Of a stretch of 64,000 bases of DNA, positions 1-64,000 are shown piece by piece; within the stretch, counting starts at the first letter, position 1, and every line of letters starts with the position of its first letter. This DNA comes from a bacterium (GTDB lineage Bacteria; 4484-113; JAFGCY01). A model generated the notes under the pieces. It saw nothing but the letters and a program-made list of their open reading frames with translations, made no database searches and had not been told where the DNA came from. The DNA is taken from positions 5,092 to 69,091 of the forward strand of contig JAGRNR010000009.1 of NCBI GenBank assembly GCA_020440645.1, written 5' to 3'. Both the position numbers and the translations under genes were made by a program.

Positions 1-1580
1 ACATAGACGAACTGGTGGTACATCGAGGCCGGGGCCACGCCGATGAACTGGCCCTTCAGGCCCTGCGGATGGTGCGGGGCTGAGTAGAGCTGGGTCATGC
101 CTAGCATGCTGCCGCCGGTGCTGCCGATGCTGCCATTGCACCATTCCTGCGTGTTGAGCCAGTCAAATGTGTCAACGCCGTCGCGCGGCTCAAGCATGTC
201 CTCCCCTTCCAGCGGGATGGACAGGTTGCCCTCGCTTTCATAGCGGCCACGCATGTCCTGTGTCACCAGTGCGTAGCCGGCATTGTTCATCTCCTCCGCC
301 AGCGGCAGGTAGACCGAGGGGTCCTTGCCATAGGGTGTGCGGACCAGCATCACCGGCCAGGGCCCGCTGCCGGACTGCGGCAGGTAGACATGCGTTGACA
401 GGCGGACTCCATCCGACATCCGCACCTTGTAGGCCGCAGGGCGCATCTGCTGCACCGGTTCCACATAGACCACGCGGCTCGCCACATTGGCAAGCCCATT
501 GCCGTCAGTCACGCGCACGCTGACCCGCCAGGCCCCACTGCCGCCGAAACTGTGGTCCACCGTCGGCGTTGCTCCGGTGGCAGTCTCAAAACTGCCGTTG
601 CCATCCAGGTCCCAGTCGTAGGCCGCGATCCCGGCCTCCGCACTGCTGCCGGATGCATCGAAGCGCCACTCACCGGGTGCCGCGAGGCTCAGTTCAGACG
701 GCAGCTCGCTCCCGTCCAGCATCACACCCGGCCCACCGGCGGAGACACTGGCAGGATTGCCAGCATCCCCCGCTGTCCCGCTCAGTTCGTCAAAGGGCCG
801 GACGCGGAAGCTGTACTGCCCGGCCTGTGGCACCTGCAGCTCGAAGTAATAGCGCACCGGCCGGTAGGGGTCCGCCACCTGGCTGCCCTCGGGGAAGGCG
901 GCGCTGCGCCAGACCGTGAACGGCATGCTGTCGTCAACCGGGTTTGGCAACTGGCTGAAGCCGGACTCGCCGGGCTGCTGCCATTCAATGACATATGCGC
1001 TGATGCGGGAATGCCAGTTCTCCGCAATCACCTGCACGTCAGCTTCGGAGATGGTCCCGTCCCGGTTGGCATCAACCCGCGCCATCCGCCAGTTGGCAGC
1101 TCCACTGTCCGCCGGCGGGATGTCACGGCCCTGGTCATCCCACCAGTAGCCCTGCGGCCAGCCCTGCTCGCCGTGGTATACCCGCGGGTCACGGTAGTCG
1201 ACGGACTTCGAGTGGTGCGCCTCGAGCGCGTCCAGGTCCGCCTTGTCAACGGTGCCGCTCAGGTCGGCGTCACCGGCCAGCACCTCCGTCCAGGACAGCA
1301 GCAGCGTATAGCCCGAACCGTCAGCGCGGGTCTGCTCCGCCACCATGTCAAACACACTCGCATGCGGGGCCGTCGGCGCGGCATGCTCCACGGACAAGGG
1401 CTCCAGCCCCAGCCTCGAGAACTCCGCATCCAGCCGCGACTCAAGCTCGCGGCGGACATCGGGGGGTGTCGGGTCAGGCGTGTTGCCAACGGGGGCAGCG
1501 CTGCCGCCACCGCAGGAGGCAGTTGCCAGGCACAGCAGTCCCGTGGCCAGCAGGCCAAGTCTGTATTTGTTTGCTTCCAT
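1..1580 (-). CDS. Secreted S15-family peptidase / CocE-NonD hydrolase (X-Pro dipeptidyl-peptidase-like) with PKD-like and Ca-binding (dockerin-like) segments. Partial: the C-terminus lies beyond the window start.
   Basis: Minus-strand frame is open from position 1 to an ATG at 1578-1580 (MEANKYRLGLLATGLLCLATASCGG, lipoprotein-type signal). Translation shows DxNxDGxIxxxD-like Ca-binding segments, a PKD-like stretch (YDWDLDGNGSFE...VSVRVTDGNG) and then VRLSTHVYLP...PWPVMLVRTPYGKD...GYALVTQDMRGRYESEG...GSIGSTGGSMLG, typical of the CocE/NonD S15 hydrolase fold. It is absent from the ORF track because no stop falls inside the window. Confidence 0.7.
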   Translation of the reverse strand, partial: MEANKYRLGLLATGLLCLATASCGGGSAAPVGNTPDPTPPDVRRELESRLDAEFSRLGLEPLSVEHAAPTAPHASVFDMVAEQTRADGSGYTLLLSWTEVLAGDADLSGTVDKADLDALEAHHSKSVDYRDPRVYHGEQGWPQGYWWDDQGRDIPPADSGAANWRMARVDANRDGTISEADVQVIAENWHSRISAYVIEWQQPGESGFSQLPNPVDDSMPFTVWRSAAFPEGSQVADPYRPVRYYFELQVPQAGQYSFRVRPFDELSGTAGDAGNPASVSAGGPGVMLDGSELPSELSLAAPGEWRFDASGSSAEAGIAAYDWDLDGNGSFETATGATPTVDHSFGGSGAWRVSVRVTDGNGLANVASRVVYVEPVQQMRPAAYKVRMSDGVRLSTHVYLPQSGSGPWPVMLVRTPYGKDPSVYLPLAEEMNNAGYALVTQDMRGRYESEGNLSIPLEGEDMLEPRDGVDTFDWLNTQEWCNGSIGSTGGSMLGMTQLYSAPHHPQGLKGQFIGVAPASMYHQFVY

Positions 1581-1627
1581 TCCGCTCGTCCAGCCTTCCG
1601 ATCTATTCCGCCTGCCGGCGGGCCATC

Positions 1628-3922
1628 CTAGTCATCCATGCCCAGCAGCTTCACGGTCTCCCGCGGGCCGGGCACATTGAGCCCTGTTTCCAGCAGCACG
1701 GCGATGCAGTCAACACTGCCCCCGCGCAACGCCCGGGCCAGCAGCTCCTGCTGCCGCTCCGGCGAAAGCTCCGTTCCTTCCTGCCCGGCCAGTGCGGCCA
1801 GCAGGTCACTGCGGTCAAGGTCGATGCAGCAGGCCATCGCGCCCAGCAGCGCATCCGGCGTTGACAATTCAGCCACCTGCGCGACCAGCTCGCGCTCAAC
1901 CCCGGGCCAGCACACGATCGTGCCCAGCAGGTCCGGCAGCATGTCGTCCCGGCCGGTCCAGGCGTCCGACAGCCCCGGATGCTCCGGGTTGTAGATCGCC
2001 AGCAGCACCTTCAGCACCGCCTGGTTCTGGCGGGAGCGCTCGGCATCCGGCATGAGCTCCGTGCCGGCAGCCCGTCCCTGGGTGGCGAAGTAGTCCAGCC
2101 CGCGGCCGGGGTCGGCCCCGAGCTGCAGCAGGTAGCGTACGTTGTCAATCCGGCCGGCACTGCAGGCGCTCACAAGCGCCGTCATCCCGGCGGAGCTGCG
2201 GCGCTCGACCGGCGTGCCGTAATCCAGCAGGGCCTGCAGGAAGCGGCGGTCCTCCAGCTTGGCGGCTTCCATCAGCGCCTGGTCCTGGGCCTCCTCCAGC
2301 CAGTGCTGGTCATGGGGCAGCACGCTGAACAGGAATTCCAGCAGGTCGAGGTTCTGGCGCTTGACGGCCACCGTCAGCGAACTGTCAACGGTCAGGTTCT
2401 CACTGATCAGCAGTTCCTGGTCAAAGAATGCCTTGCCTAGCTCGCTGTCCATTCCAAGCATTACAAGTGCCTGCATCAGCGGGGCCCGCCCGCTGGCAAT
2501 CACCGCCTTGAGCGCAGCCTTGTTGCCAGCCTGCCCGGCCAGCAGCATGCCCTTCTCCAGTTCGCGGTTGGCCTGCTCTTCAGTCAGTCCGAGCTTCGCC
2601 ACCGCATCATTGAATTCGGCGACTCGGCCGAGGGCCACGAGTGCCACCGGCTGCGGGGACTGCGCCTTCGCCAGCCAGGCCGTTGCCAGTTCATCACGGC
2701 CGTTGAGGATCGCGATGTGCAGCGCACTGCGGGACAGGAAGTTCTCATGCAGCGGGTCAATCCCGAGCTGGCTGAGCTCCTGCAGTTCCTTGTCACTGAG
2801 CAGGCCGTTGAGCAGCAGCAGGTTCAGTGCATTGTTGCCATCGCCGTCAGTGGCATTCAGGTCGAGACCCATGCGCCTCAGCATCTGGAAGTAGCGCAGG
2901 TCGTCAATTGCGGTGCAGACCGCGTATTCCTCGCCGGTCAGCTGGTCCAGTTCCTTCAGGCGCTCATCCAGCAGGCCCTTCAGCGCGCCTTCGCGTTGCA
3001 GCTTCTCCAGCAATTCAGTTGTGGTCATCGCAAGTGCACGGCGCGACAGTTCCAGCCGGGCGGCCCCGAGCAGCGGGGCTCGCATCTCCAGGCTGCGGCG
3101 CTGGCCACGGTAGGCCCGGCAGATGGAGACCAGTGGCTGGCGCGATCCGGCCGCGGCATAACGTGCCACATCGAAGCCATTGCTGCTGAGCAGCTTGAGC
3201 TTCGCCGCGTCCGACAGGCAGGCCCCGAGCAGTTCATCTCCGGCGGAGCTGTAGTCCCAGTGTGTGCCCGCTTCCAGCAGGCGACTGAGCTGCTCCGTAC
3301 TGGCGACCGGCACGATCCGGCTTATGAATGCAGTCCATTCCGCCGGGTCCGTGCTGGGCTTGCCCACTTCGAGCAGGCGGCCGAGCAGCTCAGGGTCAAT
3401 TCCTCCCGGCCGCTGCAGCATTTCGCCGGCCACGCCACTGCCGAGTAGCGCTCCACGCCCGGCCAGCAGTGCAGCCATGCCGTCGTTCCCGCTGTGCAGA
3501 GCACTGACCAGCAAGCGGTCCAGCCGCAGCTGTTCGAGGGTGCGGGGATAGGAATCAAGCAGCGTCTCCACCGCGTCCGCATTGTCCAGGACGACGGCGA
3601 GGCTAAGCAGGTCGGCCCCGAGCAGTTCAGTATCCGCAGTTACCGTTCCATTCAGGCAGTCCTCACGGAATGCCGGCGACCAGGCAAGGAAACCATCGAG
3701 CATGCTGCGCTCAGATGCGTCCAGATCCAGGCTTCCGGCACTGCCTATTTGCGCCTGCAGTACGTATGAGAGTCCATTGCCCCTGTCCGCGAGGTCGAGC
3801 TGGCCGATATGGGCCACTTCGGACTGGGACTCGCTGTACTGCGCTGCCAGGGAATTGCCGGCAGCAATAATTACCATGACGCAGGAAAGCAGTAACATGC
3901 GCAAAATCGCATGTCTTTGCAT
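1628..3922 (-). CDS. Ankyrin-repeat protein with N-terminal signal peptide
   Basis: ORF 1628..4021. Likely start is the internal M at 3922 (MQRHAILRMLLLSCVMVIIAAGNSLAAQ, a signal-peptide-like segment). Many tandem repeats of about 33 aa with the pattern G.D.N..D..G.TAL..A...G....V..LL..GA. Confidence 0.8.
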   Translation of the reverse strand: MQRHAILRMLLLSCVMVIIAAGNSLAAQYSESQSEVAHIGQLDLADRGNGLSYVLQAQIGSAGSLDLDASERSMLDGFLAWSPAFREDCLNGTVTADTELLGADLLSLAVVLDNADAVETLLDSYPRTLEQLRLDRLLVSALHSGNDGMAALLAGRGALLGSGVAGEMLQRPGGIDPELLGRLLEVGKPSTDPAEWTAFISRIVPVASTEQLSRLLEAGTHWDYSSAGDELLGACLSDAAKLKLLSSNGFDVARYAAAGSRQPLVSICRAYRGQRRSLEMRAPLLGAARLELSRRALAMTTTELLEKLQREGALKGLLDERLKELDQLTGEEYAVCTAIDDLRYFQMLRRMGLDLNATDGDGNNALNLLLLNGLLSDKELQELSQLGIDPLHENFLSRSALHIAILNGRDELATAWLAKAQSPQPVALVALGRVAEFNDAVAKLGLTEEQANRELEKGMLLAGQAGNKAALKAVIASGRAPLMQALVMLGMDSELGKAFFDQELLISENLTVDSSLTVAVKRQNLDLLEFLFSVLPHDQHWLEEAQDQALMEAAKLEDRRFLQALLDYGTPVERRSSAGMTALVSACSAGRIDNVRYLLQLGADPGRGLDYFATQGRAAGTELMPDAERSRQNQAVLKVLLAIYNPEHPGLSDAWTGRDDMLPDLLGTIVCWPGVERELVAQVAELSTPDALLGAMACCIDLDRSDLLAALAGQEGTELSPERQQELLARALRGGSVDCIAVLLETGLNVPGPRETVKLLGMDD

Positions 3923-4170
3923 CACATCAGCATTATTACCGGAAATTCTAGGGATGAAACCTAATGCGCATTTACACCCGCCATGGATGTTGATTTTCCC
4001 AACATTTAACTTCTGCCCCATCGCAAACCCGGAATTAACCGGTCTGATGAGAATGTAATGTGTCGAGCGCTGGTATGGTCTATTGGACCGTGTAACTCCC
4101 TTCCGGAGCTTTATCGCTAACAGGCATGCAATATGCCGTGGTGCTGATGCAACCTGCTCGTCAGGCTTGA

Positions 4171-4911
4171 ATGAAAATGCTTAGCTATTCCAGGGCCCAA
4201 TGGTACGTGGATCTGATGGATCCAATGGCGGAAGCCCTCAACCAGCTTGATGTGGATCGATTCAATGAATTGCGCGCCCGTGCACTTGCAATCATCTCCA
4301 CTGAGGAAATGGACCGTGACATGGCCGATGCCATCGACATTGTCGTTTCCTACCTGGGTTTCCTGCGCCATGTGGCGTTCCGTGAGAATGGTGAGGCTGA
4401 ACGGGATTACCCGCAGGCTCGTGAAAGGCTGCTGCGCCGGACCCACGGCCCGGAAAGCGACCTGACCCGCCGGCGCTATTACCTGCAGTTGCGCATCATC
4501 GCGGACAACATGAAGCTCGAGCCGCTGCAGATCAATGAGTTCCGCAGCCTGTTCTCAGACCTGGACTTCCATGAGATGCATACCGAGCAATGGTATTTCG
4601 CATCGAATTTCGCCTTCCGGCACAAGGACCTCGAAACCATCTCGCGGGCCTACGAACAGTTCCTGCTGTATCGCGACGAGCACGACAATGAGCTGTTCCA
4701 GTGGGTGCGCCTGAGCGTGATGTACCGCCTGCTCAGGCAGGAGGTCCAGCCGCGGCACATTGAAAAGCTGCTGCTGAGCATCCGCACCTCGGCGAATGCG
4801 CGCGAGGTGCGCTCGCTGCTGCTGCCTGAGATCGAGCGCCAGCAGTTGATGACCCCCGAGCTAGAAGCGCTGCTGGAGCGGACCCAGGACCAGCTGGACA
4901 TGTCCCGCTGA
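4171..4911 (+). CDS. Hypothetical protein (246 aa, soluble, helical/acidic)
   Basis: Clean ORF with coding-like composition. No recognisable motif. Preceded by an AT-rich divergent intergenic region (3923..4170). Confidence 0.55.
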   Translation: MKMLSYSRAQWYVDLMDPMAEALNQLDVDRFNELRARALAIISTEEMDRDMADAIDIVVSYLGFLRHVAFRENGEAERDYPQARERLLRRTHGPESDLTRRRYYLQLRIIADNMKLEPLQINEFRSLFSDLDFHEMHTEQWYFASNFAFRHKDLETISRAYEQFLLYRDEHDNELFQWVRLSVMYRLLRQEVQPRHIEKLLLSIRTSANAREVRSLLLPEIERQQLMTPELEALLERTQDQLDMSR

Positions 4912-5020
4912 TTTCCCACAGCCCAGCGTGCTTTGAAACAATCATGCCTGACTGGGATATGATTAATGAGAGGCAGGGACGGACCGCAGATCCCCTGCCG
5001 GCGGGCCGGTCTGGGTAGGC

Positions 5021-6244
5021 ATGATCATCTTCGAAGTCATTCGCATGGCACTGCGCGGTGTGCGCGCCAATCTGCTGCGTTCAATGCTCACCACACTCGG
5101 CATCGCCGTCGGCGTGGGCTGCGTCGTGACGCTGATCGCCTACAGCGCTGGCAACACCAAGCAGCTGCTTGACCAGTTCAGCGGCTTCGGCACCAAGTCG
5201 ATGACCGTCTCGCTGGACAACTTCAACGGCAGCACCGCCATGCGGCTTGACCTCGAAGATGCCGCGGCCCTGCGCCGGGAGATCCCGGTGCTCGAAGTGG
5301 CGGCTGCGGTGATGTTCTTCAGCAATGTCGACCTCGACCTCAACGGCGCGGTCAAGACCGGCGTCACCCTCACCGCCGTCGAACCGCAGTATTTCAAGGC
5401 CCGCACCTTCGAGCTCTCCAGCGGGCACTACTTCAACCAGAATGACAACCTCTCACTGGCTCCGCTGGCGGTGATCGGTGCCAACGTGAAGGACGAGCTG
5501 TTCATGAACCTCGACCCGGTCGGACAGCAGCTGCTGATCCAGGGCAAGCCCTTCACCGTGATCGGCGTGATGGCACGGCGTGACGAGGGCCGCCACGGCG
5601 GCAGCAATGACGAGGTGCTGATCCCGCCCCATACCGCAATCGTCGAGTTCCCGACGATGGACCCGATGGTCAACATTGACATCGAGGTCAAGGACGAGAA
5701 GTACCTTGAGTTCGCGAAGACCCGCGTGACCGAAGTGCTCGAGGGCCGCCACCCGGAAATCGTGCTCGCCAAGAACGAGCGCTGGAGCCCGCTCAACGTC
5801 TGGATGTTCAACGACTGGCTGAAGCGCCGCACAGCCGCTGCCAACTCGATGTCGCGCTTCCTGCTGGTGATCGGCCTGCTGTGCCTGACCATCGGCGCCG
5901 TCGGTGTGATGAACATCATGCTCGTGGCGGTCGAGGAGCGCACGCTGGAGATCGGCCTGCGCAAGGCGCTCGGTGCCACCCGGGCGGGGATCATCGGCCA
6001 GTTCCTGAGTGAGGCGCTGATCGTCTGCCTCAGCGGCGGGGCGATCGGGCTCGGCGTTGCCATCGTGGCCTGCGCCAAGATGGCGGCGATGCCCGAGGAT
6101 GCCAACGTACCCGATCCGCTGCTCACGCAGAACCTGATGATCGGCTCGATCCTCGTTTCACTGGTGATCGCACTGGCGGCCGGCACCTGGCCCGCCGTGC
6201 TCGCATCCTCCACGGACCCGATCGAGTCCCTGTCCTACGAGTAA
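5021..6244 (+). CDS. ABC transporter permease, FtsX/MacB/LolE family
   Basis: N-terminal TM (LRSMLTTLGIAVGVGCVVTLIAY), large periplasmic domain, and a C-terminal FtsX-type 3-TM bundle (LLVIGLLCLTIGAVGVMNIMLVAVEERTLEIGLRKALGA...). Canonical architecture. Confidence 0.85.
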   Translation: MIIFEVIRMALRGVRANLLRSMLTTLGIAVGVGCVVTLIAYSAGNTKQLLDQFSGFGTKSMTVSLDNFNGSTAMRLDLEDAAALRREIPVLEVAAAVMFFSNVDLDLNGAVKTGVTLTAVEPQYFKARTFELSSGHYFNQNDNLSLAPLAVIGANVKDELFMNLDPVGQQLLIQGKPFTVIGVMARRDEGRHGGSNDEVLIPPHTAIVEFPTMDPMVNIDIEVKDEKYLEFAKTRVTEVLEGRHPEIVLAKNERWSPLNVWMFNDWLKRRTAAANSMSRFLLVIGLLCLTIGAVGVMNIMLVAVEERTLEIGLRKALGATRAGIIGQFLSEALIVCLSGGAIGLGVAIVACAKMAAMPEDANVPDPLLTQNLMIGSILVSLVIALAAGTWPAVLASSTDPIESLSYE

Positions 6245-6247
6245 GCC

Positions 6248-7495
6248 ATGTCCACCATCGAGATCATGCTGGCCTGCGTCAAGTCCATCTCCGCGAGGTG
6301 GAACCGCAGCCTGCTGACCGTGCTCGGCGTGGTGGTCGGGGTCGGCACCGTGGTGCTGCTGCTGGCATACGGTGCCGGGCAGAAGGCCGAGCTGCTGGCA
6401 CGCTATGAGGACTGGGGCGCCAATGAGATCCGCGTCAACATCCGCGGGCGCTGGGGCCGTGGCAACTGGATGTCCGAGCGCGAACGCCTGACACCCGGCG
6501 ACCTGGACGCCATCCTGAAGGACTGCGGTGCGGTCTCGCGCGCCGAGCCCTCCGTTGACACCGAAACCACCGTCCGCCTTGGCTCATATGAGCTGGAGGA
6601 GGTCGAGGTGCTCGGTGTCGGCCCTGACTACTTCGACATCCTTGGCGAGGAACTGGTCACCGGCGAAGCCTTCGGCGCCGAGGAGAACGTGCTGCGCGAG
6701 AGGGTCTGCATCATCAACACCACGATGCAGAAGGAGCTGTTCTTCGGCGCCCCGGCGCTCGGGCAGTTCATTGACATTGCCGGCCGGCGCTTCCGCATCG
6801 TCGGCACGATTGACTACGAGGAGGGCCGCCGCGCTGAGCCGACGGCCTTCATGCCCTACCTGACCTTCACGGACCGCACCTTCATCAACCAGCGCGGGCT
6901 CGGTGAGATCGTTGCCAGCGCCGTCAGCAGCAAGCATGTGAAGCTGGCGGCCCAGCAGATCGAGGAGCTGATGTACCTGCGCCACCCGCGCATCGAGAAG
7001 CCGGATGAAAGCGAGATCCGTGGCTGGTGGGACAAGCCGATCCGCGTGATGTACTCCGAGGAGCTGCGCAGCCAGCGAGAGGCCACCGCCGACAGTTTCG
7101 GCCAGTTCCTCGCGGTGATCGGCTTCCTCTCGCTGCTGATCGGCGGCGTCGGTGTGATGAACATCATGCTCGTGACGGTGCACCAGCGCACCGCGGAGAT
7201 CGGCCTGCGCAAGGCGCTCGGGGCCAAGCGCGAGGACATCCTGCGCCAGTTCCTCGCTGAAGCGGTGCTGATCAGCTTCAGCGGCGGGCTGATCGGGCTC
7301 GGGGCCGCCTGGATGGGCGCGAAGATCCTTGCCAACATGCCGGAGGATGCCCAGGTGCCGGACCCGGTGATCTCACCGCTGATCATCTTCATCGCCTTTG
7401 CGGTGACAGTCGGCACCGGCGTGTTCTTCGGCTACTACCCGGCCTGGCAGGCCTCACGCCTCGACCCGATCGAGGCCCTGCGCAGCAGCCGCTGA
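6248..7495 (+). CDS. ABC transporter permease, FtsX/MacB/LolE family (second tandem copy)
   Basis: Same architecture as the previous gene (…FLAVIGFLSLLIGGVGVMNIMLVTVHQRTAEIGLRKALGA…). Begins 4 nt after the upstream stop. No ABC ATPase gene is adjacent. Confidence 0.85.
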   Translation: MSTIEIMLACVKSISARWNRSLLTVLGVVVGVGTVVLLLAYGAGQKAELLARYEDWGANEIRVNIRGRWGRGNWMSERERLTPGDLDAILKDCGAVSRAEPSVDTETTVRLGSYELEEVEVLGVGPDYFDILGEELVTGEAFGAEENVLRERVCIINTTMQKELFFGAPALGQFIDIAGRRFRIVGTIDYEEGRRAEPTAFMPYLTFTDRTFINQRGLGEIVASAVSSKHVKLAAQQIEELMYLRHPRIEKPDESEIRGWWDKPIRVMYSEELRSQREATADSFGQFLAVIGFLSLLIGGVGVMNIMLVTVHQRTAEIGLRKALGAKREDILRQFLAEAVLISFSGGLIGLGAAWMGAKILANMPEDAQVPDPVISPLIIFIAFAVTVGTGVFFGYYPAWQASRLDPIEALRSSR

Positions 7496-7511
7496 ATACC
7501 ACCCTGCTTGC

Positions 7512-8879
7512 CTAGCCGTCCCCGCTGTCCATTCCCGCCTCATTCTCTCCGCGGCTGGCCTGCTCCGGCGCACTGGGCCGCCTGAGCGGCTGGGGCAGGT
7601 CGGAGGATCCACCACGGCGTAGCTCCTGCGGGATGTCGGACGGTCCGTCCATCTTGTGCAGGTACAGCGACTGGCTCGGGAAGGCGAAGTCAACGCCGAT
7701 CTCGGCAAACAGGTCCATGATGCGCAGCATCAGGTCCTCGCGGATGATCAGGTAGTCCGCCCAGACAGCCGTATTGGCAAAGCAGTACACGAGGATATCC
7801 AGCGAGCTGGCACCGAAGTCGGTGAAGTGCACCAGATGGAAGCGCTGGTCGATGCCGCTGTGCTTTTCGATGATGTCGCGAATGCCATCCACGGCCTTGC
7901 GCAGCCTGGTGGCATCCGCGTCATAGGTGATGCCGATCGTCAGGTTGATGCGGCGCATGTCGCGCACGCTGAAGTTCTGGATGTTCTCGTTGGTGACGAT
8001 CTTGTTCGGCACGCTGACAACGGTCTTGTCAAAGCAGCGGATGCGCGTGGAGCGGATGCCGATCTCCTCCACGTCGCCCTCCACGCCGGCCATCTTGATC
8101 CAGTCCCCGCGCTTGAACGGGCGGTCCATGAAGATCATGAAGCTGCCGAAGATGTTGGCAACGGTGTCCTGCGCGGCGAAGGCCAGCGCCAGGCCGCCGA
8201 TGCCGACACCGGCCAGCACTGCGGTGATGTCCCCGCCCCAGCTCTGCACGCAGGTCAGGATCACCAGCAGGATGATCAGCACCTTGGCGGTGTCGCGGAT
8301 CATCGGGATGAACTGCCCGTCCAGTACGCTCGTGCTGTCCGGCCGCTCCTTCTGGCTCAGCCAGCTCAGCGCGACCTCGACGACGCGGAACAGGATCATG
8401 CCGACGTTGACGATCAGCCAGGTTGTCAGCAGCGACCACACGATCGCATTCGCGCGGCCGGGCAGGTCGATGAAGGCGAAGGCCAGGAACAGGCCCCAGA
8501 TCATCACGAAGGTGCCGATCTGCTTGCGCAGTGCGGCCAGGACCCGGTCGTCATACTTCGTCTCGGTACGTTCAACGATCGGCTTCAGGTAGCGGTCCAT
8601 CACCTTCTTCGCGATCTGGCTGATGAACAGTGCCAGCAGCAGGAAGAATGCCGCGGCCAGCAGCCCGAAGGCGTTGAGGCCGAAGACGGTGGTGTTGTTG
8701 AGCTGCCTGTAGGTGCTGGTCACGTTGGCGCCCAGCACGCGTTCTATCAGTTCGTTGGTCTTCTGGCGGGTTTCCTGGCGAGCGCTGTCCGAATCCGGCA
8801 CCAGCAGCGGTATCTGTGCCTGGCCCTCCTGCGAGTCCGCCTGTGCGTTGTCAGTGCTCTGCTGGAGAAGTAGGAGCAT
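7512..8879 (-). CDS. Mechanosensitive ion channel, MscS family
   Basis: ORF 7512..9119. Multiple TM helices followed by an MscS beta-domain (…GDWIKMAGVEGDVEEIGIRSTRIRCFDKTVVSVPNKIVTNENIQNF…). Start placed at the internal Met at 8879 (MLLLLQQSTDN…) to avoid overlapping the divergent deoC start at 8941. Upstream Met codons at 9119 and 8948 are possible but would overlap deoC. Confidence 0.75.
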   Translation of the reverse strand: MLLLLQQSTDNAQADSQEGQAQIPLLVPDSDSARQETRQKTNELIERVLGANVTSTYRQLNNTTVFGLNAFGLLAAAFFLLLALFISQIAKKVMDRYLKPIVERTETKYDDRVLAALRKQIGTFVMIWGLFLAFAFIDLPGRANAIVWSLLTTWLIVNVGMILFRVVEVALSWLSQKERPDSTSVLDGQFIPMIRDTAKVLIILLVILTCVQSWGGDITAVLAGVGIGGLALAFAAQDTVANIFGSFMIFMDRPFKRGDWIKMAGVEGDVEEIGIRSTRIRCFDKTVVSVPNKIVTNENIQNFSVRDMRRINLTIGITYDADATRLRKAVDGIRDIIEKHSGIDQRFHLVHFTDFGASSLDILVYCFANTAVWADYLIIREDLMLRIMDLFAEIGVDFAFPSQSLYLHKMDGPSDIPQELRRGGSSDLPQPLRRPSAPEQASRGENEAGMDSGDG

Positions 8880-8940
8880 GCGGCCATTATACAGTCGGTA
8901 TTTCTGGCAGCGCTGCTGCGGCAGGCCATACAATGTCAAC

Positions 8941-9612
8941 ATGTTCATGCGACCGCCCGCTGATGCTGCATTGCACACGAGGCTTGACCAGGCATTCCTC
9001 AAGGCCGACCCGGCTGCCACGGTGGAGGCCCTGCGTGCCCAGGTGGAATTGGCAACACGCCTGCAGCTGCGCAGCCTGTGCGTGCCGCCGCTGCTGGCCG
9101 GCACGGTGAAGAAGCACAACCCGCAGCTCAGGGTATCGACCGTGGTGGCCTATCCGCTCGGGCTGGAAAGCGCCAGCTGCAAGTACTTCTCGATCGAGGA
9201 ACTGATGGAGCAGGGCATTGACGAGTTCGACGTCGTGCTGGACCTGTTCGCGCTCGTGAATGGCAACATGGCGAAGCTGGCGGCCGAGGCCGGCAAGCTC
9301 GGCACGCTCTGCCGCCGCCAGCAGCGGATGCTGAAGGTGATCATCGAAACCCCGATCCTCAATGAGGCTCGCATCACTGAAGTGGTACACGTGCTGCGCG
9401 ATGCCCCGGTGGACTGCGTCAAGACCAGCACCGGCTACGGCCGCGATGCCACGAAAGTCGAACATGTGGAGCTGATCCGCCGGGAACTGGGCGACGACAG
9501 GCTCGTGAAATGCAGCGGCGGAGTGCGCAGCAGGGAGGATGCCCTGCGGATGGTGGATGCCGGTGCGGACATCATCGGCACCAGCAGCGCCGAGGCGATC
9601 CTCGCTTCCTAG
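8941..9612 (+). CDS. deoC: Deoxyribose-phosphate aldolase
   Basis: Translation from ATG 8941: MFMRPPADAALHTRLDQAFLKADPAAT…VKTSTGYG…KCSGGVRS…. This is the DeoC/LacD aldolase fold with the Schiff-base Lys region (CVKTSTGY), about 224 aa. The ORF-track entry 8713..9612 extends upstream in the same frame. Confidence 0.85.
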   Translation: MFMRPPADAALHTRLDQAFLKADPAATVEALRAQVELATRLQLRSLCVPPLLAGTVKKHNPQLRVSTVVAYPLGLESASCKYFSIEELMEQGIDEFDVVLDLFALVNGNMAKLAAEAGKLGTLCRRQQRMLKVIIETPILNEARITEVVHVLRDAPVDCVKTSTGYGRDATKVEHVELIRRELGDDRLVKCSGGVRSREDALRMVDAGADIIGTSSAEAILAS

Positions 9613-10070
9613 ACCCCGATCTCCTCGCGGTCCATGCCGACCTGCTCCATCAGCGGGAATGCCATCCAGTACAGCAGGCAGGTGAATACGGCAGCGACGC
9701 TGCTCATCACCCCGGCCGGCCAGCGGTGGAAGTCATTGCTGAAGGTGAAGTACAGCCACATCCCGCCCAGGATCAGGCAGACAACGCCGGCGATTGCGAG
9801 GAAGCGGCTCGTGCCGCTGCTTTCCAGCGTGAACTGCCAGCGTTCATGGTCGCTCGTATCCATGTCCCAGTAGACCACGCCCAGCAGCAGCTGGTAGATT
9901 CCGCCGAGCACCAGCGCCCAGCTGCACATGTAGCTGAAGCCGATGATGCCGTGGTTGAAGCCCTTGAAGATCACCACCGTGTCGGCGGCGTCAATCCAGG
10001 GCAGGCGCGGCCCATTGACCAGCACGAATGCCGTGCAGACTATCGCAGCTATCAGGTAGAGGCTTCGCAT
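9609..10070 (-). CDS. Hypothetical integral membrane protein (4 TM, 153 aa)
   Basis: Hydrophobic helices (LYLIAAIVCTAFVLV; IIGFSYMCSWALVLGGIYQLLLGVVYW; FLAIAGVVCLILGGMWLYFTF; VMSSVAAVFTCLLYWMAF). No recognisable family. Its stop overlaps the deoC stop (convergent). Confidence 0.5.
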   Translation of the reverse strand: MRSLYLIAAIVCTAFVLVNGPRLPWIDAADTVVIFKGFNHGIIGFSYMCSWALVLGGIYQLLLGVVYWDMDTSDHERWQFTLESSGTSRFLAIAGVVCLILGGMWLYFTFSNDFHRWPAGVMSSVAAVFTCLLYWMAFPLMEQVGMDREEIGV

Positions 10071-10116
10071 CCCGTTTGATTCTATCCCGGAATCCGCTTG
10101 AATTCCGTGACACTAT

Positions 10117-11271
10117 TCAGACATTGTCCATGCCCACGGTGTTCCCGCCGCCCGGTCCAAGCGCATCCAGCCAGTCACAGAAAGCCTCCAGCTCCTGCAC
10201 GCTGATCTCATGGCCCCCATCAAAGCTGAAGCGGGTCACGGGGCAGCCCTGTTCCTCGAGGAAGTCCGCCAGCATCTCGCTTTCAGCCGGCTTCACGGCG
10301 CTGTCGCGCAGGCCATGCCCCGAGAACACCGGAAAATCGAGTTCGCGGCGCGGCAGTTCGTCATTCACCGCGAGCGTGGTGCTGAAGCAGGCCAGCGCGT
10401 CATACTGCCCGCTGCGGGTCAGGGCGCAGTAGCTCGCCAGCATCCCGCCCTGGCTGAAGCCGGCCAGCACCACAGGGCCGATGCGGAAATGCTCTCGCAT
10501 CCTGGCAACCACATTGCCGACGTACTCCGCATTCTGTTCGAGGTACTGCAGGCGCAGCTCATCGCTGAGGCTGCCCGGCCACCAGATGCGCGAGTCCTGG
10601 TGGTCGCTGAACACCGGGTAGGCCGCCGCCGGGGCCGCCATGATGTAGTCCCTGTGCGGCATCTGCTGGCGCCAGGCAGCGATGTTCTCCGGCGTACCGG
10701 TTGCCCCGTGCAGCATCACCACGAGCGTGTATTCGCGCTCGCTGTCAAAGTCTTCCGGCAGGAAGTAGCGCACGCTGCCCATGCTGCCCATCGGCACTAG
10801 CAGCGTCTCACCCATCTGCTCGCGGTAGCGCAGCTCACGGCTGCGCAGCACCTCGGCCGCCATCCGGAAGCTGTAGTCCTCGCGCACGTTGTCAAAGCGC
10901 GGGTCGTCAATCCGGGCACTGATGTTGCGCAGCCCGGCCTCCTGTGCGAGGCGCAGTGCATCCGATGCCAGGCTGGCCCGCCCGAGCTGGCCATAGCAGC
11001 CAGCCAGGCGCAGCAGCACCTCGAAATTCGAGGCATCGGACTGCAGGGCCGCGATGTAGCAGGCCGCAGCCTGTTCCAGTTCGCCCTGGTTCTCATGCTG
11101 CAGGCCCATCAGCACATAACTGGCCCGGTCGTTGTCCAGTACGGTGAGCGCATCCCCGGCCAGCGGGTCAATCTCATCCGGGCTCAGGTATTCCCACTGC
11201 GCGTGTGCCACCGACAGTGACAGCAGTGCGGCAAGCAGGGCCAGCATGGCAATCCGGTGGATCATCTTCAT
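10117..11271 (-). CDS. Secreted TPR-repeat / alpha-beta hydrolase (phospholipase-carboxylesterase type) protein
   Basis: ORF 10117..11295. Likely start at MKMIHRIAMLALLAALLSLSVAHA (signal peptide). N-terminal TPR-like helices, then an esterase core with the nucleophile elbow GFSQGG and a downstream His (FSGHGLRD). Confidence 0.7.
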   Translation of the reverse strand: MKMIHRIAMLALLAALLSLSVAHAQWEYLSPDEIDPLAGDALTVLDNDRASYVLMGLQHENQGELEQAAACYIAALQSDASNFEVLLRLAGCYGQLGRASLASDALRLAQEAGLRNISARIDDPRFDNVREDYSFRMAAEVLRSRELRYREQMGETLLVPMGSMGSVRYFLPEDFDSEREYTLVVMLHGATGTPENIAAWRQQMPHRDYIMAAPAAAYPVFSDHQDSRIWWPGSLSDELRLQYLEQNAEYVGNVVARMREHFRIGPVVLAGFSQGGMLASYCALTRSGQYDALACFSTTLAVNDELPRRELDFPVFSGHGLRDSAVKPAESEMLADFLEEQGCPVTRFSFDGGHEISVQELEAFCDWLDALGPGGGNTVGMDNV

Positions 11272-11311
11272 TTCCTCCACTCCCCCCTGGAGCATTATGA
11301 CAGCCGCAGCT

Positions 11312-12352
11312 TCAGTGGCGTGACCCGAGCTCTGACAGGATCTGCTTCAGGTCCGCCAGGCAACGCTGCTGCCCCGCCGGGCTGCGTCCGTCCACCTTGC
11401 GCACCAGGTCAAACCACGAGTAGGCCAGCACGTTGTCAGCCCCGGCATTGAAGCCGGCCTGCACCATCGCGCGCATCTGCTCGAGCGTCGGGAAGCTGGC
11501 GGAATTGCTGCCCTTGCCGTACATCCGCCAGTCGAAGCTCTGGAACACGAGGATCAGCGGCTGCGATGGCTTGCGCAGCTCATTGGCGCGGCGCACCAGT
11601 GCGTCCACCTCGTAGCTGATCGCCTCGATGCTGTGGCCATCATCCAGCCAATGCGCACCGACGGGGTAGCAGTCCACCATCACCCAGTCGCAGCAGTCGC
11701 GGATCATGCTGCGCATGCTCTGCTCGAACTGCTCATCATGCTGGAGGTAGTCCGGGGTGCCGTGCGGATAGTTGCGGCTATCAAAGCGCCGGTTCATCTC
11801 ATGGCGGTCCGGCAGCTGGTTCCAGACGCAGATCTGCGGCCGGTCGGGGTCGATGCGGCGGATGCTCTGGTACAGGTCGCGCATCTGCCCAAGCGACAGG
11901 CTGTATTTCTCCGTGCCGTCCACCCCGCTGAGCATCGGCAGGATCTCATCATGCACATACCAGGCCCCGATCTGCTCCTCGTTGCGCAGGGCCTCGACCT
12001 CAGCCAGCGCCCTGGCAACCTGTACGGAGGATGTGCGCGGGGTAGCACCTTCGAGGGCATTGAACAGGCTGTAGCCGATGCTGATCCCCTCGCGCCTGGC
12101 AATCGCCATGTAGGCATCGAAGTTGTCACGGTCGGCCGGGCCTTCCGGCCACTGCAGCGCGTAGTCAATCACGAAATTGACACCGCTGTCGGACAGCTCG
12201 CTGAACTGCTCGTTCACCTGAAGCAGGTTCCAGCAGCCCATCGAGATGTAACAGCCCACGAGCCGGTTGGGGTCTGGTGTGCTGTTGGCAGCCAGCGCCC
12301 TGCCACCGTTCAGGCAGGCGATCAGGATCAGGCTGGCCATCAGGGTCCTCAT
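11312..12352 (-). CDS. Secreted putative polysaccharide glycoside hydrolase (TIM-barrel; GH114/GH153-like, family uncertain)
   Basis: Signal peptide (MRTLMASLILIACLNGGRALA). About 320 aa periplasmic domain with alternating hydrophobic/acidic beta-alpha pattern. Stop overlaps the start of the downstream deacetylase by 4 nt (operon). Family assignment rests on context and composition, not a definitive motif. Confidence 0.45.
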   Translation of the reverse strand: MRTLMASLILIACLNGGRALAANSTPDPNRLVGCYISMGCWNLLQVNEQFSELSDSGVNFVIDYALQWPEGPADRDNFDAYMAIARREGISIGYSLFNALEGATPRTSSVQVARALAEVEALRNEEQIGAWYVHDEILPMLSGVDGTEKYSLSLGQMRDLYQSIRRIDPDRPQICVWNQLPDRHEMNRRFDSRNYPHGTPDYLQHDEQFEQSMRSMIRDCCDWVMVDCYPVGAHWLDDGHSIEAISYEVDALVRRANELRKPSQPLILVFQSFDWRMYGKGSNSASFPTLEQMRAMVQAGFNAGADNVLAYSWFDLVRKVDGRSPAGQQRCLADLKQILSELGSRH

Positions 12353-13452
12353 TGCTTTTGGTTGAGCTTGCGCATCACGACTTCAGTGGTGCCGGTCGGG
12401 ATGTTGGCAATCAGCATGTCGCCGCTGCGGCGCACAGAGCTGACCGGCTTGCCGTCGGCCAGCACCTCGGCCTGCTCCCAGTCAGCCGGGACGGCGCACT
12501 GCACGGAGATCACGTCCCAGTAGTTCTGGTAGTCCGGCAGCTGGCTGATCTTCGCAATCATGTAGTCCTTATCGAAATCAAGCAGTTCCAAGGTGAACTG
12601 CCGGCTCTCCAGCATGTAGCGGGCCACATTCCTGATCGGGGCCACCCAGACACGGTCCCCGAAAGATGCGAGGTACTCGTAATGTTCGACGAAGTCGTTG
12701 TAGGGGCGCGGACTCCAGCCCACACCGGGCTCGCCCGCCTCACCGATGCCGTGGCACTGCTCGATCATCCAGCCCTGCTTGCTGATGGCAAGGTCCGTCG
12801 TGCTGTTCCACATCCACATTGGCAGGATGTCCTGGTTGGCCCAGCTGTAGAGGTGCATCAGCGGCGGGTTGGCGGAGCAGTTGCGCTGGGCGATGTCCTC
12901 CCTCTCCTGCGGGCCACTGCGGGCGAACATGTATCCGAACTCAGCAGCGGTGTGGAAATTGCCGTAGTGGTACTGCTCATAGGGGTAGATCAGGGTATCC
13001 ACCTGGTCCAGGCCCTCGATGTTATCGAGCAGGAACCGGTGGCAGGTGCCGATCTCATCGCGCACCACTTCCTCGCTGCTTTCCGCCATGTTGAGGTGCG
13101 TCTTCGAATGGTTGGCGATCTCATGCCCATCGTCGAAGGCTTGCTGCAGCTGTTCCTTCCAGCCCTTGCGCTTGACGATGGTGGTGGAGACGATGCCGAG
13201 CGTGACCTTCCAGCCGTACTTGTCCCACAGCGGCATGCCCCGCTCCCAGTGGTCCAGCGAGCCGTCGTCGAAGGTCAGGCTGACCGCACCCTCCGCGCCG
13301 TTGTACCAGCGGCAGATTTCCGGCTTCGGGCGCCATCGCTCATCAGTCTGGGGCACCTGGTCCTTCTGCGGGATCACGATGATGTCTCCCTGGGCCAGCG
13401 CAGTGCCGCCCAGCAGCAGCATCAGCAGTAAAAGGGATAGTGTCTGTCTCAT
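12349..13452 (-). CDS. Polysaccharide deacetylase (carbohydrate esterase family 4, NodB homology domain), secreted
   Basis: Signal peptide (MRQTLSLLLLMLLLGGTALAQG). NodB motifs TFDDG (LTFDDGSLDHW) and HEIANHSKTH (His-His metal site). Confidence 0.8.
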   Translation of the reverse strand: MRQTLSLLLLMLLLGGTALAQGDIIVIPQKDQVPQTDERWRPKPEICRWYNGAEGAVSLTFDDGSLDHWERGMPLWDKYGWKVTLGIVSTTIVKRKGWKEQLQQAFDDGHEIANHSKTHLNMAESSEEVVRDEIGTCHRFLLDNIEGLDQVDTLIYPYEQYHYGNFHTAAEFGYMFARSGPQEREDIAQRNCSANPPLMHLYSWANQDILPMWMWNSTTDLAISKQGWMIEQCHGIGEAGEPGVGWSPRPYNDFVEHYEYLASFGDRVWVAPIRNVARYMLESRQFTLELLDFDKDYMIAKISQLPDYQNYWDVISVQCAVPADWEQAEVLADGKPVSSVRRSGDMLIANIPTGTTEVVMRKLNQKQ

Positions 13453-13530
13453 AGGCGTTGTCGGCTGGAGATTCTACCCGCGGACAGCCGTCCGCGCTTC
13501 AAATATGGATGGACTCGAAGCTAATTCCGT

Positions 13531-15027
13531 TCAGCGGAAGGGGTAAACAGGCACCTTGATCGGTGAGATCAGGTCGGCTTCCTTGCGCAGGATATTCGTC
13601 ACCACCGGGTAGGAACTGTGCCAGAACGGGAAACCGGTCGAACCCTGCACCTCTCGGCCGTAGAAGCTGCGGTTGATCTGCAGCGTAAGCTTGGTGTCCG
13701 CCGGGCCCATTGCCTTGCCGAACTCGGTCATCTCGCCTGCCATGTAGTAACTGTTGTAGTGGGTTTCCTTGCGCACGATGGCCGGGATTACCAGCGGCAG
13801 GTCGTGTCGGCGCATCTTGTCCTTGCCACTGTCGGTCAGCTTGAATTCGAAGTCCGCGAGGATCTGGACGGAAGGATCCGGACGAACGGTCACCACATCA
13901 AACCAGTAGGTGAAGGTGCTCGGGCGGCTGCCCTGCATCACGTCCATTTCCATGTAGTCGGTACGGGGCACGAACAACATGCCGCCCGGTGCCACGTCAT
14001 CCGCGTCCGTCAGCACGAAGAATTCGTCCTCGCCATCCTTGCACAGCAGGTAACCGGAGCCGGTCAGGTCCCAGTCCTTTCCATGCTTTTGCTTGTACAG
14101 CTCAAACAGCCACCAGGGCACATCAGTGACATCGCCGAAGTCCACGAAGTAACGACCGATCCAGTGGGTCCAGTCCACCCCGAAGATCTCTTCAAGCCGG
14201 TCCCGCAGTTCCTCATCCGTCGGGGATGCCAGGGTATTGAATTCAGCACAGATCGTGCGCCCACCCTGGTCGAGGAAGCCCTCGATTGCGGTGATCTCCT
14301 CAGGTTTCATGCCTCCGTAGATCTTCGGTGAGTAGATCGTATGTGCGATGTTATCGCCCCAATAGTCGCTGCGGAACTGCCAGTAGTCAGCGCTGTAGAC
14401 GCCATAGCTGTCACAGATGTAAAGCAGGTCACGGTCCGCAAGATCGGCGGAGTCGATGTAATCAAATCGCCAATGTACATCATTCTTGAGGCGGGCATCC
14501 TCCGCGGGATTGCTGCTGCTTGGCACCGGCCCGACGAAGTTCGGGTTGAATTCCTGCGAGAACATCGCGTTTTCCTGCTCAGGGGGCGCAAGGATCCTGT
14601 CATCCGGCGGCGGGTAGAAGCCGGTGTAGTCCAGGTCCTCCGCATAGAAGCGGTTGTCGGTCTGCTTGGTCGGGTCGACGAACTTGTTATTGGTCAGCAG
14701 CCAGAACAGGCCGCGGTGTTCGCGGTAGTCCTGGAACGGCACCGTCTTGTCCACGATCATCATCTTGAGCGGGATGTCCGGCGTACGCTCCCAGAACAGG
14801 TGCGGAATCAGCACGCAAAGGTAGATGATCAGCGCCAGGATCAGGATCGTGTGCAGGCGCCGGCTCGTGATGAAGGCCACAAGAAAGGGCTTCTTGCGCG
14901 GCTTGCCGATGCCTTCAGCTTCGCGCCGGTGGCGGGCCTTGCGGTCCGGCGGCGGCACGAGCGTGGCAGTGGCCGTTCCACCCGGCTGCTGCTCCTCCTG
15001 GTTGTCTCCCTTAATCAGGTCACTCAT
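13531..15027 (-). CDS. Membrane-anchored hypothetical protein (N-terminal TM, large extracytoplasmic domain) within the exopolysaccharide operon
   Basis: 498 aa. Basic, Pro-rich N-terminus, one TM (LHTILILALIIYLCVLIPHLFW), then a Trp/Tyr/Asp-rich soluble domain with no recognisable family. Sits between the GT2 synthase and the deacetylase. Confidence 0.6.
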   Translation of the reverse strand: MSDLIKGDNQEEQQPGGTATATLVPPPDRKARHRREAEGIGKPRKKPFLVAFITSRRLHTILILALIIYLCVLIPHLFWERTPDIPLKMMIVDKTVPFQDYREHRGLFWLLTNNKFVDPTKQTDNRFYAEDLDYTGFYPPPDDRILAPPEQENAMFSQEFNPNFVGPVPSSSNPAEDARLKNDVHWRFDYIDSADLADRDLLYICDSYGVYSADYWQFRSDYWGDNIAHTIYSPKIYGGMKPEEITAIEGFLDQGGRTICAEFNTLASPTDEELRDRLEEIFGVDWTHWIGRYFVDFGDVTDVPWWLFELYKQKHGKDWDLTGSGYLLCKDGEDEFFVLTDADDVAPGGMLFVPRTDYMEMDVMQGSRPSTFTYWFDVVTVRPDPSVQILADFEFKLTDSGKDKMRRHDLPLVIPAIVRKETHYNSYYMAGEMTEFGKAMGPADTKLTLQINRSFYGREVQGSTGFPFWHSSYPVVTNILRKEADLISPIKVPVYPFR

Positions 15028-15050
15028 ATCCAGTCACTTGCTCCCGTGGA

Positions 15051-16490
15051 TCAGGATCCTGCGGTACGGAATCCACCGCGCCGGATCGCACCCCACAGCT
15101 TGCGGAAGCCGCCGAGGTACTCAAGCATGGCCTGCAGGCGCCAGATCGCATTGATCTGGCGGAAGCCGAAGTTGTACAGGAAGCCGCCCCAGAGCAGCTT
15201 GAACAGGTCGGATGTCCGCTGGTAGCGGTGGAAGCTGAGCTCCTCCACGAGCACCGTGATCACGGTGAACATGAAGCCCAGTGACATGCTCAGCAGGATG
15301 AACATCAGCATCCATTCCAGCGAGAGCACACCGGCCCACCAGAAGATCACGATCAGCACGTAGCCGAACAGCTCGACGATGCAGCCCAGCATCTCGAATA
15401 TAAGGTAATAGGGCATGCCGAACATGCCCAGTGCGCCGAAGCGCGGGTTGAACATCATTTCGCCGTTGTAGCGCAGGCTGTCCACCAGGCCCTTCTGCCA
15501 GCGGCGGCGCTGGCCGGCGAGGCTCTTCATGTCCTCCGGCACCTCGGTCCAGCAGACCGGGTCCGGGTTGAAGAACATCTTGAATTCCTGCCGCTTCTTC
15601 TTGAAGATGCGGTTGAGGCGCACCACCAGCTCCATGTCCTCGCCGATGGTGTCCTCGCGATAGCCGCCGACCTCGATCACGGACTCCTTGTGGAACATCC
15701 CGAAGGCACCGGAGATCAGCAGCACCACACCCATCTGGGCGAAGGCGATGCGGCTGGAGAGGAATGTCATCAGGTACTCGACCGTCTGGGCCAGTGCCAG
15801 CCAGTTGGTGGCGATGTTCACTTCCTTGACGCGGCCGTAGTCCACCACGCAGTTGTTCGCCACGCGGATCACACCGCCGACGGCGATCATCGTGTCCGGA
15901 TGCTCAATGAAGGGACGCATCGTCTTCAGCAGGGCGTCGGAGTCGAGGATCGAATCCGCGTCCAGCGTACAGAAGTAGGGGTACTGGCTGACGTTGATGC
16001 CCACGTTGAGCGCACTGCTCTTGCCGCCGTTGGGCTTGTCCACCACCACGAGGTTAGGGTGCATGCGGCTTTCGTAGATCGCCTTGACCGGCTCGGTCTC
16101 GATCTTGCGCTGGTAGATCTTGCTCACCGGCACGAGGTCGAAGGCCTCAATCAGCACCTGCATGGTGTTGTCCTTCGAGCCGTCGTTGACCACGATCACC
16201 TCGAACTGCGGGTAATGCAGGGTCAGGAGCGAGCGCACCGACTCCATGATCACCTTCTCCTCGTTGTAGGCGGGACAGAGGATGCTCACGGGCTTGGTCA
16301 GCGATGTCTTGAACAGGGCGTGCAGGTCCACCACATTCACATAGTGGCGGTAGCGGCCGAGGTTCATGATGCCGATCAGGAAGAATGCAATATACGAAAT
16401 GATCAGGCCGAGGGTGTACAGGATGAAGAACCCCGAGAGCCAGAGGATAACGATGATCGCATAGCTGTTATCAAGGTCATAGCCAAACAT
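15051..16490 (-). CDS. Processive family-2 glycosyltransferase, PgaC/IcaA/NodC-like polysaccharide synthase
   Basis: N-terminal TM helices, then a GT-A domain (VIVVNDGSKDNT…TLDADSILD…) and the TED-like and Q-R-R-R-W signatures (TIGEDMELVVRL…LAGQRRRWQKG), followed by C-terminal TM helices. This is the canonical processive beta-glycosyltransferase layout. Confidence 0.85.
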   Translation of the reverse strand: MFGYDLDNSYAIIVILWLSGFFILYTLGLIISYIAFFLIGIMNLGRYRHYVNVVDLHALFKTSLTKPVSILCPAYNEEKVIMESVRSLLTLHYPQFEVIVVNDGSKDNTMQVLIEAFDLVPVSKIYQRKIETEPVKAIYESRMHPNLVVVDKPNGGKSSALNVGINVSQYPYFCTLDADSILDSDALLKTMRPFIEHPDTMIAVGGVIRVANNCVVDYGRVKEVNIATNWLALAQTVEYLMTFLSSRIAFAQMGVVLLISGAFGMFHKESVIEVGGYREDTIGEDMELVVRLNRIFKKKRQEFKMFFNPDPVCWTEVPEDMKSLAGQRRRWQKGLVDSLRYNGEMMFNPRFGALGMFGMPYYLIFEMLGCIVELFGYVLIVIFWWAGVLSLEWMLMFILLSMSLGFMFTVITVLVEELSFHRYQRTSDLFKLLWGGFLYNFGFRQINAIWRLQAMLEYLGGFRKLWGAIRRGGFRTAGS

Positions 16491-17629
16491 CAGTTATCAC
16501 CCTCCGTGTCACGGCTTCCCGGCAGCTCCCGCTCCCGGCTCGGGGTGGCGGCGGATTCAAGCTGCTCTTCCCCGAAGAAGCGGCTGAGGTTACCGTTGGA
16601 CCGCTCGAGCTGGTAATTGGCCACATCCCTGGCGAAGTCATCATCATCACGCCGGGCCTGGTGCAGGATCTCACCACCTCTGCGTCCATAGGCCGCCAGT
16701 GACTGGGCTGCGTTGCGGCGTACCCAGTAGCTCGGGTCGGACAGCGCATCCCGCAGGATCGGCAGGCCGTCCTTGACCTGCATGGTGCCCAGTGCCTTGA
16801 CGGCCTGGGCCCGGATCTCCCAGGAACGGTCCTTGGAAAGCCGCAGGAACTCGGGGATGCTGCGCGGGGAGGCGATCTTGCCCATCGACTTGATGGTGCG
16901 GATCACCTTTTCCTTATGGGAAGAGCGCAGCACCTCATGCAGCTGGTCCACCAGCCGGTATTCCTGCAGGTCGCCGACAAGGTCAATCGCCATCAGCTTG
17001 GACTCAAGGGCGAAATCCTGGTGCTCCAGCATCTGCTTGAGGGGGACAATGGCCTGGCCGCGCATCTTCTGCACAATTTCCACCAGGCGGGTGGTTTCCA
17101 TCAGTTCGGGCCGGTTGAGGATGCTCAATAGAGCGGTGCCGGCCTCGGGCGTACCAATCATTCCCATGCTGCGCGCGGCGGTGAAGCGTACTTCCATCCG
17201 CTTGTCGCGCAGGTTGTTTGACAGGATCGGCACCGTTTCCTTGAGTCCGTAGATGCCAAGCTGCATCGCGGCGATGTCACGGATGCGCCAGTCCCAGTTA
17301 TTGAGACGGCGGGCGGTGCGGTTGAGCAGTTTCAGGCGGTCAGCGAGGGTCAGGAGCTTCTTGCGCTCCGAGCCTGTCAGCTGGCGCAGCATCCCGAGGA
17401 TCATCTCCTCAGCGAGGTCGACGTGGTTGCCGATGCTGGAGATCATTTCCTCAATGGAGCTGTCACCGCTGAGGTAACGGGCGAACACGGGCAGGAGCTC
17501 GGCGCGGCGGTTGCTGGCCCATGTGTTGTGGCTGGCCGACATCATCCGCTGAACGACGATGATCAGGAACAGCAGCGCTGAGTTGAGGAAAATTCCCGCA
17601 ACCAGATATTGCACGCTGTCAGCAAACAT
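16490..17629 (-). CDS. HEAT/PBS-lyase repeat membrane protein
   Basis: N-terminal TM (YLVAGIFLNSALLFLIIVV) followed by repeated HEAT-like units (…WRIRDIAAMQLGIYG…VRFTAARSMGMIG…WEIRAQAVKALG…YWVRRNAAQSLAAYG…). Its TGA overlaps the ATG of the GT2 gene (ATGA, 16488-16492). Confidence 0.7.
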   Translation of the reverse strand: MFADSVQYLVAGIFLNSALLFLIIVVQRMMSASHNTWASNRRAELLPVFARYLSGDSSIEEMISSIGNHVDLAEEMILGMLRQLTGSERKKLLTLADRLKLLNRTARRLNNWDWRIRDIAAMQLGIYGLKETVPILSNNLRDKRMEVRFTAARSMGMIGTPEAGTALLSILNRPELMETTRLVEIVQKMRGQAIVPLKQMLEHQDFALESKLMAIDLVGDLQEYRLVDQLHEVLRSSHKEKVIRTIKSMGKIASPRSIPEFLRLSKDRSWEIRAQAVKALGTMQVKDGLPILRDALSDPSYWVRRNAAQSLAAYGRRGGEILHQARRDDDDFARDVANYQLERSNGNLSRFFGEEQLESAATPSRERELPGSRDTEGDN

Positions 17630-17697
17630 TGGTTAACCCCGCTCCGATCCTTTCTTTTTCCGGGCGATGCCCCGCCCGTCACTCCAACATTAGTACG

Positions 17698-18111
17698 TCA
17701 GCCTGCCTGTGCAGTACCTCTGACATGCTTCAGGGCGTTGTACAGTCTCGCAATCAGCACGTTGATGCTGAACGGGATGGTGACGTAGTCGACGCATCCC
17801 AGCCGGAACGCATTGAGAATGTCATCCTCATCCTCCCGGGCGCTGATCACGATCATCGCCCCGGGTTCGTTGACCTTCTCACGCTGCTGGATCTCCCTCA
17901 TCACCTGAAATCCATCCAATTTCTGGATGAGGATATCTATCAACAACAGGTCAAAGGTTTCCCGCTCCATCTGGTCGAGCGCTTCAATGCCGTCAACGGC
18001 CCGACTGACCCTGAAGCCCTGCCGTTCCAGCTTGTATGACAGAATGCCAAACAGACTGTCATCCTCGAGTACGACAAGGATCTTCGGGTTGGAGACTGGG
18101 GTAGAATCCAT
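17698..18111 (-). CDS. Single-domain response regulator (CheY-like receiver)
   Basis: ORF 17698..18171. Likely start MDSTPVSNPKILVVLEDD (acidic pocket DD), phospho-acceptor Asp in LLLIDILIQKLDG, conserved T/S region (IVISARED) and K region. First gene after an AT-rich promoter region. Confidence 0.75.
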   Translation of the reverse strand: MDSTPVSNPKILVVLEDDSLFGILSYKLERQGFRVSRAVDGIEALDQMERETFDLLLIDILIQKLDGFQVMREIQQREKVNEPGAMIVISAREDEDDILNAFRLGCVDYVTIPFSINVLIARLYNALKHVRGTAQAG

Positions 18112-18342
18112 TCCCAAAATCACCTTTCGATAGTATGTGCCCTGATTTGAGCGACTGATTCTACCACACACATATTTATATGTGAAACGATTTGATTGTA
18201 CATAATGTAATCTTAGTTTAACTAAAGTTTAATAATAGACAATATGAACAGTCAGTTTTCCCTGACTGTCAACACTAAGTGCAAGCACCTTGTTAATACA
18301 TGGTTTATCATTCTGGCAATACTCTGCTGCGCGGAGGAGCAC
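18112..18342. promoter_or_regulatory. AT-rich divergent intergenic promoter region between the EPS operon (minus) and the large glycoside hydrolase (plus)
   Basis: Local GC drops sharply (…ttatatgtgaaacgatttgattgtacataatgtaatcttagtttaactaaagtttaataatagacaatatgaac…) against a ~64% GC background. Flanked by divergently oriented gene starts. Confidence 0.5.
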
Positions 18343-20775
18343 GTGTCTCACACAACCCGGAACTTGAAACTTGTCGCAATTGCGTTGACAATTTGCATGC
18401 TTGCTGCGACTGAATCTCAGGCAGCACCTGATGTGCCAACACGTGCCGGCGAGAACTTCCTCGAGATCCGCCAGCCGGATGGAAGCTACAAACCGATCTT
18501 CGTGAAGGGTATGAGCCTGTCTGCGGCACTTCCCGGCAAGCACCCCAGTGAATTCCCACACGACGAGCAACTCTTCCGGGACTGGCTGAAGAAACTGGCG
18601 GACATGAACTGCAATGTGATCCGCCTTTATACAATTCTGCCGCCCGAAGTCTATCGCGCCCTGCGCTACCACAACACCACCTATCCGGACCAGACCATCT
18701 GGCTGATCCAGGGCTGCTGGGTCACTCCGCCGACGGACCCCGACTACGATTTCTGGGGCCAGAAGTTCAACGATGAAGTTGAGCTGAACTCGCGCCATGC
18801 AGTAGACCTGGTCTATGGAAATGCGAACTTTGATGACAGGCCGGGCTGGACGGGCGGCCGCTATGACGCGGATGTGTCCCCCTGGCTGCTGGCCTGGCTG
18901 TGGGGCCGCGAGTGGGAACCCGATGACATCGAGCGCTTCCACGAGCTGACCAACCGCCGCGAGTACAAGGGCCGCTACATCAGCGCGATCGATAAGCAGC
19001 CGATTGACTGCTGGCTGGCCAAGATGTGCGATTACGCCGTTTCCTACGAAATGGACCAGTACAACAAGCAGCACCCGATCACCTACAGCTCATGGCCGGT
19101 GACTGACCCGATGGAGCATGTCAGCGAGAGCAAGCTGTCCGTCAACTCGGCCGAGAATGAGGGCCGCGTGGACATCTTCAGCAGTGACACGATCCAGATG
19201 ACCGTGAAGGACTTCACCGTCTCGCCGGACTTCAAGGCCGGTGTGTATGCCTCATACCATATTTATCCTTACTGGCCCGACTTCTTCGACAATGAGGTCG
19301 AGTACAGCCTGTGCAAGGACCGCTTCGGGGTCAGCAACTACTACGGTTACCTGACCCACCTGAAGGAGCATTACGGCACGATGCCGCTGCTGGTTGCCGA
19401 GTATGGCCTGCCCAATGGTCCGATGCCGGCGCACAAGCAGAAGCAGGGCCTGCACCACGGCGGCCACTCCGAGGAGGAAGTGATTGACGGCATGGAACGG
19501 CTGACCTATGACATCTGGGACAGCGGCTGCGCCGGTGCGATCGTGTTCGCCTGGATCGATGAGTGGTTCAAGAAGACCTGGATCTGGGCTGATTTCTATG
19601 ACCCCTGGGATGACCGCCGGCTTTGGTACAACCAGTATGACCCGGAGGAGAACTACGGCATGATCGCCCTGCTGCCCGGCGAGGGTGGCCCGAACAACAC
19701 GCTCAGCGGCAATGACGCTGAGTGGGAGGATGTCAGCGTCCTGCCCGGCGATTCGGTGGCCGTCGCTGACAACGCCCCGGTGATCACGAGCGTCAAGGCG
19801 ATGCATGATGAAGGCTGGTTCCACCTGCGCATCCGGCTGGACAACTTTGATGACTGGGACTTCGACAAGACGGAGCTGAGCATCGGTTACGACATCCTCG
19901 ACAGGCTGGGTGGCAACTTCGCCTGGCCCGGCCCGCTGAAGTTCCTCAGTGACAGCGGCCTGGAGACCGTAGTGCAGATCAAGAGCGGCCAGGCCTACAT
20001 GTACCAGACCGAGACCTGGCGCTTCTGGCGACCCTTCAATGATGAGGTGTCCAAGTCCATCTCGCTCGGTGAGGCCAAGCCGCACTACCTGCAGATGGAG
20101 GAGAACCGCTGGAGCTGGTTCGAGCCCTGGGTGGAAACCAACATCTACCGGCTCGGGCGTGACGGGACCTTCTTCCCGTCCCAGTCCTTCAAGCTCAACC
20201 CGCTGCCGCGCGGCACCCTGATCGAGGGCCAGCCGCGATACACCCAGCAGGCAATCTGGAACTCCGACCCCGATAGCAAGGTAGTGGAGATCCGCATGCC
20301 CTGGATCCTGCTCGGTTTCGTCGGCCCGCACCAGCGTCGCGTGTTGCAAAGCGATATCGACGAGCCCTCGAAGAATTCAAGTGTGGTGACTGATGGCATC
20401 GGCGTGGGACTGGCGATGTCCAGCGCGCGCGGTGATGCGCTTGCGGTCTGGCCCGGCATGGATGTCTATGACGCGGACGACCCAAACAGCATCCTCAGCT
20501 CACAGTTCGACGGCTGGAACCGCATCCTGACCAGCAAGAGCGGGATCTACACCTGGGACGAGTGGGGCGTGGAGGATATCCGGTACCACGGACGCATCAA
20601 GCCGATCTATTACGCGATGCGTGACCTGTTCGGAAGCATTGAACAGGTGCGACCACTTTGGAAGGATGGGCCGCAGCGCCAGCCGGTTCCGGATGGCACG
20701 GAGATGCCGGAGACGCCTCCGCTGGCTGAGCCCCTCAAGATCGACCACGCGGCGATCCTGCGCCAGCAGAACTGA
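18343..20775 (+). CDS. Large secreted glycoside hydrolase-like protein (TIM-barrel, clan GH-A-like; family unresolved)
   Basis: ORF-track entry 18244..20775 starts in low-GC, non-coding-looking sequence. A GTG at 18343 preceded by GGAGGAG (18334-18340) gives M/VSHTTRNLKLVAIALTICMLAATESQA|AP, a textbook signal peptide. A TTG at 18364 is an alternative. The body has (beta/alpha)-barrel-like features with candidate catalytic Glu in LLVAEYGLPNG and an NEG segment. Confidence 0.6.
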   Translation: MSHTTRNLKLVAIALTICMLAATESQAAPDVPTRAGENFLEIRQPDGSYKPIFVKGMSLSAALPGKHPSEFPHDEQLFRDWLKKLADMNCNVIRLYTILPPEVYRALRYHNTTYPDQTIWLIQGCWVTPPTDPDYDFWGQKFNDEVELNSRHAVDLVYGNANFDDRPGWTGGRYDADVSPWLLAWLWGREWEPDDIERFHELTNRREYKGRYISAIDKQPIDCWLAKMCDYAVSYEMDQYNKQHPITYSSWPVTDPMEHVSESKLSVNSAENEGRVDIFSSDTIQMTVKDFTVSPDFKAGVYASYHIYPYWPDFFDNEVEYSLCKDRFGVSNYYGYLTHLKEHYGTMPLLVAEYGLPNGPMPAHKQKQGLHHGGHSEEEVIDGMERLTYDIWDSGCAGAIVFAWIDEWFKKTWIWADFYDPWDDRRLWYNQYDPEENYGMIALLPGEGGPNNTLSGNDAEWEDVSVLPGDSVAVADNAPVITSVKAMHDEGWFHLRIRLDNFDDWDFDKTELSIGYDILDRLGGNFAWPGPLKFLSDSGLETVVQIKSGQAYMYQTETWRFWRPFNDEVSKSISLGEAKPHYLQMEENRWSWFEPWVETNIYRLGRDGTFFPSQSFKLNPLPRGTLIEGQPRYTQQAIWNSDPDSKVVEIRMPWILLGFVGPHQRRVLQSDIDEPSKNSSVVTDGIGVGLAMSSARGDALAVWPGMDVYDADDPNSILSSQFDGWNRILTSKSGIYTWDEWGVEDIRYHGRIKPIYYAMRDLFGSIEQVRPLWKDGPQRQPVPDGTEMPETPPLAEPLKIDHAAILRQQN

Positions 20776-21024
20776 CCGTTGTCAATTCCAGGTTAAGCAA
20801 TGTGCCGGAGCAATCCGGCACGGGAATGCGCGCACGGCCGGCGCCGGTCAAATCCGCATCTAATCAGAGCAAGTGGCGCCAGTTGCTGAAGAACACGTAC
20901 CAGCAGCCGTTAAATATCCCAGCAACCACGACCGCGATCAGGATGTAGAGCAGGGTATCCCTGGCTATCCGCATCCGATCAGTATAGTCCATCGGGCAGC
21001 TCGAGCCGGCTGCCGGAAGGTGTC

Positions 21025-21825
21025 GTGGAATCCACGGGATGGCTCACGGCAATGGATATTGCAAGCCTTGTAGGAGTGCTGATCTGCTTCGGCGGAGTGT
21101 TTGCAGGCTTCTCGATCGAGGGCGGGTCACCGACGCAGCTGATGGCTATCAGCGCTGCATGCATCGTGTTCGGCGGAGCCGGCGGGGCCACGATGGTGGC
21201 CTTCCCGCTGTCTACCTCGATCAACCTCTGGAAGGTGATCATGCAGTGCTTCATGCGCCCCAAGGTCGACCCGATCCCGGTGATCAAGAAGTTTGTCGAG
21301 TTCTCCGAGAAGGTGCGCCGCGAGGGCCTGCTTGTGCTGGAAGAGGATGCCAACAACGAAAGCGACCCCTTCCTGCGCAACGGCCTGCAGCTGGTGATCG
21401 ATGGCAATGACACCGAACTCGTGAAGGACATCCTGCATACGGACATCAAGTTCGTGGAGGAGCGCCACCACGTCGGCCAGGCCTACCTGCAGACGATGGC
21501 GGGCTTCACGCCGACCTTCGGGATCGTGGGCACCGTGATGGGCCTCGTGCTGGTGCTGTCAAACCTCTCCGACCCCGGCAGCCTCGGCCCGATGGTGGCG
21601 GCGGCATTCATCGCCACGCTCTATGGGGTGGGCAGTGCCAACGCCCTTTTCCTGCCATGGGCCTCCAAGCTGAAGATTGCCAGCAAGGAGGAGGTGCTCG
21701 TGCGCGAGATCATGGTGGAGGGCATCCTCTCGATCCAGGCCGGTGACAACCCGCGCATCGTGCAGGAGAAGCTCGCGGCATTCCTGCCGCCCAAGGAGCG
21801 TTCCCACGTCAAGCAGGAAGGCTGA
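21025..21825 (+). CDS. motA: Flagellar motor stator protein MotA (MotA/TolQ/ExbB family proton channel)
   Basis: Four TM helices in 2+2 arrangement with a large cytoplasmic loop. TM3-4 region …AGFTPTFGIVGTVMGLV…AAAFIATLYGVGSANALFLPWASKLK… is typical of MotA. Followed directly by motB. Confidence 0.75.
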   Translation: MESTGWLTAMDIASLVGVLICFGGVFAGFSIEGGSPTQLMAISAACIVFGGAGGATMVAFPLSTSINLWKVIMQCFMRPKVDPIPVIKKFVEFSEKVRREGLLVLEEDANNESDPFLRNGLQLVIDGNDTELVKDILHTDIKFVEERHHVGQAYLQTMAGFTPTFGIVGTVMGLVLVLSNLSDPGSLGPMVAAAFIATLYGVGSANALFLPWASKLKIASKEEVLVREIMVEGILSIQAGDNPRIVQEKLAAFLPPKERSHVKQEG

Positions 21826-21851
21826 CGGGGAAGCCCCGCGAGGAGTGATAC

Positions 21852-22784
21852 GTGTACATACCACAGGCACCACAAGGCAATGAAGGCGGCGATGAGCGCT
21901 GGCTGATCAGCTATGCTGACATGATCACGCTGCTCACCGTCGTGTTCATCATCCTGTTCTCGATGTCCAACATCGAGATGGAGAAGTTCAAGGCCCTCGC
22001 CGAGAGCATGACGGACGGCATGGGTGCCAACCGCAAGAGCACCACACTTGACCCCGAGCAGAGCATCGGGGAGGACGCCAGCACGACACCGATTGACATC
22101 GGCACGATCAGTGGCGGCGAGTCGCCCTCGATCCTGTTCCCCGAGCACCAGACCCCGATCCAGATCTTCCGCTTCCGCCGCATCATGGAGGGCGAGAACG
22201 GGGATGAGGGACTGCTGGAGAAGCTGCGCGACATCCTTGACAACGAAGCCCGCCGGGAAGGCGAGCAGATCATGCAGGAATTCGGGCACGACGAACGCGT
22301 CAGCATGCGCTTCACGGAACGCGGCATCGTGCTGACCTTCCTTGACGACCAGCTGATGTTCGACAGCGGCAGCGCCGACATGAAGCCGGGATTCCGTAAT
22401 GTGCTGGCAGCCCTCGGCTCGGAGCTGAACCGCCTGCCGAACTCGGTCGAGGTGCTGGGCCACACGGATGACCGGCCGATTGCCAGTGCCCGCTACCCCA
22501 GCAACTGGGAACTGTCAGCCGCACGCGCGGCAAGCGTTGCCAGGCTACTGATCGCCAATGGATTCCCGCGGGACAAGGTCAGCGTGGCCGGCTATGCCGA
22601 CACCCATCCGCTGGCGGGCAACGACAGCGTGCATGGGCGGGCCGCCAACCGCCGGGTGGAAATCGTGATCCTGCGGGGCTATAACGAACCGGCCGCGGAT
22701 GACACGGAGGAACCGGCCCAGCCGCTAGTCGGGCCACAGCCCAGCCCGGGCATGCCGGTGCACAGCCTGGGGGCGGGACACTGA
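21852..22784 (+). CDS. motB: Flagellar motor protein MotB (OmpA-like peptidoglycan-binding stator subunit)
   Basis: N-terminal WLISYADMITLLTVVFIILF (MotB TM with the conserved Asp) and a C-terminal OmpA-like domain (LGHTDDRPIASARYPSNWELSAARAASVARLL…NRRVEIVIL). Confidence 0.8.
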   Translation: MYIPQAPQGNEGGDERWLISYADMITLLTVVFIILFSMSNIEMEKFKALAESMTDGMGANRKSTTLDPEQSIGEDASTTPIDIGTISGGESPSILFPEHQTPIQIFRFRRIMEGENGDEGLLEKLRDILDNEARREGEQIMQEFGHDERVSMRFTERGIVLTFLDDQLMFDSGSADMKPGFRNVLAALGSELNRLPNSVEVLGHTDDRPIASARYPSNWELSAARAASVARLLIANGFPRDKVSVAGYADTHPLAGNDSVHGRAANRRVEIVILRGYNEPAADDTEEPAQPLVGPQPSPGMPVHSLGAGH

Positions 22785-22785
22785 G

Positions 22786-23097
22786 ATGGAGGATGCATGG
22801 TACAGCAGGAACTGGTTCAGGCTGGTAGTCCTGCTGCTGCCGGTCTGCCTGGTCGTGCTGCTGGCCTGGGGCTGCCCAGGCGGGGAAGGCACCGGGTTTG
22901 GCCAGAATTTCATGGACGTTGCCAGTACCGGGCACAGCACGATTGACGACTACCGCTACGTGGCGGACAGCAGCCGGCACCTGTACTGGCCTAACACGCC
23001 GAAGTACCGCAACCGGATCAGGAGAGAGGACCGCGTGTACATCCTTGACTATGACACGCTCAAGGAGTTCCACGGCTACAAGCCGGGAGAGAAATAG
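22786..23097 (+). CDS. Hypothetical small membrane protein (103 aa)
   Basis: Starts 2 nt after the motB stop. One TM (FRLVVLLLPVCLVVLLAWGC). No family recognised. Confidence 0.4.
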   Translation: MEDAWYSRNWFRLVVLLLPVCLVVLLAWGCPGGEGTGFGQNFMDVASTGHSTIDDYRYVADSSRHLYWPNTPKYRNRIRREDRVYILDYDTLKEFHGYKPGEK

Positions 23098-23165
23098 GAC
23101 ACAAGTTCGAAAACTGCAGGTTATAGATACTGTTGAGTTGAACCCCCGAAGAGAGGGATTTTTAT

Positions 23166-24071
23166 ATGGCTGACAATCAGGCAATTGACGTTGATGAGGT
23201 GCAGGAAAGCAAGCCTGCCAAGAAGGTCCGCAAGGCTGCGGGCGGAGGCGCAAAGCCGCCGCTGATGATGATCGTCTCACTGGCGGTCGCGGTGGCAGCC
23301 ATCGCCTTCAGCGCACTGCTGTTCATGCAGCTAAACGGGCTGAAGGCAAAGCTGGAGGACAGCGGCACACTGGCAGTGCCCGGCGAGGAGGATGCGATGC
23401 ACGCCGACGACGGGCATGGAGAGCACGGGGATTCCCCCGACAACTTCGTGATCCCGGCGGAGGGCGTGCTGTACGAGCTCGGCGAGTTCAAGACCAACAC
23501 CGCTGACAACGAGTTCGTGCAGATGAACGTGATCCTCGAGATTGACAGCCTCTACGACCGCCATGAATGGGAGGTCTACGAGGCGATGATGGAGAAGTAC
23601 GACAGCGGCGTGCAGCTCTACCGCAACTACCAACTCGGCCTTGACGAGGAGGGCAACCCGAAGGACGGGGGCAAGGGCGGACATGCCGCCCTGCCACCGG
23701 AGGATGTCCAGCAGTTGGACCCGGCGCCGGCCGATGGCCCGGTGGAGGTTGTCACTGCAGCGGCGGGCAGCACGGACGGGGTGGAGGTGGTGCCGGCGAT
23801 GCACGGCGCCCCGAAGGAGGCCCCGCCGCCGGAGATGCCGGAGCTGCCGGAGAAGCCGCGCTCGATCATGGAGATCCGCCTGATGGAGAATGAATCGCGC
23901 ATCCGTGACATGATCATCGACGAGATCGCGCGCACGGTGTCCGACGACTTCATCCGCCCGAGCGGCAAGGACCTGTTCAAGGACAACATCCGCATCAAGA
24001 TCAATGACATCATCGGCGAGCAGTACGGCCGGGTGACCGAGGTGCTGCTGCCCAACATCGTCAGTTCATAG
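23166..24071 (+). CDS. fliL: FliL-like flagellar basal-body-associated protein (unusually long, with an acidic/Pro-rich insertion)
   Basis: N-terminal TM (LMMIVSLAVAVAAIAFSALLFM). FliL-like core FVQMNVILEIDS… and C-terminal …RIKINDIIGEQYGRVTEVLLPNIVSS, matching the FliL C-terminal signature. About 120 extra residues (Gly/Pro/Glu/Asp-rich) lie between the halves. Confidence 0.6.
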   Translation: MADNQAIDVDEVQESKPAKKVRKAAGGGAKPPLMMIVSLAVAVAAIAFSALLFMQLNGLKAKLEDSGTLAVPGEEDAMHADDGHGEHGDSPDNFVIPAEGVLYELGEFKTNTADNEFVQMNVILEIDSLYDRHEWEVYEAMMEKYDSGVQLYRNYQLGLDEEGNPKDGGKGGHAALPPEDVQQLDPAPADGPVEVVTAAAGSTDGVEVVPAMHGAPKEAPPPEMPELPEKPRSIMEIRLMENESRIRDMIIDEIARTVSDDFIRPSGKDLFKDNIRIKINDIIGEQYGRVTEVLLPNIVSS

Positions 24072-24082
24072 GAGGGCCTGCG

Positions 24083-25750
24083 ATGAGGGGAAGGAGCCTG
24101 TGGGCTGCACTGGCGGCCCTCGCGCTTGCGCTGGCCGGTTGCGGCGGCGGTGCACGCTACATACAGTTCAGTCCGCAGGAGCAGACCGTCACCAGGCTGC
24201 AGAGTGACGGTGGGCGGATCACGGCGATCATCCAGCCGGGCACCCTGGCTGACGACGTGGAGATCGCGCTGCGTGACCGCAGCGAGGGCGACCGCGGACT
24301 GCCCGGAGTGGAGGGCCGCAGCCTGGCAATCTCCTTCGAGATCAGCGGCAGCATGCCGGCCCCGCCGGTAGAGACAGCTGATGATGGCAGTGCAGCGGTT
24401 TCCGCGGTACAGGGACGCTTCATCCCGGTCGAGCTGAGTGGCAGCATTGAGATCGAACTGGCGCTGGCCAGCGCCTGGCCGCTGGCAACGCCGCTCGATG
24501 TGCAGTCGTGGAATGAGTCCAGCCAGCGCTACGAGGAGGCCGGCCTGTCCGCCAGCCTGGCGGAAGGCGGCCTGAGCCTGAGCTTCAGCATCACGAACTT
24601 CGGGCGCTATGCACTGTACGGCCCGCTGCCGGTGGAGTATCCGCTGGCGGCACCACCGGCACCACGGTTATCTGCCGCATCCACGCAGCTGCGCGGCCTC
24701 GAATGGGACAGCGTGCCTGGTGCGGCGGGCTTCAACCTGTACCGCAGTGCGGCCGGAGAGGAATCCTTCAGCAAGCTCAATGAGGAACTGCTGCAGGCCG
24801 GCAGCCATACGGACATCCTGCCTACAGCCGGTGGATATGAGTACGCACTCAGCGTGCTGCGTGACAACGGCATCGAAAGTGAGTTGTCAGCCGTGCTGGC
24901 CAGTCCGGCGGTGGACTTCGACCTGCTGCGCGAGTTCATGAGCCCGCAACTTGATGCACCGGGCAGCCTGCTGTTTGATGCTGCCAACCGGCGCCTGCTG
25001 GTCTGCGACGAAGCGGATCCGGCCCTGTTGGCCTTCGATGAGGAGGGCCACCTGCTGCGCCGCATAGACAAACTGGGCAGTGCCGCAATGCGTGAGCCGG
25101 CAGCGCTGGCAATCGACCCCGGCACCGGCGAGGTGTACCTCTGTGACAATGGCTACAGCCAGGTGTTCCGGCTCAACAGCCAGCTTGACTTCCGCTCCAA
25201 GTTCGGCGCGGGTGGCAATAGCCCGGCCGAGTTCGATGTACTGAGTGGCATCTGCTGCGATGGCGAACGGATCGTGACTCTGGACAGCGGACGCAACCTG
25301 CTTTCGACTTTCACCCCGCTTGGCGTCTACCTGGACGCGCCATTGGATCCGCTGGATGCACAGCTTGCGTTGGCCGGGGCATCCGGCATCCTGCTCATGC
25401 CCGATGGCGGCATGGTGCTGGCCGATACTGGCAATGACCGTGTGCTGCTGCTCGACAGTGAGTTCGCCGCTTCCGCCGAACTGGCCCGCCCTGCCGGCAA
25501 CGGAACACTCACTGCGCCACGCGCTGTGGTGGCTGATGTATTCGGCCGCCTGTTCGTCAGCGAACCTTCGATGGGACGGGTGAGCGTGTTTGACAGCAGC
25601 GGGGAGTACAGCTTCCAGTTCGGCAGCGATGGCCTGCTCAATGTGGAGTTCGGTGCCGCAGGTCCGACGGGGCTGGCCTATGACCCGGCGACGGGCTACC
25701 TGTATGTCAGCGACCCCTCGGCTGGGCGGATCGCGGTGTTCGCCAGCTAG
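24083..25750 (+). CDS. NHL-repeat (six-bladed beta-propeller) lipoprotein
   Basis: Lipobox LALALAGCGGG. C-terminal half contains repeated NHL-like units (…GEVYLCDNGYSQVFRLN…; GMVLADTGNDRVLLLDS; GRLFVSEPSMGRVSVFDS; GYLYVSDPSAGRIAVFAS). Confidence 0.7.
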   Translation: MRGRSLWAALAALALALAGCGGGARYIQFSPQEQTVTRLQSDGGRITAIIQPGTLADDVEIALRDRSEGDRGLPGVEGRSLAISFEISGSMPAPPVETADDGSAAVSAVQGRFIPVELSGSIEIELALASAWPLATPLDVQSWNESSQRYEEAGLSASLAEGGLSLSFSITNFGRYALYGPLPVEYPLAAPPAPRLSAASTQLRGLEWDSVPGAAGFNLYRSAAGEESFSKLNEELLQAGSHTDILPTAGGYEYALSVLRDNGIESELSAVLASPAVDFDLLREFMSPQLDAPGSLLFDAANRRLLVCDEADPALLAFDEEGHLLRRIDKLGSAAMREPAALAIDPGTGEVYLCDNGYSQVFRLNSQLDFRSKFGAGGNSPAEFDVLSGICCDGERIVTLDSGRNLLSTFTPLGVYLDAPLDPLDAQLALAGASGILLMPDGGMVLADTGNDRVLLLDSEFAASAELARPAGNGTLTAPRAVVADVFGRLFVSEPSMGRVSVFDSSGEYSFQFGSDGLLNVEFGAAGPTGLAYDPATGYLYVSDPSAGRIAVFAS

Positions 25751-27348
25751 AGCCGGCAGTCCAGCAGCAGCACGGTGATGTTGTCTGGCCCGCCGGCTGC
25801 ATTGGCGGCGTCCACCAGCGCCTGGGCCGTGACAGCCAGGCTGGCCTGCGCATTGGCGGCCAGCACGGCGGCGATCTCAGAGTCGCGCAGCGCATCACTC
25901 AGCCCGTCACTGCAGATGAGCAGGCGTTCGCAGGGGCCGGGGCGGAAGCTGTAGACATCGGCCTGGATCTCCAGCCCGTCGCCACCGAGGCAGCGAGTGA
26001 TCACGTTCTTGCGCGGATGGTCGAAGGCCTCATCCTCGCTCACGCTGCCGTTGTCAACCAGCTCCTGCACGAAGCTGTGGTCACGGGTGATGCGCTTCAG
26101 CGACTGCGCCGTGACCAGGTAGCAGCGGCTGTCCCCGACATTGAACACCGCCGAGCTGGCGGTCGTGTCACTGCTGAGCGTGCTGCCGGAGCCGAGCATC
26201 ACGAAGCCGCACAAGGTGGTGCCCATCCCGGCCAGCGCGGCATCGATCGCCGAGCGCTCGATCAGGGCACGGTTGATGCCGGGGATGATCGTGGCCAGCT
26301 GCATTGGCAGCACGCCGGTGTCCTGCGTCCTGGTGCTGGGTGCCGTCAGCGCGGCCTGCAGCTGCTGGCGCAGCATGGCCAGCGCAAGCGAACTGGCGAT
26401 CTCCCCGCTTTCATGACCCCCCATCCCGTCGGCCACGGCGGCGATGCTCAGCGAACTGCCGATTGCACTGTGCTGGCGCATGTCCAGCATCAGCCAGGCG
26501 TCTTCATTGTGCTGGCGCCGCATGCCGTTGTCAGTGGTGGCATGGCCCTCGAGCCTGATCCGGTGCAGGCAGCGCTGGATCTCGCTTGCCAGCATGCCGA
26601 GGCTCAGGCCAGCATTATTCTGCAGGCCGTCCAGCAGCCTGTCCAGTTCAGTCGCGATGTTTGCGGCGGGCAGCAGTTTCGGTGCCGCCAGCAGGCTGTC
26701 AACGAGCGGCCTGAGCAGGGTGACGATCTCCGAGGCGTCCGTCGGCTCTCCGGGCTGCAGTTCGCCAAAGCCCGTGAAGCGCAGTTGCCAGCCTGCCGGA
26801 GCGGTGTCCAGCCTGCGGCAGAAGCCCAGCGCATCCGCATTCAGCCGCCAGCCAAGTCCGCCGGCCTCGCAGCGCGCGAAACCTGTCGCCAGGTCATGCA
26901 TTGCATTCAGGATGTCAAGTACGCGCACGCGCAGCTGGCCGGACTCGATGCCCGCGGAGAATTCGCGGAAGCCCAGGTCCACCGGCTCGAGCGCGGCACT
27001 GAGTACAGCCGTGTCGTCAGCCAGCAGGTCACGCAGGCCGAACATTGCACCGCCCTCCAGCAGGATGCCGGGCAGTGCGTCAGCGACTGCACCGCCCTGC
27101 TCCAGCACCAGCTTGAGGAATCCGTCGGCAGCGTCCCCGGTTCCGATGCTGACGCGCTCCAGGCGCATGCCGTCCCAGCGCTGGATGGTCTCGCTCTCCT
27201 CGCGGTAGCTTGCGACATTGATCAGCGGGTCCGTCGGGTCGTCATCGGCAGGCATGGACGGAGCGGCAGCCGCGGCATCATGTGCAGCGGCCTGCTGGGC
27301 CGGCTCCTCATCTTCCCTGCGCCTGAACGGGTTCCACGACATCTGCAT
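25747..27348 (-). CDS. PP2C-family Ser/Thr protein phosphatase with a ~270 aa N-terminal domain of unknown function
   Basis: C-terminal half: RRQHNEDAW…AAVADGMGGHESGEIAS…GTTL…FNVGDSRCYL…TRDHSF…ITRCLGG…CSDGLSD (PP2C motifs 1-11, metal-binding Asp residues). N-terminal half has no recognisable family. Confidence 0.8.
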   Translation of the reverse strand: MQMSWNPFRRREDEEPAQQAAAHDAAAAAPSMPADDDPTDPLINVASYREESETIQRWDGMRLERVSIGTGDAADGFLKLVLEQGGAVADALPGILLEGGAMFGLRDLLADDTAVLSAALEPVDLGFREFSAGIESGQLRVRVLDILNAMHDLATGFARCEAGGLGWRLNADALGFCRRLDTAPAGWQLRFTGFGELQPGEPTDASEIVTLLRPLVDSLLAAPKLLPAANIATELDRLLDGLQNNAGLSLGMLASEIQRCLHRIRLEGHATTDNGMRRQHNEDAWLMLDMRQHSAIGSSLSIAAVADGMGGHESGEIASSLALAMLRQQLQAALTAPSTRTQDTGVLPMQLATIIPGINRALIERSAIDAALAGMGTTLCGFVMLGSGSTLSSDTTASSAVFNVGDSRCYLVTAQSLKRITRDHSFVQELVDNGSVSEDEAFDHPRKNVITRCLGGDGLEIQADVYSFRPGPCERLLICSDGLSDALRDSEIAAVLAANAQASLAVTAQALVDAANAAGGPDNITVLLLDCRL

Positions 27349-27395
27349 TCTGCTCCGGGCCGCTAGCGGCCAGCCACACGGAGTATACTTCCCGC

Positions 27396-28061
27396 GTGCC
27401 CCTATATTACTTGACAGTGCTGGCGCTCGCCGGGTTCCTGAGTGGATCCCTGCCCTTCGGCTGGCTTGTGGCGCGGCTCGGGGGCATGGACATCCGCAAG
27501 CATGGCAGCGGCAACATCGGCATGACCAATGTCTGGCGCGTGATGGGCTGGAAAGCGGGCCTGACTGTGCTGCTGCTGGACGTGGCCAAGGGCCTGCTGC
27601 CCGTGCTGCTGGCCGGGCGCCTGATGGACACCGTCAACCCACCGGGGCTGACGATCAGTGGCCGCGCCTGGCTGCTGCTGATCACCGGGCTGGCCGCGAT
27701 CCTCGGGCATACATTCACGCCCTGGCTGAAGTTCAGGGGCGGCAAGGGTGTCGCCACCAGCCTCGGTGTGCTGATCGCGCTCTACCAGTTATGGGTGTTG
27801 GCGCCGCTTGGCGTATTCCTGCTGGCGCTGGCAATCACGCGCATGGTGAGTGTCGGCAGCATCCTCGCCGCACTGAGTGTGGGCATCCTTGCGGTGGCCG
27901 TGCCGGCACTCAGGCCCTACATGGCGTTTGGCATCCCAGTGGCTCTGCTCGTGATCTGGACGCACCGCAGCAACATCCGCCGCATCCTCGACGGCACGGA
28001 AAGCCGCGTCGGCAGCGGGAAGAAAAAGCCCGCAGCGGAGTCAACCCAGGCGGATCAGTAG
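27396..28061 (+). CDS. plsY: Glycerol-3-phosphate acyltransferase PlsY (acyl-phosphate dependent)
   Basis: MPLYYLTVLALAGFLSGSLPFGWLVARLGG…DIRKHGSGNIGMTNVWRV…LLLDVAKG…ILGHTFTPWLKFRGGKGVAT. These are the conserved PlsY motifs. 221 aa. Confidence 0.85.
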   Translation: MPLYYLTVLALAGFLSGSLPFGWLVARLGGMDIRKHGSGNIGMTNVWRVMGWKAGLTVLLLDVAKGLLPVLLAGRLMDTVNPPGLTISGRAWLLLITGLAAILGHTFTPWLKFRGGKGVATSLGVLIALYQLWVLAPLGVFLLALAITRMVSVGSILAALSVGILAVAVPALRPYMAFGIPVALLVIWTHRSNIRRILDGTESRVGSGKKKPAAESTQADQ

Positions 28062-29755
28062 ATCCCGGCGGAGTGGATCGAATCCAGCATTGCCGAATAG
28101 CCCGCTGACATATGCATCAGCCAGTTCGGATAGATGCCGAGGAAGATGATCGCAGCGCCGAGTGGCAACAGCACGATGGCCTCACGCAGCGGCACACGGC
28201 CCTTCGCCGACTCCGGTGCATCCCCCGGCAGCGTGCGCTGCAGCAGGCTGATCATGTACACCGCGCTCGTCAGCACGCCGATCACCGCCAGGGCCGAGAG
28301 GATCTGCAAAAGCAGGCTGCCGTCGATGCTGCCAACCAGCACCGTCTGCCAGCCCGGCCCGTTCTCGAACGCGCCCATTAAGCTGTACAGCTCGCCCCAG
28401 AAGCCGGCCAGCGCCGGGAAGCCCATGCCGGCGAAGGCCGCCAGCGAAAGCATGCCCGCCAGGAGCGGGGCCGCGCTGCCCAGCCCAGCGATCTCATGCA
28501 CGTTGCGTGTGCCGTAGCGCCGCTCGATGCTGTCCGCCAGCAGGAACAGCGTGGTGATGATCACGCCGTGGCCCACCATGTGGTAGATCGCGCCGGTCGT
28601 TGCCAGCGGGTTCATTGCGCTGCAGCCGAGGATGATGAAGCCCATGTGGCTGATCGAGCTGTAGGCGATCATGCGCTTGATGTCGGTCTGTACCAGCGTG
28701 ACAGCCGCGCCCCAGACGATGCCGATCACCGCCAGCGTGGCAACCACCGGGCCGATCGCGTAACCCTGGTCCGGCAGCGCCCAGTACAGCACGCGCAGGA
28801 ATGCGTATGTCCCGCTCTTGAGCATCACCGCCGCGAGGATCACCGACATTTCCGCCGGGGCCTGGGTATGGGCCGGCGGCAGCCAGGTGTGCAGCGGGAA
28901 CAGCGGTGCCTTGACGGCGAAGGCCACGAGGAAGCCGAGGAAGATCCACATCCTCAGCCAGGGCACGACATCCGTATAGCCCTCGTTCAGCAGGAAGGTT
29001 GCCAGGTTCGGGATCTGGAAGCTGTAAACGCCGGCGCTGATCACCTTGCAGATGATGAGCGACATCAGCATGAACACCGAGCCGGCCATGGTGTACACGA
29101 AGAAGCGGATCGCGGCGCGCGCCGCCTTCTCGCGGTCCTTGCCCCAGCCGCCGATCAGCACGTACATCGGGATCAGCATCCATTCCCAGAACAGGTAGAG
29201 CAGCACGAAGTCCAGCGCCACGAAGGAGCCGATCAGGCCGACCTGCATGAACAGGGTCAGCGCGAGGAATTCCTTCACCCGCTCCGTGCGGTACCAGCCC
29301 CAGATGATGATCAGTGGCAACAGCGCACAGGTCATCAGCACCAGTGGCAATGACAGGCCGTCGATGCCGACGTCGTAGTGCACGCTGAAGCTGCGGCTCT
29401 CGCCGATCTTGATCGCCATCCATTCGATGTCCTGGCGGTACTGGAAGCCCGGGAACTCCGCCTGGAAGGGCGTGTACTGCCCGAGCGGCTTCAGGTCCTG
29501 CACGTTCTGCGAAGTGTCCGTGTATCCGGCGTAGGGCCGCCAGCTGGTTGCACTTTCGGGCAGCCCGGTCAGCAGCAGCACCGCAAACAGCAGGCTGAGC
29601 AGCGAGAACACCAGGGCCACGATCTTGATTGGCAGGATCTTCTTCTTCGGGATCAGGCAGACCAGCAGGCAGCCGACCAGCGGGGCCAGCATCATCTGGG
29701 TGATGGGGTTGCTGATCCACGAGATGAAGCCTATGAAACTCTGCGTCTGGTCCAA
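28055..29755 (-). CDS. Complex I antiporter-like subunit, NuoM/ND4-like (Mrp-type)
   Basis: 566 aa, about 14 TM. NuoM/NuoN/MrpD-type signatures (…PLHTWLPPAHTQAPAEMSVILAAVMLKSGTYAFLRV…; …WGAAVTLVQTDIKRMIAYSSISHMGFI…). Starts 1 nt after the nuoL-like stop. Convergent 7-nt overlap with plsY. Confidence 0.8.
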   Translation of the reverse strand: MDQTQSFIGFISWISNPITQMMLAPLVGCLLVCLIPKKKILPIKIVALVFSLLSLLFAVLLLTGLPESATSWRPYAGYTDTSQNVQDLKPLGQYTPFQAEFPGFQYRQDIEWMAIKIGESRSFSVHYDVGIDGLSLPLVLMTCALLPLIIIWGWYRTERVKEFLALTLFMQVGLIGSFVALDFVLLYLFWEWMLIPMYVLIGGWGKDREKAARAAIRFFVYTMAGSVFMLMSLIICKVISAGVYSFQIPNLATFLLNEGYTDVVPWLRMWIFLGFLVAFAVKAPLFPLHTWLPPAHTQAPAEMSVILAAVMLKSGTYAFLRVLYWALPDQGYAIGPVVATLAVIGIVWGAAVTLVQTDIKRMIAYSSISHMGFIILGCSAMNPLATTGAIYHMVGHGVIITTLFLLADSIERRYGTRNVHEIAGLGSAAPLLAGMLSLAAFAGMGFPALAGFWGELYSLMGAFENGPGWQTVLVGSIDGSLLLQILSALAVIGVLTSAVYMISLLQRTLPGDAPESAKGRVPLREAIVLLPLGAAIIFLGIYPNWLMHMSAGYSAMLDSIHSAGIY

Positions 29756-31918
29756 CTACTCGTACCTCCCGAGGAAGCTCTGAATGATGCGCCGCAGTGT
29801 CTCGTTGAGCGGGAAGGAGACGACAATGCACATCAGCACGGCACCCAACAGCAGCACGAACATGTAGTTCTGGATCTGCCCGTTCTGCCAGTAGCGGCCG
29901 TGCAGCCGCTTGATGATCCACCAGATCTCGCAGCACCACCAGCGGATGCCGTCGACGAAGTGCAGGTCAAGCCAGGCACTGGCATTGGCCAGCCCACGGC
30001 CGCCGCGCCCGATGCGCGTTGACAGCCAGTCGATCAGGCGGATGTCTGAAATGCCTGCAAGAATTGCGAGGAACTCGCCGAAGCCGCCCACCAGTCCCGT
30101 GAAGAAGGGCTTCAAGTACAGCCCCTCGCGGAAGAATCCGGTCACGCCTGTCAAGAGCGGGGTCGGGCTGGCCAGCCCGCGCTCCGAGGCGGAGACGAAT
30201 CCAAGCACTGCGCCGGCCAGCACCAGCACGACCGAGAGGCCGGCGGCCAGTGGTTCGAAGTTGCCTGCCCATTGCAGGTCGTGCAGCCGGCCCTCGAAAT
30301 AGGCGCGGTAGGATGGCCAGAAGGCGGCGATGCCGATGCTGCCGATGAGCGCCAGCAGGATGGAAATCACAGTCGGTCCGGCCCAGCCATTGCCTGCGGA
30401 CGCTTGCTCCGCCAGGCCATTGGCAGCCTCCTTGCCGGGGGAAGGCATCAGCCCGCTCAGCAGGCGCGCACAGTAGGCTGCGGTAAAGGGAATCGATGCG
30501 ATCAGCAGCAGCGCTCCGGCCTGCCAGTAACCCGGCATGGCGGGCATTGTGCTTGCCAGTGCGTTGCCACCGTAGTCCTGTCCGGCGCGGGACAGCAGCG
30601 CGGAGAGGATCTGGTCCTTGCCGAAGTAGCCCGCCAGCCCGATCACACCGGCCAGGCTCAGGCCGGCCGGCAGCAGGGCCAGCCAGAACAGCTGTCCGCT
30701 GGCGGGGGACTGCCTAAGGTCGTCAAAACTCGGTTCGTCGTCATTATGTGTTGCCTGGGCCTCATGCCAGCGCGCCACCACAATGCCGACCGCAAGGAAC
30801 AGCGCGGCCTTGAACCAGGCATGTGCCAGCAGCTGGAATCGCGCGGCCTCCATCGCCAGCGCCCCGCTGCCCATCACGCACAGCCCAAGCTGGCTGACCG
30901 TGCTCCAGGCCAGCAGCTTCTTCGGCTGCTGCTGGCAACAGGCCACGATCGAGCCCATGAGCATCGTCAGGCCGCCGAGCATCACCGCCCAGGCCAGCGG
31001 GGCCACGTACCAGCCGGGGTTGCCACTGTCCGCCTGCACCGGCACGACAGTTCGCCCGAACAGCAGGTCACTGGCCAACAGCGGCCCGGCCGCCACCAGA
31101 GTTGCACTGTGCAGCAGGGCACTGACCGGGGCCGGGGCCACCATCGCATCCGGCAGCCAGAATGACAGCGGCAGGAGTGCTGCCTTGCCGAGCACGGCCA
31201 GCAGGACTAATAGTCCGGCCACGATCATCCAGTTCACGGCGGACAGCTGGTCCGGTACATGCTGTGCCACCCAGCCGATGCTGACCTGGCTGAGCTGCAC
31301 CATGTGCACACCGAAGCGGCCGAAGCCGAACATGAAGATGAAGATCGCGAACAGCAGCCCGAAGTCCGTGGCGCGCGTCGTCCAGAAGGCCTGGCGCGCT
31401 GCCCGGTTGGCCTCCGGCGTGCCCTTGTGGCGGATCAGCAGGTAGCCGGCGAGGCCCATCATTTCCCAGGCGATGTACAGCAGGATCAAAGTGTCACTGA
31501 CGAGGAACAGCAGCATTGAGCCGCAGAAGAATGTCAGCAGCGCATGGAATTGCGCGGCCTTCGGGTCAGCGCGCCGCTCGCGGATTGCATACAGCAACAC
31601 CGCCACGCCGATCAGGCAGGTTGTCAGGATGAACAGCACCTGCGTGTAGTCCGCGCGCAGGGCCAGCGGGATCGGCGGGAAGGCGCGGATCTCCGTGGTG
31701 TAGCCGCTGATCCAGTTGACCATCCATACCGCGCGGCCGGTCTCGGCATCCAGTCCCGCATTGACGGCGAGCGCCATCCCGGCACTGGCCACAAGCGACA
31801 GCACGCCGAGCAGGGCCGTGACGACGGCCGGCACACGGCGCATGAGCAGGCCCGCCCCCGCCGCCAGCAGCGGCAGAAGCGCGATCAGCGGCAGCAGTCC
31901 CTGCATCTCAGGCACCAC
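29756..31918 (-). CDS. Complex I antiporter-like subunit, NuoL/ND5-like
   Basis: 720 aa. N-terminal NuoL signatures (…LFLVSDTLILLYIAWEMMGLAGYLLIRHKGTPEANRAARQAFWTTRATDFGLLFAIF…), a long polytopic body and a C-terminal region consistent with the NuoL lateral helix plus a final TM. Confidence 0.8.
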   Translation of the reverse strand: MVPEMQGLLPLIALLPLLAAGAGLLMRRVPAVVTALLGVLSLVASAGMALAVNAGLDAETGRAVWMVNWISGYTTEIRAFPPIPLALRADYTQVLFILTTCLIGVAVLLYAIRERRADPKAAQFHALLTFFCGSMLLFLVSDTLILLYIAWEMMGLAGYLLIRHKGTPEANRAARQAFWTTRATDFGLLFAIFIFMFGFGRFGVHMVQLSQVSIGWVAQHVPDQLSAVNWMIVAGLLVLLAVLGKAALLPLSFWLPDAMVAPAPVSALLHSATLVAAGPLLASDLLFGRTVVPVQADSGNPGWYVAPLAWAVMLGGLTMLMGSIVACCQQQPKKLLAWSTVSQLGLCVMGSGALAMEAARFQLLAHAWFKAALFLAVGIVVARWHEAQATHNDDEPSFDDLRQSPASGQLFWLALLPAGLSLAGVIGLAGYFGKDQILSALLSRAGQDYGGNALASTMPAMPGYWQAGALLLIASIPFTAAYCARLLSGLMPSPGKEAANGLAEQASAGNGWAGPTVISILLALIGSIGIAAFWPSYRAYFEGRLHDLQWAGNFEPLAAGLSVVLVLAGAVLGFVSASERGLASPTPLLTGVTGFFREGLYLKPFFTGLVGGFGEFLAILAGISDIRLIDWLSTRIGRGGRGLANASAWLDLHFVDGIRWWCCEIWWIIKRLHGRYWQNGQIQNYMFVLLLGAVLMCIVVSFPLNETLRRIIQSFLGRYE

Positions 31919-31953
31919 CCACCTCCTGCTGTGTCGTCGTCATCTGCAAGTCG

Positions 31954-32439
31954 TCAATCCTTCATCAGGTTGGCATCATCAAGCATGATGCTCTTCTTCA
32001 TGCGGTAGAAGGCGATGATGATCGCCAGCCCGACCGCAGCCTCAGCCGCAGCAACGATGATCACGAATATCGAGAACACCTGGCCCATGTTCGTCATCAC
32101 GGATTCCTCCGCGGTGAACGAGGCCAGGGTGGATTTCGGTCCGTAGTAGAAGTTGAACGCGCTCATGTTGATGTTGACGGCGTTGAGCATCAGCTCCAGC
32201 GCCAGCAGCATCCCGATCGCATTGCGCCGCGCGATCACGCCGTACAGCCCGAGGCAGAAGATGAACGCGCTGAGCACGAAGTACTGGTGGTAGTCCACGT
32301 TGGTGAACCACACCATCGGCGTGTCGCCACTTGAGGCGAACCACTGGCGCGAGGCGAACTCGATCGCCTGGATGATCGGCGCCAGGCCCTCGCTCGCCAG
32401 CGAGCCACCCTCGGACTGTTGCAGCAGCAGCAGTAACAT
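31954..32439 (-). CDS. NuoK/ND4L-like subunit
   Basis: ORF 31954..32652. Homology to NuoK begins at the internal Met at 32316 (MVWFTNVDYHQYFVLSAFIFCLGLYGVIARRN… ~ E. coli [27 protein letters not shown]; …GQVFSIFVIIVAAAEAAVGLAII… ~ [23 protein letters not shown]). An in-frame Met at 32439 whose ATG overlaps the nuoJ-like TGA (ATGA) would add a 41-aa non-hydrophobic N-extension. The start is therefore either 32439 or 32316. Confidence 0.7.
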   Translation of the reverse strand: MLLLLLQQSEGGSLASEGLAPIIQAIEFASRQWFASSGDTPMVWFTNVDYHQYFVLSAFIFCLGLYGVIARRNAIGMLLALELMLNAVNINMSAFNFYYGPKSTLASFTAEESVMTNMGQVFSIFVIIVAAAEAAVGLAIIIAFYRMKKSIMLDDANLMKD

Positions 32440-33485
32440 CAGTCCTTCCTCACCAGGATGATCGCGCCGAGCATCGCCATGAGCAGGAGCACGCTGGCCA
32501 CTTCGAAGGGAAGTGTGTACGTTGCCATCAGCGACCAGCCGATGGCCTGGGTATTGCTTGTCAGTACTGCCGCACTGGGCGGGAACTCGGTGTTCTGCGG
32601 GAACTGCATGAACATCCCGACGAGCGCCATGAAGCCGAACAGCATCGTGCACAAAAGCGCGGCCCAGGGGCTCAGGTCAGTGTTCTGCCTGAGCTCGGTG
32701 CCGATGATGTTCTGGCTGACCATGATGCCGAACAGGAACAGCACCATGATGCCGCCGATGTAGATGATCACCTGCACCATCGCGAGGAACTCAGCGTTGA
32801 GCAGGATGAAGTAGCCGGCCACGCCGAACAGCGAAAGGATCAGCATCAGCGCGGAGTGGAACACGTTGCGCATCGTTACGCAACCGATGCCGCCGCCGAC
32901 CACGCCCGCCGTGAACAGCCAGAAGAAGAAGTTCAGCAGCCTGAGCGCGGGCACGCTGAGTGCCAGCATGCCCCAGAAGAAGGCGATGAAGCCAACGACT
33001 GTGAGGATTGCCAGCAGGCGCCGGTGGTCATGGAAGCGGTGCAGCGAAAGCTGCACGCAGGCGATCGTGCCGCCGACCAGCCCGAGGATCAGCATATTTG
33101 AAAGGTTGACAACCAGCGGCTGGAACAGCAGGGAGCTGATCACGAACACCGCCAGGCCAGCGCTGGCTGCCACCCGCAGCAGTCCGGCCTCCGCCGGCAG
33201 GCGGTTGAACAGCATCAGGTTCAGCAGGTAGAAGCCGGCGAGCATGCTGGCGCCCACCAGGATGCGTGCGTCCAGCTGCAAGGCCGCGGACCAGTCCAGT
33301 TTTCCACCCAGCGCTGCCAGCGGGGCGGCCAGCAGCGCCACAAGCACCGCGATCCCGGCCGTTGCCAGCAGCTGGCGGAAGATGCCGTCCAGCCGGTTGA
33401 CGAGCAGTCCGGCGGCCGCCAGCAACGCGGCCAGCAGGGCCACATTGCGCAGCAGCATAAGGGCGGCGGGCAGGCTGGTTTCCAT
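32439..33485 (-). CDS. NuoJ/ND6-like subunit with a ~165 aa N-terminal polytopic extension
   Basis: The C-terminal ~180 aa align with NuoJ (TMRNVFHSALMLILSLFGVAGYFILLNAEFLAMVQVIIYIGGIMVLFLF… ~ E. coli THTNPVHALLYLIISLLAISGVFFSLGAYFAGALEIIVYAGAIMVLFVF; C-terminal …YTLPFEVASVLLLMAMLGAIILV). Canonical NuoJ is about 170-200 aa; this protein is 348 aa with 4-5 extra N-terminal TM helices. Confidence 0.7.
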   Translation of the reverse strand: METSLPAALMLLRNVALLAALLAAAGLLVNRLDGIFRQLLATAGIAVLVALLAAPLAALGGKLDWSAALQLDARILVGASMLAGFYLLNLMLFNRLPAEAGLLRVAASAGLAVFVISSLLFQPLVVNLSNMLILGLVGGTIACVQLSLHRFHDHRRLLAILTVVGFIAFFWGMLALSVPALRLLNFFFWLFTAGVVGGGIGCVTMRNVFHSALMLILSLFGVAGYFILLNAEFLAMVQVIIYIGGIMVLFLFGIMVSQNIIGTELRQNTDLSPWAALLCTMLFGFMALVGMFMQFPQNTEFPPSAAVLTSNTQAIGWSLMATYTLPFEVASVLLLMAMLGAIILVRKD

Positions 33486-34480
33486 CAGGAACTCACCTCC
33501 CCGCGTGGCCGCCTGAGCGGCAGCACCAGCGCCTCGCGATTGGCAACCGGCATCGCCCAGCGCTCCTCGAACACGACGAGCGGGGTGCCGTCCGCGCGCT
33601 TCAGTTCGCCCAGCGCGGGATCATGGTCATAGCGTCCGAGGTCAACGAACAGCACCGTCGGCTGCCCGGGGGCCTGCGCGATTGCACCGCTGCCATCGGC
33701 GGCGATGATGCGCAGCGCTTCCTCCTCAGTCAGTGAGTCGACATTCAAGAGCGGCACGCCGCGGTAGGCCGCCGGCAGCTTCGGCCGGCTGCGCGGATAG
33801 TCCTCGGTGAAGGGCTCGCTCGAAGCCATCCGGGCGGTCTCGCGGAAGCCGGTCAGCACGGAGGTGCCGTAGCGGTGCACGCGGTTGCTGAAGAACCAGA
33901 ATTGGCTGAAGCCGGTTGCAAGGTAGCTCAGGTTGAGCACGAACACCAGGAACCAGAACAGCGCCCAGAGCATGAAGTAGCCGAGCTGGAACTTGAACAC
34001 GGGGAGGCTGCCGGTCTCGCGCCAGATGGCGAAGCCCTCGCCGCTGAGCAGAAGCGTCAGGTTCGGCGTGTCGGCAATGCCCTTCACGCTCATCTTCGGG
34101 TGGATGCGGTCCAGCGGGTCGAATTCCACGATGAAGAAGAACAGGATGATCACGAACAGCAGCAGACGCCAGAGCGTGAAGTCGCGCACCATCCAGCGGC
34201 TGTACTTCACAAGCGCGCCGGATGCCCACCAGAAGAAGCCGAGAATCGCCGGCAGGGCCAGCAGCAGGCCGCTAGCAGTGAACCACATCAGAGAGTACTG
34301 CTCGGAGGGCTGCTTGGAGGCATAGTCGTCAAACAGCGCGCCGTATTTCGTGTAGACGAACACCAACGTGAACCAGGACACGGCGATGAAGCCATAGAAC
34401 TTGAACCAGTCCATCGCGGTGTAGCCGAACCAGCGCTTCGGCAGCGGATGGTGGATTGTCAGGTCATGCCCGTCAGGCAT
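33485..34480 (-). CDS. Hypothetical polytopic membrane protein encoded inside the nuo-like operon (occupies the NuoI position)
   Basis: ORF 33485..34561. Start placed at MPDGHD… (ATG 34478-34480), which overlaps the TGA of the upstream gene (ATGCCTGA). Several TM helices (WFKFYGFIAVSWFTLVFVY; MWFTASGLLLALPAILGFFWWA; LWRLLLFVIILFFFIVEF; LGYFMLWALFWFLVFVLNLSYLA) plus a ~130 aa soluble C-terminal domain. No Cys-rich ferredoxin motifs (not NuoI). Its TGA overlaps the nuoJ-like ATG (33483-33487). Confidence 0.5.
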   Translation of the reverse strand: MPDGHDLTIHHPLPKRWFGYTAMDWFKFYGFIAVSWFTLVFVYTKYGALFDDYASKQPSEQYSLMWFTASGLLLALPAILGFFWWASGALVKYSRWMVRDFTLWRLLLFVIILFFFIVEFDPLDRIHPKMSVKGIADTPNLTLLLSGEGFAIWRETGSLPVFKFQLGYFMLWALFWFLVFVLNLSYLATGFSQFWFFSNRVHRYGTSVLTGFRETARMASSEPFTEDYPRSRPKLPAAYRGVPLLNVDSLTEEEALRIIAADGSGAIAQAPGQPTVLFVDLGRYDHDPALGELKRADGTPLVVFEERWAMPVANREALVLPLRRPRGEVSS

Positions 34481-34943
34481 GCTGCACCTCCTCCACCGTT
34501 TCCGGCTCGTTGGCAGCACTGCCGCCCGCTCCTGCTGCGGCGATGTTGCGCAGCTGGGCATGGTGCCCGGGCGCCGTCACCACGAACCAGTAGAGGAAGC
34601 CGGGCAGCAACAGCAGCACCGGCCGCAGTGTGAACTGCAGTTCGTACTGCAGCCACAGCGAATACAGGCAGCCGCAGGCCGCGAAGCTCCACAGCAGGGA
34701 AGCGATGCCGGGCCGCCGCCTGAACCAGGGGTTGATCCAGGCCGCATTGCGCGCCGGCGTCAGCGGCAGCACCGCCAGCAGCAGGCCGATTGCCAGCAGG
34801 GCCAGCGGGCCGAACCACTGCGTTGTCAGCACGGGTGCCACTCCAAGCACGATGCGCAGGTACAGGCCCCAGGCCCCGGCGGCCACGAGCAGCAGCTCTC
34901 CGAGGAGATGCAGCAGGTTCTGGCTGGTTGACAGCATCCTCAT
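34473..34943 (-). CDS. Hypothetical small membrane protein (4 TM) encoded inside the nuo-like operon
   Basis: ORF 34473..35042. Start placed at the internal Met MRMLSTSQNLLHLLGELLLVAAGAWGLYL… whose ATG (34941-34943) overlaps the TGA of the nuoH-like gene (34940-34942). About 156 aa. No family recognised. Confidence 0.5.
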   Translation of the reverse strand: MRMLSTSQNLLHLLGELLLVAAGAWGLYLRIVLGVAPVLTTQWFGPLALLAIGLLLAVLPLTPARNAAWINPWFRRRPGIASLLWSFAACGCLYSLWLQYELQFTLRPVLLLLPGFLYWFVVTAPGHHAQLRNIAAAGAGGSAANEPETVEEVQHA

Positions 34944-36715
34944 CCGGTCCAGCTCACCTCCCGGCGGGGCTGCGGATGTCGGCGCTGCACGAACAGGATG
35001 CGCCAGGCCATCAGGAGGATGAACAGGCCGAAGAACAGGCACAGCACGTTGTAGCCCCAGAAGAAGGCCTTCTCGGGGACTGTCATCACCGCCAGTGCTT
35101 CAGCTGTTGTCAGCGTCTGGTACTGGGTGACGCGCTGCAGGGCGGTCACGTCGACATCGGAGACGGCCAGCTGGTTCGCGCTGAACCAGGGATGGCGGTT
35201 GACGACGCCGAGCGCGGTGGCCGCCATCACGACCACGCTGGCCGGCAGCAGGAACTTCCAGGAGAAGAACATGATCTGGTCCACGCGGATGCGCGGCATC
35301 GTGGAGCGCGCCCATATGAAGAAGAAGCACACGGCGTAGGTCTTCAGCAGGAACCAGAACAGGCTCGTCAGCCACAATCCGTCGGGGCCGAGGAACATCG
35401 GGCCCTTCCAGCCGCCGAAGAAGCAGACGGTCATGATCGCGCTGACGATGAACACGTTGGAGTACTCGGCGACATAGAACAGCGCGAAGCGCATCCCGCT
35501 GTACTCCACCAGGTAGCCGCCCAAGAGCTCGTTCTGCGCTTCCGGCAGGTCAAAGGGCGGGCGGTTGGTCTCGGCAAGGCTGACAACGAGGTAGATGATG
35601 AAGGCCGGGAACAGCGGCAGGATGCCCCAGGTCATCGTCTGGCGCTGCACGATCTCCGTCAGGTTCAGCGAACCGGCAAAGATGGCAACGCACAGCAGGC
35701 TCATCAGCATCGGGATTTCGTAGGTCAGCAGCATCGCGGCCTCGCGCATCGCGCCGACCAGTGCATATTTGTTGTTGGAGGCGTAGCCGGACATGATCAC
35801 GGCCACGAGGAACATCGCAAAGTCGGCGATGATCAGGAGCAGGCCGACATTCAGGTCCTGGATCATGTAGTAGATGATCTGCCCGTCGACAGCCGCCACG
35901 CCGAACGGGATCACCACCCAGCTCAGGAGCGCCGGCAGGTAGACGAGGATCGGCGCGATCAGGTACAGCAGCTTGTCAGCGCTGAGCGGAACGGTGTCTT
36001 CCTTGAAGAAGATCTTGATCGTGTCGTAGAAGCCCTGGCGCCAGTAGTAGCGCAGCATGTAGCTCATGTAGAGCACGAAGGCGACCACGGTGCACAGCAC
36101 GGTGAGCTGCGGCAAAAACGGGATGTGCGCCTTCGGGATGAAGCCCAGCAGGAGAGCGACGAGCATGCCACCGCAGGACGCGAGGGATGGCCAGGCCAGC
36201 AGTGACAGCAGCGTTGCCAGGAAGCGCCAGACGGAGGTCTGCGCGGCCTGCATCCGGCCGAGCGCTGGCAGGATCATCAAGCGGTTGATCAGCCCCATCA
36301 TGCCCACGGCGAAGAACAGGATGATCCAGCCGCCGAACTGTTGCCAGCCGGCGGTGCCGCCGGTCCAGTAGTTGATGCCGTACAGCAGCGCGGGCAGGCC
36401 GATCAGCACGCCGATCTGCAGGAAGATCCGCCGGAAGCGCTGCGGGGTGACCTCGCCGTACTCCTGCGGGCCGCGGCGGCCCTGCATGCGCGCCATCAGG
36501 CGGCGTTCCCAGACCTGCAGGCCGATGGTGATCATCAGCTCCAGGAGGAAGATCAGCAGGAGCGCCGTCACCAACATGATGCCGTTGGCAACCTCCGGGC
36601 TGAAGCGCAGGCCGGGCAGCGGCTCGGTGTTGAGCCAGGCGCGCATCGCCTCCCAGACGGTGCGGGCCTCGTCCATGTCGTAGCGCTGCTGCAGGATTGC
36701 CAGCATCGGGAGCAT
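34940..36715 (-). CDS. NuoH/ND1-like subunit with a ~150 aa polytopic insertion and a ~80 aa C-terminal extension
   Basis: ORF 34940..36793. Start placed at MLPMLAILQQ… whose ATG overlaps the nuoD-like TGA at 36715. NuoH motifs are present (…VWERRLMARMQGRRGP…; …DTIKIFFKEDTVP…; …ASNNKYALVGAMREAAMLLTYEI…; …RPPFDLPEAQNELLGGYLVEYSGMRFALFYVAEY…; …RIRVDQIMFFSWKFLLP…). About 150 residues with about 4 TM lie between the RRGP and IKIFFKED motifs, where E. coli NuoH has about 15 residues. Confidence 0.75.
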   Translation of the reverse strand: MLPMLAILQQRYDMDEARTVWEAMRAWLNTEPLPGLRFSPEVANGIMLVTALLLIFLLELMITIGLQVWERRLMARMQGRRGPQEYGEVTPQRFRRIFLQIGVLIGLPALLYGINYWTGGTAGWQQFGGWIILFFAVGMMGLINRLMILPALGRMQAAQTSVWRFLATLLSLLAWPSLASCGGMLVALLLGFIPKAHIPFLPQLTVLCTVVAFVLYMSYMLRYYWRQGFYDTIKIFFKEDTVPLSADKLLYLIAPILVYLPALLSWVVIPFGVAAVDGQIIYYMIQDLNVGLLLIIADFAMFLVAVIMSGYASNNKYALVGAMREAAMLLTYEIPMLMSLLCVAIFAGSLNLTEIVQRQTMTWGILPLFPAFIIYLVVSLAETNRPPFDLPEAQNELLGGYLVEYSGMRFALFYVAEYSNVFIVSAIMTVCFFGGWKGPMFLGPDGLWLTSLFWFLLKTYAVCFFFIWARSTMPRIRVDQIMFFSWKFLLPASVVVMAATALGVVNRHPWFSANQLAVSDVDVTALQRVTQYQTLTTAEALAVMTVPEKAFFWGYNVLCLFFGLFILLMAWRILFVQRRHPQPRREVSWTG

Positions 36716-37869
36716 CACTTGTCGACCTCCCCGATCATGATGTCGAGGCTGCCGTAGATCACGAACAGGTCCGCCAGCAGGTAGCCGCGGCACAGCTCGT
36801 CCAGCAGGAACAGGTGGTACAGGCTCGGCGCACGCAGGTGCATGCGGCTCGGGCGGTTGCTGCCGTCGCTGACGAGTGTCAGGCCGAGCTCGCCGCGCGG
36901 GCTCTCGACCGCCGTGTAGACCTCGCCGCGTGAGACCTGCATCGCAGCGAAGTCTGGGCTGACATCCGCCGCCCGCAGCTCGCCGTTGTCAATGTAAGCC
37001 AGGCAGTGCTCAATGATGCGCAGGCTCTCGCGCATCTCGACGAAGCGCACGCGGTAGCGGTCCAGCACATCGCCATACTCGCCGGTCGGCACATGCAGCT
37101 CCAGCTCGCCGTACATCGCATAGGGCTGGTCGCGGCGCAGGTCATGCGCGATCCCGCTGCCGCGCAGCACGGGCCCGGTGGCACCGTGCTCGAAGGCGAA
37201 CTCGGGCTCGAGCGTGCCGATCAGCTCGCTGCGGTTGACCCAGATCGCGTTGTCAGAGAAGAAGTCCTCGTATTCATCCAGCCGGCCCTGGAACCACAGG
37301 CAGAATGCCCGCACATGGCCGCTGAAGTCCTCCGGCGGGGCAGTGCGCACGCCGCCGGGCACGATCCAGCCGTGGTGGTGGCGGTGCCCGCTGAGCATCT
37401 CCAGCAGGTCGAGCAGCATCTCGCGCTCGCGCAGCGAGATGAAGATCGGGGTGTAGGCGCCGGCCTCCAGGCCGAGGTTGCCAAACCAGAACAGGTGGTT
37501 GCCGATCCGGCTCAGCTCCAGCACAAGGGTGCGCAGCCACTGCGCACGGGCCGGAACCGTGATCCCCTCGATGCGCTCGATGGCGTCCGCCACCAGCCAG
37601 TCCGCATTGCTGCCGGCCAGCCACTCGCAGCGGGACAACAGCCCCGCCGCCTGGGCGTAGTTGCGCTGGGTCACCAGCTGCTCCACGCCGCGGTGCATGA
37701 AGCCGACCTCCGGCGTGATGCGCTCGATCAGCTCGCCGTCCGCCTGTACCCGCAGTTCCAGCGGGCTCGGCAGGCTCGGATGCTGCGGGCCGACGGAGTA
37801 GACCAGCTTCTCGGTCAGCAGCGGGTCGCGGCGGATCTCGACACGGCGATCAGAGCTGCGCGTCATCAA
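36715..37869 (-). CDS. NuoD (49 kDa)-like subunit lacking quinone-site His/Tyr and any NiFe-binding cysteines
   Basis: GPQHPSLPSPLELRV… (canonical GPQHP.AHGV), …GFMHRGVEQL…, …RIGNHLFWFGN…, and C-terminal …YGSLDIMIGEVDK (complex-I-type ending, no CxxC). 384 aa. Overlaps the nuoC stop by ~20 nt. Confidence 0.85.
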   Translation of the reverse strand: MMTRSSDRRVEIRRDPLLTEKLVYSVGPQHPSLPSPLELRVQADGELIERITPEVGFMHRGVEQLVTQRNYAQAAGLLSRCEWLAGSNADWLVADAIERIEGITVPARAQWLRTLVLELSRIGNHLFWFGNLGLEAGAYTPIFISLREREMLLDLLEMLSGHRHHHGWIVPGGVRTAPPEDFSGHVRAFCLWFQGRLDEYEDFFSDNAIWVNRSELIGTLEPEFAFEHGATGPVLRGSGIAHDLRRDQPYAMYGELELHVPTGEYGDVLDRYRVRFVEMRESLRIIEHCLAYIDNGELRAADVSPDFAAMQVSRGEVYTAVESPRGELGLTLVSDGSNRPSRMHLRAPSLYHLFLLDELCRGYLLADLFVIYGSLDIMIGEVDK

Positions 37870-38434
37870 GCACCTCCCGCATCGCCGCGTCCGCGCGCTG
37901 TTTCAGCACGTTTTCAGCGTAGTTCTCATGTGAGGCAGCCCTGAACTCCCGCCTGAGCGGGAAGCCCTGCAGCTGCGGGTCGAGGATCAGGCCAATGAGG
38001 TTAGGGTTGCCGGCGAAGGGGATGCCGAAGAACTCGAAGATCTCGCGCTCCATCAGCTCCGTGGCCCGCCAGATCAGGCTCAGGCTGGGGTGCACGCTCT
38101 GCCCGGCATAGGCCGGCGCGGCCTCGCTGTCCTCCCCGCCCGGATCCGTTGCCGGGGGATTGCCCTCCAGCAGGGTGAATTTCCATTTCAGTGTGAGGCT
38201 GACGTCATGCCGCCTGCCGTGCCTGAGCGTCAGGTAGAGGTGGAAGTCCGGCCCGCCGAGGTGGTTGGCGGTCATGTTCAGCGCACGGATGAAGCCGATG
38301 TTCTTCAGCTGGCGGCAGACCAGCGGCAGCTGGCCGCTGTCCGTCAGGATCGCCCAGCCGCGGGCGGGGTCCAGCAGCAGCACATCACCGCAGTCCTCAC
38401 GGATCTGACCGGCAAGCTCATCAGGGAGCACCAA
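37850..38434 (-). CDS. NuoC (30 kDa)-like subunit
   Basis: …ELMEREIFEFFGIPFAGNPNLIGLILDPQLQGFPLRREF… matches the NuoC signature (E.E..E.FGI.F.GHP.L.R.L…G.PLRKDF). 194 aa. First gene after an AT-rich intergenic region. Confidence 0.8.
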   Translation of the reverse strand: MVLPDELAGQIREDCGDVLLLDPARGWAILTDSGQLPLVCRQLKNIGFIRALNMTANHLGGPDFHLYLTLRHGRRHDVSLTLKWKFTLLEGNPPATDPGGEDSEAAPAYAGQSVHPSLSLIWRATELMEREIFEFFGIPFAGNPNLIGLILDPQLQGFPLRREFRAASHENYAENVLKQRADAAMREVLDDAQL

Positions 38435-38656
38435 GTCCTCCCCATCCTGGCTGGATTACGGCAATCGGCATACAGGTATAAACGATCAAAAGCCCCACAG
38501 CGTTACCTTATACATACAAAATGCAAAGGCTTTTGTAATTCTAGCCGATGGGGCAGCGCTGATCACCGCCTGCAGGCAATTGGTTGAAGGGCGTGTGGGT
38601 CTGCCAGCCCAATTGTTAACAGCGGGAAAATCAAAGTAAAGTCCCGATTCAATTAG
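38435..38656. promoter_or_regulatory. AT-rich divergent intergenic region (promoters for the nuoC-led operon and the sensor-kinase unit)
   Basis: Low-GC stretch (…gtataaacgatcaaaagcc…ttatacatacaaaatgcaaaggcttttgtaattctag…gggaaaatcaaagtaaagtcccgattcaattagttgattcattatcttgcgag…) between divergent gene starts. Confidence 0.45.
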
Positions 38657-39025
38657 TTGATTCATTATCTTGCGAGCCTGGATAATTTCTATAATTCAAA
38701 TCGTCAGACCCAGTCTGTACCGGTTGAATTCAAGATTCCAGGTCAAGGCATGCCACAGCAGCATGAATTAATTACTGCAATCCTCGGACTTGGCGTGTTG
38801 TTGCTGATGATCGTGCAACGCCGCCAGCTGCGGCTCATCCCTGACTACCGCTGGCTGTTCCTCTCCTACTGCCTGATCCTGCTGGCCTGGCTGCTGACCA
38901 TTGCGGAAGATTACTGGCTGCCGGTCTACATGAACCTGCTGGAGCATATCTGTTACCTGGCCAGCGCAGCGCTGGTCGCCTGGTGGACACAGAAGTTCCT
39001 CAGAAGGGAAGCGCCACAGCAATGA
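38657..39025 (+). CDS. Small membrane protein (2-3 TM), translationally coupled to the downstream sensor kinase
   Basis: 122 aa. TM segments (LITAILGLGVLLLMIV; WLFLSYCLILLAWLLTIA; ICYLASAALVAWW). Its TGA (39023-39025) overlaps the ATG (39022-39024) of the next gene (caATGAgc). Confidence 0.5.
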   Translation: MIHYLASLDNFYNSNRQTQSVPVEFKIPGQGMPQQHELITAILGLGVLLLMIVQRRQLRLIPDYRWLFLSYCLILLAWLLTIAEDYWLPVYMNLLEHICYLASAALVAWWTQKFLRREAPQQ

Positions 39026-40836
39026 GCATGCTGCTGACGGTGTTTGACCTGCTGAGCCTGCTGGCCGTGCTGTCTGCACTGTGGCTGGCGGCAGCCAGGC
39101 GGATTGCCGGCCTGCGGCGTGACTACCTGTGGTGCCTGATCATCCTGCTGGTGGTGCTGGGTCTCAACTTCCTCAGCAACCTGCTGGACAACAGCGGGCT
39201 GAGCCCCTGGCTGGAGCGCTTCGAGGACTACCCCGGACTGCTGCAGCCGGTGTTCTGGGGCATCCTCCTGATGAGCCTGGTGCAGGACCGCGCCCTGCGC
39301 CGCACCGAGCTCTCTGAACAGCGGCTGCGCGGCCTGCTGGACGCGATGCGTGACGGGGTTGCCACTATTGACCCGGGTGGCGTGTTCCGCTTTGCCAACC
39401 CGGCGGCCGCGGAAATCCTCGGGGTTGCCCACGGCAGCCTTAGCGGCCGCAGTCTGGACGAGTTCTGGCTGGCTACCGAATCGCATACTTGCCGGATGCT
39501 GCCACATTCCCCGGGCCAGGATTACAGCGCCTACGAATGCGGCATCCGCCATGGCAGCGGCGACAGCCTCGTGCTGCTGCTGCAGGTCTCGCCGATCCCG
39601 GGCCAGCCCCGCCAGCGCCTGCTGTTCATGCATGATGTGACCCCGCTGCGCCGGGCCGAGCACAGCCTGCAGCAGGCCCAGGCCCAGCTCGGACAGGCCC
39701 AGCGGCTGGAGGCGATCGGCACGCTGGCCAGCGGCATCGCCCATGACTTCAACAACATCCTGTTCGCGATTTCCGGCAACAGCCAGATCGCGCTGGATAC
39801 TGAGGGACTGACCGTCGATGCGCGGGAGAGCCTGCGCGAGATCGACACCGCCAGCCGCCGCGCCTCCGACCTGGTGGCGCAGATCCTCAACTTCAGCCGC
39901 AGCGAGAAGAGCCGGACACGGGACCTGTTGCCACTTCCGGTTGTCAAGGAAGTGCTGCGCCTGCTGCGCTCCACCGTGCCGCCGCAGGTCAGCATCCAGC
40001 TCAGCCATGACGAATCGACGTGCCGGATCCATGCCGACCCGACCGACCTGCACCAGCTGCTGATGAACCTCTGCACCAATGCGATCCAGGAGATGGCGGT
40101 GGAGGGCGGGACGCTGCGGGTCCGGTTGGAGTGCAGCAATCCACCGCCGACACTGGCCGAGCGGGGAATGCTGCAGCCTAAACCACACCTGATGCTCAAG
40201 GTCAGTGACACGGGGGGCGGTATTCCACCGGATGCGCTGCCGCACATCTTCGAGCCCTTCTTCACGACCAAGCCAAGCGGTGAGGGCACCGGTCTAGGGC
40301 TGTTCGTTGTCAGCGGGATCGTCAAGCGCCTGCAGGGACAGATCGAGATTGACAGCGAACCGGGCCATGGCAGCAGCTTCACGGTCTGGCTGCCGCTGTC
40401 CAGCGGGGCCGCTGATGCCGACGATGCCGGGCCGGGGCAGGCCACCGGCCGCGGCCGGGGCCGGCTGCTGGTGGTTGACGACGAGCCGGCGGTCAACCGG
40501 GTGCTGGCGCTGATGCTCGGCCAGCTCGGCTACAAGGTGACAACCTATAGCGACAGCTACCGCGCGCTCAGTGAGTTCCAGACCAACCCGGAGCAGTACG
40601 ACCTGCTGCTGTGCGACATCTCGATGCCGGGCCTGCGCGGCGATGAACTGGTGAAGCGGATACGCTCCGTTCGCCCAGGCCTGCCGGTGGTGCTGTGCTC
40701 CGGCAATCCGGATGTTCTGCCTCCGGGCAGTGCAACTGAACTGGGTGTGCATGCAGTGCTTAAGAAACCGGTTGACAAGCCACAGCTGGCGGATTGCATC
40801 GCCGAGGCACTTGGCAGTAACCGTGCACAGGCCTGA
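39022..40836 (+). CDS. Hybrid sensor histidine kinase (TM sensor, PAS, HisKA, HATPase_c, C-terminal receiver)
   Basis: ORF 38983..40836. Start placed at MSMLLTVFDLL… (ATGA coupling). Two or three TM helices, PAS-like region (LLDAMRDGVATIDPGGVFRFANPAAAEILG…), H-box (LEAIGTLASGIAHDFNNIL), N/G boxes (LMNLCTNAIQEM…; DTGGGIP…FEPFFTTKPSGEGTGLGL) and a receiver (RLLVVDDEPAVNRVLALMLGQLGYKV…DLLLCDISMPGLRG). Confidence 0.85.
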   Translation: MSMLLTVFDLLSLLAVLSALWLAAARRIAGLRRDYLWCLIILLVVLGLNFLSNLLDNSGLSPWLERFEDYPGLLQPVFWGILLMSLVQDRALRRTELSEQRLRGLLDAMRDGVATIDPGGVFRFANPAAAEILGVAHGSLSGRSLDEFWLATESHTCRMLPHSPGQDYSAYECGIRHGSGDSLVLLLQVSPIPGQPRQRLLFMHDVTPLRRAEHSLQQAQAQLGQAQRLEAIGTLASGIAHDFNNILFAISGNSQIALDTEGLTVDARESLREIDTASRRASDLVAQILNFSRSEKSRTRDLLPLPVVKEVLRLLRSTVPPQVSIQLSHDESTCRIHADPTDLHQLLMNLCTNAIQEMAVEGGTLRVRLECSNPPPTLAERGMLQPKPHLMLKVSDTGGGIPPDALPHIFEPFFTTKPSGEGTGLGLFVVSGIVKRLQGQIEIDSEPGHGSSFTVWLPLSSGAADADDAGPGQATGRGRGRLLVVDDEPAVNRVLALMLGQLGYKVTTYSDSYRALSEFQTNPEQYDLLLCDISMPGLRGDELVKRIRSVRPGLPVVLCSGNPDVLPPGSATELGVHAVLKKPVDKPQLADCIAEALGSNRAQA

Positions 40837-40884
40837 CGGGCGGGCGCGTCAGTGCTTTGTGATATACATGGGGAGGAGGCAGGC

Positions 40885-41250
40885 ATGGCGAAGAAGAAGT
40901 TCGAGGATGTGGACCCGCAGGTGCTGGCGGCCTACATGAAGATGATCGGGGGCGTTGAAGGGGTCGAGGCCAAGGGGGCCGCCGCGCCGTACACCTCCCT
41001 GAATGGCAATATGTACTCCAGTATCTCGAAGTTCAACGAGATCGGCCTGCGGCTGGCGAAGGATGAGCGCGAGGCCTTCCTCGAGAAGTACGACACCCGG
41101 CTCTACCACTCCATCCCCGGATATGTGCAGCGGGAGTATGTCACCGTGCCGCCTGCACTGTTTGGCAACACACGCACTCTGCGCAGCTGGTTCCGGAAGT
41201 CCTACGACTACGTCTCATCACTGCCGGCGAAGCCCACGAAGAAGAAGTAG
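40885..41250 (+). CDS. Small soluble protein, possibly TfoX N-terminal-domain-like
   Basis: ORF 40852..41250. Likely start MAKKKFEDV…. Pattern …MIGGVEGV…LNGNMYSSIS…IGLRL…EREAFLEKY…REYVTVPPALFGNTRTLRSWFRKSYDYVSSL is loosely reminiscent of TfoX_N. Low confidence in the family. Confidence 0.4.
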   Translation: MAKKKFEDVDPQVLAAYMKMIGGVEGVEAKGAAAPYTSLNGNMYSSISKFNEIGLRLAKDEREAFLEKYDTRLYHSIPGYVQREYVTVPPALFGNTRTLRSWFRKSYDYVSSLPAKPTKKK

Positions 41251-41741
41251 CGGGAAGGATTTCGGCGCTCGCTTGTCGGCAGTAGCGGGCGCGCTTGGCG
41301 ACGCCATGGAGTGATTGCCGCGAAGCAATGAGTGATGGTGTGTTGGTCTGCAGACCAACAGGGCCCTGTGGCTCTCAAGAGCCACACTCCGCCGCGTGCG
41401 CGCAGCCACGCGGAAAGCCCCTCTGCAATGAGCAATGCGGAGCAAGCAATGAGCCCGACGACACTCATTGCCAGACTCTGCGGCTCTGCGTTCACCAATA
41501 TCGCTCCACCCCAGCCGCATTGCCAACCAAGTGCAGGCTAGCCTCAGCCCAGTCAAACTGGAGAATTGTCAACACAGAGCCACCGAGCGCACAGAGTTTT
41601 CTGATCAGCTCCAGTCCCCGCATTTCCCTGACTTCGCTGCATCCCCTCCCAATCGCGGCTGGGCCGCGCCGGTTCTTCCGGTAACCCTGACCCTTGTTCT
41701 TCAGGTTGACTGATTCACTGGGAAATCCGAGACGAGCCAGT
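41251..41741. other. ~490 bp non-coding spacer rich in palindromes/hairpins and a repeated CAATGAG heptamer
   Basis: Perfect 20-bp palindrome TGTTGGTCTGCAGACCAACA (~41338-41357). Adjacent 8+2+8 palindrome GTGGCTCT-CA-AGAGCCAC. CAATGAG occurs 3 times (…gcgaagcaatgagtgatgg…, …tctgcaatgagcaatgcgg…, …gcaagcaatgagcccgacgacactcattgcc…), the last forming a hairpin with CTCATTG. No ORF of significant length with coding character. Confidence 0.5.
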
Positions 41742-42539
41742 CTATGAATACAGAAGATCCTCAAAATCCTCCGTCAGCTCTCCATGGAAAGTAGGGTAGT
41801 CAACCCTCCGGACATTGCGCCGCCATGGTCGCGGCCCCAGCTCGCTGCTTGTAAGCAGCTTGAGGTGAAGCGGATCGACATCTGTTGCCAGGCTGCATTC
41901 CGATCCGATGATCCCGTCTTTGTCCATGAAGTCCGTGTTTGGCCAGATATTGAAACTGCGACCGGATGACGTCCGGATCGAAGTCGGATTGAAGCCCATG
42001 GCAATCTCCATGGCATTGTAGCTTTCCCTGCGGATATCCAGCGGCAGGGCAAACCTTGACTGCTCAACATGCGCTGCATCCGACAATGCAGACTCTCCCT
42101 TTTGCCATTCGGGAAGGGGCATCGAGGCACTCAGGATGACAAAGGCCTTCTCTTGCCAGACGCCCGCATGATCCCTGACACAGCATGGGAACATCAGCCA
42201 CTTCATCCGCCGTTGAAACGCCGCGAATCCCACGCTGCCAATGTTCAGCAGCAGTTCCGCAAGCACTTTCGCCGGTTTCTCCATACCGGCATCCCAGGAC
42301 CTGGCCTTATCCAGGCAGCCTGCCGGAATTCTGAGCAGAAATCCCGATGCATGATCGAGATACCAGTCGGCATTGCATCTGGTGCAGATGTGCAGGATTC
42401 CGCGTTGCCAGCTTTCCCTGCGGATGATGAGCTTGTGCAGTTTGAAGTATGGGGTTTCCTCCCGGACACTTGCAGGAGGATCAGGATCCCAGGGGAGTGA
42501 TTCCCTGACCTGACAAGGGCAGCTGGCCTTGATACTCAT
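41742..42539 (-). CDS. Hypothetical Cys-rich protein (N-terminal CxC…CxxC zinc-ribbon-like motif), third gene of the nuoA-nuoB-like operon. Lower GC than surroundings.
   Basis: 265 aa. MSIKASCPCQV…ICTRCNADW…MFPCCVRDH…. GC visibly lower (about mid-50s %) than the flanking ~65% DNA. Starts 20 nt after the nuoB-like stop on the same strand. Confidence 0.5.
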   Translation of the reverse strand: MSIKASCPCQVRESLPWDPDPPASVREETPYFKLHKLIIRRESWQRGILHICTRCNADWYLDHASGFLLRIPAGCLDKARSWDAGMEKPAKVLAELLLNIGSVGFAAFQRRMKWLMFPCCVRDHAGVWQEKAFVILSASMPLPEWQKGESALSDAAHVEQSRFALPLDIRRESYNAMEIAMGFNPTSIRTSSGRSFNIWPNTDFMDKDGIIGSECSLATDVDPLHLKLLTSSELGPRPWRRNVRRVDYPTFHGELTEDFEDLLYS

Positions 42540-42558
42540 GGTTCATGGTAATGCGATC

Positions 42559-43011
42559 CTACCGCCACGCAAACCGCTCATCCAGCGCACCCGAGAGGAT
42601 GCGCTCCCGGAGCGCGATGATGCCGTCGATCAGCTGCTCGGGCCGCGGCGGGTCGCCCGGCACATAGATGTCCACTGGTACGATGCGGTCCACTCCCCCG
42701 TCCACCGCATAGCTGCCGTCGAAGGGCGCGCCGCTGATCGCCCCCGCGCCAAACGCCATCACGAAGGCCGGGTCGGCCATCGAGGCATGCAGCCGGCGGA
42801 TCACCGGGGCCATCTTGTTGTTGACGACGCCGGCCACGATCAAAAGGTCCACCTGGCGCGGGCTGGGGCGCATCACCTCAGAGCCGAAGCGCGCGATGTC
42901 ATAGCGCGGCGAGATCGCGCTGAACAGTTCCAGCGTGGCGTAGTCCAGTCCGAGCATCAGCGGCCACAGGGAATGGGCACTGGCCTCGCGGATGAGGTCC
43001 TTCAGACCCAT
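42559..43011 (-). CDS. NuoB (PSST/20 kDa)-like subunit in which all four cysteine ligands of Fe-S cluster N2 are replaced
   Basis: …HSLWPLMLGLDYATLELFSA… (canonical …WP..FGL[A/S]CC..EMM…); …VDLLIVAGVVNNKMAPVIRRL…; …VMAFGAGAISGAPFDGSY… (canonical MG.CA.[S/N]GG…); …IVPVDIYVPGDPPRPEQL… (canonical PGCPP). Overall NuoB fold signatures are intact (ARFG.E..R.SPRQ.D; KMAP; PVD.Y.PG.PPRPE). 150 aa. Overlaps nuoA by 10 nt. Confidence 0.8.
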   Translation of the reverse strand: MGLKDLIREASAHSLWPLMLGLDYATLELFSAISPRYDIARFGSEVMRPSPRQVDLLIVAGVVNNKMAPVIRRLHASMADPAFVMAFGAGAISGAPFDGSYAVDGGVDRIVPVDIYVPGDPPRPEQLIDGIIALRERILSGALDERFAWR

Positions 43012-43400
43012 TCCAGCGCTCCCTTGCGGTAGGCATAGGCCCAGCCGACGAGCAGGATGCCGAGGAACACGAACATCTCGCCCAGTGAGGCGGCCCCGAT
43101 CGGCGTGAAGGTGATGTCGTCATTGCCGAACACCAGCAGCCGGAAAGCGGTGGCCCAGGGGAAGATGAACATGATGTCCACGTCGAACATGAGGAACACG
43201 ATCGCGAGGATGTAGAAGCGGATGTTGAAGCGCACCAGCGCATCGCCGGTGGCCTGCGCGCCGGATTCATAGCTCAGGCGCTTGAGGAAGTTCGGCCGCC
43301 GCGGACGCCACAGGTTCAGGAAAGCGAATGCCAGCCCGATCAGCACCGCCCCGCCCAGCAGGAAGAGTGCCACCCAGTTGTACTGTCCAACGGTGTTCAT
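43002..43400 (-). CDS. NuoA/ND3-like subunit
   Basis: …LSYESGAQATGDALVRFNIRFYILAIVFLMFDVDIMFIFPWAT…YRKGALEWV matches NuoA (YECG…F.[IV]RFY…A..F..FDVE..F..PWA; C-terminal KGALEW). 132 aa, 3 TM. Confidence 0.8.
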   Translation of the reverse strand: MNTVGQYNWVALFLLGGAVLIGLAFAFLNLWRPRRPNFLKRLSYESGAQATGDALVRFNIRFYILAIVFLMFDVDIMFIFPWATAFRLLVFGNDDITFTPIGAASLGEMFVFLGILLVGWAYAYRKGALEWV

Positions 43401-43453
43401 GTCTCACTTGCGGCAGCAGGCCGCTCCCTGATTATAGGCCAGAGCGGGCAGGC

Positions 43454-45553
43454 CTAGTTCACGGTGATGAACTTGTAGGCGATGCCCGTTTCCCCGAGCG
43501 AATCCGTCACCCGCACGGCAAGTGTGTAGAATCCGGGTGAGTTGAGGGTAGTGTTGATCGTGCTGTTCTCGAAGGTGGCTTCGAAGAAGCCGTCACCGTC
43601 CAGGTCATAGTCATAGATAACCGACAGCCCGTCCTCATCGTCCGAGCTCAGGCTGGCATCCAGCATTACCAGCACCGGTGCAAACCCAGTGTCCGGTGAT
43701 CCAGTCAGCACGGCGTTGGGCGGATGGTTCTCCAGACAGGTCAGCTTGTAGGCGCCCGGGCCGGTCTCGATGGCGGAACCGGGCACGAACACCTTCAGGT
43801 AGTAGCGCCCGGCGGCCGGCAGGCTGAAGTTGATGTATTCACGGTCCACGTTGTCAATCGATTCAATCAACGGAACGACCAGGTCTGACTCATGGTACAG
43901 AGCCAGTGAAAGGTCGACCGTCGCCGAACTGAAGTCCACCCAGAAGCTGGCGGTGGTGGCCCGGTCGGCATCGATCGCGTACCAGTCCTCGGTGTCGCTG
44001 CCGCCGACGCTAGCACTCCAGTCGCGGATATGCTTCGCGTAGTTGAGGAAACCGCCGAGGCTGTCCGCCTCCGTCTCGGCATTGTTGGGCTCAGTCTCCT
44101 GCGGGTCCACCCCGTTTGACACGATCACCTTCAGGCTGGCGGTGGCCTCCCGCTCACCACTGTCGGTGATGCGCACCGTTGGCGTGAATTCGCCGGGCAG
44201 CGTGTAGGTGATGTCACCACCGGGGTTCAGGCCGAGGTCATAGTCAAACGTGCCGTCACCCTCGAAGTCCCATTCGTACTTGACGATGTCATTGTCGGGG
44301 TCCACGAGGCCGCTGGTGTCGATGTAACGGATGATTCCGTTCTGCAGGCAGTAGTAGTCGATGCTCAGTTCAGCAGTGGGCGGGTTCTCACCGCTGATCG
44401 GCGTGATCGTGACATCCGTCGTGGCCGTGGCACTTTCCCCGAAGAAATCGATCACCATCACCCCGACGGTGAAGGTGCCGGCCTCGATGAATTCGCGGTA
44501 GGCGAAGGGGACCGGGGTCTGCAGCTCATGGAACCCGTCGTCGTCAAGGTCCCAGCGGTAATTGACGATGCCGCCATCCGGGTCCATGCTGTTGAAGGCG
44601 TCAAAGTTGATGGCCTGGGGCAGCGGACCGCCGTTCGGCAAGGCCACGATGTCCGCGATCGGTGGCAGGTTGCCCGGTTCACCGGTCACATTGATCGTGG
44701 CGGTGGCTTCGCCGGTGCCACCTTCGTTATCAACCACGCGCAGGGTGCAGGTGAAGGTGCCGACATGGTCGTAGTCGTGGCTGGGGGTCGGCCCGAGGTC
44801 ACCGGGTGTGAAGTAGATTGGGTCCTCGAATGACCAGTGGTACTCGGCGATCGTGCCATCCAGGTCGGAGCTGGCGGAGCCGTCAAACCCTGTGGTGAAG
44901 AAGTACTGGCCGCTGTCCTGGGCCACGGTGAAGCTGGCGGTCGGGGCGAAGTTGCCACCGAGCCGCACACGGGTCAGCTCGAAGCTGCCGCTGCCGGTCA
45001 GCAACACGCAGCAGTAGATCGCGTCGAAGTTCGAGAAATAGCCGTCCAGCGAGCCGAAGTCGAAGTGGTCATCGTCATTGCCAAGCTGCCATTTCCAGCG
45101 GCCGCTGCCGTAATCCGTGATGCCGACGTAGTACTCGCCGGAGTCCGGGCGCACGCCCCACTGCAGGTCGACCTGAGCCTCCCTTGCGAATCCCGGCAGG
45201 TGGTAACCGTAGATGCCCCAGCTCACATCCAGCTTCGGCGGGTTGGCGGCGGGGTCCCAGTCCGGGGCCATCAGCAGGCTGTCCCCGAACACGATCGCAT
45301 TCTCGCGGCTGCCGGGCGTGATGATCTCCGCACCCTTGCGGATGTAGTCCGCCGGTGTATCACTGAAGCTGCGCCCAACGGCGGGCAGCTCGGCCGGGGC
45401 TGGAAGCTGGGCAAGCAGGTCCTGCGGCAGTTCAACCGGACCGGACTGGCGCTCAGGCGTGGCAGCCTTTTCCTGCAGGTTGGCAGCGCCGGATGAACAG
45501 GCTGCCAGGCAGAATAGGCAGCCTGCCAGCAGAAGGGCAAATGAAGCACGCAT
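43454..45553 (-). CDS. Lipoprotein of a tandem paralogous family: conserved N-terminal domain, PKD repeats, C-terminal PPC (pre-peptidase C-terminal) domain
   Basis: Lipobox LLAGCLFCLAACSSG. Family N-domain (…SFSDTPADYIRKG…LLMAPDWDPAANPP…VSWGIYGYHLPGF…). Several PKD-like units (…YHWSFEDPIYF…; …YRWDLDDDGFHE…; …YEWDFEGDGTFD…; …YDYDLDGDGFFE…). PPC-like segment (ETEPNN…DWYAID…GRYYLKVF…GAYKLT). Confidence 0.8.
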   Translation of the reverse strand: MRASFALLLAGCLFCLAACSSGAANLQEKAATPERQSGPVELPQDLLAQLPAPAELPAVGRSFSDTPADYIRKGAEIITPGSRENAIVFGDSLLMAPDWDPAANPPKLDVSWGIYGYHLPGFAREAQVDLQWGVRPDSGEYYVGITDYGSGRWKWQLGNDDDHFDFGSLDGYFSNFDAIYCCVLLTGSGSFELTRVRLGGNFAPTASFTVAQDSGQYFFTTGFDGSASSDLDGTIAEYHWSFEDPIYFTPGDLGPTPSHDYDHVGTFTCTLRVVDNEGGTGEATATINVTGEPGNLPPIADIVALPNGGPLPQAINFDAFNSMDPDGGIVNYRWDLDDDGFHELQTPVPFAYREFIEAGTFTVGVMVIDFFGESATATTDVTITPISGENPPTAELSIDYYCLQNGIIRYIDTSGLVDPDNDIVKYEWDFEGDGTFDYDLGLNPGGDITYTLPGEFTPTVRITDSGEREATASLKVIVSNGVDPQETEPNNAETEADSLGGFLNYAKHIRDWSASVGGSDTEDWYAIDADRATTASFWVDFSSATVDLSLALYHESDLVVPLIESIDNVDREYINFSLPAAGRYYLKVFVPGSAIETGPGAYKLTCLENHPPNAVLTGSPDTGFAPVLVMLDASLSSDDEDGLSVIYDYDLDGDGFFEATFENSTINTTLNSPGFYTLAVRVTDSLGETGIAYKFITVN

Positions 45554-45675
45554 CTTTATTCCTCACTGCGCCCGGATACTCTCCAGCAAGCTGGAGGGGC
45601 AGCACAGAATTCTAACTGAAAGAATCACCAAACTGAGCTTCGCGGCAAGCAGGTCCCAGCTACCCCTGGCACGGT

Positions 45676-47790
45676 TCAAATGGGTAAGGCAGTTACTATG
45701 ACGAAGTCTGTATCCGCGAGGCCCCACTCATCGATTACGCGCACGCTGACGACGATTGCACCGGGTACTGTGATCTGCGTGTCATAGGTGGGCTGGAACT
45801 GGCCGGTCACTTCAAAGATCCCGTCACCGTCGACATCAAACTGGTATTCAGTGATGTAGCCCATCTCAACTGTGCTGGCAGATGCATCCAGCGAAATGTC
45901 AAATGGAACCGACCCAACGAGCGGATCAGCGGACAAAGCGGCGTGCGGGCCGTCATAGTTGCGGCAGCGGAATGTGTAGTCACCGGGGCCCTTCGCCAGT
46001 GCTGAGGGATCTATGCTCACACGGATCAGGTACTGGCCGGCGGAGGGCAGCACGAACTTGAGGATTTCACTATCCAAGATGCCGTGTGCGCTGGCCAATG
46101 GGTTGTCGGTGTCGCCGGCGGAATACAGGTCCAGGCGCATGTCTATCTCGCTGCGGAGGAAATCCGCGACGAACGCCACTGGACCGCTGCGGTCGGATTC
46201 GAAGGAGTACCAGTCCGCGCTGTCGCCGCCGCCCTCATCCAGTGAGCCCTTCCAGTTGCAGATCCCCTTGGAGTAGTTCATGAAGCCGGTGAACTCCTCG
46301 GCCTCGCCCGGGGTACCGTTGGGTTCAGTTTCAGCCAAGCCGGAATTCGGCCCGATCCGCAGCGGTATGCTGGCAACGTCTGTCCGGCCGCCGCTGTCCG
46401 TCACGCGGAATGTCGCGTTGAAAGTCTGCCCTGTCTGGGCATAGGTCGCAACGAATTCCTCACCGGGGGCGAAAGAATAATCGAATATGCCATCACCCTC
46501 CAGGTCCGTCTCGAACGAGACGATGTCATTGTCGGGGTCGCTGCTCTCGCTCCAGTCTATCCTGAAGGCACCCGGTGAGTTGAAGCTGTAGTCGGACTTG
46601 ACGACGATGGTCGGCGGCTCAGTACCATCAACCGGGTCAATCACCACCGTGGTTGAGGCGGTGCTAAAGCTGCCCTGGTTGTCAATCGCCATCACGGACA
46701 CCTCATAGCTGCCGGGTACGGCGAAGAACCACTTCTGCACGGCACTGCCAAAAACCTCGAAATGCCCGTCTCCGTCGAAGTCGAAACGGTAGCCGGCTAT
46801 CGAGCCGTCCGTGTCGCTGCTGCCGCTGCAGTCGAAGTTGATCCACTGCGGGACCGGTCCACCGCTGGTGTCAGGCACGATCGAGGCAAGCGGTGCAGCG
46901 TTGCCATCCACCAGGGCGACCGAAATCGGGATGCTGAGCTCGGCGGTGGCTCCCTCATTGTCCGTCAGGCGCAGTGTGCAGGTGTACTCGCCCGCGTGGT
47001 CGTAAGTCCAGAAAACCACCGGGGCCGGGTACCGGAAATCCGTGTAGACCGGATCCTCCATTGACCATTCGTAGCCTGCAATGCTGCCGTCCGGATCGTG
47101 GCAACCCGAGGCGTCGAACTGGACCTCCAGAGAGCCTGTTCCACTGGTCTGGTTCGGGATCAGGCTGGCCACGGGCGGCAGGTTCTCCCCCAGACGCAGC
47201 CGGCTGAGATTGAAGTTGCCCTTGTCCGCGACCAGGATGGTGAAATAGATGTCGCCATTCCCGGAGAAGTAGCCGTCAAGGCTACCGAAATCAATGATGT
47301 CCTGATCCGTGCCCTGGAACCATTGCCAGCGATTGCTGCTGAAGTCGCTGACACCGATGTAGTGGCGCGCTCCGTCCGGCCTGGGGCCTTCCCACAGTAC
47401 CTGCAGTTCCGGCTGGCGCTGGAAATCAGTGATGTTGAAACCTTAAATCGCCCAGCTCAGCTCACGTGTCGGCGGCTCGGCCACGGGCTCGTAATCAGCA
47501 ACCATCACAAGCATGTTCCCGACAATGCTCGCATTGGCGAATGCATCAGGCTGATAAGTCTGATATCCATCCCGCAGGAAGTCCTCCGGGACATTGCTGG
47601 CGCTGCGCTGCTGCTGAGGCAGGCTGTCCAGTCCCGGCAGCCCGTCAGCCAGCGAGGGACTGAGCTGTACAGCCTCAGCCTGCGCGGAAACGGGCAGGTC
47701 AGCCGCCTGCTCCGGATGGGCCGGCTGGCTGCTGCATGAAGCCGCGAGCAGCAGGCAGCCTGCGCACGCGATGGCGAGAAGAGCTTTCAT
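45676..47790 (-). pseudogene. Paralog of the PKD/PPC lipoprotein family interrupted by a single in-frame TAA (Tyr codon position). Candidate pseudogene or sequencing error.
   Basis: ORFs 47443..47790 (signal peptide + N-domain start, ends …LSWAI*) and 45676..47172 are in the same frame. Reading through the TAA at 47443-47445 gives …LSWAI*GFNITDFQRQPELQVLWEGPRPDG…LRLGENLPPVASLIPNQTSGTG…, colinear with paralogs (…LSWGIYGFNIADY…). Only one stop separates the two parts. Confidence 0.7.
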
Positions 47791-47903
47791 CTTTATTCCT
47801 TGAACCTGCCTGGTTCCTTATGGCAGTGCAGGAGGCTGGGAAAATTCTACTCGATCAGTCTCAATCATTGACTTTCCCAGTAAAGCAATCCGCCAGCGAT
47901 CAT

Positions 47904-49997
47904 TCAGGGGGCGATGCCCGTCACTGTCACCGTGGCGATTGACTCCATTCCCAGCATGTCCTGTACCTTGACGCCGAGCTCCTGCGGTCCTTCCCAGCTG
48001 ACGGTGCCAGTACCGAGCCATCCGCCGGGCTCGCTCTCGAAGATCCCGTCGCCATCCATGTCAAAGAAGTAGATCAGGCCCTCCAGGTAACGGTCATAGC
48101 TGCGGCCCGCGTTGAGCACAACCTCGGTCCCCGTCTCCACTACCGTTGCGGAGGCCGTGACAAAAGCCACCGGCTTGGAGGGGTCCCAGAAGTCCAGCTT
48201 GTAGCCGCTGTCCTGCCCGGCCTCGCCTGCCTGCTTCGTGAACACGCGCAGGAAGTAGTCCCCCGGCGCCGTAATGAGAACGGACATAAACTCGTTGTCG
48301 GTATCCGAGTAGCTGAAGAACAGCGGGTTCACCAGGTCAAGAGGGCTGTACATCTCAATGTCCATGTCCATGAAACTGTGCGTGAAGATCAGGTTGAACC
48401 ACAGCTGGCCGTTGTGCGCGGCATGGATCACATACCAGTCCTCGGTATCCTCAGCGAACTTGAGCTGGCCGGGAAAGTCGCGCACCCGCACACACTCGTT
48501 GCCAAAACTGCCCAGGCTGATCGCCGTCTCCGGGCTGTCATTCGGTTCTACCTCCGGCTGGCCGGAGAATGGCGTGACCATCACTGGACAGGTTGCCGTG
48601 TCACTGCGTCCGCCGCTGTCAGTGACCCTCACGGCGACGTTGAACACGCCGCCATCCTGGGAATAGGTCACGTTATTCACGGGATCGAGCCCTGAATCAA
48701 CGTCGAACGTGCCGTCACCCTCGAAGTCCCATTCGTACTTCACGATGTCATTGTCAGGGTCATAGGATCCCTGTGCGGTGAAGTACCGTGCACCCGCAGT
48801 GTTGTCATACCAGTAGACGGCCTCCAGCTTTGCCACCGGAGGCTCCGTGCCCTCCACGGGCAGCACCTCGATCTGCATCGTGGCCGTGTCGACGGCACCG
48901 AACTCATCAATCACCATCACGCTGGGGTTGTAGGTGCCGGCTGCGATGTACAGAGCCTTGAACACCGGGCTGCCAAAAGTGAACTGCTCGAAGTACCCGT
49001 CCTCGTCAATGTCCCAGCGGAATGTCATGAAACCGTTCTCCGGATCCGTGCTGTCCTGTGCATTGAGCGTGACGGAAAGCGGAACCAGGCCGGATACCAC
49101 ATCAGATTCAGAGTAGATATCGGCCACAGGCGGGTCATTGCCAGGCACGGCGGTGACGCTGATCGGAATGACAAATTCCGTCATTCCGCCTTCGAGGTCA
49201 TGCGCCCTGCCTATGCAGTCGTACTCGCCGACATGGTCATACTCCCAGTACAGGAACGGACCGGCGGGCTCGAAGATCGGCCCACCCTCGGCGGACCATT
49301 CAAAGAAGGTCAGAGTGCCATCCGGATCGTAGCTGGCTGAGGCATCGATGTTGACCGTCAGCTTGCCCTGGCCGCTGTCGTTGTCAATCGTGTAGTCGAT
49401 CACGGGCGGGAAGTTGCCGCCGAGGCGCAGCCTGCTGAAGGTGAACTGGCCCTCCGTTGCCAGCAGCACCACCACATACAGGTCGCCGTTGGCAGAGAAA
49501 TAGTCAGCCAGCCCCGGGAAGTCCACGGTCCCGTCCGCCGTACCCTGGCGCCACTGCCAGTGTCCGCTGGAGTAATCACTGACCCCGATGTAGATGCCGG
49601 AGCTGGCGGGCGCAGTGCCATTCCACTTTGCCTGGATCTCCGTGCCGCGCTGGTAGTCTGCGATGTTGAAACCGTAGATCCCCCAGCTCAGTCCATGCAT
49701 CGGCGGGTCGCCCTGCGGATCATAGGTCGGGCTCATCGAGAGCTTGTCACCGGTCACCTCGGCATTCATCTTCGCCGATACCTTGTAGATGTCGGCTCCC
49801 GTGCGGATGCAGGCTTCCGGCGTATTGCTGGTACTGCGCTGCATGGCAGGCAGGGCAGAAATGGCCGGCAGCTGCGATTCAAGCTGCGGCAGGACAGCGT
49901 CGCCTGCCGGTTGGTTTACCTGGCCGCCACTTCCGCTGGAGCAGGCTGCCAGCAGCAGCATCGCTCCGGCCAGCAGGCCACTGAGCTGTCTGAACAT
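47904..49997 (-). CDS. Lipoprotein of the same tandem family (N-domain + PKD repeats + PPC domain)
   Basis: Lipobox LLLAACSSGSGG. …RSTSNTPEACIRTG…LSWGIYGFNIADYQRG…. Repeated …F.WD.DEDGYFE…/…YEWDFEGDGTFD… PKD units. C-terminal …EPNDSPETAISLG…DWYVIHAAHNG…GDYFLRVF… PPC-like domain. Confidence 0.8.
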   Translation of the reverse strand: MFRQLSGLLAGAMLLLAACSSGSGGQVNQPAGDAVLPQLESQLPAISALPAMQRSTSNTPEACIRTGADIYKVSAKMNAEVTGDKLSMSPTYDPQGDPPMHGLSWGIYGFNIADYQRGTEIQAKWNGTAPASSGIYIGVSDYSSGHWQWRQGTADGTVDFPGLADYFSANGDLYVVVLLATEGQFTFSRLRLGGNFPPVIDYTIDNDSGQGKLTVNIDASASYDPDGTLTFFEWSAEGGPIFEPAGPFLYWEYDHVGEYDCIGRAHDLEGGMTEFVIPISVTAVPGNDPPVADIYSESDVVSGLVPLSVTLNAQDSTDPENGFMTFRWDIDEDGYFEQFTFGSPVFKALYIAAGTYNPSVMVIDEFGAVDTATMQIEVLPVEGTEPPVAKLEAVYWYDNTAGARYFTAQGSYDPDNDIVKYEWDFEGDGTFDVDSGLDPVNNVTYSQDGGVFNVAVRVTDSGGRSDTATCPVMVTPFSGQPEVEPNDSPETAISLGSFGNECVRVRDFPGQLKFAEDTEDWYVIHAAHNGQLWFNLIFTHSFMDMDIEMYSPLDLVNPLFFSYSDTDNEFMSVLITAPGDYFLRVFTKQAGEAGQDSGYKLDFWDPSKPVAFVTASATVVETGTEVVLNAGRSYDRYLEGLIYFFDMDGDGIFESEPGGWLGTGTVSWEGPQELGVKVQDMLGMESIATVTVTGIAP

Positions 49998-50091
49998 GCG
50001 CTTGTCCTCGCACTTTACCGGGTTCCGTCCGCACAGATTCTAACCCAGGACAAACCAGGACAAGCAGTTGCATCGCAGTCCGGCCTGCAGC

Positions 50092-52914
50092 CTAGGCTTC
50101 CGGCAGGACCTCCATCATGTAGTCCTGCTCGAGCTTCGGGTTCGAGCTGGCCCACACGTAGGCATTGATGTAGTAGGTACCGGGCGCGGTGAAGTTGTAC
50201 GTGATCGACTCGTTGTCAGTGGTGCTTGTCGATGAGCCGATCTGGGACGTGCCGTCGGTGTCATACAGCTTCAGGTCGAGGTCGGACAGCGCATCGGTGA
50301 AGTACATGTTGATCACATAGCTGCCCGGTGTCACGATCTGGATCTTCATCCAGTCCGACTCGTCGCCATCCAGCGGCCCGTCCGGCCCGAGGTTGCCGAA
50401 CCAGCCGGTGAAGTCCGTGCCGGGGAACATGTTGCCGGTCAGGTAGTCGTCATTGTCCTCAACCTCGTCGTAGGTCAGGCTGACCGAGATATCCACCGAG
50501 TCGGTGCCACTGGCACCGTACTGGTCCGTCACGCGCACCATCGCGCTGACTGTGCCGGCCGAGTAGTAGGTATGGGTCACGAAGGGGTCGGTGGTGGTCT
50601 CGTCCCAGGTGCCGTCTCCGTTGTAGTCCCACTCGAACTTCGTCAGGTCATGCCCGTCCGGGTCGGTGCTGCCGCTGGCATCGAAGTCCACCACAAGCGG
50701 GGCCTCGCCACTCAGCGGGCTGGCGGTCAGGACCACATTCGGGTTGCCGTTGATCGAGTTGACGTTTACGGTCTTCGTCACCTTGCCACCCTGGTCGTCG
50801 GTCACGCGCACCTTGACCGCCACCGTGCCGGAAACCGTCATGTCGCCCATGAAGACTGAGGTCGTGCCGGTGTCCTGCTCGAAGCTGCCGTTGCCATCGA
50901 CGTCCCACTCGTACTTGGTGATCGTGCCGTCCGGGTCGTAGCTGCCCGTCGCATCCAGCGTGACCGGGAAGGGCACGTTGCCACTGAGCGGGCTGACGTT
51001 GAAGGTGACCACCGGCAGGCGGTTCACGCTGGCATCGAAGGTGTAGTCCGCCGGACCGCGGTCAGTCGCGCTGGCGTAGATGTAGATCCGGATGAAGTAG
51101 GTGCCGGTCTTGTCAGCCGGGATCGAGTAGCTGATCGACTCCGTGTTGCCCGTGCCGGTGGAGGATGCCACCGAGGTGCTCAGGTCGGATTCATGGAACA
51201 GGCGGATGTCAATGTCAGCCTCGGCATCGATGAAGGCCAGGTTCAGCTGCACCTCCAGTGGCTCGGGTGCCGCGAACACAAGCCAGTCCTCCTCGCTGCC
51301 GTCATAGCCGCCCACTCCGAGGTTGCCACGCCAGCCCTGGATGCCCTTCGCATAGCCGCCATAGCCCGGCAGCTGGTCAGCGGAAGCGCTGTCGTCATTC
51401 GCCTCGGTCTCGTGGTAGTTGCCGGCGCTGTCAACGATGAGCGTGGCCTGGAAGGTGTCATTCAGGCCGCCGCTGTCGGTCACGCGCAGGACCGGGGTGT
51501 AGGTGCCGATGCCGGGGTAGGTATGCTGGGCAGTGGCCGTGCCGCCGTTGTCAAGCTCGTAGGTTCCGTCACCGTCCCAGTCGAACTCGTACTTGACGAT
51601 GTCGTCGTCCGGGTCAGTAGAGACGGAGGCGTCGAAGTTGAACACGCCGTCATCGGTGCGGAAGCCGTAGTCCACCAGCATCAGTGCGTCCGGCGGGCTC
51701 TGCACCCCGACCTCCATCACCTCGATCAGCAGGTTGTCAGTCGCCGTGCTGCCGAGGTCGTCAGTCACGCGAAGCTTGATGTCGTAGCTGCCTGGATCGT
51801 TGAACGTTGTCGATGTGCTGTCGACCACGCCGGTGTCCTTCTCGAAGCTGCCGTTGCCGTCGAGGTCCCATTCGTACTTGACGATCGTGCCGTCCGGGTC
51901 GGAGCTGCCTGTGCCGTTGAACAGCACGGTGAGCGGTGCGGAACCGGTGGTCTTGTTGGCGCCGAGCACCGCCGTCGGCGGGTCGTTGTCAATGACAGGG
52001 GTGACGCTGACAACGGTCTCCGCGATGCGCTGGGCGCCCTCATTGTCAGTCAGCTGCACGCGCACGAGGAAGTTGCCTGTCTGGTTGTAGACATGCTGCG
52101 TGGTCTGGTCGGTACCGGGGGCACCGAAGCCGTCACCGGTGAAGTCCCATTCGAAGCTTGTGATGTCGCCGTCGATGTCATAGCTCGCACTGGCGTCGAA
52201 GTTGACGGTCAGCGGCACGGTGCCGCTGGTCGTGTCAGCCTGCAGGTCCGCCACCGGTGCGATGTTGTCACCGAGGCGCAGCTGGCCGAGGCTGTAGCTG
52301 CCCTGCCCGGTCAGCACCACGGCGATGTACAGGGTGTCCGTCGGGGAGAAGAAGTCCGCCAGGTTGCCGAAGTCCATCGCCGTGCCGGCGGCCGGTCCCT
52401 GGAACCACTGCCAGCGGCCGGCATCGAAGTTGCTGATGCCGATGAAGTAGTTGCCGGCGGGCGGCGTGGTGCCATCCCACCACAGCTGCAGGGTGCCGGG
52501 GCTGACATAGCCGGTCAGGCCGAAGCCGTAGACCGCCCAGGCCAGGTCGCTGGTGGGCGGGTTGGCGGTGCGCACCCAGTCCGGCGTCATCACGAGGAAA
52601 TCCCCGTCCACACTGGAGAAGGACTTCATTTCCGGCGTGATCAGCTGCGAACCAAAGCGGATGAAGTCCTCCGGCGCATTGCTCGAGCTGCGCTCGACGG
52701 CCGGCAGGTCTGAAAGGTCCGGCACCCCGTCCATGGCCACGGTGATCTCCGGCGCGGGCTTGGCATGTTCGATGCTGTATTCGAGGACCGGCTGTTCCTC
52801 ATTGAACTCGAACTTCTCGCGCTTGAAGAGTACCTGGTCTCCGCCCGACCCGCCTCCGCAGGAGGTGAGCAGGATTGAGACGGCGATGGCCCAGACATAT
52901 AGTGCATTTCTCAT
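50092..52914 (-). CDS. Largest member (940 aa) of the tandem lipoprotein family (N-domain + about 6 PKD repeats + PPC domain)
   Basis: Lipobox ILLTSCGGGSGG. …RSSSNAPEDFIRFG…FLVMTPDWVRTANPP…LAWAVYGFGLTGY…. Numerous …YEWD.DGNGSFE…/…FEWDYNGDGTWD… PKD-like units. Two PPC-like segments (…ETEANDDSASADQL…DWLVFAA…GTYFIRIY…; …VEDNDDYLTGN…DWMKIQI…GTYYINAY…). Confidence 0.8.
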   Translation of the reverse strand: MRNALYVWAIAVSILLTSCGGGSGGDQVLFKREKFEFNEEQPVLEYSIEHAKPAPEITVAMDGVPDLSDLPAVERSSSNAPEDFIRFGSQLITPEMKSFSSVDGDFLVMTPDWVRTANPPTSDLAWAVYGFGLTGYVSPGTLQLWWDGTTPPAGNYFIGISNFDAGRWQWFQGPAAGTAMDFGNLADFFSPTDTLYIAVVLTGQGSYSLGQLRLGDNIAPVADLQADTTSGTVPLTVNFDASASYDIDGDITSFEWDFTGDGFGAPGTDQTTQHVYNQTGNFLVRVQLTDNEGAQRIAETVVSVTPVIDNDPPTAVLGANKTTGSAPLTVLFNGTGSSDPDGTIVKYEWDLDGNGSFEKDTGVVDSTSTTFNDPGSYDIKLRVTDDLGSTATDNLLIEVMEVGVQSPPDALMLVDYGFRTDDGVFNFDASVSTDPDDDIVKYEFDWDGDGTYELDNGGTATAQHTYPGIGTYTPVLRVTDSGGLNDTFQATLIVDSAGNYHETEANDDSASADQLPGYGGYAKGIQGWRGNLGVGGYDGSEEDWLVFAAPEPLEVQLNLAFIDAEADIDIRLFHESDLSTSVASSTGTGNTESISYSIPADKTGTYFIRIYIYASATDRGPADYTFDASVNRLPVVTFNVSPLSGNVPFPVTLDATGSYDPDGTITKYEWDVDGNGSFEQDTGTTSVFMGDMTVSGTVAVKVRVTDDQGGKVTKTVNVNSINGNPNVVLTASPLSGEAPLVVDFDASGSTDPDGHDLTKFEWDYNGDGTWDETTTDPFVTHTYYSAGTVSAMVRVTDQYGASGTDSVDISVSLTYDEVEDNDDYLTGNMFPGTDFTGWFGNLGPDGPLDGDESDWMKIQIVTPGSYVINMYFTDALSDLDLKLYDTDGTSQIGSSTSTTDNESITYNFTAPGTYYINAYVWASSNPKLEQDYMMEVLPEA

Positions 52915-53103
52915 GAGGAATTCCTCTGGTTTCAGCGTGGAATACGGGTAAACATGCTGATTTTACCGGATTTTATGGTGACACATGTGAAAGATTAATT
53001 GTGTACCGCCGGTCGGTTTCATCTCAATTTGAAGTACCCTTGAAATTGTGGAAGAATTGTAAGAGGGCAGGCAAGCATGCCTGTCCGGCTGGCTGGACAA
53101 GCA

Positions 53104-56100
53104 ATGAAACGAAGCATCTTCACTCCTATGATCCTGTTTGTGCTGCTGATTGGCGCATGCGCCTCACAGCAGCAGCTCAGTGCTGAACCGGGTGCAGGCG
53201 GCACTACGGTGTTCGATAACGACGCAGGCAGCCCGGGCCTCGTGGATGACCCCGGCATGCTGGCCCTGCCCGGTGAGCCGGGCAACCTGGCCGGACTGCG
53301 CAATGTCGCGGACCCGGAGGCTGAGCTGGAACTGCCGCGGCGCACGGCGCGGGCCGGGCAGGACTTTGCCGCCAACCGCCTGGTGGTGGTCTGGGAGAAC
53401 CAGCCGGACCCGGCGGTGCAGCAGCAGTACATGGGCGGCGGCCCGCAGGCGGACCTCAGGCGGGCGACGGACAACCATCCGCTGGTGGACCACCCCTTCT
53501 ACCGCCGTGTCAGCCACAACTTCGCCCAGCACTACGGCCTCAGTGAGTTCGGCCGGGTGTTCTACAAGGATGTCAACTTCACTGCATATGAAGTGCCCGG
53601 CCTGACGGATGTCAGCCAGCTGGACGCGCTGATGCAGAAGCTGCTCAGCGAGAACCGGGGCCTCGTGCGCGAGGTGAACTACGACTTCTACGTGGACATC
53701 AGCCAGACGGTGGAAACTGAGCCGGTGCCGCTTGATCAGGAGCGCATCCAGCAGGTCATCCAGTCCTCTCCGGCTGCACCACAGCGCATGCGTGAGCAGA
53801 ACCGCAGCACGAGCGCTGCCCCGAATGACCCGATGCACCTGAACCTGAGCGGCAGCGACGGCGGCACCTGGGCAAACTGGCGCATCGGTGCGGTCGACGG
53901 CCAGGCCTGGGACAGCGGGGTGGGCAGCCATGACGTGGTGGTGGCGGTGGTGGACACCGGTGTGCGCTACACGCATGAGGACCTCGCTGACAACGCGATC
54001 GAGCCCGCCGCGGAATTCCCGTACAACGAACCGGGCATCCTGACGGACGTGATCAACAAGGACAACGACCCGTTTGACGACCACGGCCACGGCACCTACT
54101 GCTCCGGCATCGTCGGCGCCGTTGGCAACAACGGGCTCGGGCTGGCCGGTGCCAACCAGCAGGTCAGCATCCTGCCGGTCAAGGTGCTCAGCGGCGGCGG
54201 CAGCGGCAGCGAGACCCAGGTGGCGGAAGGCATGCTGCTGGCGGACTACCTCGGGGCGGACATCATCAGCATGTCGCTCGGCGGGGATTTCCCGGACCGC
54301 ATCATGCAGCTGGCCGCCAAGCAGTGCGACAGTGACGGAGTGCTGGTGGTGGTGGCCGCCGGCAACAACAACTGGGGCGGGCTGTTCTACCCGGCCTACT
54401 ACCCGGAATGCCTCGGGGTCGGTGCGACCACACTTGTCAACGACTCCAATGACCAGGACTTCAGCCAGGTGGACGGCGAGATCCCGACGGCTGACCGGTA
54501 CGACGCGCGCGCCAACTTCTCCAACTACGGCAGCTGGGTGGACATCGCTGCCCCCGGCGTGCAGGTGCGCTCGACATCAAACGGCTCGGACACTTCATAC
54601 GGCGCAAGTGGTGCCGGCACCAGCTTCGCCTGTCCCTACGTGGCCGGCTGCGCAGCGCTGCTGTGGGCGCATATGGGGCCGGACAAAAGCAACCATGAGG
54701 TGCGCGGCATGCTGCAGGGCAGTGCCACCGTGATGGACCACCTCAACAACGGTGCCAACCCGCGCGGCTTCATTGACAACGACACCAACGGCACGGTGCG
54801 CTTCGTGAACGTCTGGGAGGCGATCAAGCTGTACGATGCCGGGCCCTATGAAGCGCCGGCTGTCAGCTGGACCAGCCCGCTGGAGGGAGCGAGCGTCAGC
54901 GGCCTGACCGACCTGCAGCTGGAGATCACGGGCGGCAGCGGCAACATCCTAAAGGTGTCCTTTGAGACCCCGACGCGGCACCTCGGCACGGTGACCGAGG
55001 AGACTGGCGGCTTCTGGCAACTGAGCTGGGACAGCGCGTTTGAGTTCAACGGCGGGCAGACCATCACGGCGACGGTGACGGACGACGTCGGGCACATCAT
55101 CAGCCTGCCGCTGCATGTCAACTGTGACAATGCGCACATCGTGCCGGAGTGGCAGGAGGGCTTCGACGGCCTGGCGGATGACACGCTGCCGGCGGGCTGG
55201 TCCGTGCTGGATGGCAACGCCGGTACCAACAACACCATCTGGGGCGCTGACAACTCAGATGGTGGCGATGCCTCCCCTTCGATGCACTCCAGCGGCAGCA
55301 CGGGGAACTACGCCCCCAACAGCAATGACTGGCTGTATGCGCCGGTGATCGACCTGACAGGCGTTGCCAGCGCCTCGCTCGAGTTCAACTACCTGCACCG
55401 GATGGCCAATGACGGCGGTTTCCTGTTCATCACGGCGGATGACGAGACCTACGCCGGCGACGGATTCTTCGGCGGTGGCAACCCGGACTGGGACAGCTAC
55501 AGCTTTGACCTGACGCCGTTTTGCGGCGCGGAAGTGCGCATCTTCTGGGTGATCGACTGCAATGGCGGCAACCAGGCCGGCGGGATGTGGATTGACGACG
55601 TGCACATCACCGTGCCGGAGGGCACGCCGCCGACCGTCAGCATAGACAGCCCGCTGGCCAATGCCAGCGTGGACGGCATCGTGGACGTGCAGCTGACCCT
55701 GAGCGATGATACGGTGGCGGTCGAACTGATCGGCCTGCCGGTCAGTGCCCCGCCGCTGCTGTTTGACAGCATCCCGGACAACGACCCCGAGAACCCGACG
55801 AAGACATTCACGGCCACATGGGACAGCCGCCAGACCGGCACCGGAAATGTGCTGCTGCGCGCGCGGGCCTATGATGATGAAAGTGACAACGGCGGGCTGG
55901 ATGACCTGGCGGCCGAGGACAGCGTGGTGCTGGACGTGACAAACCCCGTGGCCGGCCCCGGCTGGCTGGAGGACTTCGAGGATGTGGTGGACCTCGGCGG
56001 GACTGACAACGGCCAGCCGGATGGTGCGTGGTTCCGTATCGGCGCTGACCCGGTGCGCTGGCGTACGGGCCTGCAGGCCCCCTGGCGCGGCCTGGGCCAC

Positions 56101-56775
56101 GCCTACTTCGGCCCTGATGGCGGCGGAGACTATGGCAACGATGAACTGGGCTGGCTGTACAGTCCGCTGATTGATCTGGCTGCTGCGGCCCGCCCGCGGA
56201 TCCGCCTGCAGCACAGCCTCGACGTGGACGCTGCCAATGCCGACCGTGCAGTGGTCTACATGGTGCGTTATAACGGCAGTGAGGTGCTGGAAGCCAACCT
56301 GTTTGAACAGCGCAATGACACTGCTGGTTACCAGCCGCTGCTGTTCAACCTTGACGGGATGTCCCAGCAGCCCTTCCGCCTGCTGTTCCTGTTCGACTCC
56401 GATGGCAACAGCCAGGCCGGCAGCGGCTGGAGCCTGGATGACATAGAGGTAATGGATGCTGATCCCTTCCTGCTAGGCCTGACTCAGCCGCGCGGCTATC
56501 CCGGCCAGACGGTGGTGCTCAATGGCAGCAACTTTGGGGTGCTGCAGGAGGACAGCTTCGTCAGCTTCCGCAGTGAGGGTGGCGGCAGCACGCTTGCAAC
56601 AGTCAGCTCATGGAGCAATACGGAAATCAGCGTGGTCGTGCCGCCGGATGCTGATAGTGGCGATGTGTTCGTGACCGTGCTGGGCTTTGAAAGCAATGCG
56701 CGCCACTTCAGCCGGCTGCTGGACCCGACTGAGCTGACCGGCATCGGACAGTTCAGCCTGTCTGACGGCATCTGA
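53104..56775 (+). CDS. Giant secreted subtilisin-like serine peptidase (S8 family) with long C-terminal beta-domain extensions ending in an IPT/TIG-like domain
   Basis: ORF 53077..56775. Likely start MKRSIFTPMILFVLLIGACAS (lipoprotein signal). Catalytic triad motifs VAVVDTGVRYTHEDL (Asp), HGHGTYCSGIVGA (His), GTSFACPYVAGCAALL (Ser). About 700 C-terminal residues of beta-rich domains, last ~90 aa IPT/TIG-like (…GYPGQTVVLNGSNFG…VSFRSEGGGSTLATVSSWSNTEISVVVP…). Confidence 0.85.
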   Translation: MKRSIFTPMILFVLLIGACASQQQLSAEPGAGGTTVFDNDAGSPGLVDDPGMLALPGEPGNLAGLRNVADPEAELELPRRTARAGQDFAANRLVVVWENQPDPAVQQQYMGGGPQADLRRATDNHPLVDHPFYRRVSHNFAQHYGLSEFGRVFYKDVNFTAYEVPGLTDVSQLDALMQKLLSENRGLVREVNYDFYVDISQTVETEPVPLDQERIQQVIQSSPAAPQRMREQNRSTSAAPNDPMHLNLSGSDGGTWANWRIGAVDGQAWDSGVGSHDVVVAVVDTGVRYTHEDLADNAIEPAAEFPYNEPGILTDVINKDNDPFDDHGHGTYCSGIVGAVGNNGLGLAGANQQVSILPVKVLSGGGSGSETQVAEGMLLADYLGADIISMSLGGDFPDRIMQLAAKQCDSDGVLVVVAAGNNNWGGLFYPAYYPECLGVGATTLVNDSNDQDFSQVDGEIPTADRYDARANFSNYGSWVDIAAPGVQVRSTSNGSDTSYGASGAGTSFACPYVAGCAALLWAHMGPDKSNHEVRGMLQGSATVMDHLNNGANPRGFIDNDTNGTVRFVNVWEAIKLYDAGPYEAPAVSWTSPLEGASVSGLTDLQLEITGGSGNILKVSFETPTRHLGTVTEETGGFWQLSWDSAFEFNGGQTITATVTDDVGHIISLPLHVNCDNAHIVPEWQEGFDGLADDTLPAGWSVLDGNAGTNNTIWGADNSDGGDASPSMHSSGSTGNYAPNSNDWLYAPVIDLTGVASASLEFNYLHRMANDGGFLFITADDETYAGDGFFGGGNPDWDSYSFDLTPFCGAEVRIFWVIDCNGGNQAGGMWIDDVHITVPEGTPPTVSIDSPLANASVDGIVDVQLTLSDDTVAVELIGLPVSAPPLLFDSIPDNDPENPTKTFTATWDSRQTGTGNVLLRARAYDDESDNGGLDDLAAEDSVVLDVTNPVAGPGWLEDFEDVVDLGGTDNGQPDGAWFRIGADPVRWRTGLQAPWRGLGHAYFGPDGGGDYGNDELGWLYSPLIDLAAAARPRIRLQHSLDVDAANADRAVVYMVRYNGSEVLEANLFEQRNDTAGYQPLLFNLDGMSQQPFRLLFLFDSDGNSQAGSGWSLDDIEVMDADPFLLGLTQPRGYPGQTVVLNGSNFGVLQEDSFVSFRSEGGGSTLATVSSWSNTEISVVVPPDADSGDVFVTVLGFESNARHFSRLLDPTELTGIGQFSLSDGI

Positions 56776-57900
56776 TCACAGGCTGTCCGGGCCGAATGGG
56801 ACTACAGCATCGCCGTCAATCCAGTGCAGGCCATGCTCGCCGGTGCCCACCCAGGTCCGGCCCGCCTTGTCACGCTGGACCGTCATGGTGAATGCGCCAT
56901 TGCAGATCGGATACTTGTGCACCTTGCCGGCGGCGTACTGCCAGACTCCATCAGTGCCGCAGGCCAGCCACATCGTTCCGTCCGGATCCTGTGTGACTGA
57001 GGCAAAGTAACTGAAGTTGTCAGCATTGTCAGTGCCTGCATCCGGCAGGCCCGGCAGCTTGCTGTAGGCAAGCTGGCTGAATCCAGCTTCCAGCCTGGCT
57101 TCAGCGGAGAACTCAAAGCGCTGCCGCGTGTTACAGATCCAGAAGGCGCCATCCCGGTCCTCGAAGATGGAGCGCAGGCCGAAGTTTCCGCCAGCCGGGG
57201 TGTTCACCAGTTCGTCCTCGTACAGCCAGCTGAACTCCCGGCCATCCCAGCGGCAGGCTCCAAGCGAAGCCGTCCCGAACCAGACATTGCCAGCTCGGTC
57301 CCTGTAAATGGTGTAGACACCGGCCGGGTCATAGCCGAGGTTCGGGTTGCGCCTGCGGTAATCCTCCAGTCCGGGAGCCGGCGGCAGATGCAGGCTTATC
57401 AAGCTGTCGCCATCAAACAGGCAGGGATTGTTCCTCGCAGGGTCCAGGATCAGCCAGACCTGCTTGGGCCCTGGTTTGAGGGTGCCCCAGTCCTGGCCGT
57501 AGTCAACAGGTTCAAGCAGCGAGAAGTTCTGTCCATCGAAGCGTGAAAGGCCCCTAGTGGTGGTGATCAGCAGGCCGCCGGAGCCGTCGCCAGTGATGCC
57601 CCGCACATTGTTGCCAGCCAGGCCGTCGGCTTCCGTGTAGTTCGTGATTTCCTGCCCGGCGATCCGGAACAGGCCGCTTTCCGTGCAGCCCAGCCAGTAA
57701 ACGCCATCCGGGTCCTGGTGGATGCACCAGGCGCCCGATCCCACTTCATTGACAATCCGGCCCGGCTGGGAAACGCCTTCGCTGGCAACAGCCGGACTGG
57801 CCAGCGGGCGCTGAGCCCGGGCCAGCAGGTAAACGGATAAGACCAGCAGCAGTGGCAGGACGAGGCCAGCAATGCGCCAGGCTTGGGGTTTATTGGACAT
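56776..57900 (-). CDS. Membrane-anchored beta-propeller protein with two-component-regulator-propeller (Reg_prop)-like repeats
   Basis: ORF 56776..58209. Start placed at ATG 57898-57900 (MSNKPQAWRIAGLVLPLLLVLSVYLLA, signal/anchor). Repeated GxxW.GT units (GVYWLGCTESGLFRI; NVWFGTASLGACRW; AFWICN; TMWLACGTDGVWQY; RTWVGTGEHGLHWIDG). Confidence 0.6.
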   Translation of the reverse strand: MSNKPQAWRIAGLVLPLLLVLSVYLLARAQRPLASPAVASEGVSQPGRIVNEVGSGAWCIHQDPDGVYWLGCTESGLFRIAGQEITNYTEADGLAGNNVRGITGDGSGGLLITTTRGLSRFDGQNFSLLEPVDYGQDWGTLKPGPKQVWLILDPARNNPCLFDGDSLISLHLPPAPGLEDYRRRNPNLGYDPAGVYTIYRDRAGNVWFGTASLGACRWDGREFSWLYEDELVNTPAGGNFGLRSIFEDRDGAFWICNTRQRFEFSAEARLEAGFSQLAYSKLPGLPDAGTDNADNFSYFASVTQDPDGTMWLACGTDGVWQYAAGKVHKYPICNGAFTMTVQRDKAGRTWVGTGEHGLHWIDGDAVVPFGPDSL

Positions 57901-57977
57901 CACAGCGGATTGTATGCGCTGCTGGGTGATCAAGGTCTGGATTGGCATCCCAGTCTGGGCTGAAGTAGAATCTATGC

Positions 57978-60308
57978 ATGGGACAGAAACTTCTGAGCTG
58001 GCTTGCGCGGTGCAGCGCGCTAGCCCTTCTGCTCGCTGGCTGCAGCAATGACAGCGGCAATGCATGGAAACAGAGCGCACAGAATACTGCGAATGCCAGG
58101 CCACCCGTGGCGGGAGAGATCCGTTACCAGCCGCGCAGCATGGTTGAGATCGCCAGTCTGCTGGATGAGCTGCCTGTCCAGGACATGACTGAGGAGCAGC
58201 AGGATGCACTGGCCTTCATCCGCGCCACCGATGCAGATGACGTTGATGGGATCAGGCAGCTGCTTGCGGATGGCCGGGATGCCGCCGCGCAGGTTGGCGA
58301 TGTGACGGCGCTGCACTTCGCCGTACGCAATGGCAATAGCCGGATCATCAAACTGCTGCTGGATGCGGATGACAACCGCGACTACGGACTGCCCGGCGGT
58401 GACGAGCTGACGATGGAACTGGCCTGCCGGGGCATGGATGACAAGGTGCTGGCGGTACTTGTCGAGAATGGCCTGCAGATCAGTTATACGAATTCAGATG
58501 ACTGGAGAATCCAGGACCTGGATTATTCGTCCAACCCGCAGATGCTGGATTATCTGCTTGCAGACAGGCCTGAGGACTACGTCTTTGCCGAGATGATCAG
58601 GAAGGCCTGCTTCAGCTCCAACCCTGATTATCTGCGTCACATGCTGGTCCGCTTTGGCGACATCCGGAAGGAGCCGTTCATGTTTGACGATGCATTGCAC
58701 AACACAGAAATGATGCAGGTGATGATTGACAAGGGCCTTACGATTGAACTTCGGGAATCCAGCATGAAGTATGAGGACGATAAGAATCCACGAAACGTAG
58801 TGGGTAGCTTAGCGCTCAGTGAAGCATTGACGTCAATCATTTCTCCAGGGAAGTACCCCCGCGCCATCCCGGAGATTCCTGCACGCTCCTCAAGTGTTGC
58901 TGAGATACTGCAATTCCTGCATGCTAACGGTGCTCAGTTCGATGCAGCCGGTGAGAAGCATCAGCCCTGGGTCAACCAGATTCTAATGACACCAGACTTG
59001 GAAATCATGCTGTCAATGAAAGACCTTGGCTACGACATCATCGCCTGGGCGAAGCAGGATGACGGCTTTAGTGAATCTCTGGCCTACTTCTGCGGTGCCG
59101 TTGAATATGGGGAGCGGCATCCGGAACTGAGTGCTGCGGAAGTACTTGACCAGCTGCAGTCCCTGGGCATCGACATCAGGCAGGAAAGCATCGCCCTACA
59201 TCTGATGTTGACTTCCATGGAAGCCGGCAATGAGGAAATCATGGCTGAGCTGTTGAGCCGCGGTGTGCCTGTCAGTCTGGCCATGGCTGCTGCGATGGGC
59301 GACGTGGATTCTGTTGGCAAACTGTATGCAGCGGCCGGGGATACCGAGAGAACGAATGCGGCTGGCTACGCTGCCCGGTTTGGGCATTCTGATGTGTTCG
59401 AGCTGCTTGTCAGCCTAGGCGCGGAGATTGAATTGGCTGACATGCTGAGGATGGACAGGGCGGACCTGCTGGAGTCCGAGCTGGAATCCGGCCGGGATCC
59501 TGACGACCTGCTGGATGAGAGTCTGGCCGGGATCCCTCCACTGATGATGATCACGGATGAACCAGTATATGCAACAGCATTGCAGCAAGCCTGCGCCTCA
59601 AATGATGCATCTGTTGTCAGACTGTTGATTGAACATGGTGCCGCAGTGCAGCGGGACACTGAAAGCGGCACACTGCTGCCATTGCTTATGCGGATATGCA
59701 TGAAAGAGGATTCCGCTGCCGCGCTGGAAGTTCTACTTGATGATGGCATTCTCTCTTCGGCGGAAAGTTACGGCAAGGCCATCGACCATGCCTTCCTGTC
59801 CGGCAGTTTCGCCTGTGCAGCGCTGCTGATGGATCTTGCCCCGGCGGACTGGCAGGACTGGTCATTGTCCGATCCCGCTCGCAGCTATGCTGACAACTTC
59901 CCGGTAGCGGATGCAGGGCAGATCGATATACTCAAGGGCCTTGCAGCGGATGGCGGGCAGATGGACACGGTCAACCTCGGATTGCTGACGGAACTCAGCC
60001 AGTTAGCTGCCAACCATGATGCGTACAATGTCTATGGAGAGGCCCAGCCTGTCGCCAACATTCAGAATGTGCGCCTGTGGCTGGAAGCAGGGGCGGATCC
60101 TAATGCAAATGATGGCCCATCCAGCCCGCTGAATGACAGCAGCAATGGCGTAATGGAGCTTGCCGTGCGCAGTGGCAATGCGGAGCTGCTAAGCCTGCTT
60201 GTCGAATATGGCGGCTCTATGCCTCCCGCCAGCGAACTGGCGCCTTTGCTGCTGAAGGATTACCTACTCGGTGAGATCAGGCTGAGCTACGGTTCCCTGC
60301 AGTACTGA
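57978..60308 (+). CDS. Ankyrin-repeat lipoprotein (paralog-like to the gene at 1628..3922)
   Basis: Lipobox ALALLLAGCSNDSG. More than 10 ankyrin-like repeats (…GDVTALHFAVRNGNSRIIKLLLDA…; …NAAGYAARFGHSDVFELLVSLGAEI…; …PLNDSSNGVMELAVRSGNAELLSLLVEYG…). Both ankyrin ORFs begin with MGQKL in the ORF track. Confidence 0.8.
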   Translation: MGQKLLSWLARCSALALLLAGCSNDSGNAWKQSAQNTANARPPVAGEIRYQPRSMVEIASLLDELPVQDMTEEQQDALAFIRATDADDVDGIRQLLADGRDAAAQVGDVTALHFAVRNGNSRIIKLLLDADDNRDYGLPGGDELTMELACRGMDDKVLAVLVENGLQISYTNSDDWRIQDLDYSSNPQMLDYLLADRPEDYVFAEMIRKACFSSNPDYLRHMLVRFGDIRKEPFMFDDALHNTEMMQVMIDKGLTIELRESSMKYEDDKNPRNVVGSLALSEALTSIISPGKYPRAIPEIPARSSSVAEILQFLHANGAQFDAAGEKHQPWVNQILMTPDLEIMLSMKDLGYDIIAWAKQDDGFSESLAYFCGAVEYGERHPELSAAEVLDQLQSLGIDIRQESIALHLMLTSMEAGNEEIMAELLSRGVPVSLAMAAAMGDVDSVGKLYAAAGDTERTNAAGYAARFGHSDVFELLVSLGAEIELADMLRMDRADLLESELESGRDPDDLLDESLAGIPPLMMITDEPVYATALQQACASNDASVVRLLIEHGAAVQRDTESGTLLPLLMRICMKEDSAAALEVLLDDGILSSAESYGKAIDHAFLSGSFACAALLMDLAPADWQDWSLSDPARSYADNFPVADAGQIDILKGLAADGGQMDTVNLGLLTELSQLAANHDAYNVYGEAQPVANIQNVRLWLEAGADPNANDGPSSPLNDSSNGVMELAVRSGNAELLSLLVEYGGSMPPASELAPLLLKDYLLGEIRLSYGSLQY

Positions 60309-60317
60309 GCCTTTCGC

Positions 60318-60530
60318 CTAGTCTTCCTTCGCCGCTTCCAGCTTGCGCAGGCGGATGTCCATTTCCGCGATCTGCTCGCGCATCTGCAGCAGCAGGTCGG
60401 CGGCGTTCGAGATGCCCTCGCCGAGTTTCTGGCAGTAGTCCTTGATGCGTTCGATGTCGGCGCGCTGGCCCTCGAGGCTGTCCTCGCCGAGCTCGACGCC
60501 GTCCGGGTCCTTGTGGTCCTGTTCGCTCAT
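60318..60530 (-). CDS. Small acidic coiled-coil protein (70 aa)
   Basis: MSEQDHKDPDGVELGEDSLEGQRADIERIKDYCQKLGEGISNAADLLLQMREQIAEMDIRLRKLEAAKED. Heptad-like pattern. Family uncertain (SlyX/ZapB-like size class). Confidence 0.4.
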   Translation of the reverse strand: MSEQDHKDPDGVELGEDSLEGQRADIERIKDYCQKLGEGISNAADLLLQMREQIAEMDIRLRKLEAAKED

Positions 60531-60603
60531 ATGTGCTCCAGTGGCCGCCCGCCGCAGCGCGCACGACGGGCGGAGGGATAGGTTAGCAGACGCCCCGCCG
60601 GAC

Positions 60604-62457
60604 CTAGCCGCGGCCCTTCAGCTCAGCGCTGAGCGTGAGCTCTGCCCCGTCGCGCACCACCACGAGCTCCACCACATCGCCGGGCTTGTGCTCCTCCAGC
60701 GCGTAGGTGAAGTCGTAGATGTTGCGGATCACGGCGTCGCCAAGCTTCACCAGCCGGTCACCGGCCTGCAGGCCGGCCTCGCTTGCCGGGCTGTTCTGGC
60801 GAACTCCGGCCAGCAGCACACCGTCGCCACCGAGGTAGCTGTAATCCGGGATCGTGCCGAGGCTGACCTTGTAGCCGCGCCCGGTGTCCACCTCGCCGGA
60901 GCCCTGGCGGTTGATCTGCGGTGAGAGGTCCTCGGTGAAGGTCAGCTTGCCGTCCAGCGCGTTGAGTTCGTCAATCACGCCGCTGACAATCCCGACCACC
61001 TGCAGCGCCCCCTCGTAGTTCAGCAGGTCAGCGGTGTCCGCCGGGGTGTGGTACTGCTCGTGCAGGCCGGAGAAGAAATTCAGCACCGGCAGCTGCTTGG
61101 TGTAGAAGGCGGTGTAGTCACTGCCGCCCACGCCGTCGTCAAAGCGCTTGACTTCAAGCCCGCTGGCAGCGGAGGCACTGTCGAGGATGCCGGCCCATTC
61201 CTCCGCACTGCCCAGCCCCTGCACGGTGATCACCTGGTCCTTCACGCGGCCGATCATGTCCATGTTGAGCATCGCCACGCAGTTGTCGAGCGGCACCGTG
61301 GCATTGCGCACGTAGTGCAGCGAGCCGAGGATGCCGAGCTCCTCACCACTGAAGCAGATGAACAGGATGCTGCGGCGGCTGCCATGCTCGGAGAAGTGCC
61401 GCGCCAGTTCGAGCACGCCGGCGGTGCCGCTGGCGTTGTCATCCGCGCCGTGGTGGATCCGGTCATGCCAGTCCAGCGCGTTGAGTTCCTCAGGTGTGAG
61501 AGAGGTACGGGCCTCGCCATGGCCGAGGTGGTCATAATGCGCGCCGACCACGATGTACTCATCGGGCAGCTCGCTGCCGCGCAACAGGCCGACCACGTTG
61601 TCAGTCTTGCTGAAGGTGCGCTCGAGGTCAGTGTTGAGTTCCACCGTCAGGTAGCTCATGTCCAGGGTCTGCGGCATTAGCTCCGTATCCATTGTGTCCT
61701 GCATCTTCCCCAGGTCACCTTCCCAGAATGTCATCAGCTCCTGCAGGCGCCCGGCCTTGAGCTGCACCACCGGGATCGGCGCCTCGCCGTACACATCGCC
61801 GCTGCCAAGTTCCATCAGCGGGTCGCCCGGCTCCGCCAACCTATCATTCGGGCCGCTGACGACCACCAGCGCCGCGACCCCGTGGCGGTAGGCATTCTGC
61901 GCCTTGTAGCGCAGGTCGCCGTAATGTGACATCCGCCTGCCGGCAAACATCGCCTCGTCATCGGTCTGTGGCTCATGGCGCAGCACGGCGACGATCTTGC
62001 CCTTCACATCGAGGCCTTCGTAGTCGTCATAGCCGAAGTCCTCGGCGGTGATGCCGTAGCCTACGAAGATGATGCCGCTCGCGACCTGGCCGTCCGGGCA
62101 GAAGTGCAGCGGGGTCCAGTCCTTGCCGAGCTCCCATGCGGTGTTCTGGCCATGCGCGCCCCACTGGGCGGAGTTGCCATCCCCGAGCACCACGCCGCTG
62201 GTGAAGTCGAAGGGCTGCATGAAGCTGCCGTCAACACCGGCCGGTTCCAGCCCGCAGTCGATGAAGATGTCGGCGATGTAATGCGCCGCCTTTTCACCCC
62301 CGGGCGTGCCGCTCATGCGCCCTTCCAGCTCGTCGCTGGAGAGGTATTCGACTGCCTCGCGGTAGCGCAGCTCGTCGAAGGCGGCGGATGCACGGATGCT
62401 CGCCGCAAGCAGCAGCATCGTACACAGCAGGGTCAGCGCATTGAATGAAACTCGCAT
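60604..62457 (-). CDS. Secreted M28-family zinc aminopeptidase with PA domain and C-terminal PDZ domain
   Basis: ORF 60604..62484. Start placed at the Met at 62457 (MRVSFNALTLLCTMLLLAASIRASA signal) with GAGGT 7 nt upstream. M28 metal-site motifs (…VGAHYDHLGHG…; …HHGADDNASGTAGVLELA…; …FSGEELGILGS…). C-terminal PDZ-like domain (…GVLLAGVRQNSPASEAGLQAGDRLVKLGDAVIRNIYDF…GDVVELVVVRDG). Confidence 0.8.
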   Translation of the reverse strand: MRVSFNALTLLCTMLLLAASIRASAAFDELRYREAVEYLSSDELEGRMSGTPGGEKAAHYIADIFIDCGLEPAGVDGSFMQPFDFTSGVVLGDGNSAQWGAHGQNTAWELGKDWTPLHFCPDGQVASGIIFVGYGITAEDFGYDDYEGLDVKGKIVAVLRHEPQTDDEAMFAGRRMSHYGDLRYKAQNAYRHGVAALVVVSGPNDRLAEPGDPLMELGSGDVYGEAPIPVVQLKAGRLQELMTFWEGDLGKMQDTMDTELMPQTLDMSYLTVELNTDLERTFSKTDNVVGLLRGSELPDEYIVVGAHYDHLGHGEARTSLTPEELNALDWHDRIHHGADDNASGTAGVLELARHFSEHGSRRSILFICFSGEELGILGSLHYVRNATVPLDNCVAMLNMDMIGRVKDQVITVQGLGSAEEWAGILDSASAASGLEVKRFDDGVGGSDYTAFYTKQLPVLNFFSGLHEQYHTPADTADLLNYEGALQVVGIVSGVIDELNALDGKLTFTEDLSPQINRQGSGEVDTGRGYKVSLGTIPDYSYLGGDGVLLAGVRQNSPASEAGLQAGDRLVKLGDAVIRNIYDFTYALEEHKPGDVVELVVVRDGAELTLSAELKGRG

Positions 62458-62564
62458 AGCCATACCTCGGACCAGTTGGTCCACGGCTGCGATTATACAA
62501 TGCGCGCAAAGGCGGAAGGCCGATTCTGACTGAATGAATCGCTTATTCGTGAATCAATGGACGA

Positions 62565-62861
62565 TCACGCGACGGCTTCGCGGCCATCCGGCTGGAAGGC
62601 CCGCACCCCGGCCACACGCTCCAGGATGTTGCGGCAGAAGCATTCCACGAGCCAGTCCTCGCCCAGCTCGACATCCGCCTGCGACACCGTGAGCTGCGTG
62701 GATACGCGCGTCCAGCCGAGGTCTATCATCCAGCCGATGCGAAACTCCCCGCGCCGGCCATTGAAGGCCGCCCCGAGGCATTCGATGCGCTGGACCTCGA
62801 CGATTTCCTCAGTCATTACGGCACTTGTCTTTTGTGCCAGTTCCTCGAAAATTCCCAGCAT
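62565..62861 (-). CDS. Hypothetical small protein (98 aa)
   Basis: Clean ORF with coding-like composition. No motif recognised. Confidence 0.35.
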   Translation of the reverse strand: MLGIFEELAQKTSAVMTEEIVEVQRIECLGAAFNGRRGEFRIGWMIDLGWTRVSTQLTVSQADVELGEDWLVECFCRNILERVAGVRAFQPDGREAVA

Positions 62862-62948
62862 GCCAGCAGACTAGCACTGCCGGAGCTGACCGTTAATACT
62901 GTTCACCGGGGATTGGCCGGGATTTGGCAATAGTTCAACCCGGCGCGC

Positions 62949-63620
62949 TCAGGGACGCGGCTTGTCAACCGGCTGTCCACGGTCCGGGCCGGGATCGGCC
63001 TTCTGCTCGCGCGCTTCTGCTGCCGCAGTGGCCGCCATTTCCGCCTTGCCCAGCGGCTCAAGCGGCACTTTCGGGCTGTCAATCGTCAGACCGGTGCGCG
63101 CCTCGAAGGAAGCTTCATCCAGCCAGCGCAGCTGCCAGTCCACGGCGCCATTGAACTCCGGGGGCAGCGCCGGCGGGCCGCCGACGAACAGGATGCTCGT
63201 GATGCGGTCCTCGCTGCGCAGCGAGGCGTGGAAATCCTCCGGGCTTTCCTGCCCGGCGATATGCAGGCTGCCCTCCAGCTTGAGGCGCTCGCCGATATGC
63301 GTCATCTGCAGGAACAGGTTGCCATGCCCGGTCTGCTTCGCATTGGTGTGCACGATCCAGCCGCGGGACTCGAAGCCGTCCGTCGGGTCCATCGGCACGC
63401 TGACCAGGTGCCTGCCGTCCACATGCGGCAGGAGCAGGCCGAAGCCGGTGGTCATCTCACTGTCGTCGACGTATTCCTCGACGATGAACAGCTGGCTGCC
63501 GACCAGCTTGCCGTCCTCATCGAGGCCGGCCAGCTCGAAGTAGCCCTGCTCGGGGTACTCGCAGGAACACAGCCCGCACAGCAGCATCAGAATCGCAGTT
63601 GAAAGGATGAAAGCCCGCAC
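62949..63620 (-). CDS. Hypothetical lipoprotein (223 aa)
   Basis: Lipobox ILMLLCGLCSCEYPEQG. Soluble domain without recognisable family. Basic/Pro-rich C-terminal tail. Confidence 0.5.
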   Translation of the reverse strand: MRAFILSTAILMLLCGLCSCEYPEQGYFELAGLDEDGKLVGSQLFIVEEYVDDSEMTTGFGLLLPHVDGRHLVSVPMDPTDGFESRGWIVHTNAKQTGHGNLFLQMTHIGERLKLEGSLHIAGQESPEDFHASLRSEDRITSILFVGGPPALPPEFNGAVDWQLRWLDEASFEARTGLTIDSPKVPLEPLGKAEMAATAAAEAREQKADPGPDRGQPVDKPRP

Positions 63621-63673
63621 AGCGCGATTGTAACTCAGCGCCGACGGGCTTTCGGTTTTCGGTCAGTTTTTGC

Positions 63674-64000
63674 CTAGTTGTCGATCACCTTGCGTACATG
63701 CTCGACCCAGTACTTGGTGGGCAGGATGTCGCCGGTGTCCTCCAGGGCATACAGGTCAATCTTCAGCAGGTCGCCGGCGAGGATGTCATCCGGGTTGAGC
63801 TTGCCTTCGGTGTCATTGATCTTGTCCCGGAACTCAAAGGGCGTGAACTCGGTGAAGTAGACCACCACGTCATTGGGCAGCGGCTTCTCGGTCTCACCGA
63901 CTTCCACAATCGCATTCGTGAGGAAGATCAGGCCGTTTTGGCTGTCGAAACCGGTCACCGTACCCTCGATCTCGATCTCGGGGCGGCTTTCGTAGGCATC
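63674..64000 (-). CDS. Hypothetical protein, partial (N-terminus beyond window end)
   Basis: Minus-strand frame is open from 64000 down to the stop at 63674 (…DAYESRPEIEIEGTVTGFDSQNGLIFLTNAIVEVGETEKPLPNDVVVYFTEF…KYWVEHVRKVIDN). The ORF-track entry begins at an internal GTG. Confidence 0.4.
   Translation of the reverse strand, partial: DAYESRPEIEIEGTVTGFDSQNGLIFLTNAIVEVGETEKPLPNDVVVYFTEFTPFEFRDKINDTEGKLNPDDILAGDLLKIDLYALEDTGDILPTKYWVEHVRKVIDN

Follow-up and report, generated by a model that had tools for sequence, protein, structure and literature searches.

A putative membrane-anchored, cluster-less NuoI and an orphan four-helix protein in a complex I-type operon whose examined redox ligands are lost

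In the window (the whole stretch of DNA that was analysed, 64,000 nucleotides), genes on the minus strand encode complex I-type subunits from nuoA to nuoM, with two reading frames, here called x1 and x2, between nuoH and nuoJ; unrelated genes interrupt the operon between nuoB and nuoC, no nuoN follows nuoM, and NuoEFG are not found in the locus. The features are the following:

43002-43400, minus strand: nuoA-like (PF00507)
42559-43011, minus strand: nuoB-like (PF01058)
37850-38434, minus strand: nuoC-like (PF00329)
36715-37869, minus strand: nuoD-like (PF00346)
34940-36715, minus strand: nuoH-like, 591 aa (PF00146)
34473-34943, minus strand: x1, orphan 4-TM putative subunit, 156 aa, ORF between nuoH and nuoJ
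33485-34480, minus strand: x2, putative membrane-anchored, cysteine-free NuoI orthologue, 331 aa, ORF between nuoH and nuoJ
33911-34480, minus strand: x2 residues 1-190, four-TM N-terminal domain, predicted N-in (AF2, positive-inside counts)
33755-33910, minus strand: x2 residues 191-242, amphipathic surface helix and NuoI N-terminal signature (hhalign against NuoI)
33488-33754, minus strand: x2 residues 243-331, degenerate (beta-alpha-beta)x2 ferredoxin-fold domain, predicted cytoplasmic
32439-33485, minus strand: nuoJ-like, 348 aa (PF00499 at residues 199-344)
31954-32439, minus strand: nuoK-like, 161 aa (PF00420)
29756-31918, minus strand: nuoL-like antiporter subunit (PF00361 in the identical locus L002)
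28055-29755, minus strand: nuoM-like antiporter subunit (PF00361)

A first-pass annotation had described, between nuoH and nuoJ, two uncharacterised and coupled membrane-protein genes, one of about 156 residues with four TM helices and one of about 330 residues with about four TM helices and a soluble C-terminal domain; both are indeed present, at 156 and 331 residues, and the AF2 models agree with this description. The junctions are TGATG at D/H (1-nt overlap), ATGA at H/x1 (4-nt overlap), ATGCCTGA at x1/x2 (8-nt overlap) and TGATG at both x2/J and J/K, so that the ATGA or TGATG pattern earlier assigned to all of them (to J/K as a possibility) stands with the exception of x1/x2, which, being an 8-nt overlap, is therefore neither. 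Shine-Dalgarno sites of the GGAGG type lie 5-10 nt upstream at the four junctions inspected (D/H, H/x1, x1/x2 and x2/J), that of J/K being weaker (GAGGAAGG), and relatives with an x1 of only ~30% identity share the overlaps of 4 nt at H/x1 and 8 nt at x1/x2. Both x1 and x2 are real genes; the "obligatory co-translation" formerly proposed for them is a stronger statement than start/stop overlaps can support.

In the AF2 model of x2 (pLDDT 83), four TM helices are followed by a long amphipathic helix and then by an alpha/beta C-terminal domain, with helices at residues 22-46, 58-93, 95-120 and 166-219; positive-inside counts place the C-terminal domain in the cytoplasm and, in the predicted topology, the conserved (E)xxDPLDxIH motif would lie at the periplasmic end of TM3. 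Haem binding by two TM histidines was considered and rejected, since conservation of His183 does not extend to the window protein. Full-length homologues of x2 number 43 (44-100% identity), more than 40 sequences show an uninterrupted frame, dN/dS is 0.13-0.34 in closer pairs, and the place of the gene is between nuoH and nuoJ, both in the window and in each related locus examined. At this locus the complete genome CP060262.1 is 96-97% identical. A Pfam search of x2 gave no match; in public annotation the protein (MCB1186391.1 and relatives) is a "hypothetical protein".

The relationship of x2 to NuoI (Nqo9, TYKY (NDUFS8), NdhI; TIGR01971, Fer4_7) emerges from profile comparison. Against an alignment of seven real NuoI sequences, hhalign matched x2 residues 207-254 to residues 12-59 of E. 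coli NuoI (probability 86%, P 4.7e-6, score 41.1), a score reached by none of 200 column-permuted controls (12.2 +/- 2.2, maximum 20.9); the NuoI N-terminal signature reads SVLTGFRETA...PFTEDYP.....LPAAYRG in x2, and the family consensus shows T..YP.....P.[FY]RG after the amphipathic helix. In a PDB profile search with the x2 family, this signature aligned weakly, below threshold, to NdhI and the 23-kDa subunit (E 1.3-2.4); in NCBIfam, 17 of 41 members have NuoI models as their best families, at E of at least 5e-4, the window protein itself having no NCBIfam match and falling below threshold for every curated NuoI/Fer4 model. As to the remote-homology searches that the first-pass annotation had proposed, hhalign links x2 to NuoI, whereas the best Foldseek match in the PDB, the NuoI homologue of MBS, is not significant (E 1.3).

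Further evidence is provided by distant relatives of x2 (P0080, P0084, P0085, P0086 and P0091), in which a TM domain of the x2 type is followed by two intact CxxCxxCxxxCP motifs. In an A-B-C-D-H-I-J-K-L-M operon, P0080 is encoded at the nuoI position and matches Pfam Fer4_7, P0085 (MCD6119046.1) is named NuoI by NCBI, and P0087 is a half-degenerate intermediate. Profile-profile comparison (hhalign) of x2 with the cluster-bearing proteins gives 99.8% and E 2.9e-29 over 272 columns, spanning both the TM and the ferredoxin domains; full-length homology, domain architecture and operon position are shared, and the motifs of the four-TM N-terminal domain (WW..G...R.S.W and DPLD), joined to the NuoI module, are present in x2. 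A TM-anchored NuoI family is accordingly defined here from two alignments, that of the x2 family and that of the cluster-bearing relatives; members with intact clusters, which were found in this analysis, are rare and uncharacterised.

With canonical NuoI, x2 has in common the slot between nuoH and nuoJ, the N-terminal surface helix, the motif T-x-x-YP-x(5)-P-x-[FY]-RG, the predicted (beta-alpha-beta)x2 ferredoxin fold and the predicted cytoplasmic side; it differs in the 190-residue four-TM domain fused to its N-terminus, in falling short of the curated cut-off of every NuoI and Fer4 model and, unlike its cluster-bearing relatives, which keep both motifs, in having lost all eight [4Fe-4S] ligands. 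Mapping onto these relatives indicates that every one of the eight Cys positions is replaced or deleted, a 5-residue deletion spanning Cys1 and Cys2; x2 as a whole contains no cysteine, and its C-terminal domain has no conserved Cys or His. A six-frame regex search for CxxCxxCxxxCP found no in-frame copy in the window (off-frame matches occur in other genes only) and none in 12 related loci, in keeping with the earlier observation that x1 and x2 lack ferredoxin motifs; both are in fact Cys-free. By these comparisons x2 is the nuoI orthologue of the operon, an in-frame, full-length and selectively maintained derivative, whose ferredoxin domain is predicted to keep its fold despite the loss of eight cysteines; the claim that two unrelated proteins have taken the place of a missing NuoI has to be abandoned. 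The first-pass annotation had been made to depend on the two ORFs being conserved in related loci and on their not being out-of-frame fragments of a degraded nuoI: x2 occurs in each related locus and x1 has 27 homologues, though it is missing from one locus (L011), while x2 is a diverged nuoI but not an out-of-frame fragment, and therefore that clause does not literally apply.

For x1, the AF2 prediction (pLDDT 82) comprises four TM helices in a predicted N-in/C-in topology; the protein contains no cysteines, its invariant residues are G15 and E16 (in TM1), W25, P63, W85, G91, P114 and W119, and dN/dS in closer pairs is 0.18-0.49. It too is publicly a "hypothetical protein". Pfam gave no match, nor did hhalign against NuoH (with its insertion), NuoJ (with its extension), NuoK, NuoA, NuoL, NuoM and x2; an origin of x1 as a split-off piece of NuoH, NuoJ or the x2 TM domain was rejected on these comparisons and on the NuoH/NuoJ alignment. 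Against the extra membrane ORFs of L010, L011 and L012, only the positional equivalent in L012 matched, weakly (38%, P 3e-4), and an x1 HMM found no x1 in six-frame translations of L020, L021 and L022. Among the loci examined, x1 is confined to Cys-less operons; L011 carries a toxin-antitoxin pair in its place, and x1 may therefore be dispensable. The earlier proposal of novel accessory subunits is thus retained for x1, without detected homology, and not for x2, an orthologue of NuoI by profile comparison; x1 looks like a new, lineage-specific accessory subunit and is a candidate for that role.

Neighbouring subunits are also enlarged. After TM1, NuoH is interrupted by ~140 aa of predicted TM segments (aa 89-226, nt 36038-36451), at a site which we take to be next to the quinone portal, and it has a C-terminal extension that adds one TM, its PDB alignments covering query residues 47-88 and 227-502 only; NuoJ is lengthened at its N-terminus by ~185 aa of TM sequence (nt 32931-33485). 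These additions were judged by MAFFT alignment with E. coli, L020, L021 and L001; the NuoH insertion is also found in L001, which together with the window makes up the two x1 operons examined in detail.

The proton-channel residues are largely retained: of the 33 positions compared in NuoA, H, J, K, L and M, 29 are identical, residues being given in E. coli numbering and their letters having been checked against the E. coli sequence (L013). Conserved are the equivalents of NuoA D79, of eight of ten NuoH residues (R148, E157, R209, D213, E216, E220, E241 and K303), of NuoJ Y59, G61, V65 and E80, of both NuoK TM glutamates, of NuoL E144, K229, H254, H338, K342, K399 and D400, and of NuoM E144, K234, K265, H322, H348 and E407; the four exceptions are NuoA E81D, NuoH E218Q, NuoL H334Q and NuoH E36, which is unaligned. 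The redox ligands have fared otherwise. All four N2 ligands of NuoB are replaced (C63Y, C64A, C129G and C158D, that is CCCC to YAGD), as are the quinone-ligating residues of NuoD (H224 to P and Y273 to W, E. coli NuoCD numbering); with no NuoEFG and no NuoI clusters, every redox site examined is, as judged from the sequence, erased. The same holds across related loci: where NuoB could be scored, the Cys-less loci have YAGD, YTSD or YSGD at the N2 ligands (8/8), and where NuoD could be scored, Tyr is replaced by Trp (9/9), whereas L020, the one cluster-bearing operon examined, keeps CCCC and the NuoD His/Tyr pair. Loss of the NuoI clusters thus co-varies in these alignments with loss of the N2 ligands and of the quinone His/Tyr. 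L020 further differs from the window in that x1 is absent, NuoH is uninterrupted after TM1 and NuoJ has its normal length.

Compared with respiratory complex I (Nuo/NDH-1), the window complex lacks the ligands of the N2 cluster in NuoB and the quinone His/Tyr of NuoD and shares the conserved charged residues of the antiporter subunits and the E-channel. According to PMC6349859 and PMC4758237, which cover work of 2013, Ehr complexes have a NuoD-like large subunit without NiFe or catalytic ligands together with antiporter-like subunits; neither a cluster-less NuoI nor x1 figures in the published descriptions. The window complex resembles Ehr in being of the complex I/group-4-hydrogenase type, in its NuoD-like subunit without catalytic metal ligands, in its antiporter-like subunits and in having no assigned substrate. 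It does not share the affiliation of Ehr with group-4 hydrogenases over complex I proper: its NuoD is far closer to the complex I 49-kDa subunits, the best PDB matches (E 3e-84), than to Mbh (4e-44) or formate hydrogenlyase (5e-32), the complex includes NuoA, NuoC and NuoJ, it keeps a fossil NuoI, and its N2 ligands are lost too; the label "Ehr-like" used at first is only loosely apt. A functional analogy may be proposed with the Mrp cation/H+ antiporters, as a redox-independent machine built of NuoL/M/K-like modules; Mrp itself is characterised by the small subunits MrpE/F/G and by having no NuoH, B or D, whereas x1 and x2 have no Pfam match and NuoH, B, C and D are present here.

Were NuoI simply deleted and x1 and x2 both new accessory subunits unrelated to it, the two proteins might well appear as they do, with no Pfam match, no Cys motifs and the public name "hypothetical protein"; for x2 this is refuted by the TM-anchored cluster-bearing NuoI relatives and the profile match to them (E 2.9e-29), and the explanation is very improbable. 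The loss of cofactor ligands throughout NuoB, NuoD and NuoI, and the unrelated genes that split the operon between nuoB and nuoC, could also be the marks of decay, x2 (and perhaps the whole operon) being a functionless relic, a nuoI nearing pseudogenisation. This is scarcely credible in view of the more than 40 intact frames at 44-100% identity, the dN/dS of x2 (0.13-0.34) and of nuoD (0.05-0.20), the conservation of the replacement residues themselves (YAGD in NuoB, Trp in NuoD), the retention of nearly all checked pump residues, and the conserved Shine-Dalgarno sites and start/stop overlaps.

It might instead be supposed that the complex is still a redox enzyme, served by an unlinked partner or by a cofactor ligated by residues other than cysteine (e.g. 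conserved Asp/His of x2 or of the TM domains), with x1 and x2 forming a new quinone or substrate site. Such an enzyme is unlikely: the C-terminal domain of x2 offers no conserved Cys/His, and conservation of His183, in its TM domain, breaks down in the window protein; loss of the N2 and NuoI clusters leaves no wire to what was the Q site, and the Q-ligating His and Tyr are themselves gone; and the loci examined share no consistently neighbouring redox gene.

The preferred reading, to which a probability of about 0.78 may be given, is that x2 is nuoI with a membrane anchor and x1 a lineage-specific subunit, both in a cofactor-free derivative of complex I; it builds on the identity of x2, the ligand losses and their co-variation, purifying selection and synteny. 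In this derivative, x2 would be a NuoI with a four-helix N-terminal anchor, whose TM4 runs directly into the NuoI surface helix, and x1 would have been acquired between nuoH and nuoI as a lineage-specific four-TM subunit, so that the complex would consist of A, B, C, D, H, x1, I*, J, K, L and M in a host of the candidate phylum UBP7 and its relatives. The ferredoxin-fold domain of x2 may sit in the NuoI position and clamp NuoB/D onto NuoH in a purely structural role, while the x2 TM domain, x1, the NuoH insertion and the NuoJ extension could together make up an additional membrane module, situated at the heel of the assembly. We infer redox-independent ion translocation as the function: electrons would not be transferred, and the complex would most plausibly be a pmf-coupled, Mrp-like ion translocator or transporter. 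Tentatively, and at somewhat less than even odds, it may be a natural "redox-dead" complex I, in which the fossil Q-module (B, C, D and the cluster-less NuoI) is conformational or structural and the added membrane module, built around what used to be the quinone portal, couples the proton channels to cation/H+ antiport or solute transport; if true, this would in effect reverse the evolutionary path from Mrp to complex I. Literature searches on Ehr, on cluster-less or membrane-anchored NuoI and on UBP7 (also the name of a yeast ubiquitin protease) brought up no description of this complex.

The annotation of x2 (MCB1186391.1 and relatives) should become degenerate NuoI. L020, L021 and the window line up as three stages, the first with intact clusters, the second half degenerate and the third cluster-less with new subunits, a series that documents the conversion of a respiratory enzyme into something else. 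The way in which events at the complex I quinone site drive remote proton pumps is a matter of continuing debate; here the pump residues, the NuoH/NuoD/NuoB scaffold and the NuoI fold appear to have been conserved over long evolutionary time without the redox ligands examined, and the lineage of the window thereby offers a natural separation-of-function variant of complex I, which may hold lessons on a scaffold role of the peripheral arm beyond electron transfer and on alternative ways of coupling antiporter modules.

A complex-I-type gene set is encoded on the minus strand of the window, with two ORFs, x1 (156 aa) and x2 (331 aa), both recorded as "hypothetical" in public databases, between nuoH and nuoJ:

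43002-43400, minus, nuoA
42559-43011, minus, nuoB
interruption of ~4.1 kb between nuoB and nuoC
37850-38434, minus, nuoC
36715-37869, minus, nuoD
34940-36715, minus, nuoH
34473-34943, minus, x1
33485-34480, minus, x2
32439-33485, minus, nuoJ
31954-32439, minus, nuoK
29756-31918, minus, nuoL
28055-29755, minus, nuoM

The genes nuoE, nuoF, nuoG and nuoN are absent from this set, and no gene in it carries a ferredoxin motif; x2 has no cysteine at all, and the absence of ferredoxin Cys motifs from x1 and x2 noted in the first-pass annotation is borne out. The stop-start overlaps proposed there are likewise read from the sequence at D/H, x2/J and J/K (TGATG each) and at H/x1 (ATGA); the sole wrong detail concerns x1/x2, where the junction is ATGCCTGA, an 8-nt overlap. 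GGAGG-type Shine-Dalgarno sequences lie upstream of the D/H, H/x1, x1/x2 and x2/J junctions.

In the window clade unrelated cargo interrupts the operon, separating nuoB from nuoC (window 38435-42558); it includes a Cys-rich 265-aa ORF on the nuo strand without Pfam match (41742-42539) and a TfoX_N-like ORF (40852-41250, plus). In the related loci L001, L009, L020 and L021, nuoB adjoins nuoC directly. Within this gap, a 2.3-kb segment (38558-40874) is a strain-level indel, corresponding to 47 bp in the 96-97% identical genome CP060262.1 (locus L007, 5876-5923); it holds a hybrid PAS-HisKA-HATPase-receiver kinase (38983-40836, plus) and a small ORF with 2-3 TM segments (38657-39025). Directly upstream of nuoA, four consecutive large secreted proteins (43454-52914, minus) all contain PKD/PPC domains (by Pfam in three, and via an identical copy in locus L002 in the fourth), and beyond them lies an S8 subtilase with Ig domains (53077-56775, plus); none has an obvious tie to the complex.

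Neither x1 nor x2 matches Pfam. The AF2 model of x2 (pLDDT 82.7) comprises four TM helices, the last extending into a long amphipathic helix that leads to a beta-alpha-beta-beta-alpha-beta domain; positive-inside counts place both termini in the cytoplasm, and therefore the ferredoxin-fold domain on the NuoB/C/D side. Of 41 members of the x2 family, 17 have NuoI models as their top NCBIfam families (best E 5e-4, sub-threshold but specific). With a profile built from E. coli K-12 nuoI and six plasmid- or chromid-encoded copies, seven genuine NuoI sequences in all, hhalign pairs x2 207-254 with E. coli NuoI 12-59, a region that takes in both the surface helix and the signature T..YP.....P.[FY]RG (probability 86%, P 4.7e-6, score 41.1, against 12.2 +/- 2.2, and never above 20.9, for 200 controls with permuted NuoI columns). 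The deciding evidence comes from five distant matches of an exhaustive search (P0080, P0084, P0085, P0086 and P0091), in which the same N-terminal TM domain precedes a NuoI module that retains the two CxxCxxCxxxCP motifs; P0080, with Pfam Fer4_7, is encoded at the nuoI position in an A-B-C-D-H-I-J-K-L-M operon, and P0085 is named "NADH-quinone oxidoreductase subunit I" by NCBI. Profile-profile alignment of this cluster-bearing group with the x2 family (99.8%, E 2.9e-29) covers 272 columns, taking in the whole ferredoxin domain as well as the TM domain; Cys1 and Cys2 fall within a five-residue deletion, and L, A, Y, D, L and D stand, in that order, where Cys3 to Cys8 would be. This alignment, the intact motifs and the position of P0080 refute the reading that x2 is unrelated to NuoI, which is left most improbable; x2 is an orthologue of NuoI that is anchored in the membrane and lacks the cluster ligands. 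By tblastn, the cluster-bearing group finds ordinary NuoI genes (29-47% identity over the ferredoxin part), the TM part being also matched in only 4 of the 80 loci returned. P0087 (L021, 10001-11065), which has lost the first motif and retains the second as CxxCxxC, is an intermediate between the cluster-bearing and Cys-less forms.

The loss runs in step with losses in other subunits. Mapped onto the E. coli subunits, the window NuoB carries C63Y, C64A, C129G and C158D at the N2 ligands and NuoD carries H224P and Y273W at the quinone His and Tyr, the same changes appearing in a separate NuoD alignment (PQHPAAHG to PQHPSLPS, DY to EW). The N2 positions read YAGD, YTSD or YSGD in all eight Cys-less x2 loci with scorable NuoB, and Trp replaces the quinone Tyr in 9/9 with scorable NuoD; the cluster-bearing operon L020 has CCCC and H/Y, and the half-degenerate L021 has EDGS and W/I, its difference from the YAGD of the window clade suggesting independent loss or an early branch. 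The window complex lacks every redox ligand examined; by contrast, the checked residues of NuoL, M, K, J, H and A on which proton translocation depends are nearly all kept:

Proton-channel residues in the window subunits (E. coli numbering)
NuoL: E144, K229, H254, H338, K342, K399, D400 kept; H334 to Q
NuoM: E144, K234, K265, H322, H348, E407 kept
NuoK: E36, E72 kept
NuoJ: Y59, G61, V65, E80 kept
NuoH: R148, E157, R209, D213, E216, E220, E241, K303 kept; E218 to Q; E36 unaligned
NuoA: D79 kept; E81 to D

The residues now standing at the lost redox sites are conserved in their turn. This speaks for a new state under selection, not for decay, and makes a relic without function very hard to credit; a redox enzyme using an unlinked partner or a non-Cys cofactor is unlikely, though less so. 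x1, x2 and the complex without redox ligands are under purifying selection, with dN/dS among closer pairs of 0.13-0.34 for x2, 0.18-0.49 for x1 and 0.05-0.20 for nuoD. Both ORFs are genuine genes with conserved relatives. The order A-B-C-D-H-x1-x2-J-K-L-M, together with the 4-nt H/x1 and 8-nt x1/x2 overlaps, is kept in contigs where x2 is only 46-49% identical. The x2 family is very narrow, since only 27 relatives emerged when 1.84 billion cluster representatives were searched exhaustively by HMM; 43 full-length homologues (44-100% identity, none named) were found. The matches in genomes are to MAGs labelled UBP7 or "Planctomycetales bacterium", and the complete genome CP060262.1 (HK-STAS-UBP7_A-1) encodes an x2 97% identical.

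The second ORF, x1, is a clade-specific four-TM protein, modelled as a four-helix bundle (pLDDT 82) with an invariant Glu within TM1 and both termini cytoplasmic by positive-inside counts; hhalign detects no relationship with the other subunits, nor with the extensions of NuoH and NuoJ. A single-sequence search gave 9 homologues, and 27 were obtained once positional equivalents had joined the profile. Its HMM matches are limited to operons whose x2 is Cys-less (strongly in L008 and L010, weakly in L012), with none in L020, L021 or L022; it is also missing from its usual site in L011, and therefore is not universally required or has been relocated. At that site, between nuoH and x2, this distant relative carries two ORFs (9214-10004) that by eye resemble a nucleotidyltransferase and HEPN/DUF86 toxin-antitoxin pair. 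In the NuoH alignment all TM-NuoI operons share a C-terminal extension with one extra TM. Among the operons aligned, only the two with x1 (L001 and the window) show a NuoH insertion, ~140 aa long and made up of predicted TM segments (aa 89-226, window 36038-36451), directly after TM1 and the RRGP motif; in these two, NuoJ is also longer by 55-185 N-terminal residues. In canonical complex I the quinone entry is framed by NuoH TM1 and the following surface helix; the insertion presumably lies at this portal. The accessory membrane complement differs among lineages; additional unannotated membrane ORFs occur between nuoD and nuoH (138 aa; L011 6985-7401, L012 7080-7496) and between nuoH and x1 (170 aa; L010 8949-9461).

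NuoD matches true complex I at E 3e-84, far better than it does Mbh (4e-44) or formate hydrogenlyase (5e-32); the system is therefore a descendant of complex I and, unlike a classical Ehr, is not hydrogenase-derived. The C-domain of x2 would keep the structural role of NuoI, capping NuoH and holding NuoB/D, and its TM domain may join x1, the insertion of NuoH and the extension of NuoJ in a new membrane module at the heel. With no path left for electrons, the most plausible reading, to which we assign a probability of roughly 40%, is that the complex works by analogy with Mrp, as an ion translocator or transporter coupled to the pmf and independent of redox chemistry.

Cofactor-poor relatives of complex I and hydrogenases (Ehr) are already known as a concept (PMC6349859, PMC4758237); the searchable literature yielded no account of x1 or of a NuoI that is cluster-less or membrane-anchored. 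The system would represent a natural separation of the pump from redox chemistry, of interest to complex I specialists.

Follow-up and report, generated by a model that had tools for sequence, protein, structure and literature searches.

Nuo11, the 11-subunit version of complex I (NDH-1) that comprises NuoA-D and NuoH-N without NuoEFG, is known in cyanobacteria, chloroplasts, Chlorobi, Desulfitobacterium and Bacteroides. The operon analyzed here resides in a 64,000-nucleotide stretch of bacterial DNA, termed the window below, and is identical to Nuo11 in the protein families and the order of their genes (A, B, C, D, H, I, J, K, L, M). NuoD, NuoB, NuoH and NuoM of this operon score best to genuine complex I subunits, NuoD bears the C-terminus and the fold of the complex I type, and the antiporter and E-channel residues are intact. 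Judging from these sequence comparisons, we regard the operon as a derivative of an 11-subunit-type complex I. In contrast to Nuo11, however, it lacks the ligands of the Fe-S clusters N2, N6a and N6b, the quinone-binding His/Tyr pair and NuoN, and it possesses a NuoI fused to a membrane domain, an insertion of four transmembrane (TM) helices in NuoH and an extra subunit (X1).

The Mrp (Mnh/Pha) antiporters conduct no redox chemistry and contain the antiporter-like subunits MrpA and MrpD together with NuoK- and NuoJ-like elements (structures in PMC9568556). The operon in the window similarly encodes two antiporter-like subunits, MrpA and MrpD are found among the weaker PDB matches of its NuoM, and Mrp seems to be the best functional analogy for a cofactor-free membrane arm of the complex I type. 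On the other hand, Mrp has no homologues of NuoB, C, D, I, H and A, all of which are present in the operon, and no member of the MrpB, E, F or G families was found in the operon. The identity as an Mrp antiporter was thus rejected, as the operon has NuoA, B, C, D and H, and its L and M are of the Nuo type (3e-73 to NuoM, in comparison with about 1e-21 to 1e-28 to Mrp subunits). Ehr, reported in 2013, is portrayed in two later papers (PMC6349859 and PMC4758237) as a hydrogenase-related large subunit without NiFe ligands in complex with an Mrp-like module; it has no known substrate or function and is assumed to be redox-driven with a partner oxidoreductase. As far as these secondary descriptions go, Ehr and the complex encoded in the window share a large subunit without NiFe cysteines and a membrane-bound assembly with antiporter-like subunits, but the NuoD in the window is of the complex I type by score, its membrane subunits are of the Nuo type and the entire peripheral arm is devoid of Fe-S ligands. 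Membrane-bound hydrogenase (MBH), sulfane reductase (MBS) and formate hydrogenlyase (FHL) also combine a NuoB/C/D/I/H-like module with antiporter-like subunits, but these enzymes still possess three Fe-S clusters together with a catalytic site, and their sequence similarity to the operon is far lower.

Coordinates below are those of the window, and the features lie on the minus strand unless otherwise stated. The nuoD-like gene, the main subject of this study, spans 36715-37869 and encodes 384 aa when read from TTG; its location on the minus strand had been missed in the initial annotation. The comparison with homologues suggests that the true start is likely the ATG at 37866, and the resultant 383-aa protein agrees with homologues P0001-P0005 and with the gene calls for two related loci (L088 and L089). 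The gene is directly preceded by nuoC and followed by nuoH with overlapping codons. The protein matched PF00346 (the NuoD/49-kDa family) far above the curated cutoff of 24 bits, with a score of 270.1 bits (E = 2.1e-80), and its best PDB matches in phmmer were the 49-kDa/NuoD subunits of complex I (2.6e-84), whereas the large subunits of MBH and FHL matched much more weakly (MbhL, 4e-44; HycE, 5e-32); the corresponding bit scores were 287 to NDUFS2 and 154 to MbhL. The AF2 model (mean pLDDT of 90.4) was superposed by Foldseek on the NDUFS2/NuoD chains of complex I with TM scores of 0.88-0.91 (E of about 1e-33). The product is a true complex-I-type NuoD/49-kDa protein, as the initial annotation had supposed, and the motifs that it quoted were all recovered here, namely GPQHPSLPSPLEL (residues 27-39), GFMHRGVEQL (56-65), SRCEWLA (79-85) and the C-terminal MIGEVDK. 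The same annotation had noted the absence of the hydrogenase Cys pairs, and indeed both the N-terminal RxCGxC and the C-terminal DPCxxC are missing; at the ligand sites of group 4 [NiFe] hydrogenases, the protein has SRCEWLAG and DIMIGEVDK instead. A large subunit of group 4 [NiFe] hydrogenase was excluded by the absence of these motifs, together with the far lower scores to MbhL and HycE.

NuoD can be aligned with complex I subunits without a gap from residue 17 to about residue 300, at a constant offset of +4 to Thermus thermophilus Nqo4. In this alignment, Pro34, Arg80, Glu82, Trp83, Glu135 and His165 are equivalent to His38, Arg84, Asp86, Tyr87, Asp139 and His169 of Nqo4, respectively. Pro34 (CCG, 37768-37770) takes the position of the His that contacts the quinone headgroup (Nqo4 His38, bovine His59), and Trp83 (TGG, 37621-37623) takes that of the Tyr (Nqo4 Tyr87, bovine Tyr108), both codons being read directly. 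The earlier claims that the former position is lost and the latter is Trp thus stand, and neither His nor Tyr was aligned at the quinone-binding positions. Pro34 belongs to a remodelled beta1-beta2 loop (SLPSP vs. the canonical STHGV), in which residues 29-34 were modelled with pLDDT below 50, and Trp83 is found in SRCEW in place of the canonical DRxDY. Among the clade homologues (55-95% identity), position 34 was occupied by P, V, A, T, I, S or C but never by His (39/39), and position 83 was Trp in all 39, while the canonical NuoD matches from the same search had both His and Tyr in the two columns (75/75). Such a clear-cut pattern leads us to conclude from the alignment that the replacement of the His/Tyr pair is a fixed trait, and neither chance nor sequencing error. 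The clade-specific residues also include S79 and P36, which are as invariant as W83 (39/39), and E82 and L33 (38/39 each), and 13 further near-invariant positions of canonical NuoD are replaced around the quinone and N2 sites. The alignments, the divergence table, the offset to Thermus and the directly read codons further delineate a His-rich stretch, H162-R-H-H-H166 (37372-37386), for which the clade consensus is SGHRxHHGW instead of the canonical SGxRMHxxxIR; Val170 is found at the position of a canonical Arg (Nqo4 R174). We take His165, the equivalent of Nqo4 His169, to lie beside cluster N2 on the basis of the published structures of complex I.

The substitutions extend to the rest of the peripheral arm. 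The nuoB-like gene (42559-43011; 150 aa; PF01058, 1.8e-19; dN/dS of 0.15) encodes no N2 ligands, since C45, C46, C111 and C140 of Thermus Nqo6 correspond to Y24 (42940-42942), A25 (42937-42939), G90 (42742-42744) and D120 (42652-42654) in the phmmer alignment to 2fug_6. No Cys was found at C45, C111 or C140 in 48 of the 49 clade NuoBs, the exception being one short fragment with a Cys-Cys pair, and at the C46 column a Cys persists in six of the 49; in contrast, all four N2 Cys were present in 72/72 canonical NuoB matches. The replacement pattern D23/Y24/G90/D120 is fixed in the clade. nuoA (43002-43400; 132 aa; PF00507, 1e-27; dN/dS of 0.06) overlaps the start of nuoB by 10 nt, and its product keeps YESG and FDVD (vs. 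the canonical YECG and FDxE), the motifs being conserved in five loci. Only the C-terminal half of the nuoC-like product (37850-38434; 194 aa; dN/dS of 0.26) matched the family profile (PF00329, 1e-15, residues 112-168).

NuoI seemed absent at a glance. Nevertheless, sequence profiles indicate that it is present in the nuoI slot as a Cys-free, membrane-fused protein, which we term X2 (I*; 33485-34480; 331 aa; identical to MCB1186391.1, KDL29_04410). X2 begins with a membrane domain of approximately four predicted TM helices; its C-terminal domain, which starts near residue 200, is derived from NuoI and contains no cysteines and thus none of the eight ferredoxin Cys. The alignment of the X2 family, in which no conserved Cys was found, was related to that of 40 canonical NuoI sequences by hhalign with a probability of 85% and an E-value of 6e-6. 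The NuoI HMM gave the family members up to 23.4 bits (median of 13.6; 12.9 for the protein in the window), in comparison with no more than 2.4 bits for 940 shuffled controls, and BLASTP linked X2 to the Cys-bearing homologue of a sister lineage (5e-7; see below). Foldseek placed MbhN and HycF as the top two PDB matches, albeit with weak E-values, and no family was matched in the Pfam search with X2. The scores for the homology of the ferredoxin core are moderate, and only the N-terminal NuoI segment was aligned confidently. All of the 47 homologues found are annotated as hypothetical or unnamed, and several share contigs with clade NuoD. X1 (34473-34943; 156 aa), the start of which overlaps the nuoH stop as ATGA, is predicted to contain four TM helices and could be assigned to no known family. 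This protein is poorly conserved (62% identity to L001; dN/dS of 0.47), and a similar-sized gene occupies its position in the related locus L081.

The membrane arm has kept nearly all of the canonical proton-channel residues. In five clade loci, none of the charged or polar residues of the canonical proton pathways is lost from NuoA, J, K, L and M, and the only change is that of the middle Glu of PEAExE in NuoH to Gln or Ser. NuoH (34940-36715; 591 aa; PF00146, 3e-97; dN/dS of 0.25), the ATG of which overlaps the nuoD stop as TGATG, reads PFDLPEAQNE at this loop and keeps EYSG and AEYSN. Its PDB alignment was split into residues 73-114 and 253-528, and about 135 extra residues, predicted to form four TM helices, are inserted between TM1 and the TM1-2 loop (roughly 36044-36451); hydropathy indicates one additional TM helix at the C-terminus. 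NuoJ (32439-33485; 348 aa; PF00499 at residues 199-344; dN/dS of 0.32) has an N-terminal extension of about 190 aa with several extra predicted TM helices and keeps IIYIGG in TM3. Both membrane glutamates are retained in NuoK (31954-32436; 160 aa; PF00420; LELMLNA and AAAEAAVG; dN/dS of 0.20). In NuoL (29756-31918; 720 aa; PF00361; dN/dS of 0.39), Glu of TM5, Lys of TM7, His of TM8 and Lys of TM12 are retained in WEMMG, GKAALLPLSFWLPDAM, LLHSATLVAAG and HAWFKAALF, respectively. In NuoM (28055-29755; 566 aa; PF00361; dN/dS of 0.22), the product of the final gene, Glu of TM5, Lys of both TM7 and TM8 and Glu of TM12 are retained; the next gene is plsY, on the opposite strand. As this last antiporter-like subunit is M-type in its PDB matches (3e-73 to NuoM vs. 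7e-24 to NuoN), the missing subunit is NuoN.

The genes are arranged as nuoA-B … nuoC-D-H-X1-I*-J-K-L-M, mostly with overlapping start and stop codons. No nuoE, F or G and no nuoN was found in the operon, either in the window or in the related loci, though a copy of nuoN elsewhere in the genome is not excluded, and no electron-input subunit or other conserved redox partner was linked in seven related loci. The gene order is kept in the five relatives that cover the operon (L081, L082, L001, L002 and L088), and L089 agrees as far as its contig extends. In the window, non-nuo DNA (38435-42558) splits the operon between nuoB and nuoC, with a hybrid PAS histidine kinase/receiver (38983-40836, plus strand), a TfoX_N-like ORF (40852-41250, plus strand) and a 265-aa ORF without Pfam match (41742-42539, minus strand). 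This cargo differs among relatives, with no kinase in CP060262.1 and other content in L001, while no such split exists in L081, L082 and L002; a toxin-antitoxin pair interrupts the operon in L082. All of the 11 ORFs are intact in six relatives with 58-95% NuoD identity, and so are those of L089 within the extent of its contig. With dN/dS of 0.06-0.47 for all 11 genes (0.15 for nuoD vs. L001) at an operon dS of about 0.24-0.63, the operon is under purifying selection.

A sister lineage (L083; ENA ERZ23495063, scaffold_5619; NuoD P0171) possesses the same layout as the window, A-B-C-D-H-(TM-fused NuoI)-J-K-L-M without NuoN. The N2 Cys of its NuoB are replaced too (by E/D/G/S), and the quinone residues of its NuoD are also gone, His being changed to Trp and Tyr to Ile. 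On the other hand, L083 has neither X1 nor the 4-TM insertion in NuoH, its replacement residues are different, its NuoD has no His patch, and its NuoI-like protein keeps four Cys, the full ligand set for one 4Fe-4S cluster. By the sequence evidence, L083 shows an intermediate stage of cofactor loss, albeit a shared event and parallel loss could not be resolved, as the rough NJ tree was unreliable.

According to the alignments, the redox and substrate sites of the peripheral arm are all replaced, namely the four N2 Cys of NuoB, the eight N6a/N6b Cys of the NuoI-like protein and the His/Tyr pair of NuoD. Of the features that mark a competent quinone-reducing Q-module, the His/Tyr pair of NuoD, the N2 Cys of NuoB, the CxxCxxCxxxCP pair of NuoI and the complete NuoL, M and N set are all missing from the operon; that expected of a competent complex I, i.e., the proton-pathway residues in NuoA, H, J, K, L and M, is satisfied except for one Glu of NuoH. 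The initial annotation had proposed a Q-module-shaped but redox-inert arm, in part from a NuoB without N2. This premise was borne out at all four Nqo6 Cys positions, and the proposal itself gains support from the Cys-free NuoI homologue, the absence of linked nuoE/F/G and the conservation of this state under selection. We infer that the complex is incapable of electron transfer or quinone reduction, and lean, on balance and without functional, expression or metal-content data, toward a redox-independent ion translocator derived from complex I. By analogy with Mrp and its two antiporter-like subunits, the translocator may be a secondary cation/proton antiporter, or else another device that uses or dissipates an ion gradient. 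Ions would pass through the half-channels of NuoL and NuoM and the 'E-channel' of NuoH/A/J/K, and the old Q-module (B, C, D and I*) would persist to cap NuoH in a structural and/or gating role, its quinone and N2 pockets presumably filled by Trp83, a polar cluster of Asp, Tyr and His, and the proline-rich beta1-beta2 loop. The extra TM helices, roughly 15-17 in the NuoH insertion, X1, the NuoI* domain and the NuoJ extension, may replace NuoN sterically or provide a new ion path. Ion transport, its direction and the ion species are inferred solely from conserved residues, which a redox-driven pump would conserve equally. In these uncultured bacteria, a respiratory enzyme scaffold was seemingly re-used for a job without electron transfer, and no published description of such a cofactor-less complex I was found in the literature.

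The conserved clade-specific residues in the old active site could reflect a new pocket function rather than mere filling. If so, the remodelled quinone/N2 pocket would be a non-redox active or ligand site at the NuoB-D-H interface, where a hydrophobic or small ligand is bound, extracted or chemically converted, and the ion flow through NuoL/M, as a means, would drive this site or be gated by it. Cyanobacterial NDH-1MS, in which the scaffold is coupled to CO2 hydration, offers an analogy. The (near-)invariance of W83, S79, P36, E82, L33 and SGHRxHHGW and the equally fixed residues of NuoB are in line with this idea, as are the conserved, cavity-contacting coupling loops of NuoA and NuoH and the purifying selection on three soluble subunits and the NuoI domain, which would be costly for a mere lid. 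Nevertheless, the very residue at the His38 position is variable, and no single new site is conserved across both lineages, since the replacements in L083 differ. No substrate-handling gene is consistently linked either, and the 4-TM insertion just after TM1 of NuoH, presumably near the quinone entry in light of the published structures, may close the cavity. We thus hold such a new site to be rather unlikely, although not negligible. That the complex remains a redox enzyme, with a metal or cluster bound by Asp/Tyr/His or electrons from an unlinked partner, and with quinone or another acceptor bound differently, appears quite doubtful: none of the 12 Cys ligands is conserved in the clade apart from the Cys at the C46 column in a few NuoBs, the His/Tyr pair that protonates and binds quinone has been lost, with variable residues at the His position, no electron-input subunit accompanies any of the seven related loci, and the pocket of L083 bears no His patch. 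Still, D23, Y24 and D120 of NuoB and H162, H165 and H166 of NuoD would surround the former N2 in the geometry of published structures, and the four Cys retained in L083 make up the full ligand set of one ferredoxin-type cluster. Because Asp, Tyr and His can ligate metals, Fe or Fe-S centres included, a metal site without Cys ligands is still possible.

Many bacteria have two nuo operons that share nuoEFG (Spero et al., 2015; PMC4453560), and NuoN is missing from the cluster here, while the remaining host genome was not covered. Both points are compatible with alternative subunits that assemble with NuoN, NuoE/F/G and others of a canonical complex I encoded elsewhere, forming an inactive or regulatory isoform. 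However, the operon encodes its own A, B, C, D, H, I*, J, K, L and M, leaving only N to borrow, the N-module could not send electrons through the Cys-free NuoI and NuoB, and the additional TM helices next to NuoH and NuoJ point to a membrane arm that was re-engineered and is self-contained, so that we give this possibility little credence. The loss of all known catalytic features, as well as the interruption by unrelated genes in the lineage of the window and by the toxin-antitoxin pair in L082, might be taken as signs of a decaying, non-functional relic of complex I. This scenario is largely refuted by the intact ORFs and the low dN/dS values and, with replacement residues that are invariant instead of random, fully conserved pump residues and preserved translational coupling, strikes us as barely tenable compared with the redox-independent translocator.

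NuoD-like proteins without the His/Tyr pair are not unique to this clade. At least one of the two residues is absent in approximately one-third of the 150 top-ranking cluster representatives, and such representatives of the superfamily are in part hydrogenase-type and otherwise unclassified. What sets the present case apart is that every cofactor site has been lost from an otherwise bona fide complex-I-type protein set.

The single ORF at positions 36715-37869 on the minus strand encodes a protein of 384 amino acids when read from TTG; the ATG at 37866, one codon downstream, is the start in the homologues and in the gene calls of close relatives. The product matched Pfam PF00346 (Complex1_49kDa) with 270 bits (cutoff, 24 bits), and its best matches among solved structures were the 49-kDa/NDUFS2/NuoD chains of complex I (2.6e-84; 1.1e-77 for Thermus thermophilus Nqo4), whereas the large subunits of membrane-bound hydrogenase and formate hydrogenlyase matched much more weakly (4e-44 and 5e-32, respectively). 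An AlphaFold2 model based on 87 sequences (mean pLDDT 90.4) superposed on NuoD/NDUFS2 chains of complex I (TM scores, 0.88-0.91), and very low confidence was limited to residues 29-34, which correspond to the beta1-beta2 loop. Neither of the hydrogenase cysteine motifs was found in this protein, and its C-terminus, DIMIGEVDK, is of the complex I type.

In complex I structures, His38 and Tyr87 of Nqo4 hydrogen-bond the quinone headgroup approximately 12 Å from the Fe-S cluster N2. The HMMER alignment of the window NuoD with complex I subunits placed GPQHPSLPSPLEL opposite GPQHPAAHGVLRL and LSRCEWLA opposite FDRLDYVS, both gap-free. A BLASTP alignment against Nqo4 was likewise free of gaps from residue 17 to around residue 300, with a constant offset of +4 (its 263 bits agreed with the 264.9 bits obtained for 2fug_4 in a database search). 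With this offset, Nqo4 His38 corresponds to Pro34 (CCG, 37768-37770, minus strand) and Tyr87 to Trp83 (TGG, 37621-37623, minus strand), both codons having been read in the DNA, while Arg84, Asp86, Asp139 and His169 correspond to Arg80, Glu82, Glu135 and His165, respectively. The initial annotation had described a NuoD/49-kDa-like protein with a complex-I-type C-terminus, lacking the NiFe cysteines and apparently the quinone-site His and Tyr, and had proposed a profile alignment and a structure prediction as checks. The description held in every detail: the predicted fold is that of complex I NuoD, and in the alignments Pro and Trp occupy the two quinone-site positions.

The replacement is not confined to the window. 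A search of 5.8 billion proteins retrieved approximately 42 sequence clusters of NuoD sharing 55-95% identity (the clade hereafter), sharply set apart from the next matches, which showed at most 46% identity. All of the 39 clade sequences covering this region share the patterns GPQHPS[L/F/M]x[A/S]P and R[C/T][E/D]W, in which the His position is variable (P, V, A, T, I, S or C) and the Trp invariant, whereas the canonical NuoD sequences in the same match list had both His and Tyr without exception (75 of 75). The clade replacements at sites with at least 85% conservation in canonical NuoD comprise T33L, H34x, G35A, V36P, K64x, E67x, D79S, D82E, Y83W, D135E, Y144W, R170V and D177E. Judging from published structures, we take most of them to sit in the beta1-beta2 loop, the Tyr87 segment, Asp139 (the partner of His38) and the stretch adjacent to N2. 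A further feature of the clade is the His-rich motif SGHRxHHGW, against SGxRMH in canonical NuoD.

Among 1.84 billion representatives clustered at 50% identity, the clade collapsed into one full-length representative (682 bits; next match, 368 bits), implying that it is rare and compact, and a single GTDB scan found only two species representatives, those carrying the related loci L001 and L002. His and/or Tyr were missing in about one third of the top 150 NuoD-like representatives, so that such a loss is not unique in the superfamily; a few of these sequences have hydrogenase Cys motifs and the others remain unclassified. The loss is nevertheless unusual for a protein that is otherwise clearly of the complex I type. 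A rough NJ tree of 145 representatives placed the clade with other divergent sequences, but this grouping is unreliable and was not used, as it looks like long-branch attraction. Separately, we noted an orphan NuoD paralogue (P0173, L084:10001-11281) with Gln for His and Phe for Tyr, which has no nuo genes nearby and is preceded by two GAF histidine kinases and directly followed by rpsF-rpsR-rplI.

NuoB (42559-43011, minus strand) aligned to T. thermophilus Nqo6 without gaps around the ligands of N2. FGLACCAIE is replaced by LGLDYATLE (A44D, C45Y and C46A), GACASSG by GAGAISG, and PGCPP by PGDPP, so that C45, C46, C111 and C140 of Nqo6 correspond to Y24, A25, G90 and D120. All four Cys were present in 72 of 72 canonical NuoB matches, whereas 48 of 49 clade NuoB sequences have none at C45, C111 or C140; in six of the 49, Cys is kept at the C46 column alone (codon 42937-42939 in the window) with the other three ligands gone. 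The absence of N2 ligands from NuoB, which the initial annotation had invoked, is confirmed by these alignments. A 154-aa NuoB on a 503-bp ENA contig (P0361) keeps the Cys pair in GLACCAIEMM together with the Gly and Asp of the clade at the other two positions, which points to an evolutionary intermediate or, alternatively, a chimeric assembly.

In the nuoI slot lies a gene (X2 or I*; 33485-34480, minus strand) that encodes 331 amino acids identical (100%) to GenBank MCB1186391.1, a 'hypothetical protein', and had no Pfam match. Its homologues numbered only 47, each of them hypothetical or unnamed, and several lay on contigs shared with clade NuoD. Aligned by hhalign with 40 canonical NuoI sequences, the X2 family gave a probability of 85% and an E-value of 6e-6, pairing YPxxxPxLPxxFRG with QYPxEKxxxxxRFRG, and AIIAADxSGAI with CxxCxxCxxxCPxxAI. 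A NuoI HMM scored up to 23.4 bits on the family (median, 13.6 bits) against a maximum of 2.4 bits for 940 shuffled controls. The top two Foldseek matches of the AF2 model (pLDDT 77) were MbhN and HycF, the NuoI equivalents of MBH and FHL, but their E-values (0.25 and 0.82) are too weak for the fold search alone to establish homology, which was done by the profile tests. As far as sequence profiles can tell, X2 is a NuoI homologue, with a fused N-terminal domain of about four predicted TM helices. No conserved cysteine was found in the X2 family. Hence, as predicted from the primary structures, the Q-module has lost all twelve ligands of N2, N6a and N6b and kept the three host proteins. A heme or Fe-S role for X2 and for X1, the 156-aa membrane protein of the operon, was rejected, as neither has a conserved Cys and the single near-invariant His of X2 is in a loop.

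A 14-kb contig of a putative sister lineage (L083; ENA ERZ23495063 scaffold_5619) has the gene order A-B-C-D-H-(354-aa protein)-J-K-L-M and no NuoN. Its NuoB reads E/D/G/S at the four N2 positions, and in its NuoD (P0171) His and Tyr are replaced by Trp and Ile, respectively. Its TM-fused NuoI (L083:5719-6783), to which X2 is related at 5e-7 by BLASTP, scored 48 bits on the NuoI HMM and retains four Cys, namely the CP of motif 1 (EACP) and the CxxCxxC of motif 2 (CYFCGLC). Under the ligand-swap rule of 2x[4Fe-4S] ferredoxins, these four are all the ligands that one 4Fe-4S cluster requires. L083 has the look of an intermediate in the loss of cofactors, in a series running from canonical complex I through L083, with one possible cluster left, to the window clade with none; the fusion of NuoI to TM helices and the absence of NuoN would both predate the complete loss. 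Whether L083 and the window clade are true sisters remains unsettled, because the NJ tree is unreliable.

The operon, on the minus strand, comprises nuoA-nuoB, 4.1 kb of unrelated genes, and nuoC-D-H-X1-I*-J-K-L-M. From nuoC to nuoK, neighbouring genes overlap by 1-20 nt (as TGATG, as ATGA or over a longer stretch), nuoK and nuoL are separated by approximately 35 nt with a Shine-Dalgarno sequence, and nuoM begins immediately after the nuoL stop. The order is kept in six related loci (L001, L002, L081 on a 2.7-Mb contig, L082, L089, and the closed genome CP060262.1, labelled 'Planctomycetales bacterium' at NCBI, with the operon at 1,461,444-1,482,439), in which no nuoE/F/G, nuoN or conserved electron-donor neighbour was found (the L089 contig stops within nuoL). 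The last gene is closer to NuoM (3e-73) than to NuoN (7e-24), and the missing subunit is accordingly NuoN. Across five clade loci, the proton-carrying residues of complex I are conserved in NuoL (TM5 Glu, TM7 Lys, TM8 His and TM12 Lys), NuoM (TM5 Glu, TM7 Lys, TM8 Lys and TM12 Glu), NuoK (both Glu), NuoJ (IIYIGG), NuoA (FDVD) and NuoH (PFDLPEA(Q/S)NE, EYSG and AEYxN), the sole change being the loss of the middle Glu of the NuoH loop. NuoH has an additional C-terminal helix and, directly after TM1, an insertion of approximately 135 aa with four predicted TM helices, presumably near the quinone entry as placed in published structures. NuoJ has an N-terminal extension, and X1 has four predicted TM helices.

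These genes are under purifying selection. Compared with L001, a 90%-identical relative (dS 0.24-0.63), dN/dS was 0.06 for nuoA, 0.15 for nuoB, 0.26 for nuoC, 0.15 for nuoD, 0.25 for nuoH, 0.47 for X1, 0.34 for I*, 0.32 for nuoJ, 0.20 for nuoK, 0.39 for nuoL and 0.22 for nuoM, and the ORFs are intact in relatives down to 58% NuoD identity. A dead relic, for which the missing cofactors might be cited, is thus less likely, as the low ratios and intact ORFs rule out a recent pseudogene.

Ligands for Fe-S clusters and for the quinone headgroup are absent from the complex, as is a linked input module, and its scaffold and pump residues are conserved. We infer that it cannot transfer electrons, and that ion translocation without redox drive is the most economical reading of its function. 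It may work as a secondary antiporter of cations and protons by analogy with Mrp, in which there are likewise two antiporter-like subunits, or as another device coupled to an ion gradient. The B/C/D/I* cap would have been retained for the assembly or gating of NuoH/A/J/K, and it is plausible that Trp83, the proline-rich loop and Asp/Tyr/His residues occupy the pockets left empty by quinone and N2. According to the main rival, the remodelled pocket has instead gained a new function, non-redox in nature and coupled to ion flow, with a ligand or metal, which would suit the invariance of the replacement residues but not the variability at the His38 position or the different replacements in L083. 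Residual redox activity and mixed assembly with canonical subunits, which would have to supply what the operon lacks, are both less likely. Put at its boldest, this would be a natural cofactor-free complex I, its quinone/N2 chamber turned into a non-redox site for a ligand or metal, with conformational coupling to the antiporter-like subunits, an undescribed ion-gradient-driven or ion-gating machine; we consider this doubtful and offer it only tentatively. Among known systems, the complex comes closest to the 11-subunit complex I in sequence and gene order, to Mrp in inferred function, and to Ehr in the notion of a large subunit without ligands, but it fails the defining tests for a functional member of 11-subunit complex I or Mrp. 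Full-text literature searches, which did not cover the original Ehr paper, returned no account of a complex I devoid of Cys ligands or of the quinone site.

The central open question of complex I is how proton pumps as far as 200 Å away are driven by quinone chemistry in the peripheral arm. The clade has shed all electron-transfer cofactors and the quinone ligands, with the Q-module scaffold, coupling loops and pump residues kept under selection. If the complex is functional, either its membrane arm acts as a secondary transporter with the dead Q-module as its cap, a transition from complex I to antiporter opposite to the usual evolutionary narrative, or its cavity has gained a new ligand-coupled role, and both would be informative. 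Should the chamber indeed have been converted, it would be a ready-made system to separate conformational coupling from redox chemistry. Clade proteins, where named at all, are called 'NADH-quinone oxidoreductase subunit D/B', by which metabolic reconstructions would wrongly credit these uncultured bacteria with respiratory complex I.

The DNA splitting the operon between nuoB and nuoC (38435-42558) encodes a PAS-HisKA-HATPase-REC hybrid sensor kinase (38983-40836, plus strand), a TfoX_N-like ORF (40852-41250, plus strand) and a 265-aa ORF of no family (41742-42539, minus strand). CP060262.1 has the latter two without the kinase, L001 carries different cargo, and the operon is contiguous in more distant relatives. 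Approximately 120 nt just 5' of nuoC (about 38437-38552, minus strand) are 81% identical to L001, with the remaining intervening DNA differing; being AT-rich for the genome, they may be an internal promoter or leader, and an Rfam scan of the window, including this stretch, found nothing. In L082, a nucleotidyltransferase/HepT-like toxin-antitoxin pair (L082:13956-14569) lies between nuoH and the NuoI-like gene. Four large tandem ORFs (43454-52914, minus strand) are directly upstream of nuoA, the first opening with a lipoprotein-like signal sequence; the three scanned (43454-45553, 47904-49997 and 50092-52914) are PKD-domain proteins of 697-940 aa, two of which also have a PPC domain. Large ankyrin-repeat proteins of 797 and 776 aa are encoded at 1628-4021 (minus strand) and 57978-60308 (plus strand), and an ankyrin gene also flanks the L082 operon. 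A motA-motB-fliL-like cluster (21025-24071, plus strand) makes a flagellated host probable; behind it lie an NHL-repeat beta-propeller protein and a PP2C phosphatase adjoining the end of the nuo operon, and CP060262.1 has these neighbours too.

What the first reader, a model, noticed from the sequence alone, without database searches (positions are those of the whole stretch)
41742..42539. Cys-rich, lower-GC ORF transcribed immediately downstream of the N2-less nuoB
The 265-aa protein begins with a CxC…(42 aa)…CxxC arrangement (MSIKASCPCQ…ICTRCNADW) plus a CC pair (FPCCVRDH). It sits 20 nt after nuoB on the same strand. Its GC content is visibly lower than the surrounding genes, which suggests horizontal acquisition. 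A metal-binding protein co-expressed with cofactor-less NuoA/B homologues is an intriguing candidate accessory or regulatory subunit.
Basis: seen in the sequence. Interest (0 to 1): 0.55.

Follow-up and report, generated by a model that had tools for sequence, protein, structure and literature searches.

The report
Foreign zinc-ribbon gene inside nuo operon
The ORF is a real gene from an undescribed, patchily distributed bacterial protein family with a zinc-ribbon front end; it was inserted by horizontal transfer between nuoB and nuoC in one planctomycete lineage and shows no sign of being a dedicated partner of the iron-sulfur-less complex I-like enzyme.

Summary
Window 41742-42539 (-) encodes a 265-aa protein starting 19 nt after an N2-less nuoB. 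It has C7-x-C9, then 42 residues, then C52-xx-C55, and a P118-C119-C120 motif. Its GC (0.557), GC3 (0.645) and CAI lie about 2.2 sd below the window's other ORFs.

It is a real gene. An exhaustive HMMER scan found 190 homologues (64 at E<=1e-10). It keeps all five invariant family residues. It has diverged 1.4% from a sister strain, against 6.3% for the adjacent spacer. An alignment-based AlphaFold2 model is confident (pLDDT 88, pTM 0.86).

The family (CxxC, about 41 aa, CxxC, then an alpha/beta domain of about 170 aa) matches nothing in Pfam, NCBIfam, PHROGs, PADLOC, PDB sequences or PDB/BFVD folds.

The accessory-subunit idea is not supported. None of 31 family loci from other phyla carries nuo genes. 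All five relatives of this N2-less nuo cluster lack the gene. No neighbour recurs.

Best reading: a horizontally acquired stand-alone gene of unknown biochemistry, carried along on the nuoAB transcript. Modest interest.

The parts
41742..42539 (-). ORF265: a 265-aa soluble protein, member of an undescribed family (N-terminal Cys4-type zinc ribbon plus an alpha/beta domain of about 170 aa)
   Evidence: ORF. 190 homologues at E<=1e-3. Invariant residues kept. AlphaFold2 pLDDT 88, pTM 0.86. dN/dS 0.24. 1.4% divergence against 6.3% in the spacer.
42513..42521 (-). First zinc knuckle, C7-P-C9. This is CxC here; it is CxxC in 83 of 100 family members that have a complete N-terminus.
42375..42386 (-). 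Second zinc knuckle, C52-T-R-C55. C52 is invariant and C55 at least 90% conserved. It lies at the turn between predicted strands 47-52 and 58-62.
42183..42188 (-). P118-C119. P118 is invariant and C119 at least 90% conserved.
41982..42008 (-). E178-IAMGFNPT-186, the local version of the family's most conserved motif, E-x-R-M-G-F-A-P-T
42540..42558 (-). 19-nt nuoB-ORF265 spacer, identical in the sister strain. It has no obvious Shine-Dalgarno sequence and no terminator.
42559..43011 (-). nuoB homologue lacking all four cluster-N2 cysteines
43002..43400 (-). nuoA homologue, first gene of the nuoA-nuoB-ORF265 unit
41251..41741 (.). 491-nt convergent spacer between the 3' ends of ORF265 and the TfoX_N-like gene. 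GC is about 0.57-0.60. Twin GC-rich hairpins without T-runs lie at 41336-41406. It is 6.3% diverged from the sister strain.
   Evidence: no Rfam match
40852..41250 (+). TfoX_N-like gene (below Pfam threshold: 27 bits against a 30.1 cutoff), convergent with ORF265. Together with ORF265 it separates nuoB from nuoC in both strains.
38558..40874 (+). 2.3-kb segment absent from the sister genome. It holds a 122-aa low-GC ORF and a PAS-HisKA-HATPase-REC hybrid kinase, a second strain-specific insertion at the same nuoB/nuoC gap.
37850..38434 (-). nuoC homologue, first gene of the now separate nuoC-D-H-...-J-K-L-M unit

Best explanation
ORF265 is an intact, selected protein-coding gene from an undescribed and rare bacterial family of about 250 aa. 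The family has an N-terminal Cys4-type zinc ribbon (CxxC, about 41 aa, CxxC; CxC in this copy). This is followed by an alpha/beta domain of about 170 aa with conserved W82, P118-C119, P141, S161, R170, E178 and an E-x-RMGFAPT loop.

The family is soluble, stands alone with no conserved partner gene, and is scattered across unrelated phyla, usually among small unannotated ORFs of atypical GC.

In the lineage of this window and Planctomycetales bacterium CP060262 the gene landed between nuoB and nuoC, which are ancestrally contiguous. It landed 19 nt behind nuoB, so it is most likely transcribed as a passenger on the nuoA-nuoB mRNA (inferred). nuoC and the genes after it are now a separate unit.

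It is not a conserved component of the Fe-S-less complex I-like (Ehr-type) enzyme.

Most likely mode of action (inferred, low confidence): a cytosolic protein whose structural zinc ribbon scaffolds or anchors a C-terminal domain. That domain's conserved polar residues (Cys119, Ser161, Arg170, Glu178) would form a ligand- or partner-binding, or catalytic, site. Its function belongs to the flexible 'island' gene pool rather than to respiration.

Shown: gene reality, family membership, the Cys signature, foreign composition, and lack of linkage to nuo.
Inferred: zinc binding, co-transcription, and biochemical role.
For: Real gene:
- 190 homologues at E<=1e-3 and 64 at E<=1e-10 in an exhaustive HMMER scan.
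- tblastn with ORF265 itself hits 29 of 31 family loci.
- All 5 invariant and 10 of 11 near-invariant columns are kept, with D254 replaced by E.
- Against the sister strain there are 11 substitutions in 798 nt, compared with 31 in the 491-nt spacer (Fisher p = 2.4e-6). Six are synonymous and five non-synonymous, giving omega 0.24.
- AlphaFold2 with the family alignment gives pLDDT 88 and pTM 0.86.

Zinc ribbon:
- 83 of 100 N-terminally complete members have CxxC about 41 residues before the invariant CxxC.
- The second knuckle sits at a predicted beta-hairpin turn.

Foreign origin:
- GC, GC3 and CAI z-scores are about -2.2.
- Homologues occur in Verrucomicrobiota, Gammaproteobacteria (Pseudomonadales, Rhodanobacter, Dyella, Pseudaeromonas, Shewanella), Alphaproteobacteria, Terriglobales and Clostridiaceae.
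- The best non-strain homologue is 32% identical.

Not nuo-linked:
- None of 31 family loci (236 kb) has nuoA/B/C/D/H or the TfoX-like gene.
- Five relatives with 67-74% identical NuoB, N2-less where aligned (three of them), lack any family member in six-frame HMM searches.
- Three of those five have nuoB and nuoC adjacent or overlapping.
- No neighbour family recurs across independent loci.
Against: - The gene is tightly packed behind nuoB, with a 19-nt gap that is identical in both strains, and it is under purifying selection. A lineage-specific recruitment to the complex therefore cannot be excluded.
- Two other relatives also carry unrelated small genes at the nuoB/nuoC junction. This site might tolerate or even favour lineage-specific add-ons.
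- Only about 13 independent family loci had enough flank to judge context.
- Zinc binding and the C-terminal 'site' are inferred from sequence and a predicted model. I could not inspect the model's coordinates.
- The AlphaFold database could not be searched, so a structural relative with a known function may exist.
Confidence: 0.75

Rival explanations
1. Lineage-specific accessory, assembly or regulatory subunit of the Fe-S-less complex I-like (Ehr-type) enzyme. This is the first reader's idea: the zinc or Cys site would dock onto or regulate the cofactor-less NuoB/NuoD module.
For: Same strand, 19 nt after nuoB, no terminator in between. Retained under purifying selection in two strains. Two other relatives carry other small ORFs at the same junction, one overlapping the nuoB stop codon, so add-on genes at this position are not unique.
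Against: None of 31 family loci elsewhere carries nuo genes. None of 5 related N2-less nuo clusters carries the family. The inserts in relatives are unrelated hydrophobic proteins. Composition is foreign. The insertion physically splits the operon, together with a convergent TfoX_N-like gene and, in this strain, a histidine kinase.
Confidence: 0.07
2. A conflict-system gene (anti-phage defence component, or an immunity or antitoxin-like protein) that travels with variable genomic islands. This would specify the unknown biochemistry and is compatible with the passenger scenario.
For: Homologues often sit in same-strand runs of small ORFs without Pfam matches and with atypical GC. Occasional neighbours are Fic, SLATT_5 and a DpnII/MboI-type REase fusion, NTP_transf_2 and ankyrin-repeat proteins. 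One locus lies near a tRNA gene.
Against: No PADLOC or PHROG match for ORF265 or for 68 family members. No recurrent partner, toxin or effector. No hits on phages, plasmids or viral contigs. The many invariant polar residues are unusual for fast-evolving immunity proteins. No conflict genes flank it in this window.
Confidence: 0.15
3. Spurious ORF or decaying pseudogene in a low-GC spacer.
For: Weak host-type codon bias (GC3 0.645, CAI 0.436). No annotation anywhere. The single-sequence AlphaFold2 model is poor. An ORF this long arises in 0.4% of shuffles.
Against: 190 homologues. Conserved motifs intact. 4.5-fold slower divergence than the adjacent spacer. Confident alignment-based model.
Confidence: 0.02

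Closest known systems
Zinc-ribbon (Cys4) domains, for example the Pfam Zn_ribbon families (TFIIB-type, Elf1, IS1595, Lar)
   Same: Two Cys knuckles (CxxC ... CxxC). The second lies at a predicted beta-hairpin turn. Single family members give marginal hits to several zinc-ribbon models.
   Different: The spacing is long (about 41 aa). This copy has CxC in the first knuckle. The remaining 190 aa or so match nothing. No zinc-ribbon Pfam model reaches threshold on ORF265.
Accessory genes of Ehr/Mbx/complex I-like operons (energy-converting-hydrogenase-related complexes, as described in PMC6349859)
   Same: The gene lies inside a nuo-like cluster whose NuoB lacks the N2 ligands, and is probably co-transcribed with nuoAB.
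   Different: It is not conserved with the complex in any relative examined. Its homologues occur only outside nuo contexts.
Unannotated 'DUF-like' cargo genes of variable genomic islands
   Same: Patchy phyletic distribution, atypical GC, no conserved neighbours, single copy per locus.
   Different: Here the insertion site is the middle of a respiratory operon rather than an island. No integrase, tRNA, attC or IS marks the insertion.

Membership tests
Zinc ribbon (Cys4) | Two CxxC-type knuckles supplying four Cys ligands | tested here: met
   C7-x-C9 and C52-xx-C55. The family norm is CxxC, about 41 aa, CxxC in 83 of 100 complete members. The first knuckle is the rarer CxC variant in this copy.
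Zinc ribbon (Cys4) | Knuckles at beta-hairpin turns of a small antiparallel sheet | tested here: inconclusive
   DSSP on the AlphaFold2 model puts C52/C55 between strands 47-52 and 58-62, but the first knuckle is modelled next to a short helix.
Zinc ribbon (Cys4) | Binds one Zn(II) | not testable with these tools
   Needs metal analysis of purified protein.
Accessory subunit of the Ehr / complex I-like enzyme | Co-occurs with the complex's genes across genomes | tested here: not met
   None of 31 family loci has nuo genes. None of 5 related N2-less nuo clusters has the family.
Accessory subunit of the Ehr / complex I-like enzyme | Physically associates with the complex | not testable with these tools
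   Needs co-purification or complexome profiling.
Any described protein family (Pfam-A, NCBIfam, PHROGs, PADLOC, PDB) | Significant profile, sequence or fold match | tested here: not met
Anti-phage defence or toxin-immunity gene | Conserved adjacency to an effector, toxin or other system component | tested here: not met
   All-against-all BLAST of neighbours from 29 loci finds no recurrent partner outside near-identical strains.
Integron gene cassette | Flanking attC sites (R''...R' cores with a folded stem) | tested here: not met
   A pattern-plus-folding scan of 13 family loci found no arrays, only 5 isolated matches.
NuoB (context gene) with cluster N2 | Four conserved Cys ligands (CC ... 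C ... C) | tested here: not met
   Replaced by DY, G and D in the alignment to 2fug_6. The same replacements occur in relatives L023-L025.

The most novel reading that the evidence does not exclude
Probability: 0.06. Interest if true: 0.6.

Novelty: new member of a known kind. Interest (0 to 1): 0.27.

Why it matters
The Fe-S-less nuo-like cluster is conserved across this clade. ORF265 is a foreign passenger that arrived recently at its nuoB/nuoC junction. Anyone modelling the subunit composition of this Ehr-type complex should not count ORF265 as a component without biochemical evidence.

Separately, the work defines an undescribed protein family: about 190 clusters at 50% identity, a zinc ribbon plus a domain with no sequence or PDB-fold relatives, and a sharp E-x-RMGFAPT motif. 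That would justify a DUF entry and a structure determination. There are many such families, however, and nothing yet points to an unusual function.

Tried and rejected
- The word-indexed protein search with the single sequence and with the family profile found only the sister-strain copy and two fragments. The exhaustive HMMER scan was needed.
- The search for related loci with the 68-sequence alignment failed because it had no conserved stretch. A motif-selected sub-alignment worked.
- The single-sequence AlphaFold2 model was useless, at pLDDT 32.
- T6SS effector-immunity hypothesis for the Shewanella, Rhodanobacter and Dyella loci: the large upstream genes turned out to be DUF5682/VWA (YehM/YehP-like by my own recollection), phosphoesterase, AcrB and DnaE. 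They are not VgrG or Rhs.
- Integron-cassette hypothesis: no attC arrays and no Rfam hit.
- Phage or plasmid carriage: no hits.
- Domain fusions in the longer family members: only extra N-terminal zinc ribbons, nothing informative.
- Mobile-element signatures around ORF265: no flanking repeats and no tRNA, and no Rfam RNA in 38300-43600.
- Literature: no paper mentions the motif in any relevant context (the one text match was a gene-set software paper), and none mentions the sister genome.

Full report
**1. The observation**

The ORF listing gives a 265-aa ATG-initiated ORF at 41742-42539 on the minus strand. Its translation has Cys at residues 7, 9, 52, 55, 75, 119, 120 and 215.

The upstream gene (42559-43011, minus strand) is a NuoB homologue (Pfam Oxidored_q6 1.8e-19; NCBIfam NuoB 5e-48). 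The gap between the two is 19 nt. Aligned to T. thermophilus Nqo6 (2fug_6), the four N2 ligands are replaced: CC by DY, C by G, and C by D.

GC drops to 0.56-0.57 over 41400-42599, against 0.64-0.68 in the nuo genes on either side. Among 45 candidate ORFs of the window, ORF265 ranks 3rd, 2nd and 3rd lowest for GC, GC3 and CAI, with z of -2.15, -2.26 and -2.14.

**2. Is it a gene?**

Length alone is weak evidence: a stop-free run of at least 265 codons appears in 19 of 5000 shuffles of the low-GC island. Three other lines are decisive.

- *Homology.* The word-indexed search saw only a 98%-identical protein from Planctomycetales bacterium CP060262.1. An exhaustive HMMER scan of 1.84 billion cluster representatives found 190 homologues at E<=1e-3 and 64 at E<=1e-10. 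They are mostly 220-300 aa, 24-35% identical, and cover residues 40-220. tblastn with ORF265 alone hits 29 of 31 family loci fetched later.
- *Selection.* The sister genome is 97.5% identical across this region. ORF265 carries 11 substitutions in 798 nt, 6 synonymous and 5 non-synonymous (omega 0.24; binomial p = 0.03 against neutrality). The adjacent 491-nt spacer carries 31 (Fisher p = 2.4e-6).
- *Structure.* AlphaFold2 with the 68-sequence family alignment gives pLDDT 88 and pTM 0.86. The single sequence gives 32.

**3. What the family looks like**

The alignment has invariant G47, C52, W82, P118 and R170. Columns conserved at 90% or more are C55, W59, I100, G101, C119, P141, S161, L165, E178, P185 and D254. 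ORF265 keeps all of these except for D254, which is E.

Of 100 members with a complete N-terminus, 83 have a CxxC knuckle, most often 41 residues before the invariant CxxC. Only two, including ORF265, have CxC.

P118-C119 is a family feature; C120 is not. The strongest motif is E-x-R-M-G-F-A-P-T (E-I-A-M-G-F-N-P-T here). Some members carry an extra N-terminal CxxC...CxxC ribbon, and no other domain fusion was found.

**4. Is it tied to the nuo-like complex?**

*From the ORF265 side.* Family loci came from Verrucomicrobiota, Pseudomonadales, Rhodanobacter, Dyella, Pseudaeromonas, Terriglobales, Clostridiaceae, Alphaproteobacteria, Shewanella and metagenomes. None of these 31 loci (236 kb) has nuoA, B, C, D or H, or the TfoX-like gene. 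No neighbour family recurs across independent loci.

*From the nuo side.* I examined five clusters whose NuoB is 67-74% identical to this one; the three whose NuoB I aligned are likewise N2-less. Three have nuoB and nuoC adjacent or overlapping (L023, L024, L042). Two carry other inserts, small hydrophobic proteins of 164, 170 and 172 aa that are unrelated to ORF265 (L025, L043). The family HMM finds nothing in six-frame translations of all five.

The association is therefore confined to two near-identical strains. There, ORF265 plus a convergent TfoX_N-like gene split nuoAB from nuoC-D-H-...-J-K-L-M. This window has acquired a further 2.3 kb at the same gap, holding a 122-aa ORF and a hybrid histidine kinase (38558-40874).

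**5. Origin**

Four lines point to horizontal acquisition from an unsampled donor, with little amelioration:

- atypical composition;
- absence from the syntenic site in relatives;
- patchy distribution across phyla;
- a nearest outside homologue at 32% identity.

I found no integrase, IS, flanking repeat, tRNA or attC marking the event. The family is not on known phages, plasmids or viral contigs.

**6. How it most likely works**

*Shown:* a soluble protein of about 30 kDa with a Cys4-type signature and a conserved C-terminal domain. It is stand-alone and not nuo-linked.

*Inferred:*
- The 19-nt gap has no terminator or promoter match, and hairpins appear only 60-400 nt downstream of the stop codon. 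This makes ORF265 the third cistron of a nuoA-nuoB-ORF265 transcript.
- The ribbon binds structural zinc.
- The conserved Cys119, Ser161, Arg170 and Glu178-RMGFAPT residues form a binding or catalytic site.

In other genomes the gene tends to sit in runs of small, Pfam-less, atypical-GC ORFs. Occasional neighbours are Fic, SLATT_5, REase-fusion, NTP_transf_2 and ankyrin genes. That hints at the flexible or conflict gene pool, but no partner is conserved and PADLOC is silent. I give this sub-hypothesis only about 0.15.

The accessory-subunit reading gets about 0.07. What keeps it alive is tight packing behind nuoB, purifying selection, and the fact that other relatives also host small genes at this junction.

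**7. Comparison and verdict**

In Ehr-type complexes (relatives of group 4 hydrogenases that lack the Ni-Fe ligands; PMC6349859) partner proteins remain an open question.

ORF265 is best filed as a new member of the large class of undescribed, horizontally mobile hypothetical-protein families. It has a recognisable zinc-ribbon front end and a C-terminal domain with no known relatives. Interest is modest (0.27). The family merits a DUF entry and a structure, and the nuo-cluster annotation should not count it as a subunit.

Noticed in passing
window 38558-40874: A 2.3-kb segment is absent from the otherwise 94-97.5% identical sister genome CP060262.1. It holds a 122-aa low-GC (0.53) ORF with no Pfam match and a PAS-HisKA-HATPase_c-REC hybrid histidine kinase, lying between the TfoX_N-like gene and nuoC. 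This is a second strain-specific insertion at the same nuoB/nuoC gap.
   Followed up: partly
window 34940-45553 compared with L001: Synonymous divergence from the sister strain changes stepwise near ORF265. dS is 0.03-0.06 for the PKD gene, nuoA, nuoB and ORF265, but 0.15-0.29 for TfoX-like, nuoC, nuoD and nuoH. This suggests a recombination boundary at or near the insertion site.
   Followed up: no
window 33485-35042 (-); also L001, L023, L024, L025, L042: The slot where nuoI would be expected, between nuoH and nuoJ, holds two Pfam-less ORFs (189 aa and 358 aa). A comparable pair of about 145-165 aa and 325-385 aa is conserved in relatives. Together with the N2-less NuoB, this suggests the whole cluster encodes a complex I-like enzyme without the usual Fe-S chain. 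NuoD ligands were not examined.
   Followed up: partly
L025 7587-8737 and 10681-11226; L043 4487-5005: Two of five related N2-less nuo clusters carry different small hydrophobic ORFs inside the operon. L025 has 164-aa and 170-aa ORFs between nuoB and nuoC and a 181-aa ORF between nuoD and nuoH. L043 has a 172-aa ORF overlapping the nuoB stop codon. They are unrelated to ORF265 and show no significant similarity to each other by BLAST (best E = 0.13). These could be lineage-specific membrane add-ons.
   Followed up: partly
window 42020-42035 and 42410-42425: An exact 16-nt direct repeat lies inside ORF265 (AGCTTTCCCTGCGGAT on the + strand). It encodes I-R-R-E-S twice, at residues 38-42 and 168-172. 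Both copies are present in the sister strain. R170 is a family-invariant residue; the first copy lies in a non-conserved stretch. Unexplained.
   Followed up: no
window 41336-41406: Three adjacent GC-rich hairpins, without T-runs, lie in the convergent spacer between ORF265 and the TfoX_N-like gene: GCUGCG...CGCGGC, GUGGCUCU...AGAGCCAC and UUGGUCUG...CAGACCAA. They may be bidirectional transcription stops. There was no Rfam match.
   Followed up: partly
window 43454-52914 (-): A tandem array of four large PKD-domain paralogues (699, 498, 697 and 940 aa), with lipoprotein-like or signal-like N-termini, lies immediately upstream of nuoA. The array is conserved in the sister genome, and one relative (L025) also has a PKD_4 protein next to nuoA.
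   Followed up: no
window 57978-60308 (+): A 776-aa ankyrin-repeat protein has GC3 as low as ORF265 (0.649; CAI 0.451). It is another compositionally atypical gene in the window.
   Followed up: no
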